Source: Actinomycetota bacterium (lineage in GTDB: Bacteria; Actinomycetota; UBA4738; HRBIN12). Taken from it: DNA of 64,000 bases. The stretch spans positions 6,101-70,100 of the forward strand of contig DASTPT010000094.1 in assembly GCA_035762085.1 (NCBI GenBank), given 5' to 3'. Both the position numbers and the translations under genes were made by a program. Under the pieces are notes generated by a model, which worked only from the letters and a program-made list of their open reading frames with translations, was not told the DNA's origin and did no database searches. Of the stretch, positions 1 to 64,000 are shown piece after piece. Positions within the stretch are counted from its first letter, which is position 1. The number at the start of each line of letters is the position of its first letter.

Positions 1-1
1 G

Positions 2-808
2 GTGGTGACCCCGATGGAGCCGGACGAGCTGCTGTTCCCCGGCACGAGCCCAGACGATCTGAGCCGTCGACTCGGGCGGCTCCGCGTGTTCAACCTCGTG
101 ATGGCCCTGTTCCACGCGGGCCAGGGCGTCGCGATCCTCGCGCTCGCGACGAGCTTCGCGATCCCGGTCGTCGTGCACACCCTGACGGGCCCCCCGGGCT
201 CGCCGTCCGAGACCGTCACGCTCTTCGACCTGAACATCGGGTGGGCGGTCGCCGCGTTCCTGTTCGTCTCGGCGATCGCGCACCTGCTGATCGCCTCACC
301 CGGGGTGTTCTCGCGGTACGAGCGGATGCTCCTGATGGGCAGGAACGACTACCGCTGGGTCGAGTACTCGATCAGTGCCTCGATCATGGCGGTGCTGATC
401 GCGATGCTCCCCGGCATCACGGACGCCGCCGCGCTCATCGCGATCTTCGGCGTGAACGCCGCGATGATCTTCTTCGGCCTCCTCCAGGAGCGCTACGAGC
501 GACCCGGCGGGCGCATGTTGCCGTTCTGGCTCGGCAGCCTGGTCGGCATCTTCCCGTGGGTCGCGATCGGCGTGTACATGTCGGGCGTCGGGACGGACGT
601 GCAGGTCCCGGGGTTCGTGTACGGGATCTTCTTCTCGCTGTTCGCGTTCTTCATGTCGTTCGCCGTGAACCAGTGGCTGCAGTACCGGCGCATCGGACCG
701 TGGAGGGACTACCTCTTCGGCGAGAGGGTGTATGTGATCCTCAGCCTGGTCGCGAAGTCCGCGCTCGCGTGGCAGGTGTTCGCCGGCACGTTGGCCGACA
801 CCGCCTGA
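2..808 (+). CDS. heliorhodopsin (7-TM retinal protein, inverted topology family)
   Basis: Translation aligns along its whole length with characterised heliorhodopsin 48C12 as I recall it: FNLVMALFHAGQGVAILAL, RWVEYSISASIMAVLIAM, IFGVNAAMIFFGLLQE, GERVYVILSLVAKSALAWQVF with the retinal Schiff-base Lys in TM7. About 7 hydrophobic segments. The true start may be the ATG at 14. Confidence 0.85.
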   Translation: MVTPMEPDELLFPGTSPDDLSRRLGRLRVFNLVMALFHAGQGVAILALATSFAIPVVVHTLTGPPGSPSETVTLFDLNIGWAVAAFLFVSAIAHLLIASPGVFSRYERMLLMGRNDYRWVEYSISASIMAVLIAMLPGITDAAALIAIFGVNAAMIFFGLLQERYERPGGRMLPFWLGSLVGIFPWVAIGVYMSGVGTDVQVPGFVYGIFFSLFAFFMSFAVNQWLQYRRIGPWRDYLFGERVYVILSLVAKSALAWQVFAGTLADTA

Positions 809-999
809 CGCCCACAGGACCCGGCCGAGGGGCGTGCGCCCCATCAGCGTGTCGAGGTACGCGAGGCGAGCGCCCGTGGCCGGCGCGGTGACCTCGAGCC
901 GGACCGACATGGCTCCGTCCTCCGTTCGGATCCCTGGTGCACCGTCACGTTCCGACCGCGGAGGCGCGAGGGCCGTAGGGGCCGGGCCGCTCGGGGCGC

Positions 1000-2820
1000 T
1001 CAGCGCGTCGCGCGCACGTTGCCGAGCCAGCTCTCGTACAGCCGCGCGTAGACGCCGCCGCTCGCGACCAGGTCGGCGTGCGTGCCTCGCTCAACGATCC
1101 GACCGGCGTCGAACACGAAGATCTCGTCGGCCGCCTCCGCGGTCGACAGCCGGTGCGCGATCGTGATCGTCGTCCGCCCGGCCGAGAGCCGTCGCAACGC
1201 CTCTGAGATCCGGCGCTCGGTCGCCGGGTCGACGGCGCTCGTCGCCTCGTCCAGGATGAGCACGCCGGGGCCGCCGATCTGCGCCCGAGCGAGCGACACG
1301 AGCTGCCGTTCGCCGACCGAGAGCGCGTCCCCGCGCTCCCCCACCCGGGTGTCCAGGCCCGCCGGCAGGGTCCGGACCCACGGGCCCAGCCCCAGCTCCT
1401 CGAACGCCGCCTCGACGTCTCGGTCGGTCGCGCCCTCACGGCCGGCGGCGACGTTCTCGCGCACGGTCATGTCGAACAGGAACCCGTCCTGCGGAACCAT
1501 GCGGATCGAGCGGTGCCGCGCATCGGCCGAGACCTCGCGCAGGTCCACCCCGTCGACCGACACGCGGCCCGACGCCGGGTCGGCGAGCCGGGTGAGCAGC
1601 TTCGCGAACGTCGTCTTGCCCGAGCCGGTCTCGCCGACGACCGCGACGTGCGCGCCGGCGGCGACCTGTGCGCTCACGCCGTGGAGCACCGGCGCGCCGT
1701 CCTCGTAGGCGTAGCGGACGTCCTCGGCCCCGACGCCCAGGGCGCCGTGCGGCAGGTCCACGCCGGGCGAGGGCTCCACGATCTCGACGGGCTTGTCGAG
1801 CAGCGCGAGGATCTTCCGCCAGCCGGCGATCGCGGTCTGCGTCTCGCTGTAGATCTCGGGCAGGTCGGCGAACGGGTGCAGGAACAGGTCGGCCAGGAAC
1901 AGGAACGCCGAGACCTGCCCGAACGTGAGCCCCCACCTAGGCCCGAACGTCGCGCCCACGACGACGACCACCGCGAGCGAGACCCCCCAGAACAGCGTCG
2001 TCATCGGGAACAGGATCGCGGTGCGAAGGTGCGCGTGGACCTGCGCGCGGTACCGCGCCTCGACCGAGCGCTTCACGCGTGAGTCGATCCGCTCCTCGAG
2101 GCCGTAGGCGCGGACGACCGCCGCGCCCATCACGCTCTCGCTCACCTCGGAGAGCATCTGCCCGACCCGCACCCGCACCAGGTCGTACGCGGCCGAGAGC
2201 GAGACCTGGAGCTTGCCCATCACGAACAGCAGCGGGCCGACGAGCAGGACCACCGGGATCGTGAGCCGCCACGAGTACGCGAGCATGAGCGCGAGCGCGC
2301 CGGCGACCTGGGCGATCGAGATGATCCACGCGATCCCGCCCCACTCGGTGAACTGCGACAGCGTGTCGACGTCGGCCGTGACCCTTCCGACGAACACGCC
2401 GCGCTTCTCGGTGGACTGCACCGCGGTCGAGAGCCCGTGGATGTGCTCGAACGTGCGGACCCGGAGGACCTTCAGCGCCTCCTCCGAGGCGCGGACCAGC
2501 CGCCGGGCGGCCGTCCGGCCCGCCAGGTACGTCACGGCGACCAGCACGAACGACGCCGTGCACACGCCGAGGACGAAGTCCGTGCGGAGCCGGCCGTCTT
2601 CGAACCCGTGGTCGAAGACCTGCTGGATCAGGATCGGCGCGACGAGCGCGGATGCCGTCGCCGCGAGCGAGACGACCACGGTGAGCGCGAGGCCACGGCG
2701 GAGCTCGGGGCTCTCCCGCAGGCCTCGGCGCAGCACGCCCCACGCGCTCCGAAGGTTCTCCGGGACCGGGAGCTCGTCCGCCGGGGCGACGACCTCGGCC
2801 TCGGCGGTTGCGGCGCTCAT
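1000..2820 (-). CDS. ABC transporter, fused permease/ATP-binding subunit (exporter type, MdlB/CydC-like)
   Basis: 606 aa. N-terminal 6-TM domain, C-terminal Walker A (GETGSGKTT), ABC signature (LSVGERQ) and Walker B (ILDEAT). Overlaps the upstream partner by 4 nt. Confidence 0.9.
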   Translation of the reverse strand: MSAATAEAEVVAPADELPVPENLRSAWGVLRRGLRESPELRRGLALTVVVSLAATASALVAPILIQQVFDHGFEDGRLRTDFVLGVCTASFVLVAVTYLAGRTAARRLVRASEEALKVLRVRTFEHIHGLSTAVQSTEKRGVFVGRVTADVDTLSQFTEWGGIAWIISIAQVAGALALMLAYSWRLTIPVVLLVGPLLFVMGKLQVSLSAAYDLVRVRVGQMLSEVSESVMGAAVVRAYGLEERIDSRVKRSVEARYRAQVHAHLRTAILFPMTTLFWGVSLAVVVVVGATFGPRWGLTFGQVSAFLFLADLFLHPFADLPEIYSETQTAIAGWRKILALLDKPVEIVEPSPGVDLPHGALGVGAEDVRYAYEDGAPVLHGVSAQVAAGAHVAVVGETGSGKTTFAKLLTRLADPASGRVSVDGVDLREVSADARHRSIRMVPQDGFLFDMTVRENVAAGREGATDRDVEAAFEELGLGPWVRTLPAGLDTRVGERGDALSVGERQLVSLARAQIGGPGVLILDEATSAVDPATERRISEALRRLSAGRTTITIAHRLSTAEAADEIFVFDAGRIVERGTHADLVASGGVYARLYESWLGNVRATR

Positions 2821-4592
2821 CGCTCGCCTCGCTCGTACGCGTGCACCATCGCGGCGTACCCCGGCTGCGACGCCATGAGCTCCTCGTGCGAGCCCGAGGC
2901 GAGCAGCCGGCCGCCCTCCAGGTACAGGACGCGGTCAGCCAGTCGGATCGTCGAGAGGCGATACGCGACCACGATCAGCGTGGCGTCGTGCTCCTCGCGG
3001 ATGCCCGCCAGGATCCGCGCCTCGATCGTGGGGTCGACCGCGCTCGTGGCGTCGTCGAGGATCAGCAGCCGCGGCCGGCGGACGATCGCCCGGGCGAGCG
3101 CCACCCGCTGCCGCTCCCCGCCCGACAGCGTCGCCCCGCGCTCGCCGAGCACGGTGTCGTAGCCCTCGGGCAGCGCTCGGACGAAACGGTCCGCCTGCGC
3201 GATCCGGGCGGCGCGCTCGATCTCCTCCCGCGAGACCGCCTCGTCGAGCGCGATGTTCTCGGCGACCGTCGTCGCGAACAGGAACGACTCCTGGAACACG
3301 AGCATCGCGGCGCCTCGGAGCGACCGCGCCTCGGCGTGACGCAGGTCCACGCCGCCCAGCAGCACCCGGCCGTCCGTCGGGTCGTCCAGCCGCAGGAGGA
3401 GCTGCGCGAGCGTCGACTTGCCCACGCCGGTCGGCCCCACGAGCGCGATCGACTCGTTCTGCCGGACGCGGAACGAGACGTCCTCGAGCACGCGGGTCCC
3501 GTCGAGCGCGTGCCCGAGATCCTCCACGCGCAGATCGAGCGGGCCGTCCGGGATCGGCACCGGTCGCTCCGAGACGCGGATCGTGGTCGGCTCCTCGAGC
3601 ACGGCGACGATCCGGTCGTGTCCGACGATCGCGCGGGGCAGCTCGGACAGGATCCACCCGACGAACCGCATCGGCCAGGCCAGGAGCCCGAAGAGCGTCA
3701 CGACCTGGACGAGGTCGCCGATCGACATCGCGCCGACCGAGATCCGCCAGGATCCTACGGCCATCAGGACGGTGATCGCGATCGCCGGCAGCGCCTCGAG
3801 CGCCGGCTCGAACCCCGCGCGGATCAGGCCGCCCTCGACCCGCGCGCGACGGAGCTCCTCGGCCTTCGCGGCCAACCGCTCGGTCTCGGCGCGCTCGCGG
3901 CCGAGCGTCTTCACGACGAGCGCGCCGTCCACCGACTCGTGCGCGACGGACGAGACCTCGCCGATCCGCTCCTGCGCCCGCTGCGCCGGCCCCTGCATCC
4001 GCGCGGCGAACGTGCGGTTCAGCACCCCGAGCGTCGGGAACAGCAGGAACCCGATCAGCGCAAGGAGCGGGTCGATCAGGAGCATCGCGACCATCGCGAA
4101 CACCACGAGCAGGATCACGCCGACCGCGAACGGGACCGGGTACAGCACGTCGACCGCGGCCTCGACGTCGGCCTCCATGTGTGCGAGGAGCTCTCCCGTC
4201 GGCTTCGCGCGGTGGTACGCGAGCGACAGGTCCCGGTAGCGATCCGAGACCCGGCGCCGGAGCGTCGCCGCCACCGCCGACCCCAGCACGCCGCTGAAGT
4301 AGCGGCGGACGCCGATCCCGAGCGCCCGGATCATCGCGAGCCCGACGATCGCGGCGGCACCGAGCCAGATCGTGCTCGTCGAGACGCCGGTCGAGAACGC
4401 CGGCCGCAGGACCTCGTCGGTGACCCGGCCGAGCGCGGCCGTCACCGCGATCGAGCCCGCGGCGAACACCGCCGCCCCCATGACCGAGATCACGAACGGC
4501 TTCGGATGGGCGCGGACGTACGAGGCGATGAGACGGAGCCCGCGCGCGAACAGCCCTCGATCTCGCGCCTCGGGCAGGGTCGCCGCGCTCAC
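2817..4592 (-). CDS. ABC transporter, fused permease/ATP-binding subunit (partner of 1000..2820)
   Basis: GPTGVGKST Walker A, LSGGERQR signature, LILDDATSAVD Walker B, N-terminal TM domain. The track ORF runs to 4925, but the Arg-rich N-terminal 111 aa overlap the cupin gene. The likely start is the GTG at 4592 (VSAATLPEARDRG...), which overlaps the cupin stop by 4 nt. Confidence 0.85.
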   Translation of the reverse strand: MSAATLPEARDRGLFARGLRLIASYVRAHPKPFVISVMGAAVFAAGSIAVTAALGRVTDEVLRPAFSTGVSTSTIWLGAAAIVGLAMIRALGIGVRRYFSGVLGSAVAATLRRRVSDRYRDLSLAYHRAKPTGELLAHMEADVEAAVDVLYPVPFAVGVILLVVFAMVAMLLIDPLLALIGFLLFPTLGVLNRTFAARMQGPAQRAQERIGEVSSVAHESVDGALVVKTLGRERAETERLAAKAEELRRARVEGGLIRAGFEPALEALPAIAITVLMAVGSWRISVGAMSIGDLVQVVTLFGLLAWPMRFVGWILSELPRAIVGHDRIVAVLEEPTTIRVSERPVPIPDGPLDLRVEDLGHALDGTRVLEDVSFRVRQNESIALVGPTGVGKSTLAQLLLRLDDPTDGRVLLGGVDLRHAEARSLRGAAMLVFQESFLFATTVAENIALDEAVSREEIERAARIAQADRFVRALPEGYDTVLGERGATLSGGERQRVALARAIVRRPRLLILDDATSAVDPTIEARILAGIREEHDATLIVVAYRLSTIRLADRVLYLEGGRLLASGSHEELMASQPGYAAMVHAYERGER

Positions 4593-4993
4593 CCCTCGAG
4601 GGTCTCCCCGAAGGTCTCCGCGTACTCCTCGTCGGTGACCGGCGGCCCCCACTCGGCGTCGCCACCACCGTTCACGGCGACGTGGACGAGCGGCGCGTCG
4701 GGTGTCGCGCCGTGGAAGTGCCACTCGCCCGGCTCGACGTGGATCACGTCGCCCGGCTGGAGCGTCCGCCCGACCTCGCCGCCCGAGCGCACCCGCCCCC
4801 GGCCGGCGACGGCGTACAGGAACTGACCGCCGGGGTGCCGGTGCCAGTGCGTTCGAGCGCCGGGGGAGAAGTGCACCACGCCGACGTTGTCTCCGTCCCG
4901 GTCGGCCAGCGTGCTGCGGTGCCATACCTCGCCGGTGAACCTGGCCACGTCCCCGCGCTCGAACGTCCCCTCGCTCCCTGGCGACACCCGCAT
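4589..4993 (-). CDS. cupin domain protein
   Basis: 134 aa. Two His-containing cupin motifs (HWHRHPGGQ...G and PGEWHFHG), beta-rich composition. Confidence 0.7.
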   Translation of the reverse strand: MRVSPGSEGTFERGDVARFTGEVWHRSTLADRDGDNVGVVHFSPGARTHWHRHPGGQFLYAVAGRGRVRSGGEVGRTLQPGDVIHVEPGEWHFHGATPDAPLVHVAVNGGGDAEWGPPVTDEEYAETFGETLEG

Positions 4994-5201
4994 GGCACCC
5001 CTCCTCCGACGTCGAGCCGACGCTACCAGCCGGCGCCGGCGCCGGGGCGCGGCCTCGTGCTCACCGACTTCCGGCCTAGCCCGCGGCCGTCCCCGAACGC
5101 CCTACGGCAGTGGGGCGGCCGGGGAAAACCATCACGGTTGGGTAGCCCCGTCATGCCTGTTCCGGCTCGCGTTCCTCCCCCCAACGGCCGATACGGAAGT
5201 C

Positions 5202-5543
5202 ATGACAGCCATCAGGACCAAGTGCCCCACATGCGGAGAGGTGGACCTGAGCCCCGGGGAGATGTCCCTGTTCATGGCGCCGTCGGGCGACCGGCTCTCC
5301 TACAGCTTCACGTGCCCCGAGTGCAGCCTGGAGGTCGACCGCCCCGCAAGCCGCAAGACGGCCGCGCTGCTGATCGCCGCGGGGGTCGAGACGATCCCCC
5401 TCCCGCTCGAGGACCAGCTCGTCCTCCCACCCGAGGACCGCAGCCCGGTCCCGGACGCTCCGCCCCTCACGCTCGACGACCTGATCGAACTGCACTTCCT
5501 CCTGCAGGACGAGCGCGCGCTCGCCGAGCTCGCCGACCGCTGA
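5202..5543 (+). CDS. hypothetical zinc-ribbon protein
   Basis: About 113 aa from the ATG at 5202. CPTCG...(~30 aa)...CPEC pattern, acidic C-terminal half, GGAAG RBS upstream. The track ORF from 4887 has an implausible Arg-rich leader. Confidence 0.45.
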   Translation: MTAIRTKCPTCGEVDLSPGEMSLFMAPSGDRLSYSFTCPECSLEVDRPASRKTAALLIAAGVETIPLPLEDQLVLPPEDRSPVPDAPPLTLDDLIELHFLLQDERALAELADR

Positions 5544-5571
5544 ACCCCCGCCACCGCGGCGGCCCGAGCGC

Positions 5572-6171
5572 TCACCGCTCGGGTCGTCCGCGTACGTGCC
5601 GGACGAACGTGCGGAACGGAATCAGCAGGAACAGCGCGATGGCCAGGTACAGGACGACCGCGGCCGTCGGCGCGACCACGCCGATCGCGATCGCGAGCGC
5701 GTAGACGGCCAGGCTCGGATCGAGCTTCGCCGTCACGGCGCGCACCCGTTCCTCGGGGCGGTCGCCGTGGATCAGACCCTCTGCGACCGCGTACCGCCAC
5801 AGGACGCTCAGCGTCGCGGAGATCGCGAGCAGGTTGACGCCGTAGATCGAGACGGCGACGCGCTCAGCGTCGAGGTCGTGCAGGTACGCGCCGATCATCC
5901 CCGTCGGGAACGGGAGGACCGACACGAAGAACAGGAAGAGGAGGTTCAATCGGAAGAACACGGAGTCGACCTCGGCGATGTGATCGGTGACGGCGGCGTG
6001 CGCCACCCACGCGGCGCCGATCGACGCGAAGCTCACGAGGTAGGCGAGGTACTCGGGCCACTGCTCCACGATCCCTTCCCACACAGACCCGCTCTCGAGC
6101 GCGGGGGGCGACAACTCCAGGACCAGGAGCGTGATCGCGATCGCGGCGACGCCGTCGCTGAACGCCTCCAT
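5572..6171 (-). CDS. TMEM175/DUF1211 family potassium channel-like membrane protein
   Basis: MEAFSDGVAAIAITLLVLE matches the RxxxFSD signature helix of DUF1211/TMEM175, followed by 5-6 further TM helices. The ATG at 6171 is the probable start; the track ORF continues to 6225. Confidence 0.75.
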   Translation of the reverse strand: MEAFSDGVAAIAITLLVLELSPPALESGSVWEGIVEQWPEYLAYLVSFASIGAAWVAHAAVTDHIAEVDSVFFRLNLLFLFFVSVLPFPTGMIGAYLHDLDAERVAVSIYGVNLLAISATLSVLWRYAVAEGLIHGDRPEERVRAVTAKLDPSLAVYALAIAIGVVAPTAAVVLYLAIALFLLIPFRTFVRHVRGRPER

Positions 6172-6252
6172 CCGACCCTTGCCGTACCGGTGACCGGTGC
6201 TGCGGTTGGCGGGACCCCCGCTCATCGGCGGAGCATAGACCGGGCGTCGGCG

Positions 6253-7242
6253 CTAGGCGAAGAACGGCGTGATGGCTTCGACGGCCCGCGCCAGACGCGC
6301 CGATCGGCTGCCCGTCACCTCGATCCACGGCAGCCCGCGCTCCTCGAGGACCTCCTCGAACCGTGCCGTCATGTGCGCGCGGGTCTCGTCGCCCAGGCGG
6401 ATGTCGTCGGGTTCCCATGGGACCCCGACGTGGTCGGTCAGCAGGTACAGCGAGTACGGGGCTCCGTGCGCCTCGACGGCCCGCCAGGTGGCGTCCGAGG
6501 TCGAGCCCAGATAGACCTCCTCCCACAGGGCGGTGGCCAGACTGTCCGTGTCGCAGAAGACGATCCCGGTCGGCGCCTCTCGCGCCATCCGGTCCTCGAG
6601 GGCGTTCTGCTCGAGCGCGATCCGCAGGAAGTCGCTCGGCAGCCACTGGTCGCCCGTGCCGATCGTGAACTTCTCCACGGTGTACTCGCGACCGTACTCG
6701 GGAACCCAGATCGTCTCGTACGCCGACGCGAGCTGGCGGGTCAGCGTGGTCGAGCCCGACGATTCGGCGCCCACGATGCACACCCGCCGCACGTAGTGGG
6801 CGCGGACCGGGGCGTCGATGTAGCGCCAGTACGCGGCGGGATCGGCCCGGATCTGCGTCCCCGAGACGTCGATGTAGCTCCGTCCTACGTACTCGTTCCG
6901 GCACGGTGAGCCCTGGAGCTCGGCGATCGCCGCGGCCCACGGCGCCCCGTAGGGCTCGGAGGTGAACACCGCGTCGATCCGCTCGCGTCCCACGCACTCC
7001 CACGCGTGGCGGGCCCATGCCTCGGAGTCGTCCTCGACCTCGATATCGGGGACCACGATCACCGATGCGTCCGGGTGGAGCTCCCGGAGCCACGAGGCGC
7101 GGAGGCGCGACGACGGGTCCTCCCCACGGCCGTCGACCACCATGACGGTCACCCGATCGGCCCTGGAGACCGCCGTGTCGATCAGGTACCGGTGCCCGCG
7201 GTGCGGCGGGTAGAACTTGCCCACCACGACACCGTGCGTCAT
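6253..7242 (-). CDS. NadR-like bifunctional NMN adenylyltransferase / ribosylnicotinamide kinase (no HTH domain)
   Basis: N-terminal HxGH nucleotidyltransferase motif (GKFYPPHRGHRYLI). C-terminal P-loop (IVGAESSGSTTL) kinase domain. The start MTHGVVVG at 7242 is preferred over the track start at 7305. Confidence 0.7.
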   Translation of the reverse strand: MTHGVVVGKFYPPHRGHRYLIDTAVSRADRVTVMVVDGRGEDPSSRLRASWLRELHPDASVIVVPDIEVEDDSEAWARHAWECVGRERIDAVFTSEPYGAPWAAAIAELQGSPCRNEYVGRSYIDVSGTQIRADPAAYWRYIDAPVRAHYVRRVCIVGAESSGSTTLTRQLASAYETIWVPEYGREYTVEKFTIGTGDQWLPSDFLRIALEQNALEDRMAREAPTGIVFCDTDSLATALWEEVYLGSTSDATWRAVEAHGAPYSLYLLTDHVGVPWEPDDIRLGDETRAHMTARFEEVLEERGLPWIEVTGSRSARLARAVEAITPFFA

Positions 7243-7346
7243 CCTCGGCCACTCCTCCCCCTGCAGATGTGCCGAACGGTAGAGGTCGAAGGTAGCGGCG
7301 TCCACCTAGCATCCCGGCAGCGAGCTCGAGCGAAAGGGGTGCCGCG

Positions 7347-9143
7347 ATGTCCGATCTCCCGTTCGAGGACCGGACCGACTTCGAGGACGCCGACCGAGGC
7401 TTCATCGCGAAGCTCGACCCGGGGGTCGTCACGGCGGACGACGGCCGCGTGGTATGGGACAACGACGCGTACGCGTTCCTGGCCGGGGACTGTCCCGAGA
7501 CGGCCAACCCGAGTCTGTGGCGCCAGGGGCAGCTCTGCGCGAAGCAGGGCCTGTACCAGGTCACCGAGGGCATCTACCAGGTCCGCGGTCTGGACCTGTC
7601 GAACATGACCCTGGTGGAGGGCGATCGCGGTGTCGTCGTCATCGATCCGCTCGTCTCCGCCGAGACGGCGGCGGCCGCCCTCGGGCTGTACCGAGAGCAC
7701 CGCGGCGACCGGCCGGTCACGGCGGTGATCTACACGCACTCGCACGTCGACCACTTCGGCGGGGTGGAGGGCGTCGTGACCGACGAGGTGCCGGTCGTCG
7801 CGCCGGAGGGTTTCATGGAGCACGCGGTCTCGGAGAACGTCTACGCCGGCCTCGCGATGAGTCGCCGGGCCCTGTACATGTACGGTGCGGTCCTCGAGAG
7901 GGGACCGGCGGGTCACATCGGTACCGGCCTCGGCATCACGAACTCGACCGGCTCGATCGGACTGATCCCGCCCACCCTGAGCGTCACCCACACCGGCCAG
8001 GAGGAAACCCTCGACGGCATCCGGATCTCGTTCCAGCTGACGCCGGGGACCGAGGCCCCCGCGGAGATGAACTTTCTGTTCTCGGAGCATCGCGCGCTCT
8101 GCATGGCGGAGAACGCGACCCACAACCTGCACAACATCCTGACGCTACGTGGCGCGCCCGTGCGCGACGCTCGCGTGTGGTCCCGCTACCTCCAGGAGGC
8201 GATCTTGCTGTTCGTCGACCGGGCCGACGTTGCCTTCGCCTCGCATCACTGGCCCACCTGGGGTCGCGAGCGCATCGTGACGTGGCTGTCCGAGCAGCGG
8301 GACCTGTACGCGTACCTGCACGACCAGACGCTGCGGCTCCTCAACGCCGGGTACACGGGGATCGAGATCGCCGAGATGATCCAGATGCCCCCAACGATCG
8401 AGAACGCGTGGCACGCCCGCGGCTACTACGGCTCGGTCAGCCACAACGTGAAGGCGATCTACCAGCGCTACATGGGCTGGTTCGACGGGCACCCGGCCTC
8501 ACTGTGGGAGCTCCCCCCGGAGGAGTCCGCGGCGCGCTACGTCGAGTGCCTCGGCGGCGTGGACGCCGTCGTCGAGCGAGCGCGCGCGTACGTGGACGCG
8601 GGCGACCTGCGGTTCGCCTCGCAGCTGCTGAAGCACGCGGTCTTCGCCGACCCGGACCACGCGGAGGCCAAGGAGCTCCTTGCCGCGACCTTCGAGCGAC
8701 TCGGTCACGGGTCCGAGAACGGCCCCTGGCGCAACTTCTTCCTGATGGGCGCGAGGGAGCTCCGTGAGGGCATCGTGCCGGTCCCGATCCAGGCCAACGT
8801 GGGGATGGTCGCCGCACTCTCCGTCGAGCAGCTGTTCGACTCGATCGCGATCCGCGTCGATGGCCCGAGGGCGTGGTCGGAGCACTTGACGATCGACTGG
8901 CACCTCACTGACCTGGGCGAGCACCACCGGATGACGCTGTCGAACGGGGTCCTCATCCACTACCCCGACCCAGGCGCGGGGGAGGTCGACCTGACGCTCA
9001 CGCTCACGAAGCCGCAGCTGCTGGGGATGCTTGCGAGCGGAAGCGCGGAGGGCGTCGTGCACGAGGGCGACCTCGGCGCCATCGGGCGACTGATATCGGT
9101 GCTCGAGGACCAGAACCCAGACTTCGCGATCGTCACGCCCTGA
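7347..9143 (+). CDS. MBL-fold alkyl/aryl-sulfatase (SdsA1/Bds1 type)
   Basis: 598 aa. Metallo-beta-lactamase HSHVDHFGG motif, then dimerisation region and C-terminal SCP2-like domain, the architecture of type III alkylsulfatases. Confidence 0.85.
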   Translation: MSDLPFEDRTDFEDADRGFIAKLDPGVVTADDGRVVWDNDAYAFLAGDCPETANPSLWRQGQLCAKQGLYQVTEGIYQVRGLDLSNMTLVEGDRGVVVIDPLVSAETAAAALGLYREHRGDRPVTAVIYTHSHVDHFGGVEGVVTDEVPVVAPEGFMEHAVSENVYAGLAMSRRALYMYGAVLERGPAGHIGTGLGITNSTGSIGLIPPTLSVTHTGQEETLDGIRISFQLTPGTEAPAEMNFLFSEHRALCMAENATHNLHNILTLRGAPVRDARVWSRYLQEAILLFVDRADVAFASHHWPTWGRERIVTWLSEQRDLYAYLHDQTLRLLNAGYTGIEIAEMIQMPPTIENAWHARGYYGSVSHNVKAIYQRYMGWFDGHPASLWELPPEESAARYVECLGGVDAVVERARAYVDAGDLRFASQLLKHAVFADPDHAEAKELLAATFERLGHGSENGPWRNFFLMGARELREGIVPVPIQANVGMVAALSVEQLFDSIAIRVDGPRAWSEHLTIDWHLTDLGEHHRMTLSNGVLIHYPDPGAGEVDLTLTLTKPQLLGMLASGSAEGVVHEGDLGAIGRLISVLEDQNPDFAIVTP

Positions 9144-9177
9144 CGCCGAGCCGGAGGGCGGCGTTCCTCGAGCGGGC

Positions 9178-10410
9178 TCAGCCGAGCGCCGCGAGGAAGT
9201 CGTCGAGGTCGGGCTCGACGTGGAAGCTCGGCTCGAGCGTGCCCTCGAGCGCCTCCACGGTCTTGTAGCCGTTCCCGGTGACGAGCGCGACGGTCTCCTC
9301 CTCGGGACCGACCACGCCCTGCTCGACCAGCCGTTTCAGCACGGCGATCGTCACGCCGCCGGCGGTCTCGGTGAACACGCCCTCGGTCTCGGCGAGCATC
9401 GCGATACCCTCGATCACCTCGGCCTCCGTGCACAGCTCGACGACGCCGCCGGTGCCGCGCGCGGTCTCGATCGCGTACCAGCCGTCGGCGGGACTGCCGA
9501 TCGCGAGCGAGCGCGCGATCGTGTCCGGCTTGACCGGACGGACCTCGGTCGCGTTCGTCCGGAACGCCTGCGCGACGGGAGAGCAACCCTCCGGCTGGGC
9601 GCCGCTGATCCGGTAGGGCGTCGGCTCGACCGCGCCGATCGCCTCGAGCTCGCGGAAGGCACGGTGGACCTTCGTCATGAGGGCGCCGGACGCGATCGGA
9701 ACCACGACGTGGTCGGGCAGGCGCCAGCCGAGCTGCTCGGCGACCTCGAACCCGAGCGACTTCGAGCCCTCGGCGTAGTACGGACGCATGTTCACGTTCA
9801 CGAACGCCCACGGCAGGGCCTCGGCCACCTCGGAGCACAGGCGGTTCACCGCGTCGTAGTTCCCCCTCACGGCGACGACCTTCGCGCCGTAGGCCTCGGT
9901 CGCGAGGATCTTCGCGCGCTCCAGGTCCTCGGGCACGAACACGTAGCACGGCATGCCCGCCTTCGCCGCGTGCGCCGCGGTCGCGTTCGCGAGGTTGCCC
10001 GTCGAGGCGCAGCTGATGGCCTCGAACCCGAATGCGCGGGCCATCGTGATGGCCACGCTCACGACCCGGTCCTTGAACGAGTTGCTCGGGTTCACCGAGT
10101 CGTCCTTGACCCAGAGCGCGCGCAGGCCCACCCGCTCGGCCAGGCGGTCGGCGCGCCGCAGCGGCGTGTACCCGGCGCCCAGGTCCACGCGCGGGATATC
10201 CGGCCCGCCGGGAAGGAGGAGCTCGTAGCGCCACAGGCTCTGTGGCCCGGCCTCGACGTCCTTGCGGAAGTCGAAGCCGTCCACGTGCGCCAGGTCGTAC
10301 GCGGGCTCGAGGGGGCCGAAGCACTCCTCGCAGATCGTGCGGGCCTCGACCGGGAAGCGCGTGGCGCACTCCCGGCACTCGAGCGCCGCGGGGCTGGTGA
10401 TCGTGGTCAT
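9178..10410 (-). CDS. thrC: threonine synthase
   Basis: 410 aa. N-terminal Cys4 zinc ribbon (CRECATRF...CEEC), PLP-binding Lys in SFKDR, full ThrC fold II PLP enzyme layout. Confidence 0.9.
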   Translation of the reverse strand: MTTITSPAALECRECATRFPVEARTICEECFGPLEPAYDLAHVDGFDFRKDVEAGPQSLWRYELLLPGGPDIPRVDLGAGYTPLRRADRLAERVGLRALWVKDDSVNPSNSFKDRVVSVAITMARAFGFEAISCASTGNLANATAAHAAKAGMPCYVFVPEDLERAKILATEAYGAKVVAVRGNYDAVNRLCSEVAEALPWAFVNVNMRPYYAEGSKSLGFEVAEQLGWRLPDHVVVPIASGALMTKVHRAFRELEAIGAVEPTPYRISGAQPEGCSPVAQAFRTNATEVRPVKPDTIARSLAIGSPADGWYAIETARGTGGVVELCTEAEVIEGIAMLAETEGVFTETAGGVTIAVLKRLVEQGVVGPEEETVALVTGNGYKTVEALEGTLEPSFHVEPDLDDFLAALG

Positions 10411-10545
10411 ACGTCCCGTCCTCGGCGTCTACCGCGAGGTCCGTAGCCTAGCGTCCCGTGGCCAGGCGACGCCCGGTGTCCCGACTTGCACCGGCTGGAT
10501 GAGGGTCCCTAGCATCGGGCGACCCCCGAGGAAGGGAGGACCCGC

Positions 10546-11892
10546 ATGCGCGGACGCGTCGCGGCCATGATGGCCGCACTGCTCCTCGGATCGCTGGTGG
10601 TATCGGCGCCCGTGGGCAACGCGGCGATCCCCGGAGCCGATCTGGTCCAGCTGTGCGAGAGCCTGTTCGGCGGCACGTTCGGCTCCCCGAACACGGAGAC
10701 CTTCGCGGCGTGCCAGTGGAACATGGCGTTGATCGACGCGTCGGACGACGGCAGCTACGGCCTCGCGACCGGCGCTGGCGTGAAGGTGGGCGTCATCGAC
10801 AGCGGCGTCGACTTCAACCACCCGGACATCGCGCCGAACCTGGACGTCGCCCTGTCGTGCTCGTTCATCTTCGACGACACGCCGACGGCCAACCCCGCCG
10901 AGATCGCGAACGGCGACTGCACGAACAAGACCGCCGTTCAGGACCTGGCCGGGCACGGCACGCACGTCGCGTCGCTCATCGCGGCGCCGGTCAACGGCGT
11001 CGGCATCGCGGGCGTGGCCCCCGAAGCGACGATCGTGGGGCTCAAGGCCTGCACCGAGCAGGGGCTCTGCTTCGTCGACTCGGTCGCGGCGGCGCTCCGG
11101 TACGCCGGCGACCAGGGCCTGGACGTCGTGAACCTCAGCCTGTTCGTCGACCCGTTCCTCTATTACTGCACGGACGACCCGGAGCAGCGCGGCATGCTGA
11201 AGACGCTCGAGCGCGCGGTCCGCTACGCGCAGCAGCGCGGCGTGCTCGTCGTGGCCTCCGCCGGGAACGAGACCGACGACCTGCAGCACCCCACGACCGA
11301 TGAGATCAGCCCGGACTGGCCGCCGGACTCCGCGGAGATCCGCTTCATCCACAACAACTGCCGCGTGGCGCCGGCCGAGATCGCCCGCGTGCTCACCGTC
11401 TCGGCGACCGGACCGATCGGGTACCCCGAGTACGACCTCTGGATCGCCGACTACTCGAGCGTCGGGATGTCGATCGTGGACGTCACCGCCCCCGGCGGCG
11501 ACTACTTCCGGGCGAGCGGGACCGTGCAGGACGCCGTACTGGGGGCGATCCCGATCGGCTCGGCGATCTGGAACGCGTTCGACCCGCTCAACGCCAACTT
11601 CCCGGGCATCACCACCACGGACGCCGGAGCCGGCTACATCTTCCTCAACGGCACGTCGATGTCGTCGCCACATGCCGCGGGGGTCGCGGCACTGGTCGTC
11701 GAGATGCACCCGGCCTGGGCCCCCGGCGCGGTGAAGGCGGCGGTGCAACGCACGGCCGAGCAGCTCCCCTGTCCCGAGGACTGGGAGCCGCTGTTCCCGG
11801 GCGACGACCGCCAGCGCTGCTACGGCAGGAACGGCCGGACGTCGTTCTTCGGCCACGGGCTCGTGAACGCCGAGGCCGCCGCCTCCGCGTAG
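10546..11892 (+). CDS. secreted subtilisin-like serine protease (peptidase S8)
   Basis: Signal peptide. Catalytic triad motifs VIDSGVDFNHPD (Asp), GHGTHVAS (His), GTSMSSPHAAGVAAL (Ser). Confidence 0.9.
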   Translation: MRGRVAAMMAALLLGSLVVSAPVGNAAIPGADLVQLCESLFGGTFGSPNTETFAACQWNMALIDASDDGSYGLATGAGVKVGVIDSGVDFNHPDIAPNLDVALSCSFIFDDTPTANPAEIANGDCTNKTAVQDLAGHGTHVASLIAAPVNGVGIAGVAPEATIVGLKACTEQGLCFVDSVAAALRYAGDQGLDVVNLSLFVDPFLYYCTDDPEQRGMLKTLERAVRYAQQRGVLVVASAGNETDDLQHPTTDEISPDWPPDSAEIRFIHNNCRVAPAEIARVLTVSATGPIGYPEYDLWIADYSSVGMSIVDVTAPGGDYFRASGTVQDAVLGAIPIGSAIWNAFDPLNANFPGITTTDAGAGYIFLNGTSMSSPHAAGVAALVVEMHPAWAPGAVKAAVQRTAEQLPCPEDWEPLFPGDDRQRCYGRNGRTSFFGHGLVNAEAAASA

Positions 11893-11909
11893 CGGGCCCG
11901 TCCGTTCGA

Positions 11910-11943
11910 GATCCGGCCCCCGACTGGGCGCGGGGGCCGGATC
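11910..11943. terminator. bidirectional intrinsic-terminator-like hairpin between convergent protease and ilvD genes
   Basis: Perfect 13-bp inverted repeat GATCCGGCCCCCG-(8 nt)-CGGGGGCCGGATC, placed exactly between two convergent stop codons. Confidence 0.55.
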
Positions 11944-11947
11944 TCGT

Positions 11948-13627
11948 TCACCAGGTCACGGCGCCATGGTTGGCCTGGCCCACCACGGCCCCGTACTTCG
12001 CGAGCGCACCCTGCGTGTAGCGCGGGGCGGGCGCGGACCACTCGGCGCGGCGGCGCTCGAGCTCGGCGTCGTCCACCTCGACCGCGATCCTCCGCGCGTC
12101 GGCGTCGATCACGATCCGGTCCCCGTCGCGCACGAGCGCGATCGGGCCGCCGACGAACGCCTCGGGCGCGATGTGCCCGACGCTGAAGCCCTTCGTGGCG
12201 CCGCTGAACCGCCCGTCGGTGATGAGGGCCACCTCCTTGCCGAGACCCGCGCCGGCGACCGCCGCCGTCACCGCGAGCATCTCGGGCATGCCGGGCGCGC
12301 CCCTCGGACCCTCGTACCGGATCACGAGGACGTCGCCCGGCACGATCGCGCCGCCCGTGACCGCCGCGAACGCGTCGATCTCGGAGTCGAAGACCTTCGC
12401 GGTGCCGGTGAACACGAGGCCCTCGGCACCGGCCGCCTTCATCACCGCGCCGTCGGGCGCGAGGTTCCCGCGCAGGATCGCGGTCCCGCCCCACGGGTGC
12501 AGCGGCGCGTCGAACGCCCGCACGACCACGCCGTCGGGCGCCGGCGGGTTCACGGCCTCGAGGTTCTCGGCCTGTGTCTTGCCGGTCACCGTGAGGCAGT
12601 CGCCGTGCAGCAGGCCGTGATCGAGGAGCACCTTCATCACGACCGGCACGCCGCCGACCCGGTCGAGGTCGCTCATCACGAAGCGTCCGGCCGGGCGGAC
12701 GTCCACGAGGTGCGGCACGTCGCGCGCGATGCGGTCGAAGTCCTCGAGCTCGAGCCCGACGTGCGCCTCGCGGGCGATCGCGAGCAGGTGCAGGACCGCG
12801 TTCGTCGAGCCCGCGAGCGCCATCGTGACGGCGATCGCGTTCTCGAACGCTTCCGTGGTCATGATCTCGCGCGGGAGCGGGCCGCCGTCCGCGACGAGCC
12901 GGGCGGCGAGCGCTCCGGACTCGCGCGCCGCGACCTCGCGGCGGTAGTCGACGGCGGGTGGGCTCGCGCTGCCGGGGATCGACATCCCGAGCGCCTCGCC
13001 CACCGCGGCCATCGTGTTCGCCGTGTACATCCCGGCGCACGACCCGGCCCCCGGGCACGCCGAGCGCTCGACGCCCAGGAGCTCCTCGTCGGACAGGGTC
13101 CCCTTCGCGTGGGCACCCAGGGCCTCGAACACGTCCTGGATCGTGACGTCACGACCCTCGTAGGTGCCGGGCAGGATCGTGCCGCCGTAGAGGTAGACGC
13201 TCGGCAGGTTCAGCCGGGCCATCGCCATGAGCATCCCGGGCTCGGACTTGTCGCATCCGGCGATCCCGACGAGCGCGTCCATGCGCTCGGCGTGCATCAT
13301 GAGCTCGACCGAGTCGGCGATGAGGTCGCGCGACATCAGCGAGGCCTTCATCCCCTCGTGCCCCATCGAGATGGCGTCGCTCACCGCGATCGTCGTGAAC
13401 TCGATCGGCACGGCGTCGCCCTGCCGCACGCCCTCCTTCGAGAGCGCCGCGAGCTTGTCGAGGTGGTAGTTGCAGGGGGTCACCTCGTTCCAGCTGGAGG
13501 CCACGCCAACCTGCGGCTTGCCGAAGTCGTCCTCGCCGAAGCCGACGGCTCGGAGCATCGCGCGAGCGGGTGCGCTCCTCGGGCCCTCGGTGACCATCCA
13601 GCTCCGCGGTCTGCGGTCGGGGCTCAT
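11948..13627 (-). CDS. ilvD: dihydroxy-acid dehydratase
   Basis: 559 aa. IlvD/EDD family motifs (CDKSEPGM region, SDGRFSG, Fe-S Cys ligands), full length. Confidence 0.95.
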
Positions 13628-13696
13628 CGCGTGCCACCTCCTTCGCCGGGACGTGCCCGCACGATAGCAGCGAAGCTCTGTCCGATGGACCTCGCG

Positions 13697-14476
13697 TCAG
13701 GCGGATACGAACGACAGGAGGAACGCGCCGGACGGGTCGAGGAGCGTCAGCGTCCGGCCCTCGATCCCGAACGTCGCGGCGCGGTCGAGCGCTTCGAAGA
13801 ACGCCGTCTCCTGCGCCATCACGTCCGGTTCGCACGCGATCGCGGTGGCCTCGATCTCGCCGACCACGATCGCGTCTGCATCGACCTCGTACGGGGCGCC
13901 GTATCCGTTGCAGCCACCGCTTCCCGCCAGCCTGCCCTCGGTGTCGAACGTCGCGGTGACCTCGGTCCCTGCCAGGACGGAGGACACGGTCCCGCCCTCG
14001 CCGCCGATCCCGTCGAGCCGCCATGCCGTCCCCTCGAGCGGCAGCGCGCGCTCTGCCGAGAACCGGAGCGCCGGCCCGCCGCCCTCGAGCAGCAGGTCCG
14101 CGCCGTCGAAGCGGTACGACGCGACACGACCGAGCGCCGCCACGAACGCCGCCTCGAGCGCCATCACGGGCTCGTCGCACGCCATCTCGGTCATGCCCTC
14201 GACGCGGATCGAGATCTCGCCGTCCTCGCCCACCTCGTACGTCCCGCCATAGAGGTTGCATGCGGCCGTCCCACCGGCCTCACCGTCCCGGAGCCGGATC
14301 GTCGCGCAGGCGTCGCCGCGCGCATCGGGCTCGAGGGTCGCGACCGAGCTCGGATCGAGGATCCAGGTGACGCCCATGAGCTCCGGGTCCGCGCCGCGCA
14401 CGGACGGGTCGTCGGAGCATGCGGCCAGGACCGCGGCGGTGAGGGCGATCGTGACGGCGAACCGGGGGGTGCGCAT
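13697..14476 (-). CDS. META-domain (DUF306/HslJ-like) lipoprotein
   Basis: Starts MRTPRFAVTIALTAAVLAAC (lipobox LAAC) and carries two META-like repeats. The upstream 450 aa of the track ORF 13697..15844 are antisense artefact over the flavoprotein gene. Confidence 0.7.
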   Translation of the reverse strand: MRTPRFAVTIALTAAVLAACSDDPSVRGADPELMGVTWILDPSSVATLEPDARGDACATIRLRDGEAGGTAACNLYGGTYEVGEDGEISIRVEGMTEMACDEPVMALEAAFVAALGRVASYRFDGADLLLEGGGPALRFSAERALPLEGTAWRLDGIGGEGGTVSSVLAGTEVTATFDTEGRLAGSGGCNGYGAPYEVDADAIVVGEIEATAIACEPDVMAQETAFFEALDRAATFGIEGRTLTLLDPSGAFLLSFVSA

Positions 14477-14665
14477 CGGAAGCGTCCTTTCGGCGCAGGC
14501 GTCCAACGCTGGGACGTACCGATGACCGCGGTCGGTTCCGCGGCCGAGGTGATCGCCCGGCCGACGCCGCTCATACCATGATGGACGACCCCGGGCATCC
14601 GCGAGACGCTCCCCACGGCGATGGGGCAGGATGACGGAGAGCCCGACCGAAGGAGTGACCCCTCG

Positions 14666-16090
14666 ATGCCCGCAGTGCCGCGTCCCGCGGAGCGCTCGTG
14701 GTGGCTCGAGGAGGCGCTCGCCCGTCCGGAGTTCGTCGGTCCGGCCACGCCGCCGCTGCGCGGCGACACGACGGCCGACGTCCTGATCCTCGGCGGCGGG
14801 TACACCGGGATGTGGACCGCCTGGTTCCTGAAGGAGCGCGAGCCGGACCTGGACGTCGTCCTGCTCGAGGCCGACATCTGCGGGGGCGGGCCGAGCGGCC
14901 GCAACGGCGGCTTCTGCGACGGCTGGTGGGGTCACATCGGCGACATGGTGCAGACGTACGGGGAGGCCGACGCGCTCGAGCTGCTCATGACCTGCGGGCG
15001 CTCGCCGGCCGAGATCGGGGCCTGGTGCGAGCGTCACGGCGTCGACGCATGGTTCACGCAGGGCGGCGACCTCGCCGTCGCGACGAGCCCCAGCGCCGAG
15101 GGCCGGTGGGAGGGCACGATCGAGGCCGCGCACCGCCTGGGCGTCGAGGACGAGTACCGCGCGCTCACGCCCGAGCAGGTCCAGGAGCGCTGCGCGTCGC
15201 CGGCGTTCGGCGGCGGCATGCTGATCGCCGACGCCGCGAACGTCCAGCCGGCGCGGCTCGCTCGAGGGCTCCGCAACATCCTGATCGAGCGCGGCGTCCG
15301 GATCTTCGAGGGTACGCCCGTCACGCGCTTCCGCGCCTCGAGGCCGGCGGTCGCCGAGACCCCGGGCGGCACGGTCCGAGCCGGTGAGGCCGTGATCGGG
15401 CTCGGCGCATGGGCCACGTGGTGGCGGGCGTTCAAGCCGATCCTGACGGTCCGCGGCTCGTACATGGTGATCACCGCGCCGGCGCCGGAGCGGCTCGAGC
15501 AGATGGGGTGGACCGGTGGCGAGCAGGTGCGCGACATCCGCTCCTCGATCCACTACGGGCGCACGACCCCGGACGGACGGATCGCGCTCGGTCTCGGCGG
15601 TCTGCAGCCCGATCTGGCTCGTCGGATCGACCGCCGGTACGACTACGAGGAACGGTACGCGGTCCGCGTCGCGCGGGACGTCGCGCGGCTGTTCCCCGCG
15701 TTCGCCGACGTGCCGGTCGAGGCGGCTTGGGGCGGTCCGATCAACGTGAGCGGGTTCACGATGCCGTTCTTCGGCTCGATGGGCGCCGCCGGCAACGTCC
15801 ACTACGGCGTCGGGTACACGGGCAACGGCGTCGGGCCGAGCCACCTGGGCGGCAAGATCCTCGCGGCCCTCGCCACCCGTGCCGAGGACGGCTTCACGCG
15901 TCTGGCCGTCGTCGGCCGGGAGCCGAAGCGCTTCCCGCCCGAGCCGATCCGCTCGCCGGGGATGATGCTGGCGAACGCGGCGATCCGCCGGAAGGACGAT
16001 CTGGAGGACGCGCGCCGGCGCGTCGACCCGCTCACGGGGTTCGTCGCCCGACTGCCGCGCCGGATGGGCTTCAACCTGGGTCCGCGATGA
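14666..16090 (+). CDS. FAD-dependent oxidoreductase, DAO family (paralog 1)
   Basis: Dinucleotide-binding GGGYTGMWTA motif, conserved SGRNGG, C-terminal AWGGP...HYGVGYTGNGV. About 60% identical to the next gene. The start is taken at MPAVPRPAERSWW by analogy with the paralog; the track start is 14621. Confidence 0.85.
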   Translation: MPAVPRPAERSWWLEEALARPEFVGPATPPLRGDTTADVLILGGGYTGMWTAWFLKEREPDLDVVLLEADICGGGPSGRNGGFCDGWWGHIGDMVQTYGEADALELLMTCGRSPAEIGAWCERHGVDAWFTQGGDLAVATSPSAEGRWEGTIEAAHRLGVEDEYRALTPEQVQERCASPAFGGGMLIADAANVQPARLARGLRNILIERGVRIFEGTPVTRFRASRPAVAETPGGTVRAGEAVIGLGAWATWWRAFKPILTVRGSYMVITAPAPERLEQMGWTGGEQVRDIRSSIHYGRTTPDGRIALGLGGLQPDLARRIDRRYDYEERYAVRVARDVARLFPAFADVPVEAAWGGPINVSGFTMPFFGSMGAAGNVHYGVGYTGNGVGPSHLGGKILAALATRAEDGFTRLAVVGREPKRFPPEPIRSPGMMLANAAIRRKDDLEDARRRVDPLTGFVARLPRRMGFNLGPR

Positions 16091-17523
16091 GGCCGAGGCG
16101 CCGACCGACGGACCTCCCGCGCCCGGCCGAGGGCTCGTGGTGGCTCGAGGAGTGCCTGGCGCTCCCGGAGTTCGCCGGCCCCGACACCCCGCCGCTCGGA
16201 CGCGATACGAGCGCCGACGTCGTGATCGTGGGGGGCGGCTACACGGGCATGTGGACGGCGTGGTCGCTGCTGGAGCGCGCGCCCGGGATCGACGTCGTCC
16301 TGCTGGAGCAGGGGATCTGCGGCGGCGGGCCTAGCGGACGCAACGGCGGGTTCTGCAACGGCCTGTGGGAGGAGGCCGACCTGCTGATCGCCGAGCTCGG
16401 GGCCGAGGGCGCGCGTCGGACCGCGCTCGCGGCCGAGGCCTGTGTCCGCGAGATCGGCGCGTGGTGCGAGGAGCATGCGGTCGACGCATGGTTCGACCCC
16501 GTCGGGCACCTGGGCGTCTCGACCTCGGCGTCGCAGGACGGGGGATGGCGACCCACGGTCGAGGCGGCCCAGAGCCTGGGCTCGGACTGGTACCTCGAGC
16601 TCGCGCCGTCCGAGGTGCGCGAGCGCTGCGACTCGCCCGTCTTCCGCGCCGGCGTCCTCACGCCCGGGGCCGCGATGGTCCAGCCGGCCCGGCTGGCGCG
16701 AGGGCTCCGCCGGGTCCTGCTCGAGCGCGGCGTCCGGATCCACGAGGGCACGCCGGTGACGCGGTTCCGCGGCCGCGACGGCGCGGTCCACGTCGAGACG
16801 CCGGGCGGGACCGTGCGCGCCAGAGCCGCGGTGCTCGGCCTGGGCGCATACGCGGCCCCGCTGCGACCGTTCCGCCGCACCGTGCTCCCCCGGGGGACGT
16901 ACATCATCCTCACCGAGCCGATCCCCGACCGCCTCGACCGGCTCGGGTGGACGGGCGGCGAGGGGATCTACGACCTCCGCACCGCGCTCCACTACGTGCG
17001 CACGACGCGGGACGGGCGGATCGCGTTCGGTGCGGCGTCCTCGCGCGCGGGCCTGGGGACCGGGCTCGGACCTCGGCTGCGGTACGACGAGCGGAGCGTC
17101 CGTCGGCTGCTGCACGACTTCGCGCGTTGGTTCCCCGCGCTAGCCGACGTCCGGTTCGAGTGCGCCTGGGGGGGGCCGATGGACGTGACCGCCCTGCACA
17201 TCCCGTTCTTCGGCACGCTGCCCGGGGGCGGGGTCCACTACGGGCTCGGCTACACCGGCGGGGGCGTCGGCCCGTGCCGGCTGGGCGGCAAGATCCTGTC
17301 GGGCCTGGCGCTCGGGGTCGAGGACGAGCACACGACGCTGCCGCTCGTCGGCATCCGACCGCGGCCCTTCCCTCCCGAGCCCGTCCGCTCGGTCGGCGCC
17401 GCGATCGCGCAGGAGGCGATCGTCCGGAAGGACGAGGCCGAGGACGAGGGCCGCCGCCCGAACCGTCTCGTCGACCTGATCGCCCGGCTGCCGCGGCGGA
17501 TGGGCTACCACCTCGGCCCGTAG
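16087..17523 (+). CDS. FAD-dependent oxidoreductase, DAO family (paralog 2, tandem duplicate)
   Basis: The same motifs as paralog 1. The ATG overlaps the stop of paralog 1 (ATGA). The track ORF 15409..17523 carries a spurious N-terminal extension. Confidence 0.85.
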   Translation: MRPRRRPTDLPRPAEGSWWLEECLALPEFAGPDTPPLGRDTSADVVIVGGGYTGMWTAWSLLERAPGIDVVLLEQGICGGGPSGRNGGFCNGLWEEADLLIAELGAEGARRTALAAEACVREIGAWCEEHAVDAWFDPVGHLGVSTSASQDGGWRPTVEAAQSLGSDWYLELAPSEVRERCDSPVFRAGVLTPGAAMVQPARLARGLRRVLLERGVRIHEGTPVTRFRGRDGAVHVETPGGTVRARAAVLGLGAYAAPLRPFRRTVLPRGTYIILTEPIPDRLDRLGWTGGEGIYDLRTALHYVRTTRDGRIAFGAASSRAGLGTGLGPRLRYDERSVRRLLHDFARWFPALADVRFECAWGGPMDVTALHIPFFGTLPGGGVHYGLGYTGGGVGPCRLGGKILSGLALGVEDEHTTLPLVGIRPRPFPPEPVRSVGAAIAQEAIVRKDEAEDEGRRPNRLVDLIARLPRRMGYHLGP

Positions 17524-17593
17524 GCGGCCGCGTTCGGCCTCCCGACGCGCCGGTGTCGCCGTCGTAGGCTGGAGGTTCACGGGGGAGGATCTC

Positions 17594-18493
17594 GTGGCCG
17601 ACGTCATCGTGGCCGACAACCTCACGAAGTCCTACGGGACCCGTCGGGGCGTGGTCGAGCTCACCTTCACGGTCGCCCCGGGTGAGGTGTTCGGTTACCT
17701 GGGGCCGAACGGCGCCGGCAAGACCACGACGATCCGCACGCTGCTGGACCTCCTGCGCCCGACGAGCGGCCGGGCGACCGTGCTCGGGATGGACACGCAC
17801 CGCGACGCCGTCCGGATCCACGGTCGCGTCGGGTACCTGCCGGGCGAGTTCTCGCTGTACGAGCGGATGACCGGCGGGGAGTACCTGACGTACCTCGGCA
17901 ACCTGCGCGGCGGCGTGCCCGCCGACCACGTCCTCGACCTGGCCGAGCGCCTGGACGTGGAGCTCGGGATCCGCATCAAGACGCTCAGCCACGGCAACCG
18001 GCAGAAGCTCGGTCTGGTCCAGGCGTTCATGCACCGACCCGAGCTGCTGATCCTGGACGAGCCGACCCAGGGACTGGACCCGCTGATCCAGCAGGTGTTC
18101 TACGAGCTCGTCGAGGAGACCCGGGCCGACGGGCGCACCGTGTTCCTGTCCTCGCACGTGATGCCCGAGGTGGAGCGCGTGTGCGACCGTGTCGGGATCA
18201 TCCGCGAGGGTCGGCTCGTGGCCGTCGAGGACATCGGCGACCTGCGCGCGAAGGAGATCCGCACGCTCGACGTCCACTTCGCCGCCCCGATCCGACCCGA
18301 CGCGTTCGACGGCGTGCCGGGCGTCCACGAGGCCGCGGTGGTCGGCGACGCCGCGCGGATCACCGTCGGCGGCCCGATGGATGCCGTGATCAAGCGCGCC
18401 GCGGCGTTCGAGATCGTCGACCTGCGCAGCCACGAGCTCAGCCTCGAGGAGATCTTCCTCACGTTCTACGGGGGTGACGGCGGTGGCGAGTGA
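17594..18493 (+). CDS. ABC transporter ATP-binding protein (ABC-2 type exporter)
   Basis: Walker A GPNGAGKTT, signature LSHGNRQK, Walker B LLILDEPT. Confidence 0.9.
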   Translation: MADVIVADNLTKSYGTRRGVVELTFTVAPGEVFGYLGPNGAGKTTTIRTLLDLLRPTSGRATVLGMDTHRDAVRIHGRVGYLPGEFSLYERMTGGEYLTYLGNLRGGVPADHVLDLAERLDVELGIRIKTLSHGNRQKLGLVQAFMHRPELLILDEPTQGLDPLIQQVFYELVEETRADGRTVFLSSHVMPEVERVCDRVGIIREGRLVAVEDIGDLRAKEIRTLDVHFAAPIRPDAFDGVPGVHEAAVVGDAARITVGGPMDAVIKRAAAFEIVDLRSHELSLEEIFLTFYGGDGGGE

Positions 18494-19316
18494 GGCGCTC
18501 CGCGCTCGGCCGATGTTGCGGACGGTGCTCGGCAAGACGGTGAGCGAGCAGCGCCGCGCGCTCCTGTGGTGGGCGCTCGGGCTGTTCCTGTCGGGCGCGA
18601 CGTACGCGCCGTTCTACCCGAGCATCGTGGAGAACGCGGAGACGCTCGACCAGTACATGGAGAGCATGCCCGAGTTCATGAAGGAGGCGTTCCTCGGTGC
18701 GAGCGGCGACTTCACGTCGCCCGCCGGCTACCTGAACACCGAGCTGTTCAACCTCTTCGCGCCGCTGCTGCTGCTCCTGTTCGCGATCGGCGCGGGTGCC
18801 CGGGCGATCGCCGGCGAGGAGGAGCGGCAGACGCTCGACATCCTGCTCTCGACGCCGGTGCCGAGACACCGGGTGGTGATCCACAAGTTCGGGGCGATGC
18901 TCGTTGGGGGCGCCGTGCTCTCCGTCGCGCTATGGCTCTCGGTCCCGCTCACCGGCCCCCCGTTCGACCTGACCCCGAGCCTCGTGGATCTCACCGCGGC
19001 CGTGTTCATGTGCTTCCTGCTCGCGATGGCCTTCGGGGCGATCGCGCTCGCGATCGGCGCGGCGACGGGTCGGCGCGCGCTCGCGGTCGGCGTGACGGCG
19101 GGGATCGCCGCCGGGGCGTACCTGCTCGACCTCCTGGTGCCGGCGATCGACTCGATCGAGTTCCTCCAGCTGCTCTCGCCGTTCCACTACTACCTGGGCG
19201 CCGAGCCGATGATGCGCGGCCTGGACGTCGGGAACTCGCTCGTGCTCGCGGGCATCGCCGTCGTCGCGTTCGGCGCCGCGGTCCTGCTGTTCGAGCGGCG
19301 GGATCTGGCCGCGTGA
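18474..19316 (+). CDS. ABC-2 family transporter permease
   Basis: 280 aa, 6 predicted TM helices. The start overlaps the ATPase gene. Confidence 0.75.
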   Translation: MTAVASEALRARPMLRTVLGKTVSEQRRALLWWALGLFLSGATYAPFYPSIVENAETLDQYMESMPEFMKEAFLGASGDFTSPAGYLNTELFNLFAPLLLLLFAIGAGARAIAGEEERQTLDILLSTPVPRHRVVIHKFGAMLVGGAVLSVALWLSVPLTGPPFDLTPSLVDLTAAVFMCFLLAMAFGAIALAIGAATGRRALAVGVTAGIAAGAYLLDLLVPAIDSIEFLQLLSPFHYYLGAEPMMRGLDVGNSLVLAGIAVVAFGAAVLLFERRDLAA

Positions 19317-19319
19317 GCC

Positions 19320-20711
19320 CTACGGGATCGGGAATGGCTCGTAGCCCGGCGCCGACATCGGCCAGGGGTTCGCGCGCTCCCACGCCCGTCCGAACGTGAG
19401 CGCCAGGTCGTCCCGGAAGCGCGGGGCGACGACCTGCAGGCCGAAGGGCACGCCGTTCGGGCTCACCCCGGCCGGCACCGAGAGCGCCGGGTGGCCGCTC
19501 AAGTTGAACGGCTCGCAGTTGTAGCCCTCGGCGCCGTCGGCGACGCGCTCGGTCCCCGGAACGATGCCGTCCGGCGCCCAGCCCTCGAGCGTCATCGTGG
19601 GCGTGAGGAGCACCGCCTCCTCGCCGAGGAGCAGGTCGAGCTGGCGGCAGTAGTCGAAGCGGCGACGGCGCGCCTCCATGTACTCGGACGGCTCGATCCG
19701 CAGGGCGCTCTCCATCGCGTCGCGGAAATCCGGCGAGAACCGGTCCATCACGGCGACGACCGTCTCGCGTCCGAGCAGGTGCAGGTGCTCGTACGCGCAC
19801 TGCACGAACCACTCGCGGTACGGGTCGCCGCCGGCGAGGACGTGGTCGAGCCGCTCGACCGGCAGACCGAGGTCGCGCTCGACGCTCGCGAGCGCCGCCG
19901 CGAACCGCTCCTCGATCGCGGGCGGCAGCGGGTCGAACTCCACGATCCGCCCGGCGGCGAACGCCCGTGCGGGCATCGGACCATCGAGCGGCAGCGGGAC
20001 CGGGAGCGCCGTCGGGTCCCCCGGCACGGGACCGCGTTCGAGCTCGAGCAGCAACCGGACGTCGTCGATCGTGTGGCCGAGCGGCCCGTAGGTCGACAGG
20101 TCGATCCAGGCGGGGATCGGGTCCCGAGCGATCACGCCGTTCGTCGGCTTCAGCCCGGCGAGCCCGCAGAACGACGCCGGGATCCGGATCGAGCCACCGC
20201 CGTCGGTGGCCGTCGCGAGCGGCGCCATGCCGGCCATCATCGCCGCGGCCGAGCCGCCCGAGGACCCGCCGGGCGAGAACGCGGGGTTCCACGGGTTCAC
20301 CGTCGCGCCGAACAGCGTGTTCGTCGTGTAGCCGGCGAACGTGAACTCCGGCACGTTGGTCTTCCCGACCGCGATCGCGCCGGCGGCCCGAAGCCGACCC
20401 GGAACGAGCCCGTCCGTCTCCTCGGGCGGCAGGTTCTTGCGGAGCTCCGAGCCGTGGGTCGTGCGCATCCCGGTCAGCCGCTCGTTGTCCTTCACCAGGA
20501 GCGGCACGCCGGCGAGCGGACCCGGGTCCTCCCCGGCCGCGATCCGCCCGTCGAGCGCCTCGGCCTCGGCGAGCGCCTGCTCGGGGCGCGTGGCGATCAC
20601 CGCGTTCAGCGGGGGGTTCAGGCGCTCGATGCGCTCGAGCGAGATCCGGAGCACCTCGACCGCCGACGCCCGGCGCTCGCGCACCGCGCTCGACAGCTGC
20701 GCGAGGGTCAC
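19320..20711 (-). CDS. amidase (amidase-signature family)
   Basis: 463 aa. AS signature GGSSGGSAAAMMAGMAPLATATDGGGSIRIPA, with the catalytic Lys in LLVKDN. Confidence 0.9.
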   Translation of the reverse strand: MTLAQLSSAVRERRASAVEVLRISLERIERLNPPLNAVIATRPEQALAEAEALDGRIAAGEDPGPLAGVPLLVKDNERLTGMRTTHGSELRKNLPPEETDGLVPGRLRAAGAIAVGKTNVPEFTFAGYTTNTLFGATVNPWNPAFSPGGSSGGSAAAMMAGMAPLATATDGGGSIRIPASFCGLAGLKPTNGVIARDPIPAWIDLSTYGPLGHTIDDVRLLLELERGPVPGDPTALPVPLPLDGPMPARAFAAGRIVEFDPLPPAIEERFAAALASVERDLGLPVERLDHVLAGGDPYREWFVQCAYEHLHLLGRETVVAVMDRFSPDFRDAMESALRIEPSEYMEARRRRFDYCRQLDLLLGEEAVLLTPTMTLEGWAPDGIVPGTERVADGAEGYNCEPFNLSGHPALSVPAGVSPNGVPFGLQVVAPRFRDDLALTFGRAWERANPWPMSAPGYEPFPIP

Positions 20712-20824
20712 GGCCGGGTCCGCGGGACGGGGTCCATCGGGCCGCGAGCGTATCGGGCGGCGGCGCGGTGAACAAGCGAGCCGCCACCGCGCGATAGGCT
20801 CCCCCCGGACGCCCGCCGGGCATC

Positions 20825-22012
20825 TTGGTGACCATGGCCCTCAGCCCCAAGCAGCAGCGCGCGCTCACGAACGCGGCCGTGACCGCGGGACTGACGGCGC
20901 TCATCGGCCTGGTCGTCGGCCAGCTCGTGCCGGCGGAGCGCGAGGCCGCTGCCCCCGCCTCGCCCTCGCCGTCGCCGAGCCCCGCGGCCGCGTGCGCGCC
21001 GCGGTGGGAGCGCGTCGACAGCCCGGACCCCGAGGACGGCGGGAGCCTGCTCCTGGGCGTGGCCGCTGTCGGGCCCGACGACGGCTGGGCCGTGGGCGGC
21101 GCGGGTGACCCGGTCGACCCGACCGCGACCCTCGCGATCCAGTGGGACGGCGACGAGTGGGACGTGGTGCCGAGCCCGAACCCGGGCTCGACCGCGAACC
21201 GGTTCGAGGCCGTCGCGGCGCTCTCCCCGGACGCGGCGTGGGCGGTCGGGCGCGCCTCGGACGGGACGGACGACTACCCGATCGCCGCGCAGTGGGACGG
21301 CGGCGACTGGACGCTCCTGCCCCTCCCGCCGGAGCTGGCCGAGGGCGCGCTGATGGGGGTCGCGGCGATCCAGACCGACGACGTGTGGGCGGTCGGCTAC
21401 GAGGGCGACGTCGAGGCGGGCACGGAGCGCGCCGTCGCGCTGCGCTGGAACGGCGCCGAGTGGCGCTCGGCACCGGTGCTGCCGACGCTCGGCGGCGGAC
21501 GCACGGCCCTGCTCGCCGTGGCAGCCACCTCGCGCACGGACGCGTGGGCGGTGGGCTACCGGCGGAACCAGCCCGTGATCCTCCACTTCGACGGCCGTGC
21601 GTGGGCCCTGTCGATGAGCGAGGTCCCGGGCGACGTGCTCGGCGTGGCGGCGCTCGGGCCTCAGGAGGCGTGGGTGGTCGGCGAGCGCGTGCAGCGGTGG
21701 GACGGCACCGCCTGGTCCGAGACCGGCGCCGTGCGCTCGAAGGGCCTCCTGCGGGCGGTCTCGGCGGTCGGGACCGACGACGTCTGGGCGGTCGGCGACC
21801 GGCCCACCGAGGCCTCGATCCTGAAGCCGCTCGTGCAACGCTGGGACGGGAGCGGCTGGGAGGTCCTGCGCGGCCGGGGGGCCCCCGGGTCGATCAGCCT
21901 CACGGCCGTGAGCGCCGCCCGCGACGGCACGGTGATCGCCGTCGGGTACCGCGACGGCCCGCGGGGCCGTGCGACCTTCGCGATCAGCGGCACGACGTGC
22001 CCCGGTGCGTAG
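20825..22012 (+). CDS. membrane-anchored beta-propeller repeat protein (Ycf48-like / BNR-Asp-box-like)
   Basis: N-terminal TM helix and Pro/Ser linker. Seven repeats of roughly 45 aa with the recurring pattern (D/T)DxWAVG...(W/F)(D/N)GxxW, typical of Ycf48-like 7-bladed propellers. Confidence 0.55.
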   Translation: MVTMALSPKQQRALTNAAVTAGLTALIGLVVGQLVPAEREAAAPASPSPSPSPAAACAPRWERVDSPDPEDGGSLLLGVAAVGPDDGWAVGGAGDPVDPTATLAIQWDGDEWDVVPSPNPGSTANRFEAVAALSPDAAWAVGRASDGTDDYPIAAQWDGGDWTLLPLPPELAEGALMGVAAIQTDDVWAVGYEGDVEAGTERAVALRWNGAEWRSAPVLPTLGGGRTALLAVAATSRTDAWAVGYRRNQPVILHFDGRAWALSMSEVPGDVLGVAALGPQEAWVVGERVQRWDGTAWSETGAVRSKGLLRAVSAVGTDDVWAVGDRPTEASILKPLVQRWDGSGWEVLRGRGAPGSISLTAVSAARDGTVIAVGYRDGPRGRATFAISGTTCPGA

Positions 22013-22083
22013 GCCTCGGTCTCCCCGAACGGCGCCCGAGCGGGTAGGCTCAGCGGTCTGACCGATGTCGACCGGAGGTCCCC

Positions 22084-23766
22084 ATGGGCCAAGCAGCCCG
22101 CCCCCAGGACGACCGCGCCGACGGCTGGTGGGATGGCCTGACCGTCTGGGATCTGTTCGTCCGCAACCTCGAGCGTGAGCCCGAGCGCCTCGCGCTCGTC
22201 GACGCGCTCAACCGCGCCGAGTTCTGCGTCGGCGAGCCCGTGCGGTGGACGTACGCGGACGTGCGCGACCGAGCCGACCGGCTGGCCGCCGCCCTGGTCG
22301 CCGAGGGCGTCCGGCCGGGAGACGTGATCCTCGTTCACCTGCCGAACGTGGCCGAGCTGGTCCTCGCGTACCTCGCGAGCTCGCGGATCGGCGCGATCGT
22401 GAGCCCGCTCCCGATCCAGTTCCGGGCCCACGAGCTCCGGCTCACGGGCGCCCTCGTCGAGCCGGTCCTCGCGATCACCACGACGAACGCCGCGGGGGTC
22501 GACCTCGTCGAGCTCCTCGACGCGGTGCGCGACGACCTTCCCTCGATCCGCACCGTCCTCGCGCTCGGCGACGGGTCGCGCGGGGGAACGCGATCGCTCG
22601 CCGAGATCCTGGAGGCGACCGCGGACACGTCCGGCCTGGATGCCCGCACGGCCTCGGCGACCGCCGGCGACGTGATCACCGTCTGCTGGACCTCGGGCAC
22701 CGAGGCCGAGCCGAAGGGCGTCCCGCGAACGCACGACCTGTGGACCGCGATCGCGTACGGCACGACCGACGGCGCGGAGCTGCGCGACGGCGACGTGCTG
22801 CTCACGCCGTTCCCGCTCGTGAACATGTCGGGTATCGGCGGCATGCTCGTGCCCTGGTTGCAGATCGCCGGCACGCTCGTCCTGCACCAGCCGATGAGCC
22901 CACCGGTCTTCCTGCGCCAGGTGGTGGCCGAGCGCGTCAACTACACCGTCGCCCCGCCCGTCCTGCTCAACCTCCTGCTCGCGGATCCCGCCGCCCTGGA
23001 GGGCGTGGACCTGTCGTCGCTTCGGACGATCGGTTCCGGCTCGGCGCCGCTCGCCCCATCGATGGTCCGGGGCTGGAAGGAGCGGCATGGGATCGAGGTC
23101 GTGAACTTCTTCGGATCGAACGAGGGCATCGCGCTCGTGGGCGGACCGGCCGACGTCCCGGATCCCGAGGAGCGTGCCCGCGTGTTTCCACGGTTCGGCG
23201 CCGAGGGCCGCACGTGGTCCAACCGCGTGGCGCGGGGCATGCGGACCAAGCTCGTCGACCCGCAGACCGGCGAGCCGGTGACGGAGGTCGGCCGGCCCGG
23301 CGAGCTGCTGATCTCCGGTCCCACGGTGTTCGCCGGCTATTGGCGTCGCGACGATCTCACGGCGGCCGCCTTCGACCAGGATGGCTTCTTCCGGACCGGA
23401 GACCTGTTCCAGCTCGAGGACGAGGCCCACCTCCGGTTCGTCGGCCGGGCGCGCGACCTGATCGTCCGCGGCGGGATGAAGATCGCGCCCGAGGAGGTCG
23501 AGTCGCTCCTCGGCGACCACCCGGCGATCGCCGACGTCGCGGTCGTCGGCATCCCGGACGAGCGGATGGAGGGCGAGCAGATCGTCACCGCCGTTGTCGT
23601 CCCCAGGGAGGGCGTCACGGTCGAGCTCGCCGACGTGCGGGACCATCTCCGGCGCAAGGGCGTCGCGGGCTACAAGGAGCCTCGGAAGCTGGTGGTGGTC
23701 GAGGCGCTGCCGCGGAACGCGCTCGGCAAGGTCTTGAAGCGCGAGATCCGGAACAGCGTCGGCTAG
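22084..23766 (+). CDS. AMP-dependent synthetase/ligase (acyl-CoA synthetase family)
   Basis: AMP-binding motif TSGTEAEPKGV, GELLISGPTVFAGYW, FRTGD, and a C-terminal Lys (GKVLKREIR). Confidence 0.9.
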   Translation: MGQAARPQDDRADGWWDGLTVWDLFVRNLEREPERLALVDALNRAEFCVGEPVRWTYADVRDRADRLAAALVAEGVRPGDVILVHLPNVAELVLAYLASSRIGAIVSPLPIQFRAHELRLTGALVEPVLAITTTNAAGVDLVELLDAVRDDLPSIRTVLALGDGSRGGTRSLAEILEATADTSGLDARTASATAGDVITVCWTSGTEAEPKGVPRTHDLWTAIAYGTTDGAELRDGDVLLTPFPLVNMSGIGGMLVPWLQIAGTLVLHQPMSPPVFLRQVVAERVNYTVAPPVLLNLLLADPAALEGVDLSSLRTIGSGSAPLAPSMVRGWKERHGIEVVNFFGSNEGIALVGGPADVPDPEERARVFPRFGAEGRTWSNRVARGMRTKLVDPQTGEPVTEVGRPGELLISGPTVFAGYWRRDDLTAAAFDQDGFFRTGDLFQLEDEAHLRFVGRARDLIVRGGMKIAPEEVESLLGDHPAIADVAVVGIPDERMEGEQIVTAVVVPREGVTVELADVRDHLRRKGVAGYKEPRKLVVVEALPRNALGKVLKREIRNSVG

Positions 23767-23773
23767 GCCTCCC

Positions 23774-24595
23774 TTACGCGCGCTTCGGGGGGAGCGGGAA
23801 GAACGCGCTCGTGCGACGGATGTACTCGGCGTAGCCGGGCCTGCGCTCGCCGATCGTCTTCTCGAGCATCGCGACGCCCGAGACGCGCACGAGCAGGAAC
23901 GTCATCAGGGCCGGGCCGACGAGGGCCGCCCAGCCCCACGGCGTGGCGAGCCCGATCAGCCCGATCCCCCACCACAGGACGGCGTCGCCGAAGTAGTTCG
24001 GATGCCGCGTATAGCGCCACAGACCCCGGTCCATGACCTTGCCCCGGTTCGCGGGGTCGGCCTTGAACCGCCCGAGCTGGGCGTCCCCCACGGCCTCGAA
24101 CGCAAACCCGATCGCCCAGACCACGGCCCCCAGCCAGTCGAGCGAGCCGAGCGCGTCCGGCGTCTCCCCAGCCCCGGCGGCCTGGACGGGCAGCGAGACC
24201 ACGAGCGCGAGCGCGCCCTGGAGCCAGAAGACCTGGAACAGGCTGATCCACCAATAGCCGGGGCCGTACCGCTCGCGGAAGGCGACGTACCGGTAGTCCT
24301 CGCCCTTGCCACGGTTCCGCCGCCCGATGTGGACGGCGAGCCTGAGCGACCAGATGCCGACGAGCGCGAAGACCAAGAGCCGGCGCTCGAACACCCCGGG
24401 GCCCAGCACGAGCGCCACGATCGCGACCAGCCACATCGCCGGCCCCCACACCACGTCGACGATGCTGACGTTGCGGACCGCGACCGAGACGAGCCACACG
24501 ATCGCCATCGCGACGGCCACGACCGCCGCGGAGACCAGGACGAGACCGATGCCGCTGTCCACGTGGCCACCCTCCGCAGGCAACCTAGCACGCAT
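23774..24595 (-). CDS. DUF1295 / steroid 5-alpha-reductase-like membrane protein
   Basis: Polytopic membrane protein with the characteristic C-terminal YTRHPNYFGD motif. The start is uncertain. Confidence 0.7.
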   Translation of the reverse strand: MRARLPAEGGHVDSGIGLVLVSAAVVAVAMAIVWLVSVAVRNVSIVDVVWGPAMWLVAIVALVLGPGVFERRLLVFALVGIWSLRLAVHIGRRNRGKGEDYRYVAFRERYGPGYWWISLFQVFWLQGALALVVSLPVQAAGAGETPDALGSLDWLGAVVWAIGFAFEAVGDAQLGRFKADPANRGKVMDRGLWRYTRHPNYFGDAVLWWGIGLIGLATPWGWAALVGPALMTFLLVRVSGVAMLEKTIGERRPGYAEYIRRTSAFFPLPPKRA

Positions 24596-24640
24596 AGGTT
24601 CGCCGCCTACGGCTCGAACCGATGCACCTATCCTGGACCC

Positions 24641-25072
24641 ATGGCCCTGTTGCAGGAGACGCTCGAGGTTGCCCGGCCGCTCGACGAGGTGTTCGCCTTC
24701 GTGGGCGACTTCGCGAACACGAAGGACTGGGACCCCGGGGTCTCGGACTCACGGAAGGTCACCGACGGGCCGGTCGGCGTCGGCACCCGGTACGCGGTCG
24801 ACGTCGTGTTCGGGAGCCGGACGCTCCCGATGACCTACGAGGTCACGATCTGGGACCCACCGAACCGCGTGGTCCTGCGCGGCGAGGGCTCGACCGTGAC
24901 GGCGGTGGACGACATCCGCTTCGAGGCGACCGAGCGCGGCACCCGGGTGCGCTACTCGGCCGACCTGCGACTGAAGGGTCTGCTGAAGCTCGCGGAGCCG
25001 TTCATGAAGGGCCGGTTCGAGAAGACGGGGAAGGACGCGATCGCCGGCATGCGCCGGTCGCTCGAGGGCTGA
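24641..25072 (+). CDS. SRPBCC (polyketide cyclase/dehydrase, START-like) domain protein
   Basis: 143 aa from the ATG at 24641 (MALLQETLEVARPLDEVFAFVGDFANTKDWDPGV...), a typical SRPBCC ligand-binding fold. The track ORF from 24002 is an antisense extension. Confidence 0.65.
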   Translation: MALLQETLEVARPLDEVFAFVGDFANTKDWDPGVSDSRKVTDGPVGVGTRYAVDVVFGSRTLPMTYEVTIWDPPNRVVLRGEGSTVTAVDDIRFEATERGTRVRYSADLRLKGLLKLAEPFMKGRFEKTGKDAIAGMRRSLEG

Positions 25073-25076
25073 GCTC

Positions 25077-26282
25077 CTAGACCACCCGCACGCCGTCCTT
25101 CCACACCTGCTCGACGCGGTCCTTCAGCGTCGAGAACTCGAACGGGTCGCCGTCGGCCACCACGACGTCGGCGCGCTTGCCCGGCTCGAGCGTGCCGAGC
25201 TCGTCCTCCAAGCCCATGAGCTGGGCGGCGCTCGAGGTGCCCGCGACGAGCGCCTGCTCGGGCGTGAACCCGTGCGTCGCCATCAGCTCGAGCTCCCGCA
25301 GGTTCGTACCGTGCGGCGCGACCGGGCAGTCCGTGCCCAGGGCGACCTTCACACCGGCCTGCGCGGCGCGCCGGAACGCACCGAGCTCGGGGCGGCCGAG
25401 CGACCGCAGCTTCTCGCGCACCGGCTCCGGGATCTTCGGGTCGTTCGCCAGCTCTTCGGTGGTGTCGCCGGCCGTGAGCGTGGGCACGAGCCACGTCCCG
25501 CGCTCGAGCATGAGCTCGATCGCCTCGTCGTCGAGGAACGTGCCGTGGTCGATCGAGCGGACGCCGGCGCGGACCGCGCGCTTGATCCCCTCGGCGCCGT
25601 GCGCATGGGACATCACCCAGCGGTCCAGGTCGGCCGCCGTCTGGACGATCGAGCGGACCTCGGCCTCGGTGAAGTTGGGCTGGCGCGGGTCGTCGGTCGG
25701 CGAGAGGAAGCCACCGGACGATGCGATCTTGATCACGTCGGCGCCGGCGCGGACCATCTCGCGGACCTTCGCGGCGACGCCCTCGACGCCGTCGCACACG
25801 CCGTCGGGCATCCCCGGATACGACGACCCCCACGCGCCCCGGGCACCGCTCGGAAGCCACGCGTCGCTGTGGCCGCCCGTCATCCCCAGCATGTTCACCG
25901 AGATCTGCATCCGAGGTCCAACGAGGAGTCCCCGCTCGACCGCGGCGCGCATCCCCGCGTCGGCGCCGCTCGCGTCGCGGACCGTCGTGATGCCGAGCGC
26001 GATCGTCCGGCGCAGGTTCTCGGCCACCCGGTAGAAGCGGAGCGAGAACGGCTCGTTCATGATGCGGACCTCGTCGAAGTCCTCGTACGAGAACGCCACG
26101 TGCACGTGGACGTCGAAGAGACCCGGCAGGAGCGCCTTGCCCGAGCAGTCGACCGCGTCGTCGCCCTCGAGCCCGACCCCGATCTCGAGGATCCTCCCGT
26201 CCTCGAGCGCGAGATCCGCCTCTGCGAGCGGGGCGCCCGTCCCGTCGAAGATCCGGCCGCCCGTGAACACCGTCCGTGTCAT
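25077..26282 (-). CDS. metal-dependent amidohydrolase (imidazolonepropionase / Xaa-Pro dipeptidase-like superfamily)
   Basis: 401 aa from MTRTVFTGGRIFDG. HxH-type metal motif (FDVHVHV) and conserved His/Asp ligands downstream. The 848-aa track ORF is chimeric. Confidence 0.8.
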   Translation of the reverse strand: MTRTVFTGGRIFDGTGAPLAEADLALEDGRILEIGVGLEGDDAVDCSGKALLPGLFDVHVHVAFSYEDFDEVRIMNEPFSLRFYRVAENLRRTIALGITTVRDASGADAGMRAAVERGLLVGPRMQISVNMLGMTGGHSDAWLPSGARGAWGSSYPGMPDGVCDGVEGVAAKVREMVRAGADVIKIASSGGFLSPTDDPRQPNFTEAEVRSIVQTAADLDRWVMSHAHGAEGIKRAVRAGVRSIDHGTFLDDEAIELMLERGTWLVPTLTAGDTTEELANDPKIPEPVREKLRSLGRPELGAFRRAAQAGVKVALGTDCPVAPHGTNLRELELMATHGFTPEQALVAGTSSAAQLMGLEDELGTLEPGKRADVVVADGDPFEFSTLKDRVEQVWKDGVRVV

Positions 26283-26375
26283 CGCCCCTCCCCGTTCCTG
26301 CGCGGTCGGCTGCGCGCCGGCCGGCGCGAGCCTACACTCCGCCCCTGATCGCCGTTCGAGATGGGAGATCCGCGC

Positions 26376-27554
26376 ATGGACATCCGGCTGACCCCCGAGG
26401 ACGCAGGGCTGCAGGCGCGCGCCCGCGACTTCTGCGAGCAGGTGCTGATGCCGCTCGAGGACGAGTGCGAGGAGCGCGACGGCCTCACGCCCGAGAGCCT
26501 CGGGCGAGCCAGGGCCCAGGTGCTCGACCACGGCTTCGCGGCGATCAACCACGCGGTCGAGGACGGCGGGCAGGGACTCGACGTCTTCCAGCAGGTGCTC
26601 GTCGAAGAGGAGTGGGGCAAGGCGACCGGGGCCCTGTGGGACATCCCGTGGCGGCCCTCGATCCCGCTCGCGGTCGCGACCGAGGCGCAGAAGGACGAGT
26701 ACCTGCGGCCCGCGTGCCGCGGCGAGCGCCGCGACTGCTACGCGATCACCGAGGAGGGTGCCGGTTCCGACCCGTCGATGGTGCGCACGACGGCCGTCCG
26801 CGACGGCGACGGCTGGGTGCTGAACGGCACGAAGTGGCACGTGACCTCGGGCGACGTCGCCGACTTCCTCCTGGTCCACGCGCACGTGGACGGCGCCCCG
26901 GCGAAGGCAACGGTGTTCATCGTGGACAAGGACCTGCCCGGCGTGCGCGTGGTCCGCACGCCGAAGTACATGCACACGTTCGTGTTCGAGCACCCGATCA
27001 TCGCGCTCGAGGACGTCCGCGTCGGCCCGGACAAGGTCCTCGGCGAGGTCGGGCAGGGGTACGAGCTCACGAAGGACTGGTTCGTCGAGGAGCGGATCAT
27101 GATCGGCGCGCGGACGGTCGGGGCGGCGACCCGCGCGCTCGACCTCTCGCTCGCGTTCGCGTCGGAGCGGGTGCAGTTCGGCGTACCGATCGTCGAGCAC
27201 CAGGCGATCGCGTTCATGCTCGCCGACATGGCCGCCGAGCTCATGACCTCCAAGGCGATGCTCTACCGCGTCGCCTGGCAAGCCTCCCGCGGCGGTACGC
27301 CGCGCAAGGAGGTCCACGCCCTCGCGAGCGCCGTCAAGCTCGTGTGCCCGGAGACCGCGGGCCGGATCGTCGACAGGGCCGTTCAGATCCACGGCGGCCG
27401 TGGCTACATGCGCGAGCAGCCGGTCGAGCGCCTGTACCGGGAGCTTCGCGTGGACCGGATCTGGGAGGGCACCTCCGAGATCCAGCGCATGGTCGTCGCC
27501 AACGAGCTGCGGAAACGCGGCGCCGGCGCCTATACGGGCTGGCCCGGCGCGTAG
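26376..27554 (+). CDS. acyl-CoA dehydrogenase family protein (paralog 1)
   Basis: ACAD motifs CYAITEEGAGSD, LNGTKWHVTS, and C-terminal YRELRVDRIWEGTSEIQR. About 45% identical to the 40142..41320 gene. Confidence 0.85.
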   Translation: MDIRLTPEDAGLQARARDFCEQVLMPLEDECEERDGLTPESLGRARAQVLDHGFAAINHAVEDGGQGLDVFQQVLVEEEWGKATGALWDIPWRPSIPLAVATEAQKDEYLRPACRGERRDCYAITEEGAGSDPSMVRTTAVRDGDGWVLNGTKWHVTSGDVADFLLVHAHVDGAPAKATVFIVDKDLPGVRVVRTPKYMHTFVFEHPIIALEDVRVGPDKVLGEVGQGYELTKDWFVEERIMIGARTVGAATRALDLSLAFASERVQFGVPIVEHQAIAFMLADMAAELMTSKAMLYRVAWQASRGGTPRKEVHALASAVKLVCPETAGRIVDRAVQIHGGRGYMREQPVERLYRELRVDRIWEGTSEIQRMVVANELRKRGAGAYTGWPGA

Positions 27555-27600
27555 GGCGCTTGCCACCGGCGCCGCCCCTCGTCCATGCTCTCGGCGGGGC

Positions 27601-29007
27601 ATGCCGGGGGAACGCATGGGCATCTCGATCGAACGGCGAACGCTCGACGCCGAACGGACCGGCGAGGTTCGGAGTCACCCGCGGGTGGGCGTGATCCTGG
27701 CCGCCGGCCGTTCCAGCCGGCTGGCCGACGTCACCGGCCACGGGTCCAAGGCCGTGCTGCGGGTCGGCGGGATCTCGCTGCTCGAGCGCGCGATCCGCAC
27801 GCTGCTCGCGGCGCGGGTCGAGCGGGTGGTGGTCGTCGTCGGGCACCAGGCCGGGCCGGTGGCGACCGTGGCCCGGCGCTCGGCGCCGGGTCGCGTGCAG
27901 ACCGTGTACGCGGAGGGCTGGGAGCTCGGCAACGGCGTCTCGCTCGCGGCGGCCGAGCCGCTCGTCGCCGAGGAGGAGCTGTTCCTGCTCGTCACGGCCG
28001 ACCACGTCTTCGGCGAGGGCGCGCTCGAGCCGCTCGTGCATGCCGGTCGGCCCGGCGTGCTCGTGGACCACGCGCCCGACGCGGAGGCATGGGCCGAGGG
28101 CACCCGCGTCCGCCTCCACGAGGAGCACGCGGTCGCGTTCTCGAAGGAGCTCGGCGATCCGTCGATCGACTGCGGGGCGTTCCTCCTGCCGCCGGCCGTG
28201 TTCGCGGCGCACCGGCGGGCGCTCGCGAACCACGATGCCTCGCTCGCCGGCGCGGTGACGGGCCTGGCCCGCCACGTCCCGCTCGCCGCCGTGGCGCTGC
28301 CGCCCGGGACGTGGTGGCAGGACGTCGACACACCGCAGGACCTGCGACGGGTCTCGCGCCTGCTGCGCCGCTCGCTCACGAAGGACGCCGACGGTCCGGT
28401 CTCGCGGTACCTCAACCGCCCGGTCTCGACCCGGATCTCGATGGCGCTCGCGCACCTGCCGCTCCACCCCGACGTCGTCTCGGTGATCGCGTGCCTCGTC
28501 GCCCTCGCGGGGGCGTGGGCGCTGTGGGTCGGCCGTGGGGTCGAGGGCGCCCTGCTCGTGCTGCTCGCCTCGATCCTCGACGGCGTCGACGGCGAGATCG
28601 CCCGGCTCCAGGTGCGCGCGAGCCCAGGGGGTGCCCTGCTCGACGGCGTCCTGGACCGCGCCGCGGACGCCGCGGTGATCGCCGGCCTCATGGTGTGGGC
28701 GCTCGAGGACGGCGCCAGCGGCTCGGTCGCGGTCGGCTTGGGTGTCGCCGCGACCACCGGGTCGATGCTCTCGATGGCCACGAAGGACCGGATCGCGGCG
28801 CTCGGCATCCCCCCCGCCCCCGAGCGGTGGATCAGCTTCCTCATGGGCGGGCGCGACGCGCGCCTGCTCGAGATCGCGGTCTGCGCGGCGCTCGACCTGC
28901 CGGTGCTGGCCCTCGTGATCGTGGCGTCGACGTCGCTGCTCAGCCTCGGCGTGCGGCTGCTCCTCACCCGCTCGACGCTGCGCGGTGCCTGGCCCGGGCC
29001 GTCCTGA
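27601..29007 (+). CDS. bifunctional nucleotidyltransferase / CDP-alcohol phosphatidyltransferase (IPCT/DIPPS-like, di-myo-inositol-phosphate synthesis)
   Basis: N-terminal MobA-like NTP-transferase domain (GVILAAGRSSRL). C-terminal multi-TM domain with an exact CDP-OH-P-transferase motif D-G-x2-A-R-x8-G-x3-D-x3-D (DGEIARLQVRASPGGALLDGVLD). The alternative start is 27616. Confidence 0.7.
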   Translation: MPGERMGISIERRTLDAERTGEVRSHPRVGVILAAGRSSRLADVTGHGSKAVLRVGGISLLERAIRTLLAARVERVVVVVGHQAGPVATVARRSAPGRVQTVYAEGWELGNGVSLAAAEPLVAEEELFLLVTADHVFGEGALEPLVHAGRPGVLVDHAPDAEAWAEGTRVRLHEEHAVAFSKELGDPSIDCGAFLLPPAVFAAHRRALANHDASLAGAVTGLARHVPLAAVALPPGTWWQDVDTPQDLRRVSRLLRRSLTKDADGPVSRYLNRPVSTRISMALAHLPLHPDVVSVIACLVALAGAWALWVGRGVEGALLVLLASILDGVDGEIARLQVRASPGGALLDGVLDRAADAAVIAGLMVWALEDGASGSVAVGLGVAATTGSMLSMATKDRIAALGIPPAPERWISFLMGGRDARLLEIAVCAALDLPVLALVIVASTSLLSLGVRLLLTRSTLRGAWPGPS

Positions 29008-29056
29008 TGGCCGTCCTGACCGTGCCCGCACCATCCCGTTCGCAGGGGCGGCTCCG

Positions 29057-30016
29057 ATGAGCGTCGTGGTCGGCCTCGATGTCGGGGGCACGAAGATCCA
29101 GGCGGCGGCGCTCCGAGGCGAGGGGGTGGTGAGCTCGTTCCGCACCCCGACGCCGCTCACCGGCGCTCGCGACGTCCGGCGTGCGCTCGTCGAGGCGCTG
29201 GACGGGGCGCTCGGCGAGGCGGGCGCGGATCGGGGGGCGCTCGACGCGGTCGGGCTGGCGATGCCCGGCGCCGTCGATCGCCAGGCCGGCTCGCTCTGGA
29301 GCGCTCCGAACCTCCCCGGGTTCCAGTCGGCGACGCCGGTGCCGATCGGCCCCTCGCTGTCGAGGGCGCTCGACGGCGTCCCGGTCGCGCTCGGCAACGA
29401 TGCCAGCCTGGCCATGCTCGGCGAGCATCGGCGCGGAGCCGCCCGCGGCTACGGGAACGTGCTCGGCGTCTGGGTCGGGACGGGCGTCGGAGGCGGCCTG
29501 ATCCTGAACGGCGAGCTGTTCGAGGGTCACGGGGCCGCCGGCGAGATCGGCCACATGACCGTCGAGCCGGCCGGGAGGCTGTGCGGGTGCGGCGGACGGG
29601 GGCACCTCGAGTCCTACGCGGGCCGAGGGCGGATGGAGGCACGCGCCCGCGAGCTCGCGAAGAAGGGTCGCCGGACCACGCTGTTCAAGCTCCAGCAGAA
29701 GAAGGGTAAGGATCGCGTGACGAGCGGGGTCTGGCTCGAGGCGATGCGCAAGGGCGACCGCATCGCGAACATGCTCATCGACGAGGCCGTCTGGGCTCTC
29801 GGGCTCGCGCTCTCGTCGGTGCAGAACCTGCTCGACCTGGAGGCGATGGTGATCGGGGGCGGGCTCGGCGATCGGCTCGGGCAGCCCTTCATCGACCGGA
29901 TCGCGGCCGAGATGGCGCCGCTGCTGTTCGTCCCCGGCCGTCCGCCCGTGCCGCTGCCGACCGAGTTCAAGGACCTGTCCGGCGCGGTGGGCGCGGCGGT
30001 GCTCGCCGGCGGCTGA
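29057..30016 (+). CDS. ROK family sugar kinase (glucokinase-like)
   Basis: N-terminal VVGLDVGGTKIQAA ATP-binding motif and the ROK Cys/His zinc motif (HMTVEPAGRLCGCGGRGHLE). Confidence 0.85.
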   Translation: MSVVVGLDVGGTKIQAAALRGEGVVSSFRTPTPLTGARDVRRALVEALDGALGEAGADRGALDAVGLAMPGAVDRQAGSLWSAPNLPGFQSATPVPIGPSLSRALDGVPVALGNDASLAMLGEHRRGAARGYGNVLGVWVGTGVGGGLILNGELFEGHGAAGEIGHMTVEPAGRLCGCGGRGHLESYAGRGRMEARARELAKKGRRTTLFKLQQKKGKDRVTSGVWLEAMRKGDRIANMLIDEAVWALGLALSSVQNLLDLEAMVIGGGLGDRLGQPFIDRIAAEMAPLLFVPGRPPVPLPTEFKDLSGAVGAAVLAGG

Positions 30017-30019
30017 GCC

Positions 30020-30716
30020 CTACGTGCCGTCGAGGCAGCCGAGGACCTCCTCGGGCAGGCCGGGGATCCCGGGGCCGGGGGTGTCCGGACCCCCGCCGCC
30101 CCGGACGAAGTCGTACGGGACGCCCGCCCACCGGCCCGGAAGACCCGGGTAGGACCTCAGCTCCAGGTCGGCGCTGTCGTACTGGAAGGCGATCCAGTCG
30201 GGCGACCCGAAGCCCTCCGTGTCGTACGGCGCGACCGCCACGAGCCCGCGACCGAACCGGCGCGCCTCGATCAGGAACCGGCCCTGGAACCCGGGTTCCC
30301 GCTCGGCGAACAGCTTGATGTACCAGCGCTCGACCACGAGGAGGTATCCCTTGTCGGAGGGCGGCGACTCCGGACCCTCGAAGTACCGCATGTCGACGAC
30401 CGTGAGCGGTCCCTTCACGCCGGTCGCCCGCCGCACGATCCCGAGCGGCTGCAGGAACGCGGGCGAGCCGTCCTTCGGCGTGACCCAGCCGTTGACGCAG
30501 TCCGGCGTCGCCTCGCCGCGCGTAGGGGGCGGCTCCTCCGGCAACGCCGGCGGGGTGACGGAGGGCGTGACGCTCGAGGCCTCGGTCGGGGTCACGGGCG
30601 GGCGCGGCGTCGCCGTGGTCGGCCGATCGCCGTCCCCTCCTCCGTCGCACGCTGCGACCGTCGCGCCGAGCGCGAGGGCGACGACGATCGAGAGCGGCTG
30701 GAACCTACGCGATTGC
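30020..30716 (-). CDS. hypothetical secreted lipoprotein
   Basis: Putative GTG start giving a signal peptide plus lipobox (LALGATVAAC), a Pro/Thr-rich linker, then a globular domain. No recognisable family. The track ORF extends to 31045. Confidence 0.45.
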
Positions 30717-30785
30717 ACCGGATCTCCTGCGGGACGGGCCCCCGCAGGATACCGCCCGACCTTCCCTTGATAGCGTGATGCCCCC

Positions 30786-32273
30786 ATGGACGGCCCGCGC
30801 GACCACGCCCAGCGTCCCCACGGCCATCGGAACCCCGGGGTCGAGGCCGCCCCGACGTACCGGCGCCTGGAGCACGACCGCTCGCCGGGCCCGACGTTCT
30901 CGCGCCGGGGGTTCCTGGCCACGTCCGGGCTCGCGCTCGCCGGCGCGACGCTGTACGCGTGCACGGGCGGGGGGCGCAAGGGGCCGGTGGCCAGCCCCTC
31001 GGCGACGGTGTCCGTGGCGGCGACCCAGACGCGCTGGCCGATCAAGCGCGTGATCTACGTGATGCTCGAGAACCGGTCGTTCGACAACCTGTACGGGCGC
31101 TTCCCGGGCGCGAACGGCGCGAGGGTCGGGGTGAAGTTCGGACAGGAGGTGCCGCTCCTGGACTGCCCTCACTGGCTGCCCGGCGACATCCCGCACGACC
31201 GCGCGGCGCACCTCAACAACGTGAACGGCGGCGCCTACGACGGGTTCGCGATCGGGCAGTTCGGCGACCCGTGGGCGTACACGCAGTTCGACGGGCGGAT
31301 GGTCCCGAACTACTGGCGGTGGGCCCGCGACTACGTGCTGTGCGACAACTTCTTCGCCTCGGTCGGCGGTCCCTCCTACCCGAACCACTTCTTCTTCGTC
31401 GCGGGACAGTCCGGCGGCGTGCTCGACAACCCCGAGAACATCGAGGTGCGGTTCGACGACGGGAACGAGCGGTTCAAGTCGTGGGGCTGCGACGCCGTCG
31501 GCGAGAACGTGTTCGTGCTCGTCAAGGACGAGCAGGGGAACCTCGCGAAGCACGATACGTGCTTCAACTTCCGCACCGTGCCCGAGCAGCTCGAGGAGAT
31601 CGGCGTCTCGTGGGCGTACTACTCGGCCGGCAAGTACCAGACGGGCTACTTCTGGAACGCGCTGAACGGGATCTCGAACGTGTACCACACCGACCTGTGG
31701 CGCCCCGAACGGATCCGCGGCGTCGACAAGCTCGTCGACGACATCGAGGCGGGGCGCCTGCCCTCGGTCGCCTGGGTGACGCCGCGGTTCGAGCTCTCGG
31801 ACCACCCGCCGGAGAGCACGTGCTTCGCGCACGACTGGCTGACCGACGTCGTGAACGCGGTGATGAAGAGCGACGGCTGGGAGCACACCGCGTTGTTCGT
31901 CACGTGGGACGAGTGGGGAGGCTTCTACGACCACGTCCCGCCGCCCGAGATCGACGACGTCGGGCTCGGCTTCCGGGTGCCGACGCTCGTGATCAGCCCG
32001 TACGCGAAGAAGGGGTACGTCGACGACGCCGAGGGCGAGTTCTCGAGCCCGCTGAAGTTCATCGAGGACAACTGGGGACTGCCGTACCTCACCCCCCGGA
32101 TCGAGCGCACCCACAACTTCGAGCACGTCTTCGACTTCGACCGGGACCCTCGCACGGACGCCGAGCCCCTGCGCAAGCACGGCGGGTGTTACGGCACGCC
32201 GTGGGAGTTCCCCGGGGAGAACTATCCGGGCTGGCCGGCCGAGACCGAGCCCGACCCCAGCCACTTCGTCTGA
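30786..32273 (+). CDS. phosphoesterase family protein (phospholipase C / acid phosphatase AcpA-like), Tat-secreted
   Basis: Twin-arginine signal (SRRGFLATSGLALAGA). Phosphoesterase family conserved blocks (VMLENRSFDNLYG, GPSYPNHFFF, TWDEWGGFYDHV). Confidence 0.85.
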   Translation: MDGPRDHAQRPHGHRNPGVEAAPTYRRLEHDRSPGPTFSRRGFLATSGLALAGATLYACTGGGRKGPVASPSATVSVAATQTRWPIKRVIYVMLENRSFDNLYGRFPGANGARVGVKFGQEVPLLDCPHWLPGDIPHDRAAHLNNVNGGAYDGFAIGQFGDPWAYTQFDGRMVPNYWRWARDYVLCDNFFASVGGPSYPNHFFFVAGQSGGVLDNPENIEVRFDDGNERFKSWGCDAVGENVFVLVKDEQGNLAKHDTCFNFRTVPEQLEEIGVSWAYYSAGKYQTGYFWNALNGISNVYHTDLWRPERIRGVDKLVDDIEAGRLPSVAWVTPRFELSDHPPESTCFAHDWLTDVVNAVMKSDGWEHTALFVTWDEWGGFYDHVPPPEIDDVGLGFRVPTLVISPYAKKGYVDDAEGEFSSPLKFIEDNWGLPYLTPRIERTHNFEHVFDFDRDPRTDAEPLRKHGGCYGTPWEFPGENYPGWPAETEPDPSHFV

Positions 32274-32336
32274 CGCGCGATGCCGCGGGGGGCTTATCAC
32301 GCGTGGCCCACCCTCCTACACTCCCGCTCCGTGGAG

Positions 32337-35110
32337 ATGCGCAAGACGGTCTCGGTGCTGTTCGCCGATGTCACGGGCTCGACCTCCCTGGGCGAGCAGC
32401 TCGATCCCGAGTCCCTGCGCGCCGTGATGTCTCGCTACTTCGATGAGATGCGCCTGGTGATCGAGCGCCACGGCGGAACCGTCGAGAAGTTCATCGGCGA
32501 TGCGGTGATGGCGGTCTTCGGCGTGCCCGTCCTCCACGAGGACGACGCGCTCCGGGCGGTCAGGGCGGCGTGGGAGATGCGTGAGGCCCTCGCAGGGCTC
32601 AACGTCGAGCTCGGACGCGAGTGGGGCGCCACGCTGCGGATCAGGACGGGCGTGAACACCGGCGAGGTGGTGGCGGGAGACCCGGCGCGTTCCGAGACCC
32701 TCGTGAGCGGCGACGCGGTCAATGTTGCGGCTCGGTTCGAGCAGGCCGCGGAGCCCGGCGAGATCCTGATCGGGGAGGAGACCCATCGGCTCGTCCGCGA
32801 CGAGGTCACGGTCGAAGCCGTGGGGCCCTCGAGCTGAAGGGGAAGACGTCGGCCGTGTCCGCCTTCCGCGTGGTGGACGTGACCCGTGGAGCCCCCGGGC
32901 TCGCCCGGAGGCTCGACTCACCCCTGGTGGGCAGAGCGGAGGAGCTCGAGCGGCTCCGGCACGCCCTCGCCGATGCCGTGGCGCGCAGCACATGCCGCCT
33001 GGTGACGGTGGTCGGCGACGCCGGGATCGGCAAGACACGGCTGGTCGGCGAACTCGTCTCGACCGTCGACGGCGCCACGCGCACGCTGCGCGGGCGCTGC
33101 CTCCCGTACGGAGAGGGGATCACGTTCTGGCCGATCGCAGAGATCGTCAGGGAGGCGGCGGGCATCTTCGAGACGGACCCTCCCGACGTCGCAGGGTCGC
33201 GGATCCGGGACATCGTCGTCCAGAGCCGCGAGGAGGCTCTGGACGACATCGTGGATCCGGTCCTCGCGATCGCCGGAGCGGCCGAGGGCGCCGGCGATCT
33301 GCAGCAGACCTTCTGGGCCGTCCGACGGTTCCTCGAGTCCCTGGCCGGCGGGGGCGCGCTCATCGTGATCGTCGAGGACATCCACTGGGCGGAGCCCACG
33401 CTCCTCGACCTGCTCCAGTACGTCGCGGGGTTCAGCCATGGCTACCCCCTGCTCCTGTTGTGCACGGCGCGACCGGAGATCCGCGAGCTCAGGCCCGAGC
33501 CGATCGACGGTGCCGAGCTCGTGGTCCTTCAGCCGCTCAGCTAGCGCGAGAGCGACAGGTTGACCGCCAACCTGGGTCGGATCCCACCTCCAGACGCTGC
33601 TCCGGAAGGACCTGATCAGGCCGGACCGTTCCGGCTTCGCCGACGAGGATGCGTTCGCCTTCGGACACATCCTGATCCGCGACGCCGCGTACGGGTCGTT
33701 GGCCAAGCGCGAGCGGGCCGACCTGCACGAGCGGTTCGCGTCGTGGCTCGAGAACAAGGCCGGTGAACGGATCGCGGAGTTCGAGGAGATCGCCGGCTAT
33801 CACCTCGCGGAGGCGCACCGCTACCGCGCGGAGCTCGGTCCCATCGACGAGACCGCCAGGAGCGTCGCCGAGCGGGCGGCCGGGTACCTCTCGTCCGCGG
33901 GGCGGCGAGCCCTGGCTCGGTGGGACGTCGCCGCCGCCGCGAACCTCCTCTCGAGATCCGTCGAGCTCCTCCCGTCCCACGACGAGCGTCGCGTGTCGAT
34001 CCTGCCCGACCTCGGCCTCGCGCTCGCCCAGTTCGACCTCCACGCCGCCGACGAGGTGCTCGCCGAGGCCGTCGCGTCGGCCCATCGGATCGGTGCTCTC
34101 GGTATCGAGGGACGCGCCGCCGTACGACGCATCTTCGTGCGGCTGCACATCGACCCCGAGGAGGACCAACGAGCCTCGCTCGAGACGGCGGAGCGCTACG
34201 CGAGCCTGTTCGAGGCGCGGCGGGACGACCGGGGGGTCGCCGAGGCGAGGAATGCCGTCGGCACGATCCTCTTCTGGCAGGGCCAGATGAAGCTCGCCGC
34301 GGAGAGCCTCCAGCTGGCGGTGGACCACGCCCGGCGTGCCGGCGATCGTCGACAGGAGGCAGACAGTCTGCGCTGGCTCGCGCTCGTGATCCTGGAGGGC
34401 CCGACGCCCGTCGACGAAGGCCTGCGGCGCCTCGCGGACGTCCTCGATCGCCATCGCGGCGATCGACGGGTCCGGATCGACGTCGATCGGGTGCGAGCCC
34501 AGCTCGAGGCGATGCGAGGACGATCGGGGGAGGCCAGGCGTCTGATCGCCCGTGTCGAACACCTGGTCGGCGAGCTGAACGACCCCGTGACCCTCGGCGC
34601 AGTGCTCCGTCACGCCGGTCAGGTGGAGATGCTCGCCGGCGATGCCGAAGCGGCCGAGGCGGAGCTGCGCTCGGCGTACGACATCTACGACCGGCTGCGC
34701 GACACGGGACATCTGGCGAGCGTCGCACCGGATCTGGGCGACGCGTTGTACCGGCAGGGTCGGTTCGACGAGGCGTCGCACCTCGCGGAGGTGGGCGAAC
34801 GGAGCGTGACGCCCGGCGACCTCGATGCCGAGGTTCGGTGGCGGCAGCTCCGCGCCAAGCTCTGGGCCCGGACGGGTCGGGCCGAGGAGGGCGTGGCCCT
34901 CGCCGCGGACGCGGTCCGACTGGTTGCCGGCACGGAGTGCGACGACCTTCACGCCTCGCCCTCGTCGCGCTCGGGGAGACGCTCCGACTGGCCGGACACG
35001 GGTCGCAGGCCGAGACGTCGCTCCACGATGCGCTGTCCCTCTACCGGCGGAAGGGGAACGTGGCGGCCGCCACGAGGCTGATGGCGTCCATCGAGCGATC
35101 TGGATCCTGA
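32337..35110 (+). pseudogene. class III adenylate/guanylate cyclase - STAND/AAA ATPase - TPR regulator, disrupted by at least four frameshifts
   Basis: A continuous domain order is spread over abutting ORFs in different frames. Cyclase domain 32337..32837 (frame 0: VLFADVTGST, KFIGDAVMAVFG). P-loop NTPase 32821..33544 (frame 2: VVGDAGIGKTRL). Helical/TPR region 33564..about 34960 (frame 0). Tail to 35110 (frame 2). No start codons or RBS sit at the frame junctions. Confidence 0.65.
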
Positions 35111-35134
35111 TCGGCGTCGGGCTCGGCGCCGATC
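35109..35134. terminator. hairpin between convergent genes (possible bidirectional terminator)
   Basis: Inverted repeat GATCGGCG-(10 nt)-CGCCGATC lying between the pseudogene stop and the stop of the acyl-CoA synthetase on the opposite strand. Confidence 0.35.
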
Positions 35135-37249
35135 TCAGGAACCGCGCGGGATCACGAGCGCGTCGACCGCAACGCACCCCTGTGGCCAGCAGACCACGGG
35201 GTTCGCGTCCAGCGCCTCGAGGTGATCGCCCAGCTCGTACGCGAGCCACGAGAGGCCGACGACCGCGCGGGCGAGCGCACCCACGTCCGCGGCCGGTGAG
35301 CCACGCACGCCGTCCAGCAGCGGGCGGATCCGGAGGCGTTCGATCATCCGGCGCGCCCGCACCTCGTCGAGGGGCGGGAGCGCGAGGCGCCGGTCGCGCA
35401 GGACCTCGACGAGCACGCCGCCGGCCGCGACGAGCACGAGCGGCCCGAACTCCGGATCGCGCACGATCCCGAGCGCGACCTCCACGCCCCTCGGCGCCAT
35501 CTTCGAGACCACGACCTCGGGACCGAGCAGCCGCTCGAGGTCCGAGTACGCGTCCTCGAGCGACGTCGAGTCGTCGATGCCGAGGCGCACCCCGCCGACG
35601 TCGGACTTGTGCTGCACCCCGGGGACCGCCGTCTTCACCGCCACGGCGAACCCCAGGCGCTGGGCCGCCGACATCGCGTCCTCGAGCGTCGCGGCCGCGA
35701 CGGCGTCCACCGTCGGAACCCCGTAGTCGGCCAAGAGCGCCAGCCCGTCGAGCTCGCCGAGCGGCACGCCGCTCGTCAGCCGCTCTCGCCATCGGACGCG
35801 TACGTCGTCCGACACGGGGGACGAGCCCCCGACCGGCGGCAGCGCCCGGTGGTCCCGGTGGTCGAACAGGTGCCGGAACGCGGCCAGGCCGGTCAGCGTC
35901 CCCTCGAGCGCCGGCGCGCCGGCCGCGTGGATCCTCGCCACGTCCGTGCGATCGATGCCGCCGGCGAAGTTGCTCAACATCGCCATCGGCTTGCCCGTCT
36001 CGGGCCACACGTCGAGGAAGCAGGAGAAATAGCCTTCCTCGTCGGCGTCGTCGGTCACCAGGTCGACCGCGAACGCGAGCGCCGCGACGTTCGGGTCCTG
36101 CACGAGCGCGCGGAGCGAGCCCGTGATCACCTCGCCGGCGTCGCGCCCGGTCCCCCAGAAGTCGAGCGGGTTGATCGGCAGCAGGCCCTCGTCGAGGAGC
36201 GCGTCGAGCTTCGCGGTGGCCTCGGGCCCGAGGGTCGCGAGCGGCACACCTACGGCCGCGGCCGCGTCGACCATCATCGCCCGCTCGCCGCCCGAGTCGT
36301 GGGCGGTCGCGAGCGCGCCCGGCCCCGCGCGACGTCCCGCGACGAACAGCGCGAGCGTGTCGGCCATCTCGTCGAGCGACTCGACGCGGTGCACCCCCTC
36401 GGCCTCGAACAGGGCCTCGTAGGCGCCGTCCTCACCCGCGAGCGCGCCGGAGTGCGCCGTCACCATCTCGCGCGTGAACGCCTCGCGTCCGACCTTCAGG
36501 ACCACGACCGGCACGTCGCGCTCGTGCGCCGAACGCATCGCGGCGCGGAAGCCGGCCGGGTCACGGACCGTCTCGATGAACAGTCCGATCGCCTCCGTGC
36601 TTTCCAGCCCGAGCGCGTACGCCATGTAGTCCGACGTCGTGGTCACGAACTCCTGTCCGGACGAGACGAGCAGGTTGAACCGCAGATCACGGTCGTTGTG
36701 CATGAACGCCGCGAATGCCGACCCCGAGTGGCTCACGAACGTGATGCCGCCGCTCGGCAGCTCGGCCGGCTCCTCCCACCCGGTCGCGCGCAGGCGGCGC
36801 TCCACGTTCACGAACCCCATGCAGTTGCCGCCGCAGATCGCCATGCCCGCCTCCCGCGCGACCTGGGCCAGGCGCTCGGTAAGGGGCGGCGCGTCGGGGC
36901 GGGGTTCCTCGAACCCGCTCGCGTAGATCACCGCCGAGCCGACCCCTGCGTCGGCGCACGCGCGCAGCGTCTCCTCGAGCTGAGCGTTCGCGAGCGCGAT
37001 CACCGCCAGGTCCACCGGCTCGGGCACCTCGTCGATCGAGCCGTAGCACCGGTGCCCCAACAACTCGTCGTACCGCGGGTTCACCGGGTATACCGGCCCC
37101 TCGAACCGCCCGAGCTCGACCAGCTCGCGCAGCGTCTCGTGGCCGACCGTGCCCTCCCGCCCACTCGCGCCGATGATCGCGACCGAACGCGCCTCGAGCA
37201 TCCGCTCGAGCGCGGATCGGCCGTGCGGGTCCGCCTGCGGTGCCGTCAC
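35135..37249 (-). CDS. acetyl-CoA synthetase (ADP-forming) / NDP-forming acyl-CoA synthetase, fused alpha-beta (paralog 1)
   Basis: 704 aa. N-terminal CoA-binding and succinyl-CoA-synthetase-like domains (SVAIIGASGREG, catalytic His region SHSGSAF) and a C-terminal ATP-grasp domain. Confidence 0.85.
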   Translation of the reverse strand: MTAPQADPHGRSALERMLEARSVAIIGASGREGTVGHETLRELVELGRFEGPVYPVNPRYDELLGHRCYGSIDEVPEPVDLAVIALANAQLEETLRACADAGVGSAVIYASGFEEPRPDAPPLTERLAQVAREAGMAICGGNCMGFVNVERRLRATGWEEPAELPSGGITFVSHSGSAFAAFMHNDRDLRFNLLVSSGQEFVTTTSDYMAYALGLESTEAIGLFIETVRDPAGFRAAMRSAHERDVPVVVLKVGREAFTREMVTAHSGALAGEDGAYEALFEAEGVHRVESLDEMADTLALFVAGRRAGPGALATAHDSGGERAMMVDAAAAVGVPLATLGPEATAKLDALLDEGLLPINPLDFWGTGRDAGEVITGSLRALVQDPNVAALAFAVDLVTDDADEEGYFSCFLDVWPETGKPMAMLSNFAGGIDRTDVARIHAAGAPALEGTLTGLAAFRHLFDHRDHRALPPVGGSSPVSDDVRVRWRERLTSGVPLGELDGLALLADYGVPTVDAVAAATLEDAMSAAQRLGFAVAVKTAVPGVQHKSDVGGVRLGIDDSTSLEDAYSDLERLLGPEVVVSKMAPRGVEVALGIVRDPEFGPLVLVAAGGVLVEVLRDRRLALPPLDEVRARRMIERLRIRPLLDGVRGSPAADVGALARAVVGLSWLAYELGDHLEALDANPVVCWPQGCVAVDALVIPRGS

Positions 37250-37259
37250 GTGCCCGAGG

Positions 37260-38879
37260 CTACTTCCTCTTCGGCAGGGCCTTGTCCTTCACGGCCATGC
37301 GGAACGCCTGCCAGCCGGGGATGCCGTTCACGCCGCCGCCTCCGTGCGTGGCGCACGAGCCGTGGTACAGCCCCCTGATCGGGGTGCGGAAGTCCGCGTA
37401 TCCGGGCGCCGGACGCATGTGGAACAGCTGGTCCACCGCGAGCTCGCCGTGGAAGATGTTCCCGCCGATCAGGCCGAGCTCCTGCTCCATCTCGTACGGC
37501 CCGATGATCTGCCGGTCGATGACGGCCGACTTGAAGTTCGGCGCGAGGGTGTTGTACTCCTCGATCGCGCGGTCGGCGTACGCCTCGAGCTCCTCGGTGT
37601 GCGGCTCGGCGCTCCACTCGTGCGGGCACCACTGGCTGTACATCGAGAAGATGTGGATCCCCTCGGGACACAGCTTCTTGTCGAGCGTCGTCGGGATGAC
37701 GCCGTCGACGAAGGGCCGCGTCGCCGCCTTCTTCTCCATGTGCGCGTCCTGGAACGCGCGCTCCGCGTAGTCCGTCGAGAAACACAGCTCGACCGACCCG
37801 GTGTGGTGGTCCTGCATCTCCTTGCCCGGATCGGCCGTGAAGTCCGGCAGCTCCGAGAGCGCGACGTTGATCTTCACGACGCCGGAGCGGCTCCGCCAGC
37901 GCTCGATGTCCCAGACGAAGTCGGCCGGCAGGTCGTACCGGTCGATGAGGTCGAGGAACGCGGTCCTCGGGTGGATCGCCGAAACGCCGATCGGCGCGCG
38001 CAGCTCCTCACCGTTCTCGAGCGCCACGCCGACGAACCGTCCGTTGCGCACGAGGATCTTCGAGACCTTCGCGTTCGTGCGGATCTCGCAGCCGAACGAC
38101 TCGGCCGATCGGCGGATCGAGTCCGACACGGCGCCCATGCCGCCCTGCTGGAACCCCCACGACCCGAGGTGGCCGTCGCCGACGTCGCCGATCGAGTGGT
38201 GGAGCATCACGTAGGCGGTGCCCGCCTCGTCCGGCCCGGCCCACGTCCCGATCACGCCGTTCACCGCGAGCATGCCCTTGATCGGGTCGGACTCGAACCA
38301 CTCGTCGAGCAGGTCGGTGACGCTCATCGTGAACAGCTTCGTGACGCTGCCCACGCCCCGGACACCGAGCTTGCGCATCTTCCATGCCGTCTCGACGGTC
38401 GACAGCAGGTCGCCGAGCGCCATCGAGCCCATCTTCGGCGGCACCCGCAGCAGCAGCGGCCCGAGGACGTCGGCGACGCCCTTCAGCCACTCCTCCCACT
38501 TCGGGAGTATCTCGGCGTCCTTCTTCGAGAACTGCGCGATCGACTCGTAGGACTTCGCGGCGTCGTCCGCGTAGACCTTGATCGAGCGCCCGTCCGGGAA
38601 CGCCTGGTAGTACGGCCCGAACGGCGTGACGTCGTAGCCGAACCGTTTGAGCTGCAGCTCGTTGATGATCGTCGGCGGCATCAGCGACATCACGTACGAG
38701 TAGGTCGTGACCTGAATCTCGGGGTGGTCGGGGAACGGCGCGCTGGTGTCGGCCGCGCCGCCGGTCTTGTGACGCGCCTCGAGCACGACGGCCCGGGCGC
38801 CGGCCCTCGCGAAGTAGGCGCCCGCCGTGAGCCCGTTGTGCCCGCCGCCGATGATGATCGCGTCGTAGACGTTCGTCAT
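37260..38879 (-). CDS. FAD-dependent oxidoreductase of the phytoene-desaturase / amine-oxidase superfamily (CrtI-like)
   Basis: 539 aa. N-terminal Rossmann motif YDAIIIGGGHNGLTAGAYFARAG...VLE, with the size and layout of COG1233 flavoproteins. Confidence 0.8.
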   Translation of the reverse strand: MTNVYDAIIIGGGHNGLTAGAYFARAGARAVVLEARHKTGGAADTSAPFPDHPEIQVTTYSYVMSLMPPTIINELQLKRFGYDVTPFGPYYQAFPDGRSIKVYADDAAKSYESIAQFSKKDAEILPKWEEWLKGVADVLGPLLLRVPPKMGSMALGDLLSTVETAWKMRKLGVRGVGSVTKLFTMSVTDLLDEWFESDPIKGMLAVNGVIGTWAGPDEAGTAYVMLHHSIGDVGDGHLGSWGFQQGGMGAVSDSIRRSAESFGCEIRTNAKVSKILVRNGRFVGVALENGEELRAPIGVSAIHPRTAFLDLIDRYDLPADFVWDIERWRSRSGVVKINVALSELPDFTADPGKEMQDHHTGSVELCFSTDYAERAFQDAHMEKKAATRPFVDGVIPTTLDKKLCPEGIHIFSMYSQWCPHEWSAEPHTEELEAYADRAIEEYNTLAPNFKSAVIDRQIIGPYEMEQELGLIGGNIFHGELAVDQLFHMRPAPGYADFRTPIRGLYHGSCATHGGGGVNGIPGWQAFRMAVKDKALPKRK

Positions 38880-38964
38880 GCTCGGATCTCCTTCGGGCCG
38901 TCTGCCGCGCCATCATGTCCCGCGTTTGAACGACGGGTCAAGCCGACCGTGGCCGATGCGCCGG

Positions 38965-39012
38965 TTGACAACCCTGGTCCGCGGGCTAGCATGCGTTGAA
39001 CCTCGGTTCAAC
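38965..39012 (+). promoter_or_regulatory. sigma-70-like promoter (-35 TTGACA, 16-nt spacer, -10 TAGCAT) with a downstream perfect palindromic operator GTTGAAC-CTCG-GTTCAAC in front of the TetR gene
   Basis: Read directly: TTGACA at 38965-38970, TAGCAT at 38987-38992, 18-bp palindrome at 38995-39012. A second, imperfect copy (TTGAAC-GACG-GGTCAA) lies at 38926-38941. Confidence 0.5.
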
Positions 39013-39047
39013 CCGCCCGGCGGACCGAGTCGCGTTCAGGGGGACGG

Positions 39048-39677
39048 ATGAGCGGGACGACCCCGAAGAGCAAGGATCGGCACCAGGAGATCCTGGACGC
39101 CGCCGCGAGGGTGATCACCGACCGCGGCCTGGCCGAGACCCGGATCTCCGACATCGCCGAAGAGGCAGGGGTCTCTCCCGGGCTCATCCTCTACTACTTC
39201 GACTCGAAGGACCGGCTGCTGTCCGAGGCCCTCACGTACGCGAACGACCAGTTCTACCTGCGGATGTCGCGCGAGATCCGCCGGATCCCCTCGGCGCGGG
39301 ACCAGCTCGCTCGGCTCATCGACCTGTCCGTCCCGGGCCTGCTGCCCGAGTACGGCCGGCTCGACGAGTGGGCCCTGTGGATCGAGGTCTGGGTCCGCGC
39401 GCTCCGGGATCCCGAGATGGCGAAGGACCGCGAGTTCTTGGACCAGCGCTGGCGCGGTCAGATCGCCGACATCATCCGCGGCGGGCAGGCCTCCGCCGAG
39501 TTCTCCTCGGAGCAGACCCCCGAGGAACTGGCGCTGCGGCTCGCTTCCCTGATCGACGGCCTGGCGATCCAGGTGATCATGGAGGACTCGCAGGTCACCC
39601 CAGAGCACATGCGGGGCACCTGCATCGACGTCGCCGCCCGCGAGCTGGGGTTCGAGCGCGAGCCCGTCTCGACCTGA
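39048..39677 (+). CDS. TetR/AcrR family transcriptional regulator
   Basis: N-terminal TetR HTH (RQEILDAAARVITDRGLAETRISDIAEEAGVSPGLILYYF). Divergent from the flavoprotein-ACS operon. Confidence 0.9.
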   Translation: MSGTTPKSKDRHQEILDAAARVITDRGLAETRISDIAEEAGVSPGLILYYFDSKDRLLSEALTYANDQFYLRMSREIRRIPSARDQLARLIDLSVPGLLPEYGRLDEWALWIEVWVRALRDPEMAKDREFLDQRWRGQIADIIRGGQASAEFSSEQTPEELALRLASLIDGLAIQVIMEDSQVTPEHMRGTCIDVAARELGFEREPVST

Positions 39678-39683
39678 TCCGGC

Positions 39684-40130
39684 TCAGCGGGCCCCACCCA
39701 CGAACGCGCGCAGGCCCGGCAGGTGCTCCTCGTAGTGGTCGATCGTCTCCCAGACGAACTCCTGCTCGGCGGCGGCATCGACCTCGGGGAGCGCGGCCCA
39801 GGCGGCGAGCATCCGCTCGCGGGCCTCGTTCAGGCCACGCTCGACGTCCGCGAGGCTTATCCGTCCCGACTCCTCGAGCACCCGGGCGTTCTCGGCGTCC
39901 GTCGCCTCGTCGTCCTCGGGCGGCGGGACGTACGTCCCCGCCCGCATCGCTTCGAGCGTGCCCGCGAGATCGTCCCACCAGTGCGCGACGTGCCACAGCA
40001 CGTCCTTGACCGTCCACCCCTCCACGTTCACGCCCGGCGTCTCGCGACGGGCCGGCTCGATGGCGTCCACGGCCTCGCGGAACGCCGCCCACGCCGCCCG
40101 CTCCCGAGCGCCTAGCTCCTGCTCGTCCAT
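39684..40130 (-). CDS. DinB/ClbS-like four-helix-bundle family protein (DUF1706-like)
   Basis: 148 aa from the ATG at 40130 (MDEQELGARERAAWAAF...WTVKDVLWHVAHWWDD...ETIDHYEEH). The N-terminal 158 aa of the track ORF are an Arg-rich artefact. Confidence 0.5.
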   Translation of the reverse strand: MDEQELGARERAAWAAFREAVDAIEPARRETPGVNVEGWTVKDVLWHVAHWWDDLAGTLEAMRAGTYVPPPEDDEATDAENARVLEESGRISLADVERGLNEARERMLAAWAALPEVDAAAEQEFVWETIDHYEEHLPGLRAFVGGAR

Positions 40131-40141
40131 CTCCGACCTCC

Positions 40142-41320
40142 TCATCCCGCCAGCGTGCGGACCCCACGTTTCGCGAGCTGATCGGCGACGATGTTCCGTT
40201 GGATCTCGGAGGTCCCTTCCCAGATCCGGTCCACGCGGAGCTCGCGATAGAACCGCTCGGCCACGTTCTCGCGCATGTAGCCGCGGCCCCCGAACACCTG
40301 GACCGCGCGGTCGGCGACACGGTTCGCCATCTCGCTCGCGTACAGCTTCGCCATCGAGCACTGCGCGTGCTGGACCTTCACGTCGACGCCTCGGTCGATG
40401 TTCTTCGCGAGCTCGTACGTCATCAGACGCGCCGCCCACAGCTCCGTGAGCGAGTCCGCGAGCATGTGCCCGATCGCCTGGAACCGGATGATCGGCTCCT
40501 CGAACTGCACCCGGTCCCTCGCGAACGCGGTCGCCTCCTCGATCAGGCGCTCGGCGGCACCGCAGCAACGGGCCGCGATCATCAGCCGCTCGTACCGGAA
40601 CCACGCGTACGTGAAGTCCAGGCCGTCGCCCTCCTCGCCGACCATGCTCGTGGCGGGGACCCGCACGTCGTCGAAGCGGACGATCGCGTGGCTGTCGGCG
40701 TACGTGTGCGAGTACGCGGGCTCGCGCACCAGGTGCACACCCGGCGTGTCCTTGTCCACGAAGAACATCGCGTGCTCGCCCGCGTGGGGCCCGCCGTCGA
40801 TCTTGCCCTGGAAGAAGAGGTAGTCGGCCGTGTTGTACGAGGTCACGTGCATCTTCGTGCCGTTCAGCACGTACGCGTCGCCGTCGCGTCGGGCGGTGGC
40901 CTGGATCGCGTCGACGTCCGAGCCCGCGCCGGCCTCAGTGATCGCGTAGCACTCCTGCCGCTCGCCGCGGATCGTCGGCACGATCCAGCGCTCGAGCTGC
41001 TCGGGCGTGACGACCTCGGGCGCCCAGGCCGGCGGCGTGTGGACGCACCAGCCGAGCGCGTTCGTCACCCGCCCGATCTGCTCGGAGACCAGGACCTGCT
41101 GGAACATCGTGAAGCCGCCGCCGCCCAGCTCCCTCGGCATGTTCATCGCGAACAGGCCGAGGTCGATCGCCGAGCGGTGGTGCCGCTCGCGCGCCTCGTC
41201 GGGGATCCGGCCGCCGTGCTCCTCGGCGTGGTTCTCCCAGGGGATCAGCTCCTCGTCGACGAACCGCCGAGCGGTCTCCTGGATCCTCCGATCCTCCTCC
41301 GTCATCGGGTACGTGCTCAT
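40142..41320 (-). CDS. acyl-CoA dehydrogenase family protein (paralog 2)
   Basis: CYAITEAGAGSD, LNGTKMHVTS, and C-terminal YRELRVDRIWEGTSEIQR. Confidence 0.9.
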   Translation of the reverse strand: MSTYPMTEEDRRIQETARRFVDEELIPWENHAEEHGGRIPDEARERHHRSAIDLGLFAMNMPRELGGGGFTMFQQVLVSEQIGRVTNALGWCVHTPPAWAPEVVTPEQLERWIVPTIRGERQECYAITEAGAGSDVDAIQATARRDGDAYVLNGTKMHVTSYNTADYLFFQGKIDGGPHAGEHAMFFVDKDTPGVHLVREPAYSHTYADSHAIVRFDDVRVPATSMVGEEGDGLDFTYAWFRYERLMIAARCCGAAERLIEEATAFARDRVQFEEPIIRFQAIGHMLADSLTELWAARLMTYELAKNIDRGVDVKVQHAQCSMAKLYASEMANRVADRAVQVFGGRGYMRENVAERFYRELRVDRIWEGTSEIQRNIVADQLAKRGVRTLAG

Positions 41321-41352
41321 CCGGCCACCTCCGGCGCGAGCATACGCCGGAG

Positions 41353-41368
41353 CTGAACGACGGTTCAG
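41353..41368. promoter_or_regulatory. perfect palindrome CTGAAC-GACG-GTTCAG upstream of the acyl-CoA dehydrogenase gene (operator-like)
   Basis: Read directly, in the 55-nt gap between the cysK-like stop and the ACAD start. It belongs to the TGAAC-N4-GTTCA motif family seen at 38926, 38995, 46361 and 50944. Confidence 0.45.
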
Positions 41369-41375
41369 ACGCGAC

Positions 41376-42440
41376 TCACGCCACCTCGGCCCGAGCCGCC
41401 GGCCCGAGGATCTCCAGACGCGCGGCGTGCCGGTCGAGCATCGCGACGGTGTGCTCGTCCAGCTCGTGTTCGCGGTCCGGGGCCTCGGCCTCCGCGACCG
41501 GGCCCCCGAACAGCGCCGAGGAGAAGTAGCGCTGCCCCGAGTCCGCGATGACCGTCGCGATCCGCCGGATCTCGGGGTGGGCCCGCGCGATCTCGAGCGC
41601 CGCCACGACGTTGCAGCCGGAGGAGGTGCCGCAGAAGATCCCCTCGTCGTGGGCGAGGCGACGGGCCATCGCCTGGGCGTCGGCGGTGGTGACGGTCACG
41701 ATGCCATCGATCACGTCGAGGTCGAGGTTCCGCGGCACGATGCCGTCGCCGATCCCGGCGATCCCGTGCGGCCCCCACCGGCGCGCCGAGATCAGCGCGC
41801 ACTCCGCCGGCTCCGCCGCGTACACGCGGGCCCGCGCTTCGCGCTCCTTCAGGAAGCGCCCGACGCCGCTGATCCAGCCGCCCGTTCCCTGCGCCGCCAC
41901 GACGGCGTCGACGCGGCCGTCCATCTGCGCCCAGATCTCCGGCGCCGTGGTCGTGCGGTGCGCCTCGACGTTGTCGGGGTTCTCGAACTCGGCCGGCACG
42001 AAGAAGCGACCGGGGTGCGATGCGCGCATGTCCTCCATCAGCGCGAGCGCGACATCGACATCCGACTCGCCTCCGGGGGTGAGGATCAGCTCGGCACCGT
42101 ACGCCCGGATCAGCTTCTTGCGCTCCTCGCCCATGCCCTCGGGCATGATCACGGTGCAGCGGTACCCCTTGATCGCGGCGACGGCGGCGCACGCGATCCC
42201 GGCGTTGCCGGTCGTGCACTCGAGGATCGTCATCCCCGGTCGGAGGTCGCCGCGCCCCTCGGCGCGCTCGATCATGAAGCGGTAGATCCGGTCCTTCACG
42301 GAGCCGGTCGGGCCGTAGTACTCCAACTTGGCGTAGAGCTCGTGGCCGTCCGGCTCGATCCGCCGGAGCCGGACGAGCGGCGTGTGGCCGACGGCGTCGA
42401 GCATCGAATCGAGCGGACGGGCGTATGCGTCCCAGTCCAT
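41376..42440 (-). CDS. cysteine synthase / cystathionine-beta-synthase family PLP enzyme (CysK-like)
   Basis: 354 aa from MDWDAYARP. PLP Lys in SVKDR, TGNAGIA, GTGGWISG glycine loop. The track ORF 41376..43415 is chimeric. Confidence 0.85.
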   Translation of the reverse strand: MDWDAYARPLDSMLDAVGHTPLVRLRRIEPDGHELYAKLEYYGPTGSVKDRIYRFMIERAEGRGDLRPGMTILECTTGNAGIACAAVAAIKGYRCTVIMPEGMGEERKKLIRAYGAELILTPGGESDVDVALALMEDMRASHPGRFFVPAEFENPDNVEAHRTTTAPEIWAQMDGRVDAVVAAQGTGGWISGVGRFLKEREARARVYAAEPAECALISARRWGPHGIAGIGDGIVPRNLDLDVIDGIVTVTTADAQAMARRLAHDEGIFCGTSSGCNVVAALEIARAHPEIRRIATVIADSGQRYFSSALFGGPVAEAEAPDREHELDEHTVAMLDRHAARLEILGPAARAEVA

Positions 42441-42544
42441 AGGGTCCTCCTCGCGAGGGCGACGTCTCGGCCCGTCCGTGCGGACGGGGGATCGCCGCCG
42501 TGCACGTGGTTCGTGCCCCGGCGGACGCGCCTCCAAACCCGCCG

Positions 42545-43387
42545 TCAGCCCAGCCCGAGCAACAGCAGTCCGCCGATCACCAGCGCGATCCCGGCGTACT
42601 GGGTCGGCCCGGGACGCTCGCCGAACAGCGCGACGCCACCGACGATCGGGAACAGGACGAACGTGGCCGAGGCCGCCGTGACGATCGAGATGAGACCGAC
42701 CTCCGCGCCGAACGAGTACAGGGCCACGCCGACGATGTCGGCGAGGCCGGCGGCCGCGGCTACGCCGAGCCCCGTGGTGTCGGCTCCGCGGATCCGGGGC
42801 CGCCGCACGGCCGCGATCGCGAGCAGCATGAGCACCGAGAACGTTCGACCGAGCGCGGTCGCCGGCAGCCAGCCCACCACCTGGGCCTGCCGCCCGAGCG
42901 TGAAGGTCGCCAGCCCGAACAGGAGCATCGAGACGATCCCCACGGGGACGCCCGGGCCCGAGAAGCGCTCGCCGCTCGCCGCACGGAGATCGGTCGAGGC
43001 GACGACCACGCCGACGAGCGTCACGATCGCCCCGACGAGCACGGGCCCCGCCAGGCTCTCGTCGAGCAGGACCACGGCCAGGACGACGGGCGGCACGGCG
43101 TACGCCGCCACGATCGGCGAGACGATCGCGACCGGCCCGAGCTCGAGCGCTCGGTAGTGCGCAAGGTACGCCACGCCGACGATCGCTCCGTTCGCCGCCA
43201 GGATGAACACGTTCCCCGCGTCGCCGGTCCACTCGGGCCGGATCGCGAGGACCAGGAGCGCGATCGCAACCAGGCTGGTGACCTGGGCGACCACCGTCGC
43301 GGCCATGCTGCCGATCCGCCGCCCGCTCAGCGCGGCCCCGAGATCGGCCAACCCCCAGCCGATCGCGGCCCCGAGGCCGTAGATCAC
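42545..43387 (-). CDS. EamA/DMT family transporter
   Basis: 280 aa, 10 TM helices, two EamA repeats. Confidence 0.8.
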   Translation of the reverse strand: MIYGLGAAIGWGLADLGAALSGRRIGSMAATVVAQVTSLVAIALLVLAIRPEWTGDAGNVFILAANGAIVGVAYLAHYRALELGPVAIVSPIVAAYAVPPVVLAVVLLDESLAGPVLVGAIVTLVGVVVASTDLRAASGERFSGPGVPVGIVSMLLFGLATFTLGRQAQVVGWLPATALGRTFSVLMLLAIAAVRRPRIRGADTTGLGVAAAAGLADIVGVALYSFGAEVGLISIVTAASATFVLFPIVGGVALFGERPGPTQYAGIALVIGGLLLLGLG

Positions 43388-45486
43388 GCCGAGGCCCGGG
43401 CCTCGGCGAGGGCATCGACCGCGACCGCCCCGCGCTCCGCGACGAGGAGCGGGTTCGCCTCGAGCGAGGTCAGCCGGTCGCGGAGGTCATGCGCTGCGCG
43501 CGCGATGCCCTCGACCACCCTCGCCACGGCGCGGACGTCGTGCTCGTCGGCGTCGAGGCCGCACCGCTCGGCCTGCGACCGTACGTACGCGAGCGCCTGC
43601 GCCGGCGTGAGGGGCGCGGCGACGAACGTGGCCGCGCCGGCCTCGGCGAGCGCGCCACCTGGCCGGATCGTGATCGAGGCGCCGAAGTGCTCGTCGACCA
43701 CGGCGCCGACGAGCACCTCGTGTCCGTGCGCCATCCGCTGGACGAGCACCTTCGGCCGGCGGGCGCCGGCGCGCCTGGCTGCCTGCAGGACCTCGGCGGC
43801 GGCGACCTCGACGTCGGTCGGGTTCGCCAGCCCCAGCCGCACCCCGCCGAGCTTCGCCTTGTGCGGGATCTCGGCCGCGAGCGCCTTCACGGCCACCGGG
43901 AACCCGAGGCGCCTCGCGGCCGCCGCCGCGGTCTCGGGCGAGGCCACCGTCGCCTCCTTCGGCCGGGCGACGCCGTAGAGCTGGAGCAGCTTCGCACCCC
44001 GCTCCTCGTCGAGCGGGCCGGACCGTCCGCGGAGCAGGCGCAGCGCGGCCGCGCGGCTCGGGTGCGGGCCCAGCTCGGGGATCGAGCGTCGGCGGGCGGT
44101 CTGCAGCTCGACGAGCGCGCGGATCGCGCCGGTCGCGGCGTGGTGGCCCTGCAGGAACGGCAGCCGCTCGGCGCGGGTCCACGTCTTCGCGCGCGGGATG
44201 TACGCGAGCGGGCTCATCGCGACCGAGGCGAACGCCACGCCGGTCTGGCGCTGGAGCGCACGGACCCGCTCCAGCAGGTGCTCTGCCCAGACGACCTCGT
44301 TCTCCAGACGCGGCGGGAACGCGTCGAACGCCACGAACCCCACCGACGGGTCGGTCGCGAGCGCCTCGAGCGCGCCCTCGAACATGTCGACCTCGACCGC
44401 GGCCTGGCCGGTGACGTCGAGCGGGTTGTTCTGTGAGGCGAAGTGAGGCAGCGCCCGCCGCAGCCGCCCCTTCGTCGATGCCGCGAACTCGGGAAGCTCG
44501 AGCCCCCGCGCGCCGGCCGCCTCGGCGAACAGCGTGCATGCGCCGCCGGACTGCAGCGCCGCCGCCACGCCGGTCGAGCGCAGACGGCGGTGGTGCGACA
44601 GGAGCACGGCGGCCTCGAACATCGTCACCGGGTCCTCGACCAGGATCGCGCCGTGGCCGCGGAGCCAGGCGTCGCGGAGCGCCGTGTTCCCGGCGAGCGC
44701 CCCCGTGTGCGCGACGATCGAGCGCCGCGCCGCCTCGCTGCGACCCTCGGGCGCGCACACGAGGATCGGCTTGCGGGCTCTCCGCAGGGCTTCGAGGCCG
44801 CGCTCGATGCCCTCGACGTCGCGCATCGTCTCGATGTACGTGGTCACGAGCTTCGTGTGCGGGTCCTCGGCGGCCCACGCGAACATGTCGCCGAGACCGA
44901 TCACCGCCTCGTTCCCGACCCCGAGGATGATCCGAAGCCCGACGCCCCGATCCGAGGCCATCTGGTTCATCGTCCACGCCACCGTGCCCGACTGACTGAT
45001 CACGCTGATGCCGCCGGGGACGGGCTCGGGCGGCGGGGTGGTGCCGTACGGCGCCACCTTCTCGACGTAGTTGACGTAGCCCTCGACGTTCGGCCCGAGC
45101 ACGGGCAGGCGGTGCTCGAGCGCCTTGGCCCGCAGCTCGTCCTGGAGCGCACGGCCCTCCTCGCCCGCCTCGGCGAAGCCGGAGGAGACCACCATGACGC
45201 CCCGCACGCCGGCCGCCGCGACCTCGTCGAGCATCCGCACGACGACGCGCGCCGGCACGACGAAGATCAGCAGATCGACGCCCCTCGGCAGCTCGGCGAC
45301 CGTGGACAGGCACGCCCGCCCCCATACCTGCTCGTACTTCGGGTTGACGGGATACAGCTCGCCCGTGAACCCGACGTGGCGGAGCGAGCGCTCGATCTCG
45401 GGGGCCCACGAGTCGGGCGACTCGGAGGCGCCGACGATGGCGATCGAGCGCGGGGCGACGACCGGCCGCAGGTCGAACCGCTTCAC
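43384..45486 (-). CDS. acetyl-CoA synthetase (ADP-forming) / NDP-forming acyl-CoA synthetase, fused alpha-beta (paralog 2)
   Basis: About 700 aa from the GTG (VKRFDLRPVVAPRSIAIVGASESP), which abuts the enoyl-CoA hydratase stop codon (45483-45485). Domains are CoA-binding, ligase-CoA and ATP-grasp. The track ORF to 46065 is extended. Confidence 0.8.
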   Translation of the reverse strand: MKRFDLRPVVAPRSIAIVGASESPDSWAPEIERSLRHVGFTGELYPVNPKYEQVWGRACLSTVAELPRGVDLLIFVVPARVVVRMLDEVAAAGVRGVMVVSSGFAEAGEEGRALQDELRAKALEHRLPVLGPNVEGYVNYVEKVAPYGTTPPPEPVPGGISVISQSGTVAWTMNQMASDRGVGLRIILGVGNEAVIGLGDMFAWAAEDPHTKLVTTYIETMRDVEGIERGLEALRRARKPILVCAPEGRSEAARRSIVAHTGALAGNTALRDAWLRGHGAILVEDPVTMFEAAVLLSHHRRLRSTGVAAALQSGGACTLFAEAAGARGLELPEFAASTKGRLRRALPHFASQNNPLDVTGQAAVEVDMFEGALEALATDPSVGFVAFDAFPPRLENEVVWAEHLLERVRALQRQTGVAFASVAMSPLAYIPRAKTWTRAERLPFLQGHHAATGAIRALVELQTARRRSIPELGPHPSRAAALRLLRGRSGPLDEERGAKLLQLYGVARPKEATVASPETAAAAARRLGFPVAVKALAAEIPHKAKLGGVRLGLANPTDVEVAAAEVLQAARRAGARRPKVLVQRMAHGHEVLVGAVVDEHFGASITIRPGGALAEAGAATFVAAPLTPAQALAYVRSQAERCGLDADEHDVRAVARVVEGIARAAHDLRDRLTSLEANPLLVAERGAVAVDALAEARASA

Positions 45487-46322
45487 GCCGGATCGTCGCC
45501 GTGCTGCGCGTCGCGCCACGCGATCGCGGCCTTCAGCCCCTGCTCCTGGGTGATCCGGCGGAACTCCGCGCGAGCCGGCAGGTTCGCGGTCTCGATCATC
45601 GTGTCGATCTCGGTGTTCGCCTCGAGCGCCTCCCGGAGTCCCGCGACCTCCCAGACCTGGTTGACGGCGCGCTTCGTCATCTGCACGACGTACGGCTCGT
45701 TCCGGGCGATCTCCTGCGCGAGCTCCAGGCTCGTCTCGTCCAGTCGATCCCTCGGCACGACGCGGTTCACCATGCCGATCCGCGCGGCCTCGTTCGCGGG
45801 TACGCGGTCCCGCCCCGTGTACAGCAGCTCCTTCGCCGCGCGGACCCCCACCACCCACGGCAGGAACATCGAGACGACGCCCGAGCCGAACCGGATGTCG
45901 ACGTAGCCGAAGACCGCGTCGTCCGCCGCGACCGCCAGGTCGCACGCGAGCATGAGGTCCACGCCGCCGCCAAGGCAGTAGGAGTGCACGCTCGCGATCA
46001 CGGGCTTCGGGTGGTCGACGATCGTGAGCATCTCTTCGGTCGAGCGCTTGAGGTCGGCGCGCCACGCGTTCTCGTCCAGGACGCCGGCCTCGGTGTCCTC
46101 GTTCATGTCGTAGCCGGAGCAGAAGGCGCGACCGGCGCCGCGGAGCACGACCACCGAGACGCTGTCGGCCGCGGCCGCCCCGTCGAGCTCGCGCATCAGG
46201 GCCTCGAGCAGCTCGTGGTTCAGGGCGTTCAGCGCCCGGCCGCGGTTCATCGTGAGCCGTCGGACGGGGCCGAGGTCCTCGACGAGCAGGACGGGCTCGG
46301 AGGCGTCGTCGGTCACGGTCAT
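45483..46322 (-). CDS. enoyl-CoA hydratase/isomerase (crotonase family)
   Basis: Crotonase oxyanion-hole motifs (LRGAGRAFCSGYD, CLGGGVDLML). The start is taken at MTVTDD (46322). Confidence 0.85.
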   Translation of the reverse strand: MTVTDDASEPVLLVEDLGPVRRLTMNRGRALNALNHELLEALMRELDGAAAADSVSVVVLRGAGRAFCSGYDMNEDTEAGVLDENAWRADLKRSTEEMLTIVDHPKPVIASVHSYCLGGGVDLMLACDLAVAADDAVFGYVDIRFGSGVVSMFLPWVVGVRAAKELLYTGRDRVPANEAARIGMVNRVVPRDRLDETSLELAQEIARNEPYVVQMTKRAVNQVWEVAGLREALEANTEIDTMIETANLPARAEFRRITQEQGLKAAIAWRDAQHGDDPA

Positions 46323-46502
46323 CCCTCCTCGGTCGGGCTGGGCCGCATCATACCCGTGGCTTGAACGACGCTTCAGGCCCCCCACCCGGCCACGGCGTGG
46401 ACGGCGCGACCGGACACGCCTTGGGTTGCGCCTGCCCGTGCTGAGTGCTATTCAACCTCTTCGTACGACCGTTCAAACGACGGCGGACCAAGGAGGGGAA
46501 GG

Positions 46503-47846
46503 ATGCCAGAGCCGCGCGAGCACCTCTTGAGGCGGCGGGGCCCGACCAGCGAGCTCAGCCGGCGGCGGTTCCTGCGAGCATCGGCGAGCACGGCGATCGC
46601 GCTGCCGAGCCTGTCCGCGGTCCTGGCCGCGTGCAGCAAGCCCGGGACCGAGGCCCCCGAGGGCGCCACGGCGCCGGCCGGGACGACCGGACCGTACCCG
46701 CTCGCCCGCACCGACAACCCGGTGACCCTGCCGATCCACGACGACATCCAGCCGATCGAGGACAACCTCCCGGTCGAGACGGGCGCGACGCTGAAGATCT
46801 ACAACTGGGCCGACTACATGTGGAAGAAGGTCATCAACGACTTCTGCGAGGAGTTCAACTGCGACTATGAGTGGACGACCTTCAACAACATGTCGGAGGC
46901 GATCCAGAAGATGTCCACGGGACAGGTCGCCGACGTCTTCTTCCCGACCGTCGATCAGCTGGGCAAGCTGACCTACGGCAAGCTCCTCCAGCCCCTGAAC
47001 CTCTCGTACATCCCGAACCTCGCGGCGAACATGTGGCCGCAGTACCAGAACCCCTTCTACGATCAGGAGGCGCGGTACACGGTCCCGTACACCACGTACA
47101 CGACCGGCGTGGCCTATCGGCGCGACGTCATCCCCGACGAGGAGGCCGAGGCCCAGGGCTACGACCTGATCTGGAACCCTCAGTACTCGGGCAAGGTCGG
47201 CATCTACGACGACGCACGCGAGTCGCTCGCGATGGCGATGCGCCGGGCGGGCGTGGACGACGTGAACACGACCGACGAGGCGACCATCCAGGCCGCGAAG
47301 GACGACCTGGTCGAGCTGATCGACCTCGTGAACGTCCGAACGACGATCAACGGCGTCTACGTGAAGCTGCCCGACGGCGTGTACGACGTCCACCAGTCCT
47401 GGTCGGGCGACATCATCGGCGCGCAGTGGTACCTGAGCGATCTGAACACGCCGGGCGAGACGGACATCCTCGGCTACTGGTACCCGCCGGACAACGTGGG
47501 GGTCGTCGGGAACGACGTGATCTCGATCCCGGCGAACGCCGAGCACCCGGTCCTCGCGCACGCGTTCCTGAACTTCATGATGGACGAGACCCACGCGTTC
47601 GATAACTTCACGTGGAACGGGTACCAGCCGCCGCTCACGTCCATGAACCCGGAGAAGTTGATCGAGGCGGAGATGGGCGCGTACGCGCCGAACAAGGGCC
47701 CGGGGACCGTCCCGCCGTCCGTGCCGCGCGCCGTCGTGACCGAGGAGATGTTCGACAAGGGCATGTGGCTGCTCGAGCTCGCGCCCGAGGACGAGCTGAA
47801 GTGGCAGACGGCGTGGGAGGAGTTCCAGGCCGGAGCGGGGGCGTAG
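46503..47846 (+). CDS. ABC transporter substrate-binding protein, PotD/PotF (polyamine) family, Tat/lipoprotein signal
   Basis: RRRFLRASASTAIALPSLSAVLAAC signal/lipobox, and the PotD-fold blocks LKIYNWADYM and SWSGD. Confidence 0.85.
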   Translation: MPEPREHLLRRRGPTSELSRRRFLRASASTAIALPSLSAVLAACSKPGTEAPEGATAPAGTTGPYPLARTDNPVTLPIHDDIQPIEDNLPVETGATLKIYNWADYMWKKVINDFCEEFNCDYEWTTFNNMSEAIQKMSTGQVADVFFPTVDQLGKLTYGKLLQPLNLSYIPNLAANMWPQYQNPFYDQEARYTVPYTTYTTGVAYRRDVIPDEEAEAQGYDLIWNPQYSGKVGIYDDARESLAMAMRRAGVDDVNTTDEATIQAAKDDLVELIDLVNVRTTINGVYVKLPDGVYDVHQSWSGDIIGAQWYLSDLNTPGETDILGYWYPPDNVGVVGNDVISIPANAEHPVLAHAFLNFMMDETHAFDNFTWNGYQPPLTSMNPEKLIEAEMGAYAPNKGPGTVPPSVPRAVVTEEMFDKGMWLLELAPEDELKWQTAWEEFQAGAGA

Positions 47847-47853
47847 CGACGGC

Positions 47854-48819
47854 GTGAGCGAGCCCGAGGAGGGAACCACCACCCCGTCCCGGCGCGAGGC
47901 GCGACGGGTCCGGCGCGCCTCCGCCAAGCAGCGGGGCGCCTGGTATCCCCGGTGGTTCTGGCCGTCCTTCGCGACCCCCGCGATCGTCTGGCAGATCCTG
48001 TTCTTCGCCGCGTCCTTCTACGTGATCCTGGCGATCGCGTTCGGGACCCAGGACTTCTTCCGGAACCCCCTTCCGGTGTTCCAGCCGTGGTGGTGGGACT
48101 TCTCCACGTTCACGGACCAGCTGGGGAGGATCTTCGGCGGCGTCTACCAGGACGTGTACCTGCGGACGTTCGGATACGTCCTGACCGCGAGCCTCACGTG
48201 CCTGCTGATCGGCTACCCGATCGCCTACTTCGTGGCCCGGTACGGTGGCCGCCGTAAGGGCCTGTTCCTCGCGCTGCTCATCATGCCGTTCTGGATCAGC
48301 TACCTGATGCGGATGTACGCCTGGCAGTCGCTGCTCGAGCGCGACGGGTACGTGAACGACGTACTGACGTTCCTCCAGGTCTTCCAGGAGCCGTTCGGAT
48401 GGCTCGAGGGACACGGCATCACGGTCGTGATCGGGCTCGTCTACGGCTACATGCCGTACCTGATCCTGCCGCTGTACGGGCAGCTCGACCGGATCGACCA
48501 GAGCCAGCTCGAGGCCGGCCGCGACCTGGGCGCGAGTCCGGCGCGGACCTTCTGGCGCGTCACGCTCCCGCTGTCGAAGCCGGGCATCCTGGCCGGGCTG
48601 ATCATCATCACGCTGCCGATGTTCGGGGACTACTACACGAACGCCCTGCTCTCCCAGTCCCCGAGGACGACGATGATCGGCAACCTGATCGACCTGACGT
48701 ACGTCACACCGGGCCTCGCCGCGCAGGGAGCCTCGCTGGTGCTGACGATCGTCGTGATCCTCATCGTCCCGATGCTCTGGTACCTGCGCTACACGGCTCG
48801 AGCCGCGGAGGCGAAGTGA
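47854..48819 (+). CDS. ABC transporter permease (PotB-like)
   Basis: 6 TM helices and the EAA-like motif of binding-protein-dependent permeases (EAGRDLGASPARTFWRVTLP). Confidence 0.85.
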   Translation: MSEPEEGTTTPSRREARRVRRASAKQRGAWYPRWFWPSFATPAIVWQILFFAASFYVILAIAFGTQDFFRNPLPVFQPWWWDFSTFTDQLGRIFGGVYQDVYLRTFGYVLTASLTCLLIGYPIAYFVARYGGRRKGLFLALLIMPFWISYLMRMYAWQSLLERDGYVNDVLTFLQVFQEPFGWLEGHGITVVIGLVYGYMPYLILPLYGQLDRIDQSQLEAGRDLGASPARTFWRVTLPLSKPGILAGLIIITLPMFGDYYTNALLSQSPRTTMIGNLIDLTYVTPGLAAQGASLVLTIVVILIVPMLWYLRYTARAAEAK

Positions 48820-49742
48820 AGACCGCGACGCGCGAGCCGGTGGCGACCACGACGCCGACGACCCCGCGGTCCCACATCCCCTGGTTCGGCAACCCATGGC
48901 GCAAGCCGCGGATCCTCGAGGCGATCACGTGGGTCTACCTGGCGTGGTCCGTCCTGCCGGTCACGATCGCGGTCCTCTTCTCGTTCAACCAGGGGCGCTC
49001 GAGGAGCTCCTGGCAGGGGTTCTCACTCACGTGGTGGTGGGAGGATCCCTACGAGTCGCTGTTCAGGAACCCGCTCCTGCGACCCGCCATCTTCCAGAGC
49101 TTCCGCCTGGCGATCCTCACGACCCTGATCGCGGTGCCGATCGGGACGGCGTTCGCGATCGGACTCGACCGGTGGCGAGGCCGGCCGGCGACCGCGGCGA
49201 ACTTCAGCGTCCTCATGGCGTTCGTCGTGCCCGAGATCATCCTCGGGCTCGCGCTGTTCCTCTCGTTCGAGCACCTGCTGACCTTCATCCCCCTCGGGAC
49301 GGTCGCGCAGGTCATCGGGCTCGTCACGTGGCAGATCGCGTACGCCGTCATCATCGTTCGGGCGCGGTTATTGACCATCGGCCGGGAGTACGAGGAGGCG
49401 GCGATGGACCTCGGCGCGTCGCCGACGAAGTCGATCCGGCGCGTGCTCCTGCCGCTGCTCACCCCGGCGATGTTCGCCAGCGCGGCGATCGTCTTCGCGG
49501 ACTCGATCGACGACTTCGTCACCGTGCGATACCTCTCGGCGGCGTCGGATACCGAGCCGCTCTCGGTCAAGATCTACAACGCGGCGCGCGCGTCACCCAC
49601 GCCCGCGGTGAACGCGGCCGCGACGTTCATGTTGATCTCCACCTTCACGATCATCACGCTCGGCTTCATCGCGTACCGCGTCCTGACACGCGGCCAGCGC
49701 AGGGAGAGCGCGGTCAAGGAGTTCGTGTCGCTCGAGGTGTGA
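48816..49742 (+). CDS. ABC transporter permease (PotC-like)
   Basis: GTG start overlapping the PotB-like stop, and an EAA motif (EEAAMDLGASPTKSIRRVLLP). The track ORF from 48399 is chimeric. Confidence 0.85.
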   Translation: MKTATREPVATTTPTTPRSHIPWFGNPWRKPRILEAITWVYLAWSVLPVTIAVLFSFNQGRSRSSWQGFSLTWWWEDPYESLFRNPLLRPAIFQSFRLAILTTLIAVPIGTAFAIGLDRWRGRPATAANFSVLMAFVVPEIILGLALFLSFEHLLTFIPLGTVAQVIGLVTWQIAYAVIIVRARLLTIGREYEEAAMDLGASPTKSIRRVLLPLLTPAMFASAAIVFADSIDDFVTVRYLSAASDTEPLSVKIYNAARASPTPAVNAAATFMLISTFTIITLGFIAYRVLTRGQRRESAVKEFVSLEV

Positions 49743-49787
49743 TCCGCAGCGGCACCGCCGCGACCGAGCCGCGCCGCGGGCAGGTCG

Positions 49788-50915
49788 CTAGGTGGCGGCG
49801 AGCGGCTCCTCCATGGCGTGGAGCTCCTCGAGCGAGGCGGTCTCCATGAGCATGCGGAGCGCGTCGGCCGGCAGGTGCACCGTGATCGGCGTGCCCTGCT
49901 CGAACGGGACCCCGCTCCCCTCGTTCGGCATCCACGCCTGGAGGGTCTGGCCGGGCGGGAGGTGGACGATGATCTGGAGCGTCGAGCCCACGTAGACGAC
50001 GCGCTCGATCATCCCGGGGACGCGGTTCTCGCCCGTGGCGCCGTGGTCCTCGAGGCGGACGCGCTCGGGCCGGATCGTGACCTTGACGCTTCCGGTCGCG
50101 TCCGTGTCCCCCTTCGCGGCCACCAGCTCGAAATCGCCGATCCGCACCTTGCCTCGCCCGTCCTCGGTGCGACCGGCCGCGGCGGCGTCCATCAGGTTCG
50201 AGACGCCCAGGAAGTCGGCCACGTACGCCGTGGCCGGCTCCTCGTAGACCTCGCTCGGCGTGCCGACCTGCTCGACGCGGCCGTTACTCATCACGGCCAG
50301 CCGGTCGGACATCGTGAGCGCCTCCTCCTGGTCGTGCGTCACGTAGATGAACGTGATGCCGACCTCCTGTTGGAGGGACTTCAGCTCGATCTGCAGCGCC
50401 TTGCGCAGCTTGGCGTCCAGCGCGCCGAGCGGCTCGTCCAGGAGCAGTACGGCGGGGTTCAGGATCAAGGCTCGGGCGAGCGCCACCCGCTGCTGCTGCC
50501 CGCCCGAGAGCTGGGAGGGACGCCGTCGCTCGTACCCCTCCAGGCGGACCAGCGCCAGGGCGTCGGCGATCTTCTGCTTCGCCTCGGCCTTCGAGACCTC
50601 CTGGTAGCGGAGGCCGAACCCAACGTTGTCGGCCACCGACAGGTGCGGGAACAGCGCGTAGTTCTGGAAGACCGTGTTGACGTTGCGCTTGTGGGGCGGG
50701 GTGTGCGCCATGTCCACGCCATCGAGCAGGATCCGACCCTCGTCCGGCCGCTCGAACCCCGCGATGCACCGCAGGGTCGTGGTCTTCCCGCATCCCGAGG
50801 GCCCGAGCAGGGAGAAGAACTCGCCCGGGGGCATGTCCAGGTTGATCCCCGCGACCGCCGTGACGTCGGCGAAACGCTTCACCAGATCGACGAGGACGAC
50901 CTCTCCGCCAGCCAT
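49788..50915 (-). CDS. ABC transporter ATP-binding protein (PotA-like, with C-terminal TOBE/MOP domain)
   Basis: Walker [25 protein letters not shown], Walker [12 protein letters not shown], and a C-terminal regulatory beta-domain. The start is probably [11 protein letters not shown]. Confidence 0.9.
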
Positions 50916-50962
50916 GCAGGGCGCAGGATAGCGCACATCCTGCACGACCGTTCAAGGGCCGG

Positions 50963-52414
50963 CTATCCCTCCAGGGTCACGTGGACGTGCTTGGACTCGA
51001 GGTAGTCCTCGACGCCCTGCACCCCGAGCTCCCGGCCGATCCCCGAGCGCTTGTAGCCGCCCCACGGCGCCTCGACCGGCGCGGCCTGCGTGCCGTTGAT
51101 CCACACGGTGCCGACCCGCAGCGCGCGAGCGACCGTCAACGCCCTCGTGATGTCGTTCGTCCACACCGCCGCCGCCAGCCCGTACTCGTTGTCGTTCGAC
51201 ATCCGGACGACCTCCTCGACGTCCGAGAACGGGATCACGGTCATCACCGGGCCGAAGATCTCCTCGCGCGCGATCGTCGCGTCGTTCGTCGCGTCCGCGA
51301 AGATCGTCGGCGGCACCCAGTAGCCGTTCGCCAGGCGCGGGTCGGCGGGACGGTCGCCCTGCACCGCGAGCTTCGCCTCGTCCATGCCGATCTCGATGTA
51401 GCGCTCCACGCGGGTCCGCTGCTCCTTCGAGATCAGCGGCCCCATCGTGGTCTCCTCGTCGAACTGATCGCCAAGCTTCACGCTGTTCGTGCGCTCCACC
51501 ATCGCGGCGAGCGCGTCGTCGTAGATCGCCCGCTCGACGAAGACGCGCGTGCCGGCCGAGCAGTTCTCGCCCATGTTCCAGAAGACGCCGTTGCACGAGC
51601 CCTCGATCGCGGCCTCGAAGTCGGCGTCGGCGAACACGATGTTCGGCGACTTGCCGCCGAGCTCGAGCGTCACGCCCTTCAACGTGTCGGCGGCGTTCCG
51701 CATGATCAGCTGCCCGACCTCCTTCGAGCCCGTGAAGCCCACCTTGTCGACCTTCGGGCTCTCGACGAGCGGGGCGCCGGCCGTCTCGCCGAAACCGGTC
51801 ACCACGTTCAGGACGCCGGCGGGAAGACCGGCCTCCTCGAGGATCCTCGCGATCTCGAGCGAGGTGAGCGGCGTCTGCTCCGGCGGTTTGAGGACGAACG
51901 TGCACCCGGCGGCGATCGCCGGCGCCACCTTCTGCGCCGACATCATCATCGGGTAGTTCCACGGTGTGATGCCGGCCGCCACGCCCACCGGCTCCTTCAT
52001 CACGAACGACATCGCGTCCGGCCCGATCGGCAGGACGTCGCCGTGGATCTTCGTAGCCCAGCCGCCGAAGTACTCGAACATGTAGGCGACGTCGGCGATG
52101 TCGTCCCGCGCGTCGCCGATCGGCTTGCCGGCGTCGAGCGCCTCCAGCCGAGCTAGGCGCTCGAGGTCGCGATGCACGATCTGGGCCGCCCGGAGAAGGA
52201 TCCGGCCGCGCTCACGCTCCGACGTGCCCGGCCACCACGAGCCGCCGTCGAACGCGCGCCGGGCGGCGTCGATCGCCCGCTCGACATCCGCCCGCTTCGA
52301 GTCGGGGGCGGTGGCGATGACCTCCCCGGTGGCCGGATTGAACACATCCAGGCGGGCGCCGTCGTCGGCGTCCAGCCACCGGCCGTCGATGAAGTTCTGC
52401 AGCGCGTCCGCCAC
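50963..52414 (-). CDS. NAD(P)+-dependent aldehyde dehydrogenase
   Basis: 483 aa. Catalytic Cys in GENCSAGTR, Glu in TLELGGKSP, glycine motif GFTGS, GTG start. Confidence 0.9.
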   Translation of the reverse strand: MADALQNFIDGRWLDADDGARLDVFNPATGEVIATAPDSKRADVERAIDAARRAFDGGSWWPGTSERERGRILLRAAQIVHRDLERLARLEALDAGKPIGDARDDIADVAYMFEYFGGWATKIHGDVLPIGPDAMSFVMKEPVGVAAGITPWNYPMMMSAQKVAPAIAAGCTFVLKPPEQTPLTSLEIARILEEAGLPAGVLNVVTGFGETAGAPLVESPKVDKVGFTGSKEVGQLIMRNAADTLKGVTLELGGKSPNIVFADADFEAAIEGSCNGVFWNMGENCSAGTRVFVERAIYDDALAAMVERTNSVKLGDQFDEETTMGPLISKEQRTRVERYIEIGMDEAKLAVQGDRPADPRLANGYWVPPTIFADATNDATIAREEIFGPVMTVIPFSDVEEVVRMSNDNEYGLAAAVWTNDITRALTVARALRVGTVWINGTQAAPVEAPWGGYKRSGIGRELGVQGVEDYLESKHVHVTLEG

Positions 52415-52480
52415 GTTCTCCCCCTCCTCGGCTGACGTAGAGGGGGAGGGTACTACGAGCGACGCGGTGCCGTGGGGTCC

Positions 52481-52750
52481 CTAGGGCTCGTACGTGACCC
52501 ACTCACCGTCGAACCACTCGGGGTCCGCGTCCAGCAAGGCCCGGTACTTCATGTAATCGTCGTGCATCGCGGGATCGTCCGCGTTCTTCATGTACGACTC
52601 TCGGTCGTCGAAGTACACGACCATGAGGACCTCGTCCCGACCGTCGCTCGGGAACAGGAAGTGGGTCCCCCGGAAGCCCGGCGTCGTCCGGGCTCCGATC
52701 TCATCCATGACCGCTCGGAGCTCGTCGAACCGCTCCTGCTGGATCTTCAT
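52481..52750 (-). CDS. small hypothetical protein (ABM/Dabb-like fold suggested)
   Basis: 89 aa from MKIQQERFDELRAVMDEI. Codon third-position GC is typical of real genes here. The track ORF to 52939 is extended. Confidence 0.4.
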   Translation of the reverse strand: MKIQQERFDELRAVMDEIGARTTPGFRGTHFLFPSDGRDEVLMVVYFDDRESYMKNADDPAMHDDYMKYRALLDADPEWFDGEWVTYEP

Positions 52751-52849
52751 CCGTGCGACGGTCCCGTACACGACCCACCTCCCTCGCGGGCTCCGGCGAC
52801 GAGGGCGTGAGCATACGCCCGTCCGCGGTCCCGCGGGTACGCTCCCGAC

Positions 52850-53707
52850 GTGGAGCGGGCGTTCGACGTCGAGGCAAGCGGCGTCCGCCTGGCCGCGCGC
52901 GAGTGGCCGGGCGACGGCCGAGGCGTCCTGCTGCTCCACGGGCTCGCGTCCTCGTCACACATCTGGGACCTGGTCGCTCCACGGCTCGCGCCGACGTACC
53001 GCGTGGTCGCGTACGACCAGCGCGGACACGGACGCTCGGGGAAACCCTCCTTCGGCTACGGGTTCGAGCGCACGACCGCCGACGCGATCGCCGTGCTGCG
53101 TGCGGCCCGGCTTCGCCGACCGACCGTCGTCGGCCACTCGTGGGGTGCGAACGTGGCCCTCGAGCTCGCGGCGCGGTACCCGCAGCTCGTCGGGGGCACC
53201 GTCCTCGTCGACGGCGGGTTCCTGCGGCTCCGCGACCGGCTGGACTGGCCCGCGACGAAGGAGCGCCTCGCGCCGCCCGACCTGAGGGGCACGCCGGTCC
53301 ACGAGTTCCTCGAGATGACCCGCTACTTCCTCCACGGGCAGGTCGAGATCACGCCGGAGGTCGAGGCGGTGTTCCTCTCGCTCATGCGTATCGACGGCGA
53401 CGGCAACATCCACCCTCGCCTGTCCAGGGCGAACCACCTGCGGATCCTCCGTGCGCTCTGGGAGCAGGACACCCTGTCGCTCCTACGCCGGGTGCGCGTA
53501 CCCACGCTCGTGCTCGCCGTACGATCGCCGGGCGGCACCCCGGACTCGGCCGGCTTCATGCACGAGAAGGAGCGCGCGTCGGCGCACGTCCGCGCGATCG
53601 GCGAGCCGGTGCGCTTCGAGTGGATCGACGGGATCCACGACGTCCCCCTCCAGCGCCCGAGGGCGCTCGCCTCACGGATCGCCCGGTTCGCCGGCTCGGT
53701 CGGCTAG
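52850..53707 (+). CDS. alpha/beta hydrolase
   Basis: HGLASSSHIW, nucleophile elbow GHSWG, ending with Asp/His in DGIHDVPLQRP. Confidence 0.85.
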   Translation: MERAFDVEASGVRLAAREWPGDGRGVLLLHGLASSSHIWDLVAPRLAPTYRVVAYDQRGHGRSGKPSFGYGFERTTADAIAVLRAARLRRPTVVGHSWGANVALELAARYPQLVGGTVLVDGGFLRLRDRLDWPATKERLAPPDLRGTPVHEFLEMTRYFLHGQVEITPEVEAVFLSLMRIDGDGNIHPRLSRANHLRILRALWEQDTLSLLRRVRVPTLVLAVRSPGGTPDSAGFMHEKERASAHVRAIGEPVRFEWIDGIHDVPLQRPRALASRIARFAGSVG

Positions 53708-53771
53708 GCTAGCGAGGCGCGCTCACGCGTACCAGACAGTAGCGCGTGCCGGAACGGGGCAGCGCCCGTAC

Positions 53772-54065
53772 GATGGCTGGGTGATCACGTTCATCGTCGT
53801 CCTGCTCCTGCTCGCCGCGATCTTCGGCGTGCTCGGCGCGGTCCTGAAGATCGCGCTCGCGCTCGTCCTGGCGATCGCGCTCACCGTCGCGGTCCTCGCG
53901 TGGGGCGGGTGGCTCTGGCTGAAGCACCGGGTCAGAGCGCTGGACCGAGAGCTGGACCGCGAGCGAGAGCTGGAGGAGCGGCGACGGCGAGCGATCGACG
54001 TCCGGCGCGTCCCGAACGAAGCCGAGCGCGCAGAGCCCCTCGAGCTCCCCGGCGACGCGCCCTAG
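53772..54065 (+). CDS. small hypothetical membrane protein
   Basis: GTG start. One or two TM helices (VITFIVVLLLLAAIFGVLGAVLKIALALVLAIALTVAVLAWGGWLWL), then a charged Arg/Glu-rich tail. Third-position GC bias is strong. Confidence 0.4.
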   Translation, partial: DGWVITFIVVLLLLAAIFGVLGAVLKIALALVLAIALTVAVLAWGGWLWLKHRVRALDRELDRERELEERRRRAIDVRRVPNEAERAEPLELPGDAP

Positions 54066-54532
54066 CGTTCCCCCGCCCCTGCCCGCCGGACGATCCGCTC
54101 GCGGTACCGTCCGGGTGCGTCCCCGATCATCCGTCGCACAGACCCGCGTGGGCGACCGGCGTCCTCCCGACGGTCCCCCGTCTCCAGGCCCCACGCGGCG
54201 GCGCGGACCAGCGGGAACCGGACCGGCTCGGGCGGCGCGAGCGCGATCTCGCGGCCGACGACCGGCATCGAGCTCCACTCGTCCCGGGAACCGAGGACGA
54301 GGGAGGCCAGGATCCGGCCGCCGAGCTTCGTCTGCGCCAGCCCGTGCCCCGAGAAGCCCAGCCCCGCGTGCACGGTGCCGGGCTCGAGCGTCCGGAAGAA
54401 CGGGAGGAACCACGCGGTGTGGTCGATCGGGCCGCCCCACGCGTGGGTGAAACGGACGCCCTCGAGCTGTGGGAACAGCCACAGGAGCCCGCGGTCGCCG
54501 CCGGGCCGGGGGACGTCCGGGCCCGGACGCAT
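54062..54532 (-). pseudogene. C-terminal remnant (about 155 aa) of a DAO-family FAD-dependent oxidoreductase, third paralog of 14666..17523
   Basis: Aligns to the last third of the tandem paralogs (LLWLFPQLEGVRFTHAWGGPIDHTAWFLPFF...GLGFSGHGLAQTKLGGRILASL...FPPEPVR). No FAD-binding N-terminus exists; the DUF3054 gene on the same strand occupies the upstream position. Confidence 0.55.
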
Positions 54533-54936
54533 CACACGGGCTCTCGCGGAGCGGCCGGCTGCCGGACGAGCGACGCGCCCGCGAGGATCGCACGTCCCGC
54601 GACCAGGAACACGAGCGTGAAGCCCATCGCGATCGCGCCGAACTCGAGCAGCCCCTCCCCCCAGGGGCCGCCACGGATCACGGAACGGCCGACCAGCCCG
54701 AGCGGCACCGCGATCAGCCAGGTCACGAGCATCGTTGCCCAACCCACCCGCCGGTACGTGCCGACGAGCAACGCGACCAGGAACCACGCCAGGAGCAGCG
54801 GGGCCCCGGTCCGCAGGATGCCGGCGAGCGCGAGGCCCCCGTGCTGGATCACGCCCACGATGACGAAGGCGACGAGCGCGACCGCGTCGATCGCGGCCGC
54901 GGCGCGCCGGAAGGGGCGGGCAGCCGAGCGGGCCAC
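54532..54936 (-). CDS. DUF3054-like small membrane protein
   Basis: About 134 aa, four TM helices (AIDAVALVAFVIVGVIQHGG...). The start is uncertain; the track ORF extends to 55014. Confidence 0.5.
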   Translation of the reverse strand: MARSAARPFRRAAAAIDAVALVAFVIVGVIQHGGLALAGILRTGAPLLLAWFLVALLVGTYRRVGWATMLVTWLIAVPLGLVGRSVIRGGPWGEGLLEFGAIAMGFTLVFLVAGRAILAGASLVRQPAAPREPV

Positions 54937-55023
54937 GGCCCCATCCTCCCAGACGGTGGAACCGCGCGGCCCATGAGAACGTCGTGCAAGGGATGGACGC
55001 CGACGGCCGCACACGGCACCATG

Positions 55024-56105
55024 TGCCGGTGACCCGTGGACTTCCCCGCCGGGCCGCCCTCGGTGCGGCCGTTTTCCTCGTCGCCTGCTCCGCTCCGGTC
55101 CTCGTCGCCGCCGAGCTCGAGGACCGCCCGGCTCCGATCGCGATCTCGGTCGATGGGGTGGAGGTCCTCGTCGACCACGACGCGACCTTCGGCGTCGTGA
55201 TCCGCGAGCGCTCGCTCCGCGCGCCCGACGGCCGGCTGCTCGACGTCGAGGGAGGCGTGCTCGACCCGCACGCCGACCCCGGACGCATCTGGCTGAACGG
55301 GGCCCCGGCCGGCCGCGCGACGCCGCTGTCGACCGACGACGCGATCGTCGTCGTCCCGGGGACGGACCGGACCGAAGGCACCGAGCGGCTCGTCGAGCAG
55401 CTCCCCGGCCGCCAGCTGCTGAACCCGATGCGCACCCTCGCGACGTCGCGCATGCAGCGCGTCACGACGGTCGGGCGGGTCTCCGGGATCGTGACCGACG
55501 TCCGGTACCGGCCGATCGGCAACGCGCAGGAGCCGCCCGCCGTCGCGCTGACCTTCGATGACGGCCCCTGGCCGAACGGAACCGTTCGCGTGCTGCGCAT
55601 CCTGCGGCGCATGGACGCGGAGGCGACCTTCTTCATGGTCGGGTACCTGATCGAGCGCTACCCGGAGATCGTGGAGCGGGTACGGCGTGCCGGCATGACG
55701 ATCGGAACGCACTCGTGGGTGCACCCCTACGTGACGTCCTTCGTGGACCTGCGTCCCCATCGTCAGGAGACCGAGATCGCGCGCCCCGCCGACCTGCTCC
55801 GCACCCGGTTCGGAGTGACGCCGACGCTGTTCCGACCCCCGGGCGGGAGCTTCGACGAAGCGGTCGTCCGCATGGCCGACCAGAGCGGGATGCGGGTCGT
55901 CCAGTGGGACGTGGATCCGCACGACTACCGGAGCGGAGCCAGGCCGAGGGCGATCGCGAAGTCCGTGCTCAGCTCGGTCCGGCCGGGCTCGATCGTGCTG
56001 CTCCACGACGGCGGCGGCGATCCGAGCGCCACGATCCGCGCGCTGCCGAGGATCATCCGCGGGATCCGGCGCATGGGCCTCGAGCCGGTGGCCATCGAGG
56101 GCTGA
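55024..56105 (+). CDS. polysaccharide deacetylase (NodB-homology, CE4) family protein, secreted
   Basis: Signal peptide. NodB motifs TFDDGP, HSWVHP, LLHDGGGD. The start is approximate; the track gives 54984. Confidence 0.8.
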
Positions 56106-56110
56106 ACCCC

Positions 56111-56794
56111 GTGGAGCTCGACGAGGTCCTCGCCGAGCTGCGACACGCGGCCGACCCGACCCGGCTGACCGGTATGGCGCGCTACGGCATCGCGACCGAC
56201 TCGGCGCTCGGCGTCACGGTGTCCGAGCTCCGAGCGATCGCACGCCGGATCGGACGCGATCATGCGCTCGCGTCCGCCCTGTGGGACACGGGGATCCACG
56301 AGGCGCGGATCCTCGCGACGATCGTCGACGAGCCCGAGCGCGTGACCGAGGCGCAGGCGGAGTCCTGGGTCGCCGACGTCCGCTCCTGGGACCTGTGCGA
56401 CGGCCTCTGCGGCAACCTCCTGGACCGCACACCCTTCGCGCTCGACAAGGCCGTCGAGTGGAGCGCGCGCGACGAGGAGTTCGTGAGGCGGGCGGGCTTC
56501 GTCCTGATCGCCACCAGCGCGGTCCACCGCAGGGACCTGCCGGACGAGCGCTTCGACGTGCTCCTGCCGACGATCCGTGCCGGCGCGACCGACGACCGCA
56601 ACGCGGTGAAGAAGGCGGTGTCGTGGGCGCTGCGCCAGATCGGCAAACGGAGTCCCGGGCTCCATGCCCGGGCGGTCGAGACGGCCGAGGAGATCCGCGG
56701 GATCGGATCGCGGCCGGCGCGTTGGATCGCGTCCGACGTCCTGCGCGAGCTCCGGAGCGACGCGGTCCTCGGACGGTTGGAGCCGTCCGGCTAG
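56111..56794 (+). CDS. DNA alkylation repair enzyme (AlkD-like HEAT-repeat glycosylase family)
   Basis: About 228 aa from the GTG at 56111. DNA_alkylation family pattern (LRHAADPTRLTGMARYGIATDSALGVTVSELRAIARRIGRDHALA..LW.TGIHEARILAT). Confidence 0.7.
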   Translation: MELDEVLAELRHAADPTRLTGMARYGIATDSALGVTVSELRAIARRIGRDHALASALWDTGIHEARILATIVDEPERVTEAQAESWVADVRSWDLCDGLCGNLLDRTPFALDKAVEWSARDEEFVRRAGFVLIATSAVHRRDLPDERFDVLLPTIRAGATDDRNAVKKAVSWALRQIGKRSPGLHARAVETAEEIRGIGSRPARWIASDVLRELRSDAVLGRLEPSG

Positions 56795-57729
56795 AGGGTC
56801 AGGAGCGCCGGCGCGAGCTCGCGCAGCTGCGCGAGGCACACGTCGTTCTCGTCGTCCGAGACGACCTGGACGCAGACGTGGTCGGCGCCCGCATCCAGGT
56901 GCGCGCGCACGCGCGTCGCGATCCGGTCGGCGTCGCCCCACGCGACGAGCGCGTCGATGATCGCGTCGCTCCCCTGACCGCCGATGTCCGCGTCCGACCA
57001 CCCCATCCGCCGCAGGTTGTTCGCGTAGTTCGTCGTCTGCAGGTAGTGGACCGCGAACCGGCGCGCCACGCGGCGGGCCTCGGCCGGGTCGGCCTCGAGG
57101 ACCGCGGTCTGCTCGACGGCGAGCACGGGCTCCGGTCCGAGGCGCTTGCGCGCGAAGGCCGTGTGCTCGACCGGCACGAAGTACGGGTGCGCCCCAAGCG
57201 CGCGCTCGGCCGCCAGCTCGAGCATCCGCGGACCGAGCGCGGCGAGCACCCGTCGCGGCTCCGCCTCCGGCTCGAGCGCCGAGGACGCGGCGCGGTCCAT
57301 CGCGTCGAGGTAGTCGCGCATCTTCCCCCACGGCCGCTCGTAGCGGCCGCCGCGGCGCGAGACCGACGGCGAGTGGCTCACGCCGAGCCCGAGCAGGAAC
57401 CGGTTCGGGTAGGCGTCGGTGAGCATCCGCCAACCGTTCGCCATCGCGACGGGGTCCCGGGCCCAGATGTTCGCGATGCCGGTCGCGATCACGGCGCGCT
57501 CCGTGGAGCCGAGCAGCCAGGCCGAGTGGCTGAACGCCTCGCGGCTGGTGACGCTCTCGGGGATCCAGATCGCCGGGTAGCCGAGCGACTCGATCTGCCC
57601 GGCCGCCTCTCGTTCCTCCGCGGCCGTCTGCGCCTCGAGCGAGAAGCTCCACACGCCCACGCGCCCGAGCGCCGAGCGGAGCGCCTCGCGCTCCTCACGC
57701 ATGCCGAGACCGACCTGCTCCTCCACCAC
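56791..57729 (-). CDS. LLM-class (luciferase-like) F420-dependent oxidoreductase
   Basis: 312 aa. Luciferase-like monooxygenase fold and motifs typical of the TIGR03620-type F420-dependent oxidoreductase group (GLGVSH..., WGDADRIATRVRAHLDAGADHVCVQV). Confidence 0.75.
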   Translation of the reverse strand: MVEEQVGLGMREEREALRSALGRVGVWSFSLEAQTAAEEREAAGQIESLGYPAIWIPESVTSREAFSHSAWLLGSTERAVIATGIANIWARDPVAMANGWRMLTDAYPNRFLLGLGVSHSPSVSRRGGRYERPWGKMRDYLDAMDRAASSALEPEAEPRRVLAALGPRMLELAAERALGAHPYFVPVEHTAFARKRLGPEPVLAVEQTAVLEADPAEARRVARRFAVHYLQTTNYANNLRRMGWSDADIGGQGSDAIIDALVAWGDADRIATRVRAHLDAGADHVCVQVVSDDENDVCLAQLRELAPALLTL

Positions 57730-57795
57730 GAGCGGACACTATCAGAGACGTCGGAGGGGACCGAAGCCCCCTCCGACGCAACCGCGTTGACGAGA

Positions 57796-60492
57796 TCAGG
57801 GACGCTCGTCGCCGGCGGGCACCGGCTCCGTCCCCGCCTCGCTCTCGGGGAGGATGACGGGCTCGCGCGTCGGCTCCCGGCCCTCGACGTTGACCTTCGG
57901 CAGCCACTCGAGCCACGCCGGGAGGTACCAGTTGAGGTCGCCGAGGAGCTTCATGCTCGACGGCACCAGGATCGATCGCACGATGGTCGCGTCCAGGAAG
58001 ACCGCAACCGCGAGTCCCAGGCCCATCTGCTGGAGCGGGACCAGCCGCCCGGCCGCGAACGCCGTGAAGACCGCGACCATGATGATCGCGGCGCCGGTGA
58101 TGATGCCGGCCGTCGTCCGGAGGCCGTAGGCGACGGCCTCGGAGTTGTCTCCGGTCTTGTCGTACTCCTCGCGGATCCGGCTGAGCAGGAACACGTGGTA
58201 GTCCATCGACAGGCCGAACAGGATCGAGAACAGCAGCAGCGGGAGCCACGCCTCGATCGACTCGACCTCCTGGAACTGGAACCCGATCGCGTTGAACCCG
58301 TCGAGCGCCCAACCGTGGATCGTGTCGAGGAACCCGCTCGACTGCTTCTGGAACACGAGCACGATCGCCCCGTACGCCGCTCCGACCGAGAGCAGGTTCA
58401 TGAGCACGGCCTTCAGCGGCACGACGAGCGAGCGGAACACGACCATCAGCAGGAGGAACGACAGGCCGAGCACGAAGGCGAAGACGATCGGCTGATACGT
58501 GTCCGTCTGCGTGAAGAAGTCGGCCATGATCGCCGGGAACCCGCCGACGAGCACCTCCGCATCCGTTCCGGCGAAGATCGGCGGGATGCCCTGGTCGCGG
58601 AGCCGGTAGACCGCCTCGGTCGTTGCGTGACCGAACGGATCGCCGACGGGGATCGCGTTCACGACGGCGGCCGTGCCCTCCGCATTCGGGATCATCCCCA
58701 CCTGGTCGGCGAACGCGGGGTCGGCCGCGATCGCCTGTTCCAGCTCTCGGAGCGCGCCCTGCAGCTGCGGGGAGGACAGGTCGCCGCCCACGTATACCTG
58801 CACCGGGTCGCTCCGACCCCCGGCCGCGAACTGCTCGGACAGGATCAGGAACGCCTGCTTCGAGTCGACCTCGTCGGGCAGCGTGGCGGCGCTCGAGGTC
58901 GTCCCCTTGTCGATCGTGAAGTACAGGCTGGCGAGCGAGCCCAGGAACAGGACGGAGATGACCAGGAACAGGACGGGTCGCGCCATGACCGTCTTCGTCA
59001 TGCGGTCCCAGAACCCGCCCTTCGGGTCGTGCTCCCCCTCCATCCGGGCGCGCTTGGTGAAGCGCGGCCAGTTCACCCGGTCCTTCAGCAGGCCGAGCAG
59101 CGCCGGCAGCAGGGTGAGCGAGGCCATGATCGAGGCGAGGACCACGAGGATCGCCCCGGCCGCCATGCTGCGGAAGATCGTGTTCGGCATGATGAACATG
59201 CCGAGGAGCGCCAGGACCACCGTCAGACCGCTGAAGAAGACGGCGCGGCTCGCGGTGGCCCCCGACGCTGCGATCGCGTCGTACGGCTCGAAGCCCTTCT
59301 TCCGCTCCTCCCGATACCTGGCGATGATGAACAGGGAGTAGTCGATCCCCACCGCCAACCCGATCATCGGCGCGATGTTCTGCGTGAAGAGGCTGAAGCT
59401 CACGCCACTCAACTCGGCGATGAGCGCGATGCCGCCGAGCGCGATCGGGATCGCCATGAACGCCATCGCGAGGGGCAACAGGGCGGCGATCAGCGCGCCG
59501 AAGACCACCAGCAGCACGATCAGCGCGATGAGGACTCCGGTCCGCTCGCTGCTCGCGAGGTCCTCCTCGGCCACGTGGCTGGTGTCGGCGTTCAGCGTGG
59601 CCGGGCCGGCGAGGAACGTCTCGAACGCGTCGCCGTCCTGGTCGACCTCCGCCTGCACGTCCTTCAGGCGCTCGACGGTCGCGATCTCGGTATCGGCGAT
59701 CGGGACCGAGACGATCGTGGCCCGCCCGTCGGTCGAGATCAGCCCCGCGACATCGAAGTACGTGATCGGCGGTCCGGCGAGCGCGTCCGACCCCGCGGCC
59801 ATGATCGCGCCGCGGACGGCCTCGGTGACGCTGGTGAAGCTGATCTGCCCCGAGGGGTCCGGGTCGTCGATCCCCACGGACGACGACGTGATGAACGCCA
59901 CGAGCTCGGGCGGATCGACGCGCAGCACGTCGGGGTTGAGCGTGCCGGCCGTGAAGAGCTGCTGGGGCTGGATCACCTGGATCCGGTACGCCGAGTCCTC
60001 GTCGGGCGGCACGGCCTGGTCGACCGCGGCCTGGAGCGTCGAGACGATCTCCTCGTCCACCGGGCCCTGGAGCTGGATCGACACGAGCACGCCGGGGGGA
60101 TCGGACGTCCGCAGCCGCCGCAACCCGGCGGCCTCGAGCGCGTCGTAGACGGTGACCACGTCGCCGGCGACCGTCTGCTCGCCGAGCTCCATCACGCCCT
60201 GCTGCACGCCGCGGACGTACTGCTCGAAGGTGGGGTCGGACACGGCGAGCACGTCGTGGCGGATGACGAGGAACTCGGTGTCCTTCTGCTCGCCGGTGAT
60301 GTTCTCCTCGATGAGCTGCATCGCCTGTTTGGACTCCGGGTTGTTCGTGAAGTCCACGTCGGACGTGAGGGCGTCGGAAAGGAACTGCTGGGACGCGAAC
60401 CCAAGCCCGGTGACCACGACGAGCCACAGGACGATGACGATCCACGGACGCCGGCTGCTCGAACGGGCGAGCGACTCCGGGTTCAAACGCAT
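57796..60492 (-). CDS. MMPL family RND-type transporter
   Basis: 898 aa from MRLNPESLARSSSRRPWIVIVLWLVVV. Two 6-TM bundles, each preceded by a large periplasmic domain. The track ORF to 60999 has a spurious N-terminus. Confidence 0.9.
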   Translation of the reverse strand: MRLNPESLARSSSRRPWIVIVLWLVVVTGLGFASQQFLSDALTSDVDFTNNPESKQAMQLIEENITGEQKDTEFLVIRHDVLAVSDPTFEQYVRGVQQGVMELGEQTVAGDVVTVYDALEAAGLRRLRTSDPPGVLVSIQLQGPVDEEIVSTLQAAVDQAVPPDEDSAYRIQVIQPQQLFTAGTLNPDVLRVDPPELVAFITSSSVGIDDPDPSGQISFTSVTEAVRGAIMAAGSDALAGPPITYFDVAGLISTDGRATIVSVPIADTEIATVERLKDVQAEVDQDGDAFETFLAGPATLNADTSHVAEEDLASSERTGVLIALIVLLVVFGALIAALLPLAMAFMAIPIALGGIALIAELSGVSFSLFTQNIAPMIGLAVGIDYSLFIIARYREERKKGFEPYDAIAASGATASRAVFFSGLTVVLALLGMFIMPNTIFRSMAAGAILVVLASIMASLTLLPALLGLLKDRVNWPRFTKRARMEGEHDPKGGFWDRMTKTVMARPVLFLVISVLFLGSLASLYFTIDKGTTSSAATLPDEVDSKQAFLILSEQFAAGGRSDPVQVYVGGDLSSPQLQGALRELEQAIAADPAFADQVGMIPNAEGTAAVVNAIPVGDPFGHATTEAVYRLRDQGIPPIFAGTDAEVLVGGFPAIMADFFTQTDTYQPIVFAFVLGLSFLLLMVVFRSLVVPLKAVLMNLLSVGAAYGAIVLVFQKQSSGFLDTIHGWALDGFNAIGFQFQEVESIEAWLPLLLFSILFGLSMDYHVFLLSRIREEYDKTGDNSEAVAYGLRTTAGIITGAAIIMVAVFTAFAAGRLVPLQQMGLGLAVAVFLDATIVRSILVPSSMKLLGDLNWYLPAWLEWLPKVNVEGREPTREPVILPESEAGTEPVPAGDERP

Positions 60493-60541
60493 GGGCCGTA
60501 CCCCCCTCTGTCCGCTCGAGGCGGACTCCGCCCCCGAGTCG

Positions 60542-60564
60542 TGCTTACGTCGTATGTGCAAGCA
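60542..60564. promoter_or_regulatory. imperfect inverted repeat TGCTTAC-N9-GCAAGCA in the TetR/MMPL divergent intergenic region (candidate operator)
   Basis: Read directly; the arms match 6 of 7 positions. Confidence 0.3.
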
Positions 60565-60609
60565 TAGGCGGGGCGTCAACCCACGACGCCGCGGGGAGAG
60601 GACGGGCGC

Positions 60610-61293
60610 ATGTCCACGACGGTCGCCGACGGGCGAGCGAATCCCAGACCGCACCGCGATCCGCTCACGCGCGAGCGGATCGTCGAGACGGCGCTCCGAT
60701 TGATGGACGAGGAGGGCCTCCAGGCCGTCACGATGCGACGCGTCGGTCGCGAGCTCGGCGTCGAGGCGATGTCCCTGTACAACCACGTCGCGGACAAGCA
60801 GGACCTCCTGCGCGGCGTCGTCGAGGCCGTGATGGCCGGGTTCGAGTTCCCAGAGGACGGCGACGACTGGCGTGAGGCCGCCCGCCGCGCGGCGCGGGCC
60901 TGGCGGACGCTGCTGAAAGCGCACCCGAACGTCATCACGCTGATGTCCGGCCAGCGCAAGCCCATGACCTCGGTCGTGGCGCTCCGCCCCACCGAACACG
61001 CGATCTCGATCCTGGGACGCGCGGGCCTATCGAACGCCGAGACCGTCCGCGCCTTCCGCGCCTTCGGCGGCTACGTCCAGGGATTCGTGATGGCCGAGAT
61101 CGCGAACATGTTCGGGCGCGAAGACGCGGACGTCCTCCTGGACGACGTCGTGCGGACGATCCCGCTCGAGGAGCTCCCCACGCTGGCCGCTCACGTCGAG
61201 TACCTGTTCAACCGCGACCTGGATGCCGATTTCGAGTACGGGCTCGACCTGATGATCCGTGGTCTCGAGGCCAAGGCCGCGAACGGCGGCTAG
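60610..61293 (+). CDS. TetR family transcriptional regulator (divergent from MMPL)
   Basis: HTH (RERIVETALRLMDEEGLQAVTMRRVGRELGVEAMSLYNHV) and a TetR_C domain. Confidence 0.9.
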   Translation: MSTTVADGRANPRPHRDPLTRERIVETALRLMDEEGLQAVTMRRVGRELGVEAMSLYNHVADKQDLLRGVVEAVMAGFEFPEDGDDWREAARRAARAWRTLLKAHPNVITLMSGQRKPMTSVVALRPTEHAISILGRAGLSNAETVRAFRAFGGYVQGFVMAEIANMFGREDADVLLDDVVRTIPLEELPTLAAHVEYLFNRDLDADFEYGLDLMIRGLEAKAANGG

Positions 61294-62471
61294 CGTAGGC
61301 CGAGCTCGGCACCGACTCGCGCGAACACGTCGAGCGCCGTCCGTAGGTCCTCCTCCGTGTGATCGGCGGTCACGATCGTGCGGACCCGCGCCTGACCCTT
61401 CGCGACGGTGGGGAACACGATCGCCGGAGTGAACACCCCCTCCTCGAACAGCCCGCGCGCGAACGCCTGGGTCTTCTCCTCGTCCCCTGTGATCACCGGC
61501 GTGATCGGGGTCTCGCTCATCCCGGTGTCGTAGCCCAGGTCGTGGAGCCCGACCTTGAACGTCGCGGTGTTGCTCCACAGGCGCTCGAGCCGATCGGGCT
61601 CGTCGCGGATGATGTCGAGCGCCTCCAGGCAGGCCGCCGTGACCGCGGGCGGCGTGCTGGTCGAGAACAGGTACGGACGGCCGCGGTTGATGAGCCACTC
61701 GATCAGCTGGGCAGGCCCCGCGACGAACCCGCCGAGCACGCCGATCGCCTTCGAGAGCGTTCCGACCTGGACGTCCACGCGTCCGTGGAGCCCGAAGTGG
61801 TCGACGGTCCCGGCTCCGGCCTCGCCGAGCACGCCCGAGGCGTGCGCGTCGTCGAGCATCATGATCGCGCCGTGCTTCTCGGCGACCTCGACGAGCGCGG
61901 GGAGCGGGGCGATGTCCCCGTCCATCGAGAAGACGCCGTCGGTGATCAGGAGCTGACGCCGGCCCGGGCGGGCGGTCTCGGCCAGGAGGGCGTCGGCGTG
62001 GTCGGCGTCCTTGTGCTCGAACACCTTGATCTCGGCGCGCGACAGGCGTGCGCCGTCGATGATCGAGGCGTGGTTGAGCCGGTCGCTCACGATCACGTCC
62101 TCCTTGCCCAGGATCGCGGCGACGGTGCCGGCGTTCGCCGTGAACCCCGACTGGAACATCAAAGACTCCTCGGCGTGCTTGAAGTCCGCGAACCGGCGCT
62201 CGAGCACGCGGTGCATCGCCATCGTCCCGGCGATCGGACGGACCGCTCCACTCCCGGCGCCGAGCTCGGCGGCCGCCTTCGACGCCGCCGCGTTCATCCG
62301 AGGGTGGTTCGCGAGCCCGAGGTAGTTGTTCGACGCCAGGTTGACCACGTCCCGGCCGTCGAACCGCGCGCGGGCGCCGGTCGGCCCCTCGAGCGTCCGA
62401 GGATGGATCGCGAGCCCCTGCGCCTCGAGCTCGGCGAGCTGGTCCTTCAGGTAGTCGAGCGCACCGCCCAT
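61290..62471 (-). CDS. kbl: glycine C-acetyltransferase (2-amino-3-ketobutyrate CoA ligase)
   Basis: 393 aa. Alpha-oxoamine synthase motifs (NNYLGLANHP, PLP Lys in GTLSKAIG, SFTANAG), adjacent to tdh. Confidence 0.9.
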   Translation of the reverse strand: MGGALDYLKDQLAELEAQGLAIHPRTLEGPTGARARFDGRDVVNLASNNYLGLANHPRMNAAASKAAAELGAGSGAVRPIAGTMAMHRVLERRFADFKHAEESLMFQSGFTANAGTVAAILGKEDVIVSDRLNHASIIDGARLSRAEIKVFEHKDADHADALLAETARPGRRQLLITDGVFSMDGDIAPLPALVEVAEKHGAIMMLDDAHASGVLGEAGAGTVDHFGLHGRVDVQVGTLSKAIGVLGGFVAGPAQLIEWLINRGRPYLFSTSTPPAVTAACLEALDIIRDEPDRLERLWSNTATFKVGLHDLGYDTGMSETPITPVITGDEEKTQAFARGLFEEGVFTPAIVFPTVAKGQARVRTIVTADHTEEDLRTALDVFARVGAELGLR

Positions 62472-62529
62472 CGCGTTCCTCCCGTGCCGGGGCCGTCATC
62501 ACCCTATCGCCGGCGTCTACGATGAAGCC

Positions 62530-62988
62530 GTGCGGGTCGAGGCGTTCCTGGCCGATGCGGTGCAGGCCGTCGGGGGCAAGCTCTCGGCGCTCGGCGTCGG
62601 GTGGAACACGCTCTCGGCGCCGCGCTTCCCGGCCCGGCACGACCGCGTCGCGCTCGGCGTCGTCGTCCGGATCCCGCCCGAGGAGACCGGCGCGGGGCAC
62701 CGGCTCCGGGTGACGCTCGTCGGTCCGAACGGCCAGGAGCGGCCGCTCGGACGCGGCCCCGACGGGAGCCAGCTCACCGCGCTCGACGCACCGTTCTCCG
62801 TCCGGCAGGCCGAGATGGAGGCGACCGCGACGTTCGCGCTCAACTTCGACGGGCTCGTCTTCGACGGGCCGGGGACGCACACCTTCGTCCTGACGGTCGA
62901 CGGGACGGAACACCAGCGGCTGGCGTTCCGGGTGCAGACGCCGCCGGCGCCGCCGCCGGTCGAGCACCGCGCCGGCGGCTACCTCTGA
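62530..62988 (+). CDS. hypothetical protein encoded in the tdh-kbl spacer on the opposite strand
   Basis: 152 aa, GTG start. Balanced amino-acid composition, not the Arg/Pro-rich artefact type. Strong third-position G/C bias. It fills an otherwise unexplained 507-bp gap between two minus-strand genes. Confidence 0.45.
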   Translation: MRVEAFLADAVQAVGGKLSALGVGWNTLSAPRFPARHDRVALGVVVRIPPEETGAGHRLRVTLVGPNGQERPLGRGPDGSQLTALDAPFSVRQAEMEATATFALNFDGLVFDGPGTHTFVLTVDGTEHQRLAFRVQTPPAPPPVEHRAGGYL

Positions 62989-64000
62989 GGGATCTCCGGC
63001 CCGGGCCGCTCCCCGTCCGGGAACACGATGACCTTCGCCGCGTGCCCGGAGGCCGCCGTCGCGAAGGCCTCCTCGAACTCCTCGAGCGCGAACCGGTGCG
63101 TGATCACGGGCGAGACGTCGACCCGGCCGGTCGAGAGCAGGGTGGTCGTCTGCTGCCACGTGCGGAACATCTCGCGGCCCGTGATGCCGAGGATCCGCGC
63201 CTCCTTGAAGATGACCTGGTCGTTGAGGTCCAGCGTCACCGGCCGGTCCGGCAGGCCGAGCAGCGACATCCGGCCGCCACGCGCCAGCATCCGCGTCCCC
63301 TGGTCGATCGCGCGCGCGTTGCCCGACATCTCGAGCACGACCTCGGCGCCGACGCCGCCGGTCTCGCGCAGGACGACCTCGACCGGGTCCTCTACCTTCG
63401 GGTCCACGAGCAGGTCGGCCCCCATCGTGCCGGCCAGGGCCCGACGCTCGTCGTTCGGTTCGATCGCGAACACCTTCCACGCGCCGAGCGCGCGGGCGAT
63501 GCCCACCGAGAACAGGCCGATCGGGCCGCATCCGATCACGGCGACCGGGTTCGTGAGCAGGTCCTCGCCCCCCTCGGTGCCGAACGCCGCGTGGACCGCG
63601 TTGCCGAACGGCTCCATGATCGAGGCCACGTCCGGGTGGATCCCCTCGCCGACGATCCACGCGTTCTCGGCGGGGATCACCACGAACTCCGCGAAGGCGC
63701 CCTCGGTGTCCACACCGAGGATCCGCAGGTTCTGACAGATGTGCGCTCGACCGGTGCGACACGTCGCGCAGTGGCCGCAGGCGATGTGCGTCTCGGCGGC
63801 GACGAACGCGCCCGGCTTGATGTGGTGGACCTCGGAACCGACGGCCTCGACGGTCCCGGCGACCTCGTGCCCGAACGTCATCGGCACGCGGATGCGGCCC
63901 TCCGCCCATTCGTTCCAGTCGTGGATGTGCAGGTCGGTGCCGCAGATCGACGCGGCATGGACCCGGACCAGGACCTCGTCCTCGCCGGGGTCGGGGATGG
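62979..64000 (-). CDS. tdh: L-threonine 3-dehydrogenase (zinc-dependent MDR family), 5' end truncated by the window edge
   Basis: Continues in frame to the window end (…PDPGEDEVLVRVHAASICGTDLHIHDWNEWAEGRIRVPMTFGHEVAG…). Catalytic and structural zinc Cys motifs (CGHCATC), Rossmann GCGPIG. Confidence 0.9.
   Translation of the reverse strand, partial: IPDPGEDEVLVRVHAASICGTDLHIHDWNEWAEGRIRVPMTFGHEVAGTVEAVGSEVHHIKPGAFVAAETHIACGHCATCRTGRAHICQNLRILGVDTEGAFAEFVVIPAENAWIVGEGIHPDVASIMEPFGNAVHAAFGTEGGEDLLTNPVAVIGCGPIGLFSVGIARALGAWKVFAIEPNDERRALAGTMGADLLVDPKVEDPVEVVLRETGGVGAEVVLEMSGNARAIDQGTRMLARGGRMSLLGLPDRPVTLDLNDQVIFKEARILGITGREMFRTWQQTTTLLSTGRVDVSPVITHRFALEEFEEAFATAASGHAAKVIVFPDGERPGPEIPQR

Follow-up and report, generated by a model that had tools for sequence, protein, structure and literature searches.

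An ordinary heliorhodopsin gene with variable neighbours in an Actinomycetota genome

The 64,000-nucleotide stretch of Actinomycetota DNA analysed here (the window) opens on a gene that was predicted, from the letters alone, to encode a heliorhodopsin (HeR). The questions raised by this locus are whether the gene belongs to that family, whether the missing retinal genes or the neighbouring genes set it apart from other members, and whether any neighbour can be named as the partner through which the protein acts. Heliorhodopsins are common in high-GC Actinomycetota and are named automatically by the NCBI pipeline. The gene proves to be an ordinary heliorhodopsin, which neither the absence of retinal genes nor the neighbourhood makes unusual. 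The gene and the two codons at the centre of its chromophore site are the following, the residues being placed by alignment (the lysine to the reference protein 48C12) and the codons read from the sequence.

2 to 808, plus strand: heliorhodopsin (HeR) gene, codons 8-275 and the stop codon
362 to 364, plus strand: GAG, codon of the counter-ion glutamate
755 to 757, plus strand: AAG, codon of the Schiff-base lysine

Family membership is observed directly. The Pfam Heliorhodopsin profile PF18761 matches over its whole length (1-242 of 242) with E = 5.8e-96 and 320.9 bits against a threshold of 26.7, and the NCBIfam equivalog NF038020 ('heliorhodopsin HeR') scores 308 bits (cut-off 100), again along the complete profile (1-244 of 244). 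The structure of 48C12, a heliorhodopsin from a freshwater actinobacterial fosmid (6su3/6su4/6uh3), is matched with E = 4.4e-76 (query 24-265 against chain 9-254) and that of the Thermoplasmatales protein TaHeR (6is6) with E = 2.4e-55. Global alignment with 48C12 gives 52.9% identity over 242 aligned residues, and the identity to the biochemically characterised OcHeR is 55.9-56.2%. On the strength of these matches, the reading frame at 2-808 on the plus strand is a heliorhodopsin, as originally predicted; chance resemblance is excluded, and no observation speaks against the assignment; since the identity to solved structures is 53%, the fold can be regarded as settled. The frame has a GC3 of 0.96-0.97, the value usual for genes of this window with its 71.6% GC, and it was therefore concluded that the frame is a genuine gene in the codon style of its host.

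The frame had been described as full-length, and this has to be corrected. The window opens inside the plus-strand reading frame, whose stop codon is the TGA at 806-808, and it covers 268 residues of the protein, among them the entire HeR domain. Two relatives that are 99-100% identical (P0001 and P0249) are 275 amino acids long and start with MSESLTK ahead of the VVTPM with which the window part begins. In a relative with 99% DNA identity (L083), the HeR ATG sits 20 nt before the first letter of the window; from this we infer that the true start is at that distance outside the window, whose edge cuts off seven N-terminal codons. The 268 residues match positions 8-275 of P0249 (GenBank HEU4528519.1) at 100% identity; that protein lies on a 103,507-nt contig and is titled 'MAG TPA: heliorhodopsin HeR [Actinomycetota bacterium]'. 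The protein is already correctly annotated in that public record. An exact-sequence look-up with the protein begun at an internal ATG returned no record, because the true start is upstream of the window.

The chromophore residues, too, were read directly from the protein. The TM7 motif SLVAKSALAWQ is identical in the window protein and 48C12. The Schiff-base lysine is K252 in the numbering of the window frame (K259 in the full-length protein) and aligns with K241 of 48C12, while the counter-ion glutamate is E121 (full-length E128) and aligns with E107; both positions are as the original prediction had them. The polar cluster H23, H80 and S237 of 48C12 corresponds to H38, H94 and S248 of the window frame, and the retinal pocket is kept in the same way (W105, Y108, N138, M141, F206 and Q213 of 48C12 being W119, Y122, N152, M155, F217 and Q224). 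By this alignment, all the hallmark residues of a heliorhodopsin are present: the Schiff-base lysine, the glutamate counter-ion, two histidines and a serine. The window protein thus shares with 48C12 its family, the Lys/Glu/His/His/Ser set and the pocket residues, but differs in having a longer N-terminal tail (the seven codons outside the window and about 15 residues more), one- and two-residue deletions in ICL2 and ECL3, and the replacements S112 to A and C166 to S.

Heliorhodopsins are distinguished by a cytoplasmic N-terminus, the reverse of type-1 rhodopsins. In a hydropathy scan, which is a crude method, overlapping stretches of the window protein merged into six hydrophobic blocks; the block at 126-169 (44 amino acids) is read as two helices from its alignment with 48C12, which brings the predicted number of transmembrane helices to seven. 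The distribution of charge was counted directly. Fifteen of the 18 lysines and arginines lie in the N-terminal tail and three alternate loops, the other three stand at helix ends beside those loops, and the remaining loops and the C-terminus have none. This distribution fits an inverted topology with the N-terminus inside; the method is crude, and the 53% identity to a solved structure lends the stronger support.

By analogy with characterised members of the family, the protein is probably a retinal-binding, non-pumping and slow-cycling photosensor, which acts on a partner protein and is supplied with retinal from elsewhere. It is a canonical seven-helix heliorhodopsin whose N-terminus faces the cytoplasm. 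All-trans retinal would be attached to K259 (window-frame K252) through a protonated Schiff base, which E128 and the His/His/Ser polar cluster would stabilise. Green absorption near 550 nm, a slow photocycle and no ion pumping would be expected from what is seen in 48C12, TaHeR, OcHeR, AbHeR and TfHeR. As a photosensor, the protein would alter the activity of a partner through contacts made by its positively charged cytoplasmic loops, and its retinal would have to be made by genes in another part of the genome or taken up from outside, the usual situation in HeR-only bacteria. Its retinal binding, absorption colour, lack of transport and signalling through contact with another protein are thus expectations carried over from relatives. 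The lack of pumping and the regulation of partners have been described for heliorhodopsins (PMC11109279, PMC9529153, PMC9769723). Some viral heliorhodopsins are reported to transport protons (PMC12873467), so the absence of transport is not universal in the family. Two members of the same family, AbHeR with glutamine synthetase (PMC9529153) and TfHeR with photolyase (PMC9769723), offer a parallel to the light-dependent binding to a partner enzyme that is presumed here. Pfam detected neither a glutamine synthetase nor a photolyase domain among the reading frames of the window.

The supply of retinal was considered next to these expectations, since the locus had been singled out for having no retinal-biosynthesis partner in view. 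The GC3-supported reading frames of the 64-kb window were searched with Pfam, and BCD/Blh, carotenoid cleavage oxygenase (RPE65), phytoene synthase (SQS_PSY), lycopene cyclase and polyprenyl synthase were all absent, in agreement with the claim that the window has no beta-carotene dioxygenase. The remaining gaps of the window, inspected as translated frames, held no credible additional gene. A CrtI-like frame at 37263-38912 on the minus strand was considered as a carotenoid enzyme and rejected, as it lies far below every NCBIfam cut-off for such enzymes (CrtO 240 bits against 1000; crtI_fam 80 against 238). Judged by these scores, the frame encodes a generic FAD oxidoreductase from the same superfamily. 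It overlaps the gene of an ADP-forming acyl-CoA synthetase and adjoins a TetR gene, and was rightly assigned to a different operon from the HeR gene.

The gap in retinal genes could be read as meaning that the HeR gene is a functionless relic, or encodes an apoprotein free of chromophore in an organism unable to make retinal. Such a reading draws on the absence of blh/BCD, CCD, crtE/B/I/Y and lycopene cyclase genes within the 64 kb, but it is most improbable. The frame is intact with host-like codon usage (GC3 0.97), every residue of the chromophore pocket is kept, and intact orthologs (82-99% identity) occur in many samples. In a survey of HeR-only genomes, a complete de novo retinal pathway was found in 1 of 381, about 55% of the genomes encoded a beta-carotene oxygenase, and heliorhodopsins were reported to capture exogenous retinal efficiently (Bulzu et al. 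2021, bioRxiv 10.1101/2021.02.01.429150). The missing genes are therefore unremarkable, because their absence is the norm for HeR-only genomes and because 64 kb covers little of a genome; the weight that had been placed on them is not borne out.

The neighbours of the HeR gene raise the second part of the question. They are arranged in the window as follows.

809 to 999 (191 nt), no strand: spacer between the convergent stop codons of HeR and ABC_A; the cupin-ABC indel has its left junction at ~812
1000 to 2820, minus strand: ABC_A, type-I ABC half-exporter (TMD and NBD, 606 aa; Pfam ABC_membrane and ABC_tran) with a canonical Walker B, LILDE
2817 to 4592, minus strand: ABC_B, type-I ABC half-exporter (591 aa, GTG start at 4592; Pfam) with a degenerate Walker B, LLILDD
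4589 to 4993, minus strand: Cupin_2 protein of 134 aa (Pfam Cupin_2, E = 4e-15)
5064 to 5201, plus strand: conserved leader upstream of ZnR2, found by alignment, which follows the HeR stop codon directly in L087 and L093
5202 to 5543, plus strand: ZnR2, a 113-aa orphan zinc-ribbon protein with the pattern CPxCG-26-CPxC (from motifs and homolog alignments)
5572 to 6225, minus strand: TMEM175-family K+ channel homologue (Pfam PF06736, E = 1.2e-27)

The description of these neighbours as a convergent ABC pair, a cupin, a zinc-ribbon protein and a TMEM175-like channel was accurate. Their proposed standing as candidate functional partners is weak, as they vary among relatives. The stop codon of the cupin gene overlaps the start of ABC_B (placed from its ortholog in L001), ABC_B and ABC_A overlap by 4 nt, and the three genes are one minus-strand operon with the cupin first. 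The Walker B motifs are consistent with a predicted heterodimeric exporter having one non-canonical ATP site. HeR (plus strand) and the operon (minus strand) converge, with 191 nt between their stop codons, and a scan of this spacer found neither a consensus terminator nor an inverted repeat. Scans for promoters, terminators and inverted repeats around the HeR gene likewise gave nothing; such scans are uninformative in high-GC DNA.

The stability of this arrangement was assessed in 80 genome loci around HeR homologs, in one of which (L001) the HeR is 90% identical to that of the window, the others being 52-75% identical. An ABC operon lies beside HeR in L001 only. In L079, an ABC half-transporter pair was found 5 kb from HeR, and the other genome loci (HeR 52-75% identical) have single or partial ABC hits at most, none of them beside HeR. 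No gene family consistently adjoins HeR in the 80 loci, where epimerase/SDR, MerR-B12 and fasciclin genes are scattered. The idea that an adjacent ABC pair is a general feature of heliorhodopsin genes was rejected on this comparison.

Closer relatives were found to differ by clean insertions or deletions beside the HeR gene. In L087, L092 and L093, whose HeRs are 82%, 88% and 82% identical, the ZnR2 leader and coding sequence come directly after the HeR stop codon. When the window was aligned with L087 and L093 by blastn, the junctions fell at positions ~812 and ~5063, and on this ground the 4.25-kb cupin-ABC operon between them was recognised as an indel. In L090 (HeR 88% identical), the cupin is present and the place of the ABC genes is taken by an unrelated gene, whose 196-aa product has a hydrophobic, signal-peptide-like N-terminus. 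The TMEM175 homologue is missing from L001 and L087 and present in L090, and an alkyl sulfatase gene is likewise variably present among the close relatives. On these alignments, the HeR gene is at a rearrangement-prone junction.

A precedent exists for a heliorhodopsin that acts on an ABC exporter. OcHeR of Ornithinimicrobium cerasi binds the exporter OmrDE and raises drug export in the light, the increase for OmrDE being 1.8-2.8-fold and the genes lying in the order hp-omrD-omrE-helR in a single operon (Cho et al. 2024, PMC11109279). This published interaction, the most relevant precedent for the locus, had been passed over in the original prediction. In the O. cerasi locus (L086), helR is co-directional and begins 37 nt after omrE. 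O. pekingense was considered as a source of an OmrDE-like locus and rejected, as its HeR sits inside the nuo operon. The likeness between the two systems is that an actinobacterial HeR (about 56% identical) stands by the 3' end of a two-gene operon for a heterodimeric type-I ABC exporter, the first subunit of which has the degenerate ATP site in both. The systems differ in that the window HeR is convergent across a 191-nt spacer, whereas helR is co-directional across a 37-nt gap; the gene upstream of the ABC pair is a cupin in the window and an unrelated 200-aa protein in O. cerasi; and the adjacency in the window lineage is the product of a recent indel.

By analogy with this system, the window HeR might be a light-dependent regulator of the adjacent heterodimeric ABC_B/ABC_A exporter, a reading that is unlikely. 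The order in the precedent, with the degenerate-site subunit followed by the canonical subunit and then helR (PMC11109279), is echoed in the window by a type-I half-transporter heterodimer with LLILDD first and LILDE second and a 4-nt overlap, and the adjacency is kept in L001 at 90% HeR identity. Against it stands the convergent orientation, which leaves HeR without co-transcription with the ABC operon. The identity between ABC_A and OmrE is 34% and that between ABC_B and OmrD 35.5%, values within the 33-38% seen for an unrelated ABC pair (that of L079); ABC_B/ABC_A thus appear not to be orthologous to OmrDE, their identity being no better than that of unrelated pairs. The loop residues of OcHeR implicated in OmrDE binding (the ICL1 Arg triplet, D167, W170, W225, R229, R233 and R235) were compared and are only partly kept. 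W225, R229 and R235, as well as D236, are found in the window HeR, and of these R229, R235 and D236 are highly conserved across heliorhodopsins generally (PMC11109279), whereas D167 is deleted, W170 is M, R233 is P and R104, one of the three ICL1 arginines, is E. The cupin-ABC block (812-5063) is missing in L087, L092 and L093, L090 is without the ABC genes although the HeRs of these four loci are 82-88% identical, and an ABC half-transporter pair stands beside HeR in 0 of the 79 other genome loci. As a recent trait of this lineage alone, the adjacency speaks against a pairing that is functionally obligatory, though a newly recruited one would still be compatible with it. The zinc-ribbon proteins offer a different candidate, in that ZnR1 and ZnR2 might be cytoplasmic signal transducers of HeR, free-standing equivalents of the zinc-ribbon domain of archaeal Znf-HeR. 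ZnR1, a paralog 52% identical to ZnR2, lies just outside the window, 97 nt upstream of HeR and on the same strand (seen in L083, L084 and L001). The C-terminal helix of ZnR2, LTLDDLIELHFLLQD, is invariant, and its leader (5064-5201) is highly conserved with a predicted hairpin (z = -2.87); an Rfam scan of the whole window, this leader included, gave no match. No Pfam or NCBIfam model reaches its cut-off for these proteins, and zinc_ribbon_4 was rejected as their family for scoring below threshold.

The case for such transducers is that HeR has a same-strand ZnR gene at most 160 nt away in six loci, as ZnR1 upstream (L083, L084 and L001) or as ZnR2 downstream (L087, L092 and L093), and that ZnR genes are found on both sides of HeR in the window lineage, L001 and L090, while small frames with two CxxC motifs have a background of 0.46% in HeR loci. 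ZnR2 itself adjoins HeR in L087, L092 and L093 and is near it in L090. Within the narrow clade whose HeRs are at least 82% identical, a ZnR gene always adjoins HeR and is its most persistent neighbour. Fusions of a zinc ribbon to HeR have been reported in Thermoplasmatales (Bulzu et al. 2021, 10.1101/2021.02.01.429150), and there, too, a CxxC...CxxC zinc-ribbon module is physically associated with the HeR gene. The ribbon of the window clade, however, is a separate protein of 108-113 amino acids, whereas that of Znf-HeR is an N-terminal fusion; the cysteine pairs are 26 residues apart in ZnR and 17 in the fusions, with no detectable homology, and homology to zinc_ribbon_4 or any other Pfam family was not detected either. 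The full-length N-terminus of the HeR itself (P0249) has no cysteine before TM1. The association is limited to the one narrow clade, so shared ancestry alone explains it, and such a frame stands beside HeR in 0 of 80 other HeR loci. Among 80 metagenome loci with ZnR homologs, HeR was found only beside the closest ones (L090-L093). In L094 (ZnR 76% identical), there is no HeR on a 5.6-kb contig that extends 2.7 kb upstream and 2.5 kb downstream of ZnR, and L170, L171 and L172 (ZnR 54-61%) have none within 6 kb on each side, the first two having a nitroreductase neighbour. Since L172 keeps the ZnR-ThrC-IlvD-DAO synteny of the window without HeR, it was concluded that ZnR2 belongs to that block and that HeR is the variable element. 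A transducer role for the two ribbon proteins is hence quite improbable. The broader proposal that HeR signals through the flanking ZnR1 (97 nt upstream) or ZnR2 (ancestrally about 150 nt downstream), or else that the recently inserted cupin-ABC operon was recruited as a second, independently evolved exporter under HeR control, is also rather improbable.

Under the reading that is preferred, a photosensor of the usual heliorhodopsin kind, synteny names no partner, because no adjoining gene is reliably linked to HeR. The variation among neighbours argues against assigning partners to heliorhodopsins by simple guilt by association. The locus is a natural experiment, in which close relatives differ by clean indels beside the HeR gene, the ABC operon being present or absent, the cupin standing alone, or the zinc-ribbon gene directly adjoining HeR. 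These relatives provide matched gene sets for the question of whether the published interaction between a heliorhodopsin and an ABC exporter generalises. If either the zinc-ribbon reading or that of a recruited ABC exporter were true, it would give a new, genetically defined transducer for heliorhodopsins.

The segment beside the heliorhodopsin (HeR) gene was compared with the corresponding loci of relatives, namely L001, L087, L090 and L093, which carry HeR, and L094, a zinc-ribbon locus on a contig without it. The features concerned are as follows.

812-5063 (genes on the minus strand): operon of a cupin and the two ABC half-exporters ABC_B and ABC_A
5064-5201: leader of about 140 nt, upstream of the gene for the orphan Zn-ribbon protein ZnR2
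5572-6225: TMEM175-family channel gene
6253-7305: AAA_28 gene, next to the HeR region
7347-9143: alkyl sulfatase gene

Against L087 and L093, the whole cupin-ABC operon is a clean indel of 4.25 kb. In L090, the cupin is kept and the ABC pair is swapped for a different gene, encoding a 196-amino-acid protein with a signal-peptide-like N-terminus. These differences mark a rearrangement hot spot adjoining the HeR gene. The region has other small indels too: the TMEM175-family channel and alkyl sulfatase genes are both present in L090 but both missing from L001 and L087, where synteny is otherwise kept.

The ZnR2 leader is near-invariant in the alignment of six loci (the window, L001, L090, L087, L093 and L094), and its conservation exceeds that of the ZnR2 reading frame downstream. 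A stable hairpin is predicted within it (MFE z = −2.87); no compensatory changes were seen among the six aligned loci, and the leader has no counterpart in Rfam. It may function as an RNA leader or as an operator bound by a protein.

The synteny of the AAA_28 gene with ThrC is kept in L001, L087 and L090. Its product resembles the NMN adenylyltransferase/ribosylnicotinamide kinase portion of NadR, matching model TIGR01526 with 196 bits, under the cut-off of 341. A separate group of NAD+ synthetases has been described among HeR neighbors (PMC11109279).

In Ornithinimicrobium pekingense (L081 7347-9400, ATWJ01000001.1), a HeR gene lies between nuoC and nuoB on the opposite strand, within the nuo (NADH dehydrogenase) operon. 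The position is odd for an insertion and breaks up a normally contiguous operon.

Farther along the window, the following features were found.

26349-27551: second acyl-CoA dehydrogenase, further upstream of the acyl-CoA neighborhood
32274-35081: adenylate/guanylate cyclase-AAA_16-TPR regulator, split over three reading frames (3, 2, 3)
35138-38912 and 40145-46451: acyl-CoA metabolism neighborhood
35138-37288 and 43387-45480: two paralogous ADP-forming acyl-CoA synthetase genes
40145-41695: acyl-CoA dehydrogenase, the single copy inside the neighborhood

The L087 homolog of the regulator is intact (1164 amino acids); the split reflects either two frameshifts, making a pseudogene, or assembly errors. 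The neighborhood also holds an enoyl-CoA hydratase and a TetR regulator. The CrtI/CrtO-like flavoprotein gene is embedded among these genes, a setting that points to a function in the metabolism of acyl compounds or organic acids and not in that of carotenoids.

Follow-up and report, generated by a model that had tools for sequence, protein, structure and literature searches.

[quoted passage not shown]

According to our analysis of a 64,000-nucleotide stretch of DNA from an uncultured member of the Actinomycetota (hereafter, the window), a fused gene near its middle is a new member of the known IPCT/DIPPS family. [quoted passage not shown] The cytoplasmic N-terminal domain would form CDP-inositol from CTP and L-myo-inositol-1-phosphate, and the six-helix membrane C-terminal domain, with its Asp-rich metal site, would transfer phospho-inositol onto a hydroxyl of a phosphorylated second molecule, most likely another inositol-1-phosphate, to give DIPP. 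A separate phosphatase would then convert DIPP to DIP, and an ino1 gene at another place in the genome would supply the inositol-1-phosphate. Since the named relatives of the host lineage are mostly soil MAGs, a role of DIP in soil, against osmotic stress, desiccation or heat pulses, would be more plausible than one in high-temperature life.

The first-pass annotation of the window had described a MobA-like nucleotidyltransferase fused to a membrane CDP-alcohol phosphatidyltransferase domain, and profile searches confirmed this layout: Pfam NTP_transf_3 (residues 30–150, E 1.2e-16) and CDP-OH_P_transf (residues 289–384, E 1.2e-8) were both found above their gathering scores. The two domains lie in one polypeptide, covered by a single AF2 model (pTM 0.90, pLDDT 93) with helices at residues 266–283, 290–309, 313–336, 342–369, 374–400, 418–430 and 434–463. 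Translation from an alternative ATG at 27601, with the same end at 29007 on the plus strand, would give a product of 468 aa; ATG 27616 is the likelier start, because a Shine-Dalgarno-like GGGGGAA stands immediately 5' of it and the nearest homologues are 463 aa long. Residues are nevertheless numbered here from ATG 27601 (the 468-aa form). An Rfam scan returned no match. The gene and its parts are as follows:

27616..29007, plus strand: fused IPCT/DIPPS-family gene, 463 aa (open reading frame, Pfam domains, match to 4MND, ribosome-binding-site-like run)
27682..28374, plus strand: predicted cytoplasmic IPCT-like nucleotidyltransferase domain, residues ~28–258, with G36-x-x-x-R40, K50 and D134-H135
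28387..28989, plus strand: membrane DIPPS-like CDP-alcohol phosphotransferase domain, residues ~263–463, with a juxtamembrane helix and six transmembrane (TM) helices
28579..28656, plus strand: catalytic signature D327xxD330G331xxA334R335-x8-G344-x3-D348-x3-D352, read from the translation
28852..28863, plus strand: R418-D419-A420-R421 (RxxR), predicted acceptor-phosphate ligand, from alignment to PIP synthases
28954..28956, plus strand: R452, near the end of TM6, predicted second acceptor-phosphate ligand, from alignment to PIP synthases

The assignment to the IPCT/DIPPS family, likewise proposed at first pass, stood. The A. fulgidus IPCT/DIPPS (AF0263; PDB 4MND) was the best full-length match in phmmer (E 8e-39, residues 30–452) and with the family profile (397 bits), and it was the top Foldseek match of the AF2 model (E 1e-22, TM 0.66/0.74). 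Both proteins have the same domain order and length, the same catalytic signature and nucleotidyltransferase residues, and the same juxtamembrane helix and six-TM fold, at ~30% full-length identity. The window protein differs in its host, a high-GC uncultured actinobacterium, in several clade-specific substitutions, in carrying Lys at the K135-equivalent position where A. fulgidus DIPPS has Ser, and in belonging to a separate, well-supported subclade without linkage to ino1 or IMPase. It scored 190 bits against the NCBIfam IPCT/DIPPS equivalog NF041135, below the cut-off of 580, as is expected for a bacterial homologue because that model is Thermococcales-specific; the scores against NF045883 (PIPS; 60 bits, cut-off 170) and NF040950 (AIPS; 70 bits, cut-off 180) were also below cut-off.

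With the N-domain family profile, the solved IPCTs of A. fulgidus (2XME) and T. maritima (4JD0) scored 199 and 158 bits, versus 86 bits or less for other nucleotidyltransferases (LicC, 67), and the target-normalised Foldseek TM-scores against the two IPCTs were 0.86–0.89. The T. maritima enzyme has a homologous domain (TM-score 0.86) with the R, K and D kept, but it is a stand-alone soluble protein of a hyperthermophile and is 24% identical to the window N-domain. The C-domain profile scored 240 bits on A. fulgidus AF2299 (PDB 4O6M) and ~197 on the DIPPS part of 4MND, as against 72–90 on PIP synthases, so that the domain groups with DIPPS/AF2299 and stands farther from PI-phosphate, PGP and PS synthases. 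The grouping with phosphatidylinositol or phosphatidylglycerophosphate synthases that would have refuted the first-pass reading was not seen. Homology cannot tell DIPPS from AF2299 for this domain. AF2299 shares the DGxDGEIAR, RDxR and SR..NR..S motifs, whereas its N-terminal domain fails the nucleotidyltransferase profile (1 bit) and that of the window protein is intact. To our knowledge, no physiological substrates have been identified for this CDP-alcohol phosphotransferase. The PIP synthases of R. salmoninarum (5D92) and M. tuberculosis (PgsA1, 6H53) have the six-TM CDP-AP fold, the signature and, as predicted by alignment, the same Arg/Arg/Lys acceptor-phosphate ligands, but they are without a fused cytidylyltransferase; their donor is CDP-diacylglycerol, seated in a lipid groove (Clarke 2015).

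The exact D-G-x2-A-R-x8-G-x3-D-x3-D motif reported earlier is present, as is the full D1xxD2GxxAR...GxxxD3xxxD4 signature, which reads D327-G-V-D330-G331-E-I-A334-R335-(LQVRASPG)-G344-(ALL)-D348-(GVL)-D352. No substitution occurs at any of the eight signature residues across 120 close homologues or across 72 diverse family members, and their invariance in the 120 shows that the signature is no chance pattern. The same 120 sequences keep R40, K50 and D134, which align with the R, K and D of 4JD0; the latter are taken to be R16/K26/D112 quoted in the CpgD paper, our source for residue roles together with Clarke 2015. Conservation reaches at least 98% at 142 of the 468 positions among these orthologues, and of the 58 columns whose conservation in the remaining family is 80% or more, the window protein is identical at 50 (86%). 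The catalytic residues are thus intact and the conservation is purifying. Clade-specific changes adjoin the N-domain active-site motifs GxGxR, DH and GK (G38S, M132T, G181S), and the TM2 position Q321, which is Q in 84% of other family members, varies in the window clade.

On the acceptor side, the aligned counterpart of the RxxR motif is RSER in R. salmoninarum PIPS and ERPER (R152/R155) in the M. tuberculosis enzyme, and D419 and R421 are invariant across the family. R452, which does not vary among the 120 close homologues or within the 13-member clade, lies at a family consensus 'rR' whose aligned residues are the R of RsPIPS 'FQR' and MtPIPS R195. K395, like these, aligns with a phosphate ligand of the inositol-1-phosphate site in PIP synthases, where R153/R155 contact the phosphate of inositol-phosphate (Clarke 2015).

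In the full-length tree, from which partial sequences were removed before the 99% clade was recovered, the window protein falls in a subclade of 13 representatives (bootstrap 99/100), and deeper nodes reach 31% or less. The only characterised enzymes in this tree are those of A. fulgidus. A neighbour-joining tree of the C-domain alone placed the window clade outside the DIPPS and AF2299 group, a branching that was dropped because the bootstrap for the split was only 1%. Relatives at 51–91% identity occur in very large numbers in metagenomes and among uncultured MAGs, many of them soil-named. More than 100 protein clusters from these sources lie at 68–90% identity, and public metagenomes hold hundreds of related clusters, some with more than 200 member sequences; the cluster members of 20 family representatives are nearly all metagenome proteins. 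Among GTDB species representatives, 12 true relatives were found, each an uncultured MAG; 11 carry the label Actinomycetota, Actinobacteria or Actinomycetes, and SMAG (soil catalogue) names occur in seven of these 11. When plasmids were searched by tblastn for annotated homologues, the search retrieved only an unrelated Sphingomonas CDP-alcohol transferase.

Some family members are fused to HAD or DUF4202/HD phosphatase-type domains, as one would expect were the transferase product to require dephosphorylation. Within the clade of the window protein, P0123 (51% identical) is fused to an LPG_synthase_TM membrane domain, and one locus of the window subfamily carries a catalytically dead tandem copy.

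The absence of an inositol-1-phosphate synthase gene from the window, stated in the earlier annotation, was upheld: none of ~55 open reading frames matched Inos-1-P_synth/NAD_binding_5, and tblastn of the window with three ino1 proteins and one IMPase returned nothing. No ino1 or IMPase gene lies near the fusion gene in any of the 94 window-clade loci compared, nor in the separately sampled sister loci L016–L022. By contrast, four of five sampled distant family members (34–36% identity where measured; P0289 was not measured) have ino1 directly upstream on the same strand, once together with IMPase. The ino1 linkage may be ancestral in the family and lost in the window subfamily. A DinB/MDMPI_N (mycothiol-type) gene at 39684–40145 hints weakly that inositol-1-phosphate is made by the organism in any case. 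Downstream of the fusion gene lie the following:

29008..29056, plus strand: spacer of 49 nt separating the fusion gene from the ROK gene
29057..30016, plus strand: glucokinase-like ROK-family sugar kinase, 319 aa (Pfam ROK, E 3.6e-47), a variable neighbour
30020..30700, minus strand: lipoprotein-like conserved hypothetical, start uncertain, adjoining the fusion gene in the synteny block
30786..32273, plus strand: PF04185 phosphoesterase (phospholipase C / acid phosphatase family; Pfam E 2.2e-66), a syntenic neighbour

The hypothetical gene at 30020..30700 matched no Pfam or NCBIfam family. The PF04185 protein, whose matches to NCBIfam acid_phos_Burk and PC_PLC are below cut-off, has a Tat-like SRRGFL motif and a lipobox-like LYAC and is, to judge by these signals, probably exported; the Tat/lipoprotein-type signal rules it out as the DIPP phosphatase. 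No candidate cytoplasmic DIPP phosphatase was found near the fusion gene, and a search for other recurrent neighbours across the 94 loci returned only the known synteny block.

We consider it possible, though unlikely, that the enzyme makes CDP-inositol and passes phospho-inositol to some other acceptor, a lipid alcohol or a soluble phospho-alcohol such as glycerol phosphate, so that no DIP is formed. CDP-inositol-dependent lipid synthesis exists in bacteria: in Rhodothermus marinus, an IPCT-like enzyme makes CDP-inositol for a CDP-alcohol phosphotransferase, the ether-lipid synthase BEPIS, encoded in an IPS-IPCT-BEPIS operon, and an alternative inositol-lipid pathway with CDP-inositol use has been proposed for the NTP-transferase, CDP-alcohol transferase and HAD cluster of Bacteroides/Prevotella. 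An LPG_synthase_TM gene, the domain fused in P0123, lies near both Bacteroidetes inositol-lipid clusters; the C-domain is as near to AF2299 as to DIPPS, and the clade-wide absence of ino1 linkage and the variable Q321 position point the same way. However, the BEPIS pathway and the Bacteroides/Prevotella cluster are set apart by their descriptions as separate genes in an ino1 operon with a lipid acceptor, and the separate-gene IPS-IPCT-BEPIS layout is absent at the window locus. BEPIS homologues reportedly occur only in Sphingobacteria and Alphaproteobacteria. The predicted acceptor pocket keeps the phosphate-binding Arg pair and Lys of PIP synthases, and the AF2 model has six TM helices with no additional C-terminal ones, a layout that goes with soluble acceptors (Clarke 2015).

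The neighbouring ROK gene bears on the remaining alternatives. Its likeliest start is ATG 29057, with AGGGG ~11 nt 5' of it, and a terminator and promoter scan of the 49-nt spacer found no such site; the arrangement suggests that the gene is probably co-transcribed with the fusion gene here. The protein carries DVGGTK, GNDAS, GEIGH and CGCGGRGHLE (DxGxT, GNDA, ExGH and the Zn motif), its best PDB matches are the glucokinases 2QM1, 3VOV and 3VGK, and it scores 155 bits against the NCBIfam glucokinase model TIGR00744 (cut-off 260). Seventy-two related loci extend far enough downstream to be informative; a ROK gene follows directly in only 15 of them, always within one synteny block, and is absent in 79%. 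P0124 (46% identical to the window protein) also adjoins a ROK gene, whose product is 28% identical to the window ROK protein; this low identity and the 15/72 adjacency speak against ROK as a conserved partner. The first-pass placement of the kinase ~50 bp downstream is accurate, whereas its suggested supply of glucose-6-phosphate is possible but weak, without conserved linkage. The ROK kinase is a lineage-specific neighbour and no obligatory partner.

A tentative proposal, and in our view an improbable one, is that the window protein belongs to a distinct actinobacterial subfamily that no longer makes DIP, its product being another inositol or sugar phosphodiester that would serve as a soil solute or as an envelope or lipid head group. 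The subfamily itself is well supported (99/100) and very common in metagenomes; a loss of DIP synthesis would fit the ino1 linkage missing from all 94 loci, the changes adjacent to the active site, the relaxed TM2 position, the ROK neighbours of two sublineages, the LPG-synthase-type fusion and the dead tandem copy. In that case the ROK enzyme might serve for salvage, phosphorylating myo-inositol for instance, much like the PfkB-type inositol kinase in the DIP gene cluster of Thermococcus.

It is more doubtful still that the N-domain activates another phospho-alcohol, possibly the ROK product, from which the C-domain builds a different, so far undescribed phosphodiester. IPCT-like cytidylyltransferases (~24% identity) with other substrates do exist, such as CpgD (phosphoglycerate), LicC and the phosphoglutamine enzymes, and show the substrate variety of this fold. 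The ~30% identity to A. fulgidus IPCT/DIPPS, the clade-specific changes beside the N-domain motifs and the non-canonical ROK kinases downstream in two sublineages would also agree with such a shift. On the other hand, the family profile separates IPCTs cleanly from other nucleotidyltransferases, most family-conserved positions are kept, and ROK is missing from the majority of informative loci. ROK kinases typically phosphorylate hexose C6, and we know of no case in which a hexose C6 phosphate is a substrate type of the IPCT/DIPPS transferase family.

The heliorhodopsin (2–808), MMPL (57796–60924) and luciferase-like monooxygenase (56791–57729; first described as F420-LLM) genes listed at first pass were all confirmed in the window, which has a GC content of 67–77%. 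The thermophilic, Rubrobacteria-like lineage deduced at that stage was not borne out, given that the relatives are uncultured MAGs, many from soil, and more than 100 metagenome and MAG clusters. DIP is classically a solute of (hyper)thermophiles, and it accumulates in Rubrobacter species, which likewise belong to the Actinomycetota; reports of IPCT/DIPPS homologues, however, extend to cold hadal Thaumarchaeota and to Atribacteria, so that the gene is an unreliable marker of thermophily. Across 43 window proteins the IVYWREL fraction is 0.417, nominally ~56 C, an estimate that we judge unreliable because the high GC (72%) and many membrane proteins of this sample inflate the index. That the gene marks a thermophilic Rubrobacteria-like organism, with the glucokinase-like and probably co-transcribed ROK kinase as dedicated glucose-6-phosphate supplier for inositol-1-phosphate synthase, is very unlikely in the light of the soil MAG and metagenome relatives, the cold-habitat homologues, the inflated composition index, the confinement of ROK adjacency to one synteny block and the lack of any taxonomic marker in the window placing it in Rubrobacteria.

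In conclusion, DIP has so far been treated as a signature of hot, mostly marine habitats, and an IPCT/DIPPS gene alone is no basis for inferring thermophily of a genome fragment. If the enzyme makes DIP, the pathway would be carried by a common soil lineage of Actinomycetota, and the ecological meaning of this solute would widen to protection from drought, osmotic stress or heat pulses in ordinary soils, adding to what hadal Thaumarchaeota and Atribacteria had already hinted at. If the product of the subclade differs, the gene would open the way to an unknown phosphodiester metabolite of soil bacteria.

The fusion gene of the window encodes 468 aa when read from the ATG at 27601, from which residues are numbered here. 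The ATG at 27616 is more likely to be the actual start, because a ribosome-binding-like run (GGGGGAA) lies just upstream of it and it gives 463 aa, the length of the closest homologues. The gene and its domains are as follows:

27601-29007, + strand: open reading frame of the fusion gene
Residues 30-150 of its product: MobA-like nucleotidyltransferase domain (Pfam, E 1.2e-16)
Residues 289-384 of its product: CDP-alcohol phosphatidyltransferase domain (Pfam, E 1.2e-8)

Both domains of the fusion proposed in the first-pass annotation were thus detected, and the D-G-x2-A-R-x8-G-x3-D-x3-D motif described there is exact in the translation, as D327-G-V-D330-G331-E-I-A334-R335, x8, G344, x3, D348, x3, D352. 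Every signature residue, together with R40, K50, and D134 of the nucleotidyltransferase, is kept in all 120 close homologues, among which 142 of the 468 positions are conserved at 98% or more. These invariant catalytic residues and the extent of conservation show that the gene is real and under purifying selection.

The best full-length solved relative of the protein is 4MND, the IPCT/DIPPS of A. fulgidus (phmmer E 8.2e-39, residues 30-452). The IPCT/DIPPS equivalog NF041135 was the top NCBIfam model; the 190 bits obtained lie below its cut-off of 580, but this model is specific to Thermococcales. A profile built from 72 diverse two-domain relatives scored 397 bits with 4MND. Its N-terminal half gave 199 bits with the IPCT 2XME (A. 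fulgidus) and 158 bits with 4JD0 (T. maritima), and at most 86 with all other nucleotidyltransferases (LicC, 67). For the membrane half, the scores were 240 bits with AF2299 (PDB 4O6M), about 197 with the DIPPS part of 4MND, and 72–90 with the PIP synthases; the assignment therefore survives the possibility that the C-terminal domain groups with phosphatidylinositol or phosphatidylglycerophosphate synthases. The AlphaFold2 model (pLDDT 93, pTM 0.90) has six transmembrane helices preceded by a juxtamembrane helix, without additional C-terminal helices. In a Foldseek search of the PDB, it retrieved 4MND first (E 1.2e-22, TM 0.66/0.74, 30% identity), followed by AF2299, the PIP synthases, and the two IPCTs (target-normalised TM 0.86–0.89). 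The original observation is confirmed and the assignment to the IPCT/DIPPS family is sound; judging by JGI protein names, public pipelines already attach this label to such proteins automatically. The membrane domain of AF2299 outscores that of 4MND on the family profile, while its N-terminal domain scores almost nothing; AF2299 looks like a derivative of the IPCT/DIPPS family with a degenerate cytidylyltransferase domain.

A library of 50%-identity representatives contained 236 relatives at E <1e-30. Of the 58 columns with at least 80% conservation across the other family members, the window protein is identical at 50; the differing columns include G38S, M132T, and G181S, beside motifs of the N-terminal domain. 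At one position in TM2, 84% of the other members carry Q, and the residue is variable in the clade of the window. Among five sampled distant members, four (P0201, P0174, P0139, and P0289) have a PF01658 inositol-1-phosphate synthase gene directly upstream in the same orientation; in one case an IMPase gene lies between the two. This context ties the family overall to inositol-1-phosphate. Six relatives (P0160, P0161, P0182, P0190, P0202, and P0237), several of them 35–42% identical to the window protein, bear a third, C-terminal HAD phosphatase domain, and a DUF4202/HD domain is fused in three others (P0156, P0249, and P0186). Fusions to phosphatase-type domains fit a transferase whose product, like DIPP, needs to be dephosphorylated, and they could represent the long-missing DIPP phosphatase step.

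In PIP synthases, the phosphate of the acceptor inositol-1-phosphate is bound by two arginines (R153/R191 in RsPIPS and R155/R195 in MtPIPS), with contributions from S132 and K135, and soluble acceptors are associated with six-helix CDP-alcohol phosphotransferases, while extra helices belong to enzymes with lipid acceptors (Clarke et al., 2015). By transitive alignment, R418-D-A-R421 of the window protein was matched to RSER/ERPER of the PIP synthases, R452 to R191/R195, and K395 to K135; across the entire family, D419 and R421 do not vary, and R452 is invariant within the clade of the window. The aligned phosphate-binding residues (R418/R421, R452, and K395) indicate a predicted acceptor that is phosphorylated, soluble, and of the inositol-1-phosphate type. 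[quoted passage not shown] Transfer of CDP-inositol to another acceptor has precedents in the IPS-IPCT-BEPIS pathway of Rhodothermus and in a proposed alternative cluster of Bacteroides, and would agree with the LPG_synthase_TM domain fused in P0123 (51% identity, the sole such case) and with a C-terminal domain equally similar to AF2299; the retention of the predicted phosphate-binding pocket and the six-helix layout speak against it, and we consider it unlikely. That the N-terminal domain activates a phospho-alcohol other than inositol-1-phosphate is more improbable still: CpgD, 24% identical to the T. maritima IPCT, is known from the literature to use phosphoglycerate, but the profile scores cleanly separate IPCTs from other nucleotidyltransferases.

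For the genomic context, 94 loci of the same clade (51–91% identity) from GTDB species representatives and JGI/NCBI metagenome contigs were compared. A single synteny block recurs. It begins with an acyl-CoA dehydrogenase gene, continues with the fusion gene and, in some loci, ROK, and ends with an oppositely oriented hypothetical lipoprotein gene and the PF04185 phosphoesterase. The genes around the fusion gene include:

20825-22012, + strand: conserved hypothetical protein of ~395 aa between the amidase and AMP-ligase genes, with no Pfam/NCBIfam family, syntenic in relatives
29057-30016, + strand: ROK gene (Pfam ROK E 3.6e-47), its most plausible start being the ATG at 29057, after AGGGG
30020-30700, - strand: conserved hypothetical, lipoprotein-like, adjoining the ROK gene, with no Pfam/NCBIfam family, syntenic in relatives
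30786-32273, + strand: PF04185 phosphoesterase with Tat/lipobox-like signals, conserved in the synteny block
32280-32837, + strand: adenylate/guanylate cyclase domain
32621-33544, + strand: AAA_16 ATPase domain, in a frame different from that of the cyclase domain
33564-35081, + strand: TPR region, in the frame of the cyclase domain
2-808, + strand: heliorhodopsin (Pfam E 5.8e-96), beginning at the very edge of the window

The ROK product has intact motifs. Its best relatives of solved structure are glucokinases (2QM1, E 4.7e-40; 3VOV; 3VGK), and it scores 155 bits with the NCBIfam ROK-glucokinase model, below the cut-off of 260. Co-transcription with the fusion gene, as initially suggested, is plausible, since the 49-nt spacer contains no terminator-like site, whereas the reading of the kinase as a pathway partner is weak. 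Where 1 kb or more of sequence is available downstream of the fusion gene (72 loci), ROK follows immediately 3' in 15 cases, each time within the synteny block, and the block lacks it in L001, L004, L005, and L010. At P0124 (46% identity), a different ROK gene follows in an unrelated context (28% identical to that of the window; TIGR00744, 112 bits). We regard ROK as a neighbour particular to certain lineages; it may play a supporting part, though no conserved linkage points to one. Two more PF04185 genes (L016, 1-151 and 1123-2982) lie 7–10 kb upstream of P0124 in an unrelated context, and this recurrence may be a coincidence or a loose functional association.

The domains between 32280 and 35081 look like one large regulator gene whose frame is interrupted twice, and they may represent a pseudogene or reflect an error of assembly; in the closest relatives, L003 and L029, this ~2.8-kb segment is missing and the phosphoesterase is directly followed by an ADP-forming acyl-CoA synthetase. 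Acyl-CoA genes were noted at 35135-37288 (-), 43384-45519 (-), 26361-27554 (+), and 40142-41695 (-). They comprise a pair of ADP-forming acyl-CoA synthetase paralogues and a pair of acyl-CoA dehydrogenases, and the window also holds genes for an amidase, an AMP-ligase, and an enoyl-CoA hydratase. This richness in acyl-CoA metabolism is unrelated to the fusion gene.

GTDB species representatives yielded 12 true matches, every one an uncultured MAG. Eleven bear the label Actinomycetota, Actinobacteria, or Actinomycetes, seven of them with names of the SMAG catalogue, which derives from 3304 soil metagenomes. The twelfth, a 74%-identical copy on a 2-kb contig labelled Thermoanaerobaculia (L011, DASWIG010000495.1), is probably a binning error and not a real transfer. 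Metagenomes and MAGs are likewise the source of the best 120 protein clusters (68–90% identity). DIP is accumulated by Rubrobacter species, and Gaiella occulta has been reported without DIP genes; IPCT/DIPPS homologues have earlier been described from Atribacteria living in methane-hydrate sediments and from Thaumarchaeota of cold hadal habitats, the latter with transcripts at about 2 °C. With uncultured and often soil-named relatives, homologues in cold habitats, and no rRNA, tRNA, or other marker for class-level placement in the window, the proposed thermophilic, Rubrobacteria-like origin is unsupported, and the thermophily reading is weak. Over 43 window proteins, the IVYWREL fraction (0.417; nominally an optimum of ~56 °C by the Zeldovich relation) and the charged-minus-polar bias (0.078) exceed our expectation for a typical high-GC mesophile, but high GC content and the many membrane proteins confound both values and inflate the IVYWREL index, and its temperature estimate is nominal. 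A DinB/MDMPI_N gene of the mycothiol maleylpyruvate isomerase N-terminal type (39684-40145, - strand) hints weakly at a use of mycothiol by the organism, and mycothiol in turn needs inositol-1-phosphate.

In full-length neighbour-joining trees, the window protein falls in a clade of 13 representatives (36–89% identity, bootstrap 99/100); deeper nodes have support of at most 31%, and a tree of the C-terminal domain alone resolved nothing. At P0126 (46% identity; L018, tandem copies at 2-994 and 1053-2423), a second copy of the fusion gene lies just upstream. The signature of this second copy is degenerate (LGGVDGESAR...N...N, with D1, D3, and D4 replaced), and it is probably an inactive paralogue. 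Neither ino1 nor IMPase genes were found near the fusion gene in any of the 94 compared loci, at five members sampled from the wider 13-representative clade or from its sister groups (P0124, P0126, P0142, P0140, and P0123), or in the window, in agreement with the initial remark that it holds no inositol-1-phosphate synthase gene. As no neighbour recurs outside the synteny block in the 94 loci either, the fusion gene essentially stands alone. A self-sufficient bifunctional enzyme supplied by ino1 elsewhere in the genome would fit this arrangement, which also leaves room for an altered function. The metagenome scan gave at least 310 confirmed relatives. The window protein belongs to a distinct actinobacterial subclade, abundant in metagenomes and so far unstudied, that includes many soil-named MAGs.

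Follow-up and report, generated by a model that had tools for sequence, protein, structure and literature searches.

A probable nucleotide cyclase/STAND ATPase/TPR pseudogene in a likely lineage-specific insert of an Actinomycetota genome

The gene at positions 32331 to 35110 (+) of the DNA analyzed here (a stretch of 64,000 nt from an Actinomycetota bacterium, hereafter the window) is a pseudogene derived from a family of ~1029-aa proteins, and it does not have the status of a working member of that family. Its reading frame is broken at four places, and we consider it very probable that these breaks reflect genuine decay more than a patch of sequencing errors. A preliminary description of the region had left both readings standing, a real pseudogene or a cluster of indel errors; an in-frame TAG, a 314-nt deletion that occurs in none of 70 homologs, and clean flanks favor the former and speak against the latter.

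The window has a G+C content of approximately 72%, and long spurious ORFs are abundant in every frame of such DNA. Given this G+C richness, we based our calls on third-position GC (GC3) phase, homology, and domain models and set ORF length aside; for the window as a whole, we adopted a log-odds gene tiling, since a plain frame scan was too noisy and antisense frames share the GC3 phase. Three-frame translation and Pfam models recover the domain order Guanylate_cyc (PF00211), AAA_16 (PF13191), and helical/TPR_12 across abutting frames 0, 2, 0, and 2 of 32331–35110 (+). The GC3 phase flips on one strand at ~32820 and ~33570, and the individual gene pieces either have no start codon near the onset of coding signal or lose that signal 54 codons ahead of the stop (log-odds tiling). 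Searches by tblastn with intact homologs return four collinear segments: 32331–32846 (frame 0), 32828–33574 (frame 2), 33576–34955 (frame 0), and 34958–35107 (frame 2). The succession of cyclase, P-loop NTPase, and helical/TPR parts over abutting frames, as originally proposed, is thus borne out by Pfam, translation, GC3, and tblastn alike. No paralog of the pseudogene was found elsewhere in the window, and an Rfam scan of the whole window yielded zero RNA families.

The first segment (32331–32828, +, frame 0) holds the catalytic domain of a class III nucleotide cyclase (PF00211, E = 8e-25, covering positions 6 to 165 of the 183 in the profile) and is 76 to 78% identical to homologs. The ancestral gene likely started at GTG 32331, as judged from homologous N termini of the form VE[VL]RKTV, with ATG 32337 being the less likely start; the coordinates (32337–35110) and frame order given previously hold, apart from this likely upstream start. 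The second segment (32828–33541, +, frame 2) comprises the end of the cyclase (LELKGK) and the STAND P-loop ATPase (AAA_16, E = 9e-23; tblastn to residues 167 to 413 of the homolog P0001), with Walker A (GDAGIGKT) and Walker B (IVIVED) preserved in translation. The helical region and TPR repeats make up the third segment (33576–34955, +, frame 0), which matches P0001 residues 519 to 978 over 460 aa at 66% identity with zero gaps (tblastn) and contains a TPR_12 match (E = 7e-9). The fourth (34958–35110, +, frame 2) takes in the final TPR-like helices and closes at the original stop, TGA 35108–35110, matching P0001 residues 980 to 1029 by tblastn and giving a weak TPR_7 match. Six surviving motifs are unbroken in translation, namely FADVTGST, KFIGDAVMAVFG, VNVAAR, LKGK, GDAGIGKT, and IVIVED; of these, FADVTGST and KFIGDAVMAVFG are the metal-binding Asp motifs of the cyclase domain.

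When the sequence was conceptually repaired and searched against 5.8 billion proteins, thousands of relatives were retrieved, the best of which are ~1029-aa Actinomycetota "class 3 adenylate cyclase/TPR repeat" proteins (e.g., P0001, P0002, and P0026). The best local segments are 58 to 68% identical to these, and overall identity to P0001 is 66%; each of the best local alignments covers either 45% or 55% of the query and no more, showing that homology breaks in mid-protein. Members of this family share the domain order of the window gene, and their homology runs collinearly over all four segments. The window copy differs from them in its four lesions, in its 106 missing codons, and in a genomic context unlike that of any homolog examined: the cyclase, the AAA_16 domain with its Walker motifs, and the helical/TPR part are present, whereas a 107-residue stretch with the motif EGNPLF and an uninterrupted frame are not. 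We sought a close ortholog in the 5.8 billion proteins, in GTDB species genomes (via the neighboring gene), and in JGI metagenome contigs; the nearest sequence is 66% identical and lies in another context. There appears to be no experimental work on any member of the family, and solved structures for it are confined to cyclase-domain relatives, such as CyaB (3r5g), with none beyond that domain.

A comparison with orthologs, called for in the preliminary description, was carried out with 70 homologs, whose alignment together with tblastn places all four lesions to the base (the window sequence being that of one assembly). The first is a 1-nt deletion in a C run at 32826–32828 (+), presumably from CCCC to CCC, where GTG GGG CCC is followed by CTC GAG CTG AAG. 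Beyond it, frame 0 meets a TGA at 32835–32837; putting one C back yields VGPLELKGK, in which the proline is shared by 62 of the 70 homologs and LKGK by all 70. The longest product from the original start is consequently a 168-aa cyclase fragment without the invariant LKGK strand, and we infer that this fragment would be inactive. The second lesion is an in-frame TAG at 33542–33544 (+), a nonsense substitution after which homology resumes in the same frame (RESDRLTANL). Among the 70 homologs, the corresponding column is occupied by glutamate in 46, aspartate in 7, and glutamine in 6; most simply, then, the codon would have arisen as GAG to TAG.

The third lesion is the junction of an internal deletion of ~314 nt (106 codons, 3n+2) at 33575 (+), recognized by alignment and tblastn, which moves the frame from 2 to 0. 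Between the L of ANL and the S of SHLQ lie exactly 107 residues in 70 of 70 homologs, versus one in the window; P0001 residues 414 to 518 have no tblastn counterpart in the window, and the match to the NCBIfam model TIGR03903 skips from profile position 681 to 808 at this point. At the junction, AACCTG is followed by a single G and then by GTCGGATCC, and only chance-level repeats flank the deleted stretch. What was lost is the region of the EGNPLF (GxP-type) motif and the ensuing helical/winged-helix-like part of the STAND module. The fourth lesion, a further 1-nt deletion, leaves a two-base codon remnant (TC) at 34956–34957 (+) and shifts the frame from 0 to 2: the match to P0001 residue 978 is complete at 34955, that to residue 980 begins at 34958, and the distance to the LRLA motif agrees with that in homologs only after one base is restored. 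It probably changed GCC CTC to GCC TC within a C run (34954–34957). C runs, the site of both 1-nt deletions, are also prone to sequencing errors.

The total is thus three frame changes and one nonsense codon, where at least four frameshifts had been reported. The shifts previously placed near 32830 and 34960 fall at the two C runs, the latter having rightly been tied to a short C homopolymer; the one assigned to 33544–33564 belongs instead at 33575, where it marks the ~314-nt deletion. Similarly, an ORF of about 920 aa had been expected from repair of the frame, and conceptual repair does give 922 aa, but 106 codons are missing from this product and the intact length, as in homologs, is ~1029 aa.

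The sequence surrounding the pseudogene is in good order, as had been stated of the neighboring genes. In the log-odds tiling, some 55 other genes of the window have coherent coding frames that begin and end at proper start and stop codons, and Pfam domains are fully covered in all nine full-length neighbors tested. The closest related locus, L002, aligns to the flanks at 87% nucleotide identity in single segments (11.4 kb upstream and 2.3 kb downstream); across these 13.7 kb there is no net frameshift, gaps in coding sequence being locally compensated or multiples of 3. These data bear directly on the proposition that the organism carries an intact copy, the breaks being homopolymer indels, a miscalled base, and a collapsed stretch in the assembly, a reading that we hold to be highly unlikely. 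It draws on the position of both 1-nt deletions in C runs and on split genes in related metagenome-assembled genomes of the same clade (L010, L015, L043, L052, and L069), as would be expected of error-prone long-read assemblies. However, the G-to-T substitution that creates the TAG differs from a homopolymer error, and repeat collapse cannot yield a 314-nt deletion without flanking repeats. Net frameshifts number zero both in the flanks relative to L002 and among the ~55 window genes, and that all errors of a 64-kb window should lie inside one 2.8-kb gene is very unlikely (for two random indels, ~0.2%, an estimate obtained as (2.8/64)^2). Because the TAG substitution and the 314-nt deletion lie outside the kinds of change that homopolymer errors produce, resequencing of the C runs alone cannot restore an intact gene: it is dead even if both 1-nt deletions are errors, and these, too, are probably biological rather than read errors.

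Two further alternatives accept the breaks as real but would retain a function. Under gene fission, the fragments would still give rise to individual proteins that retain some function or have gained another, an outcome that we regard as quite improbable. A cyclase ORF of 168 or 185 aa (from 32331 or 32280 to 32837) retains the original start and most catalytic motifs, and the helical/TPR piece remains a long open frame of 460 aa (TTG 33699 to 35081). Yet the cyclase ORF stops ahead of the LKGK strand found in 70 of 70 homologs and covers only profile positions 6 to 165 of 183, the TPR ORF carries an out-of-frame, Arg-rich tail, and the downstream pieces have neither a start codon at the onset of coding signal nor a promoter-like site detectable by pattern scan. 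Nor does a split layout occur in any homolog from the searches: the best matches listed are single proteins of 887 to 1374 aa (mostly ~1030 aa) with AAA_16 and usually the cyclase. Programmed recoding, by which ribosomal frameshifting and stop read-through would give a full-length protein, can point to the placement of two shifts in short C runs and to nothing else; it needs two +1 shifts, read-through of the TAG, and another shift across a junction from which 106 conserved codons are gone. Slippery heptamers or stimulatory elements are not evident, and the best-matching homologs all use one frame. The missing codons in effect already refute recoding, and we give it virtually no chance. With the 168-aa fragment from the original start lacking the LKGK strand, no functional cyclase/STAND protein would be made from the gene.

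The pseudogene resides in a block that is missing from the closest relatives. Using the upstream 495-aa neighbor as an anchor, we compared 80 related loci, the nearest of which belong to metagenome-assembled genomes of uncultured soil Actinomycetota (anchor protein identity of 91% aa in L002 and 81 to 83% in L003, L004, and L006). By blastn, L002 is collinear with window positions 20836–32275 and 35145–37432, with 10 nt between the two, and L003, L004, and L006 are organized alike. The intervening 2869 nt (32276–35144) contain the pseudogene as their sole gene, preceded by 55 nt and followed by a hairpin. The upstream neighbor (30786–32273, +; 495 aa, GC3 of 0.97), which we read as a member of the phosphoesterase/phospholipase-C family, is intact, with full-length single-segment matches, as is the convergent downstream neighbor (35135–37249, −; 704 aa), which we read as an acyl-CoA synthetase-like (ADP-forming) protein (single-segment tblastn match over residues 1 to 702; 87% identical in L002). 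The hairpin (35101–35146) is GC rich, lies between the stop codons of the pseudogene and of the convergent synthetase-like gene, and has a ViennaRNA energy of −32.0 kcal/mol on the plus strand and −25.0 on the minus strand; it is possibly a terminator without a U tract. Pattern scans detected no canonical terminator or promoter-like site, and searches of the block edges for target duplications and terminal inverted repeats found only chance-level repeats and no mobile-element signature.

The phosphoesterase and synthetase-like genes are adjacent in L002, L003, L004, and L006 and at over 30 loci that are more distant (10 to 70 nt apart in the closest relatives), and they were found beside cyclase homologs in 0 of 81 loci. 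Since the flanking genes are otherwise adjacent, the 2.87-kb block appears as a lineage-specific insertion: the adjacency would be ancestral and the cyclase gene gained in this lineage, with polarity assigned by parsimony only, over repeated clean loss elsewhere. What has been lost would then be an accessory gene and not a conserved regulator; the preliminary description had missed this insertion. The same junction carries different cargo in other relatives. In L005, it harbors a ROK regulator, an aminotransferase, a peptide ABC transporter operon, and an M20 peptidase; in L013 and L017, it harbors a giant BTAD-Ser/Thr kinase-nSTAND1 protein, and L023 begins alike by sequence (and is probably the same). 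Such differences mark the site as variable across the clade. That the junction might be a clade-wide hot spot, repeatedly gaining and losing very large STAND-type signaling genes without a recognizable mobile-element signature, is a bolder proposal to which we attach only a small probability. If it were true, the pseudogene would capture one moment at which STAND genes of the conflict or sensor type are rapidly turning over in uncultured soil Actinomycetota.

Most likely, a ~1030-aa accessory signaling gene encoding a cyclase, an AAA_16 STAND NTPase, and a helical/TPR sensor arrived between the two convergent conserved genes. Selection on the inserted gene would then have lapsed, and erosion would have followed through four independent lesions: two single-C deletions, a nonsense substitution, and an out-of-frame deletion of 314 nt. 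The intact state of the remaining key motifs and the presence of only four lesions in 2.8 kb suggest that inactivation was recent and that the pseudogene is fairly young. In STAND NTPases, the repeat region gates the effector through nucleotide-dependent oligomerization. By analogy, the intact ancestor most likely acted as a STAND switch whose TPR region sensed a ligand or protein and in which nucleotide-dependent oligomerization of the ATPase would have joined cyclase domains into an active dimer.

In its architecture, the window gene invites comparison with several known systems. The Mclx proteins (Rv0386, Rv1358, and Rv2488c) combine an N-terminal class III cyclase homology domain, an AAA/NB-ARC ATPase, and a C-terminal LuxR-type HTH and are nearly exclusive to Mycobacterium; among the M. 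tuberculosis complex genomes that were surveyed, 51% have at least one truncated mclx copy, with frameshift indels being common (PMC4452763). Mclx and the window gene are alike in the N-terminal cyclase homology domain and central AAA/NB-ARC module, as well as in that both have been pseudogenized, but Mclx proteins end in a LuxR HTH, whereas the window gene and its intact homologs end in TPR. No GerE/LuxR HTH match was obtained in any piece of the window gene or in the intact P0001, P0002, and P0026, which removes the basis for calling it a regulator of the Rv0386/Rv1358 type in the strict sense. In addition to frameshift indels of the Mclx kind, the window gene has a nonsense substitution and has lost a long internal stretch. 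Rv1120c, by comparison, is a small stand-alone cyclase without STAND or TPR modules. It is reported to be a pseudogene in both M. tuberculosis and M. bovis, whereas M. avium has a cyclase that corresponds to it (PMC2447327). Both it and the window gene are class III cyclase genes that have died in an actinobacterial lineage, Rv1120c having its M. avium counterpart and the window gene no close ortholog that we could find. With STAND proteins of the MalT/AfsR/NB-ARC type, the window family shares a P-loop NTPase with Walker A and B motifs, a helical GxP-type region (EGNPLF in homologs), and a TPR sensor (P0001 also gives a weak NB-ARC match); its effector is a nucleotide cyclase, in contrast to the DNA-binding or death domain of other STAND proteins, and the GxP region is deleted in the window copy.

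We also entertained an anti-phage role of the Pycsar type. Several PycC models of PADLOC recognize P0001 (best E = 5e-21), but only through its generic cyclase domain (residues 4 to 175); PADLOC defense models gave no match on its ATPase or TPR parts, and a Pycsar effector with a cyclic-nucleotide-binding domain is absent both from the one-gene inserted block and from the listed genes around P0001, whose called neighbors carry PQQ_2 and MASE1/PAS/histidine-kinase domains. With generic cyclase similarity only and no effector partner, we rejected this reading.

For annotation, the region is best entered as one pseudogene instead of an "adenylate cyclase" or a set of three or four hypothetical proteins, and it should be left out of the cAMP-signaling repertoire of the organism. 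It is an ordinary pseudogene of a known protein family, of little importance beyond annotation. It adds one further case to the known propensity of cyclase/STAND accessory genes for gain and pseudogenization in Actinomycetota (PMC4452763) and serves as a worked example that clustered frame breaks in one gene are not automatically sequencing trouble: the kinds of lesions and the state of the flanks decide.

Two compositional features of the pseudogene were also considered. It deviates from the family at 7.3% of near-invariant columns, against a family median of 0.7%, an excess that is suggestive only, as the sequence is a family outlier (66% identical to its nearest relative) and three equally divergent intact homologs score as high or higher; we rejected it as proof of relaxed selection for this reason. 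Its GC3 of 0.87 to 0.91, which is typical of the family, is slightly lower than the 0.94 to 0.97 of its neighbors, and this, too, was rejected as a sign of decay, given that the intact P0001 is offset equally from its own neighbors.

The junction between the phosphoesterase-like gene and the 704-aa synthetase-like gene is occupied in other relatives by cargo different from that of the window. One related locus (L005) carries a ROK regulator, an aminotransferase, a peptide ABC transporter operon, and an M20 peptidase at this site (L005:11019-20419), and two others encode a giant protein with BTAD, Ser/Thr kinase, and nSTAND1 domains, as assigned by Pfam (L013:7867-13882 and L017:11387-17876). 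At a fourth locus, the ORF at the junction (L023:11456-16656) starts with the N-terminal sequence of these giant proteins. The L017 protein is split: its kinase domain follows the Pfam profile only as far as position 212 of 263, and its nSTAND1 match does not begin until position 74 of 379. This copy may be broken or, alternatively, the L017 assembly may be in error.

The synthetase-like gene of the window ends in ...VIPRGS* (35135-35150), versus ...VITRR* in L002, a locus with 87% nucleotide identity to the window (L002:11482-11500). This difference falls precisely where the inserted block ends on its right side, and the insertion may have replaced the final few codons of the gene. A second, distant paralogue of the synthetase-like gene (30% identity) lies 6 kb downstream (43414-45480, minus strand).

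In P0041, an otherwise intact homologue of the cyclase-STAND-TPR pseudogene, the alignment reveals an aberrant Arg/Trp-rich tail at the C terminus. The tail begins at the residue that aligns with lesion 4 in the pseudogene (the 1-nt deletion at 34956-34957), as if P0041 were also frameshifted close to its 3′ end. In five related genome bins whose names start with MFD (L010, L015, L043, L052, and L069), conserved synthetase-like or phosphoesterase genes are recovered in several tblastn segments, a pattern that points to frameshifts in these assemblies, whether errors or mutations; unlike these segmented genes, the window flanks are clean.

Elsewhere in the window, ARAGORN calls an unusually long (88 nt) tRNA-Trp (27678-27765, plus strand) that overlaps the beginning of a coding-signal segment (27676-28980). 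Rfam, at its gathering threshold, finds no tRNA at this site, and the call is probably a false positive. Finally, a 154-aa stretch (54065-54526, minus strand) matches the profile for FAD-dependent oxidoreductases (DAO) only over its final 59 of 353 positions (295-353), at the C-terminal end. The place expected for the N-terminal portion is occupied by an unrelated gene for a DUF3054 membrane protein (54532-55014, minus strand), and the DAO-like stretch looks like a second gene remnant within the window.
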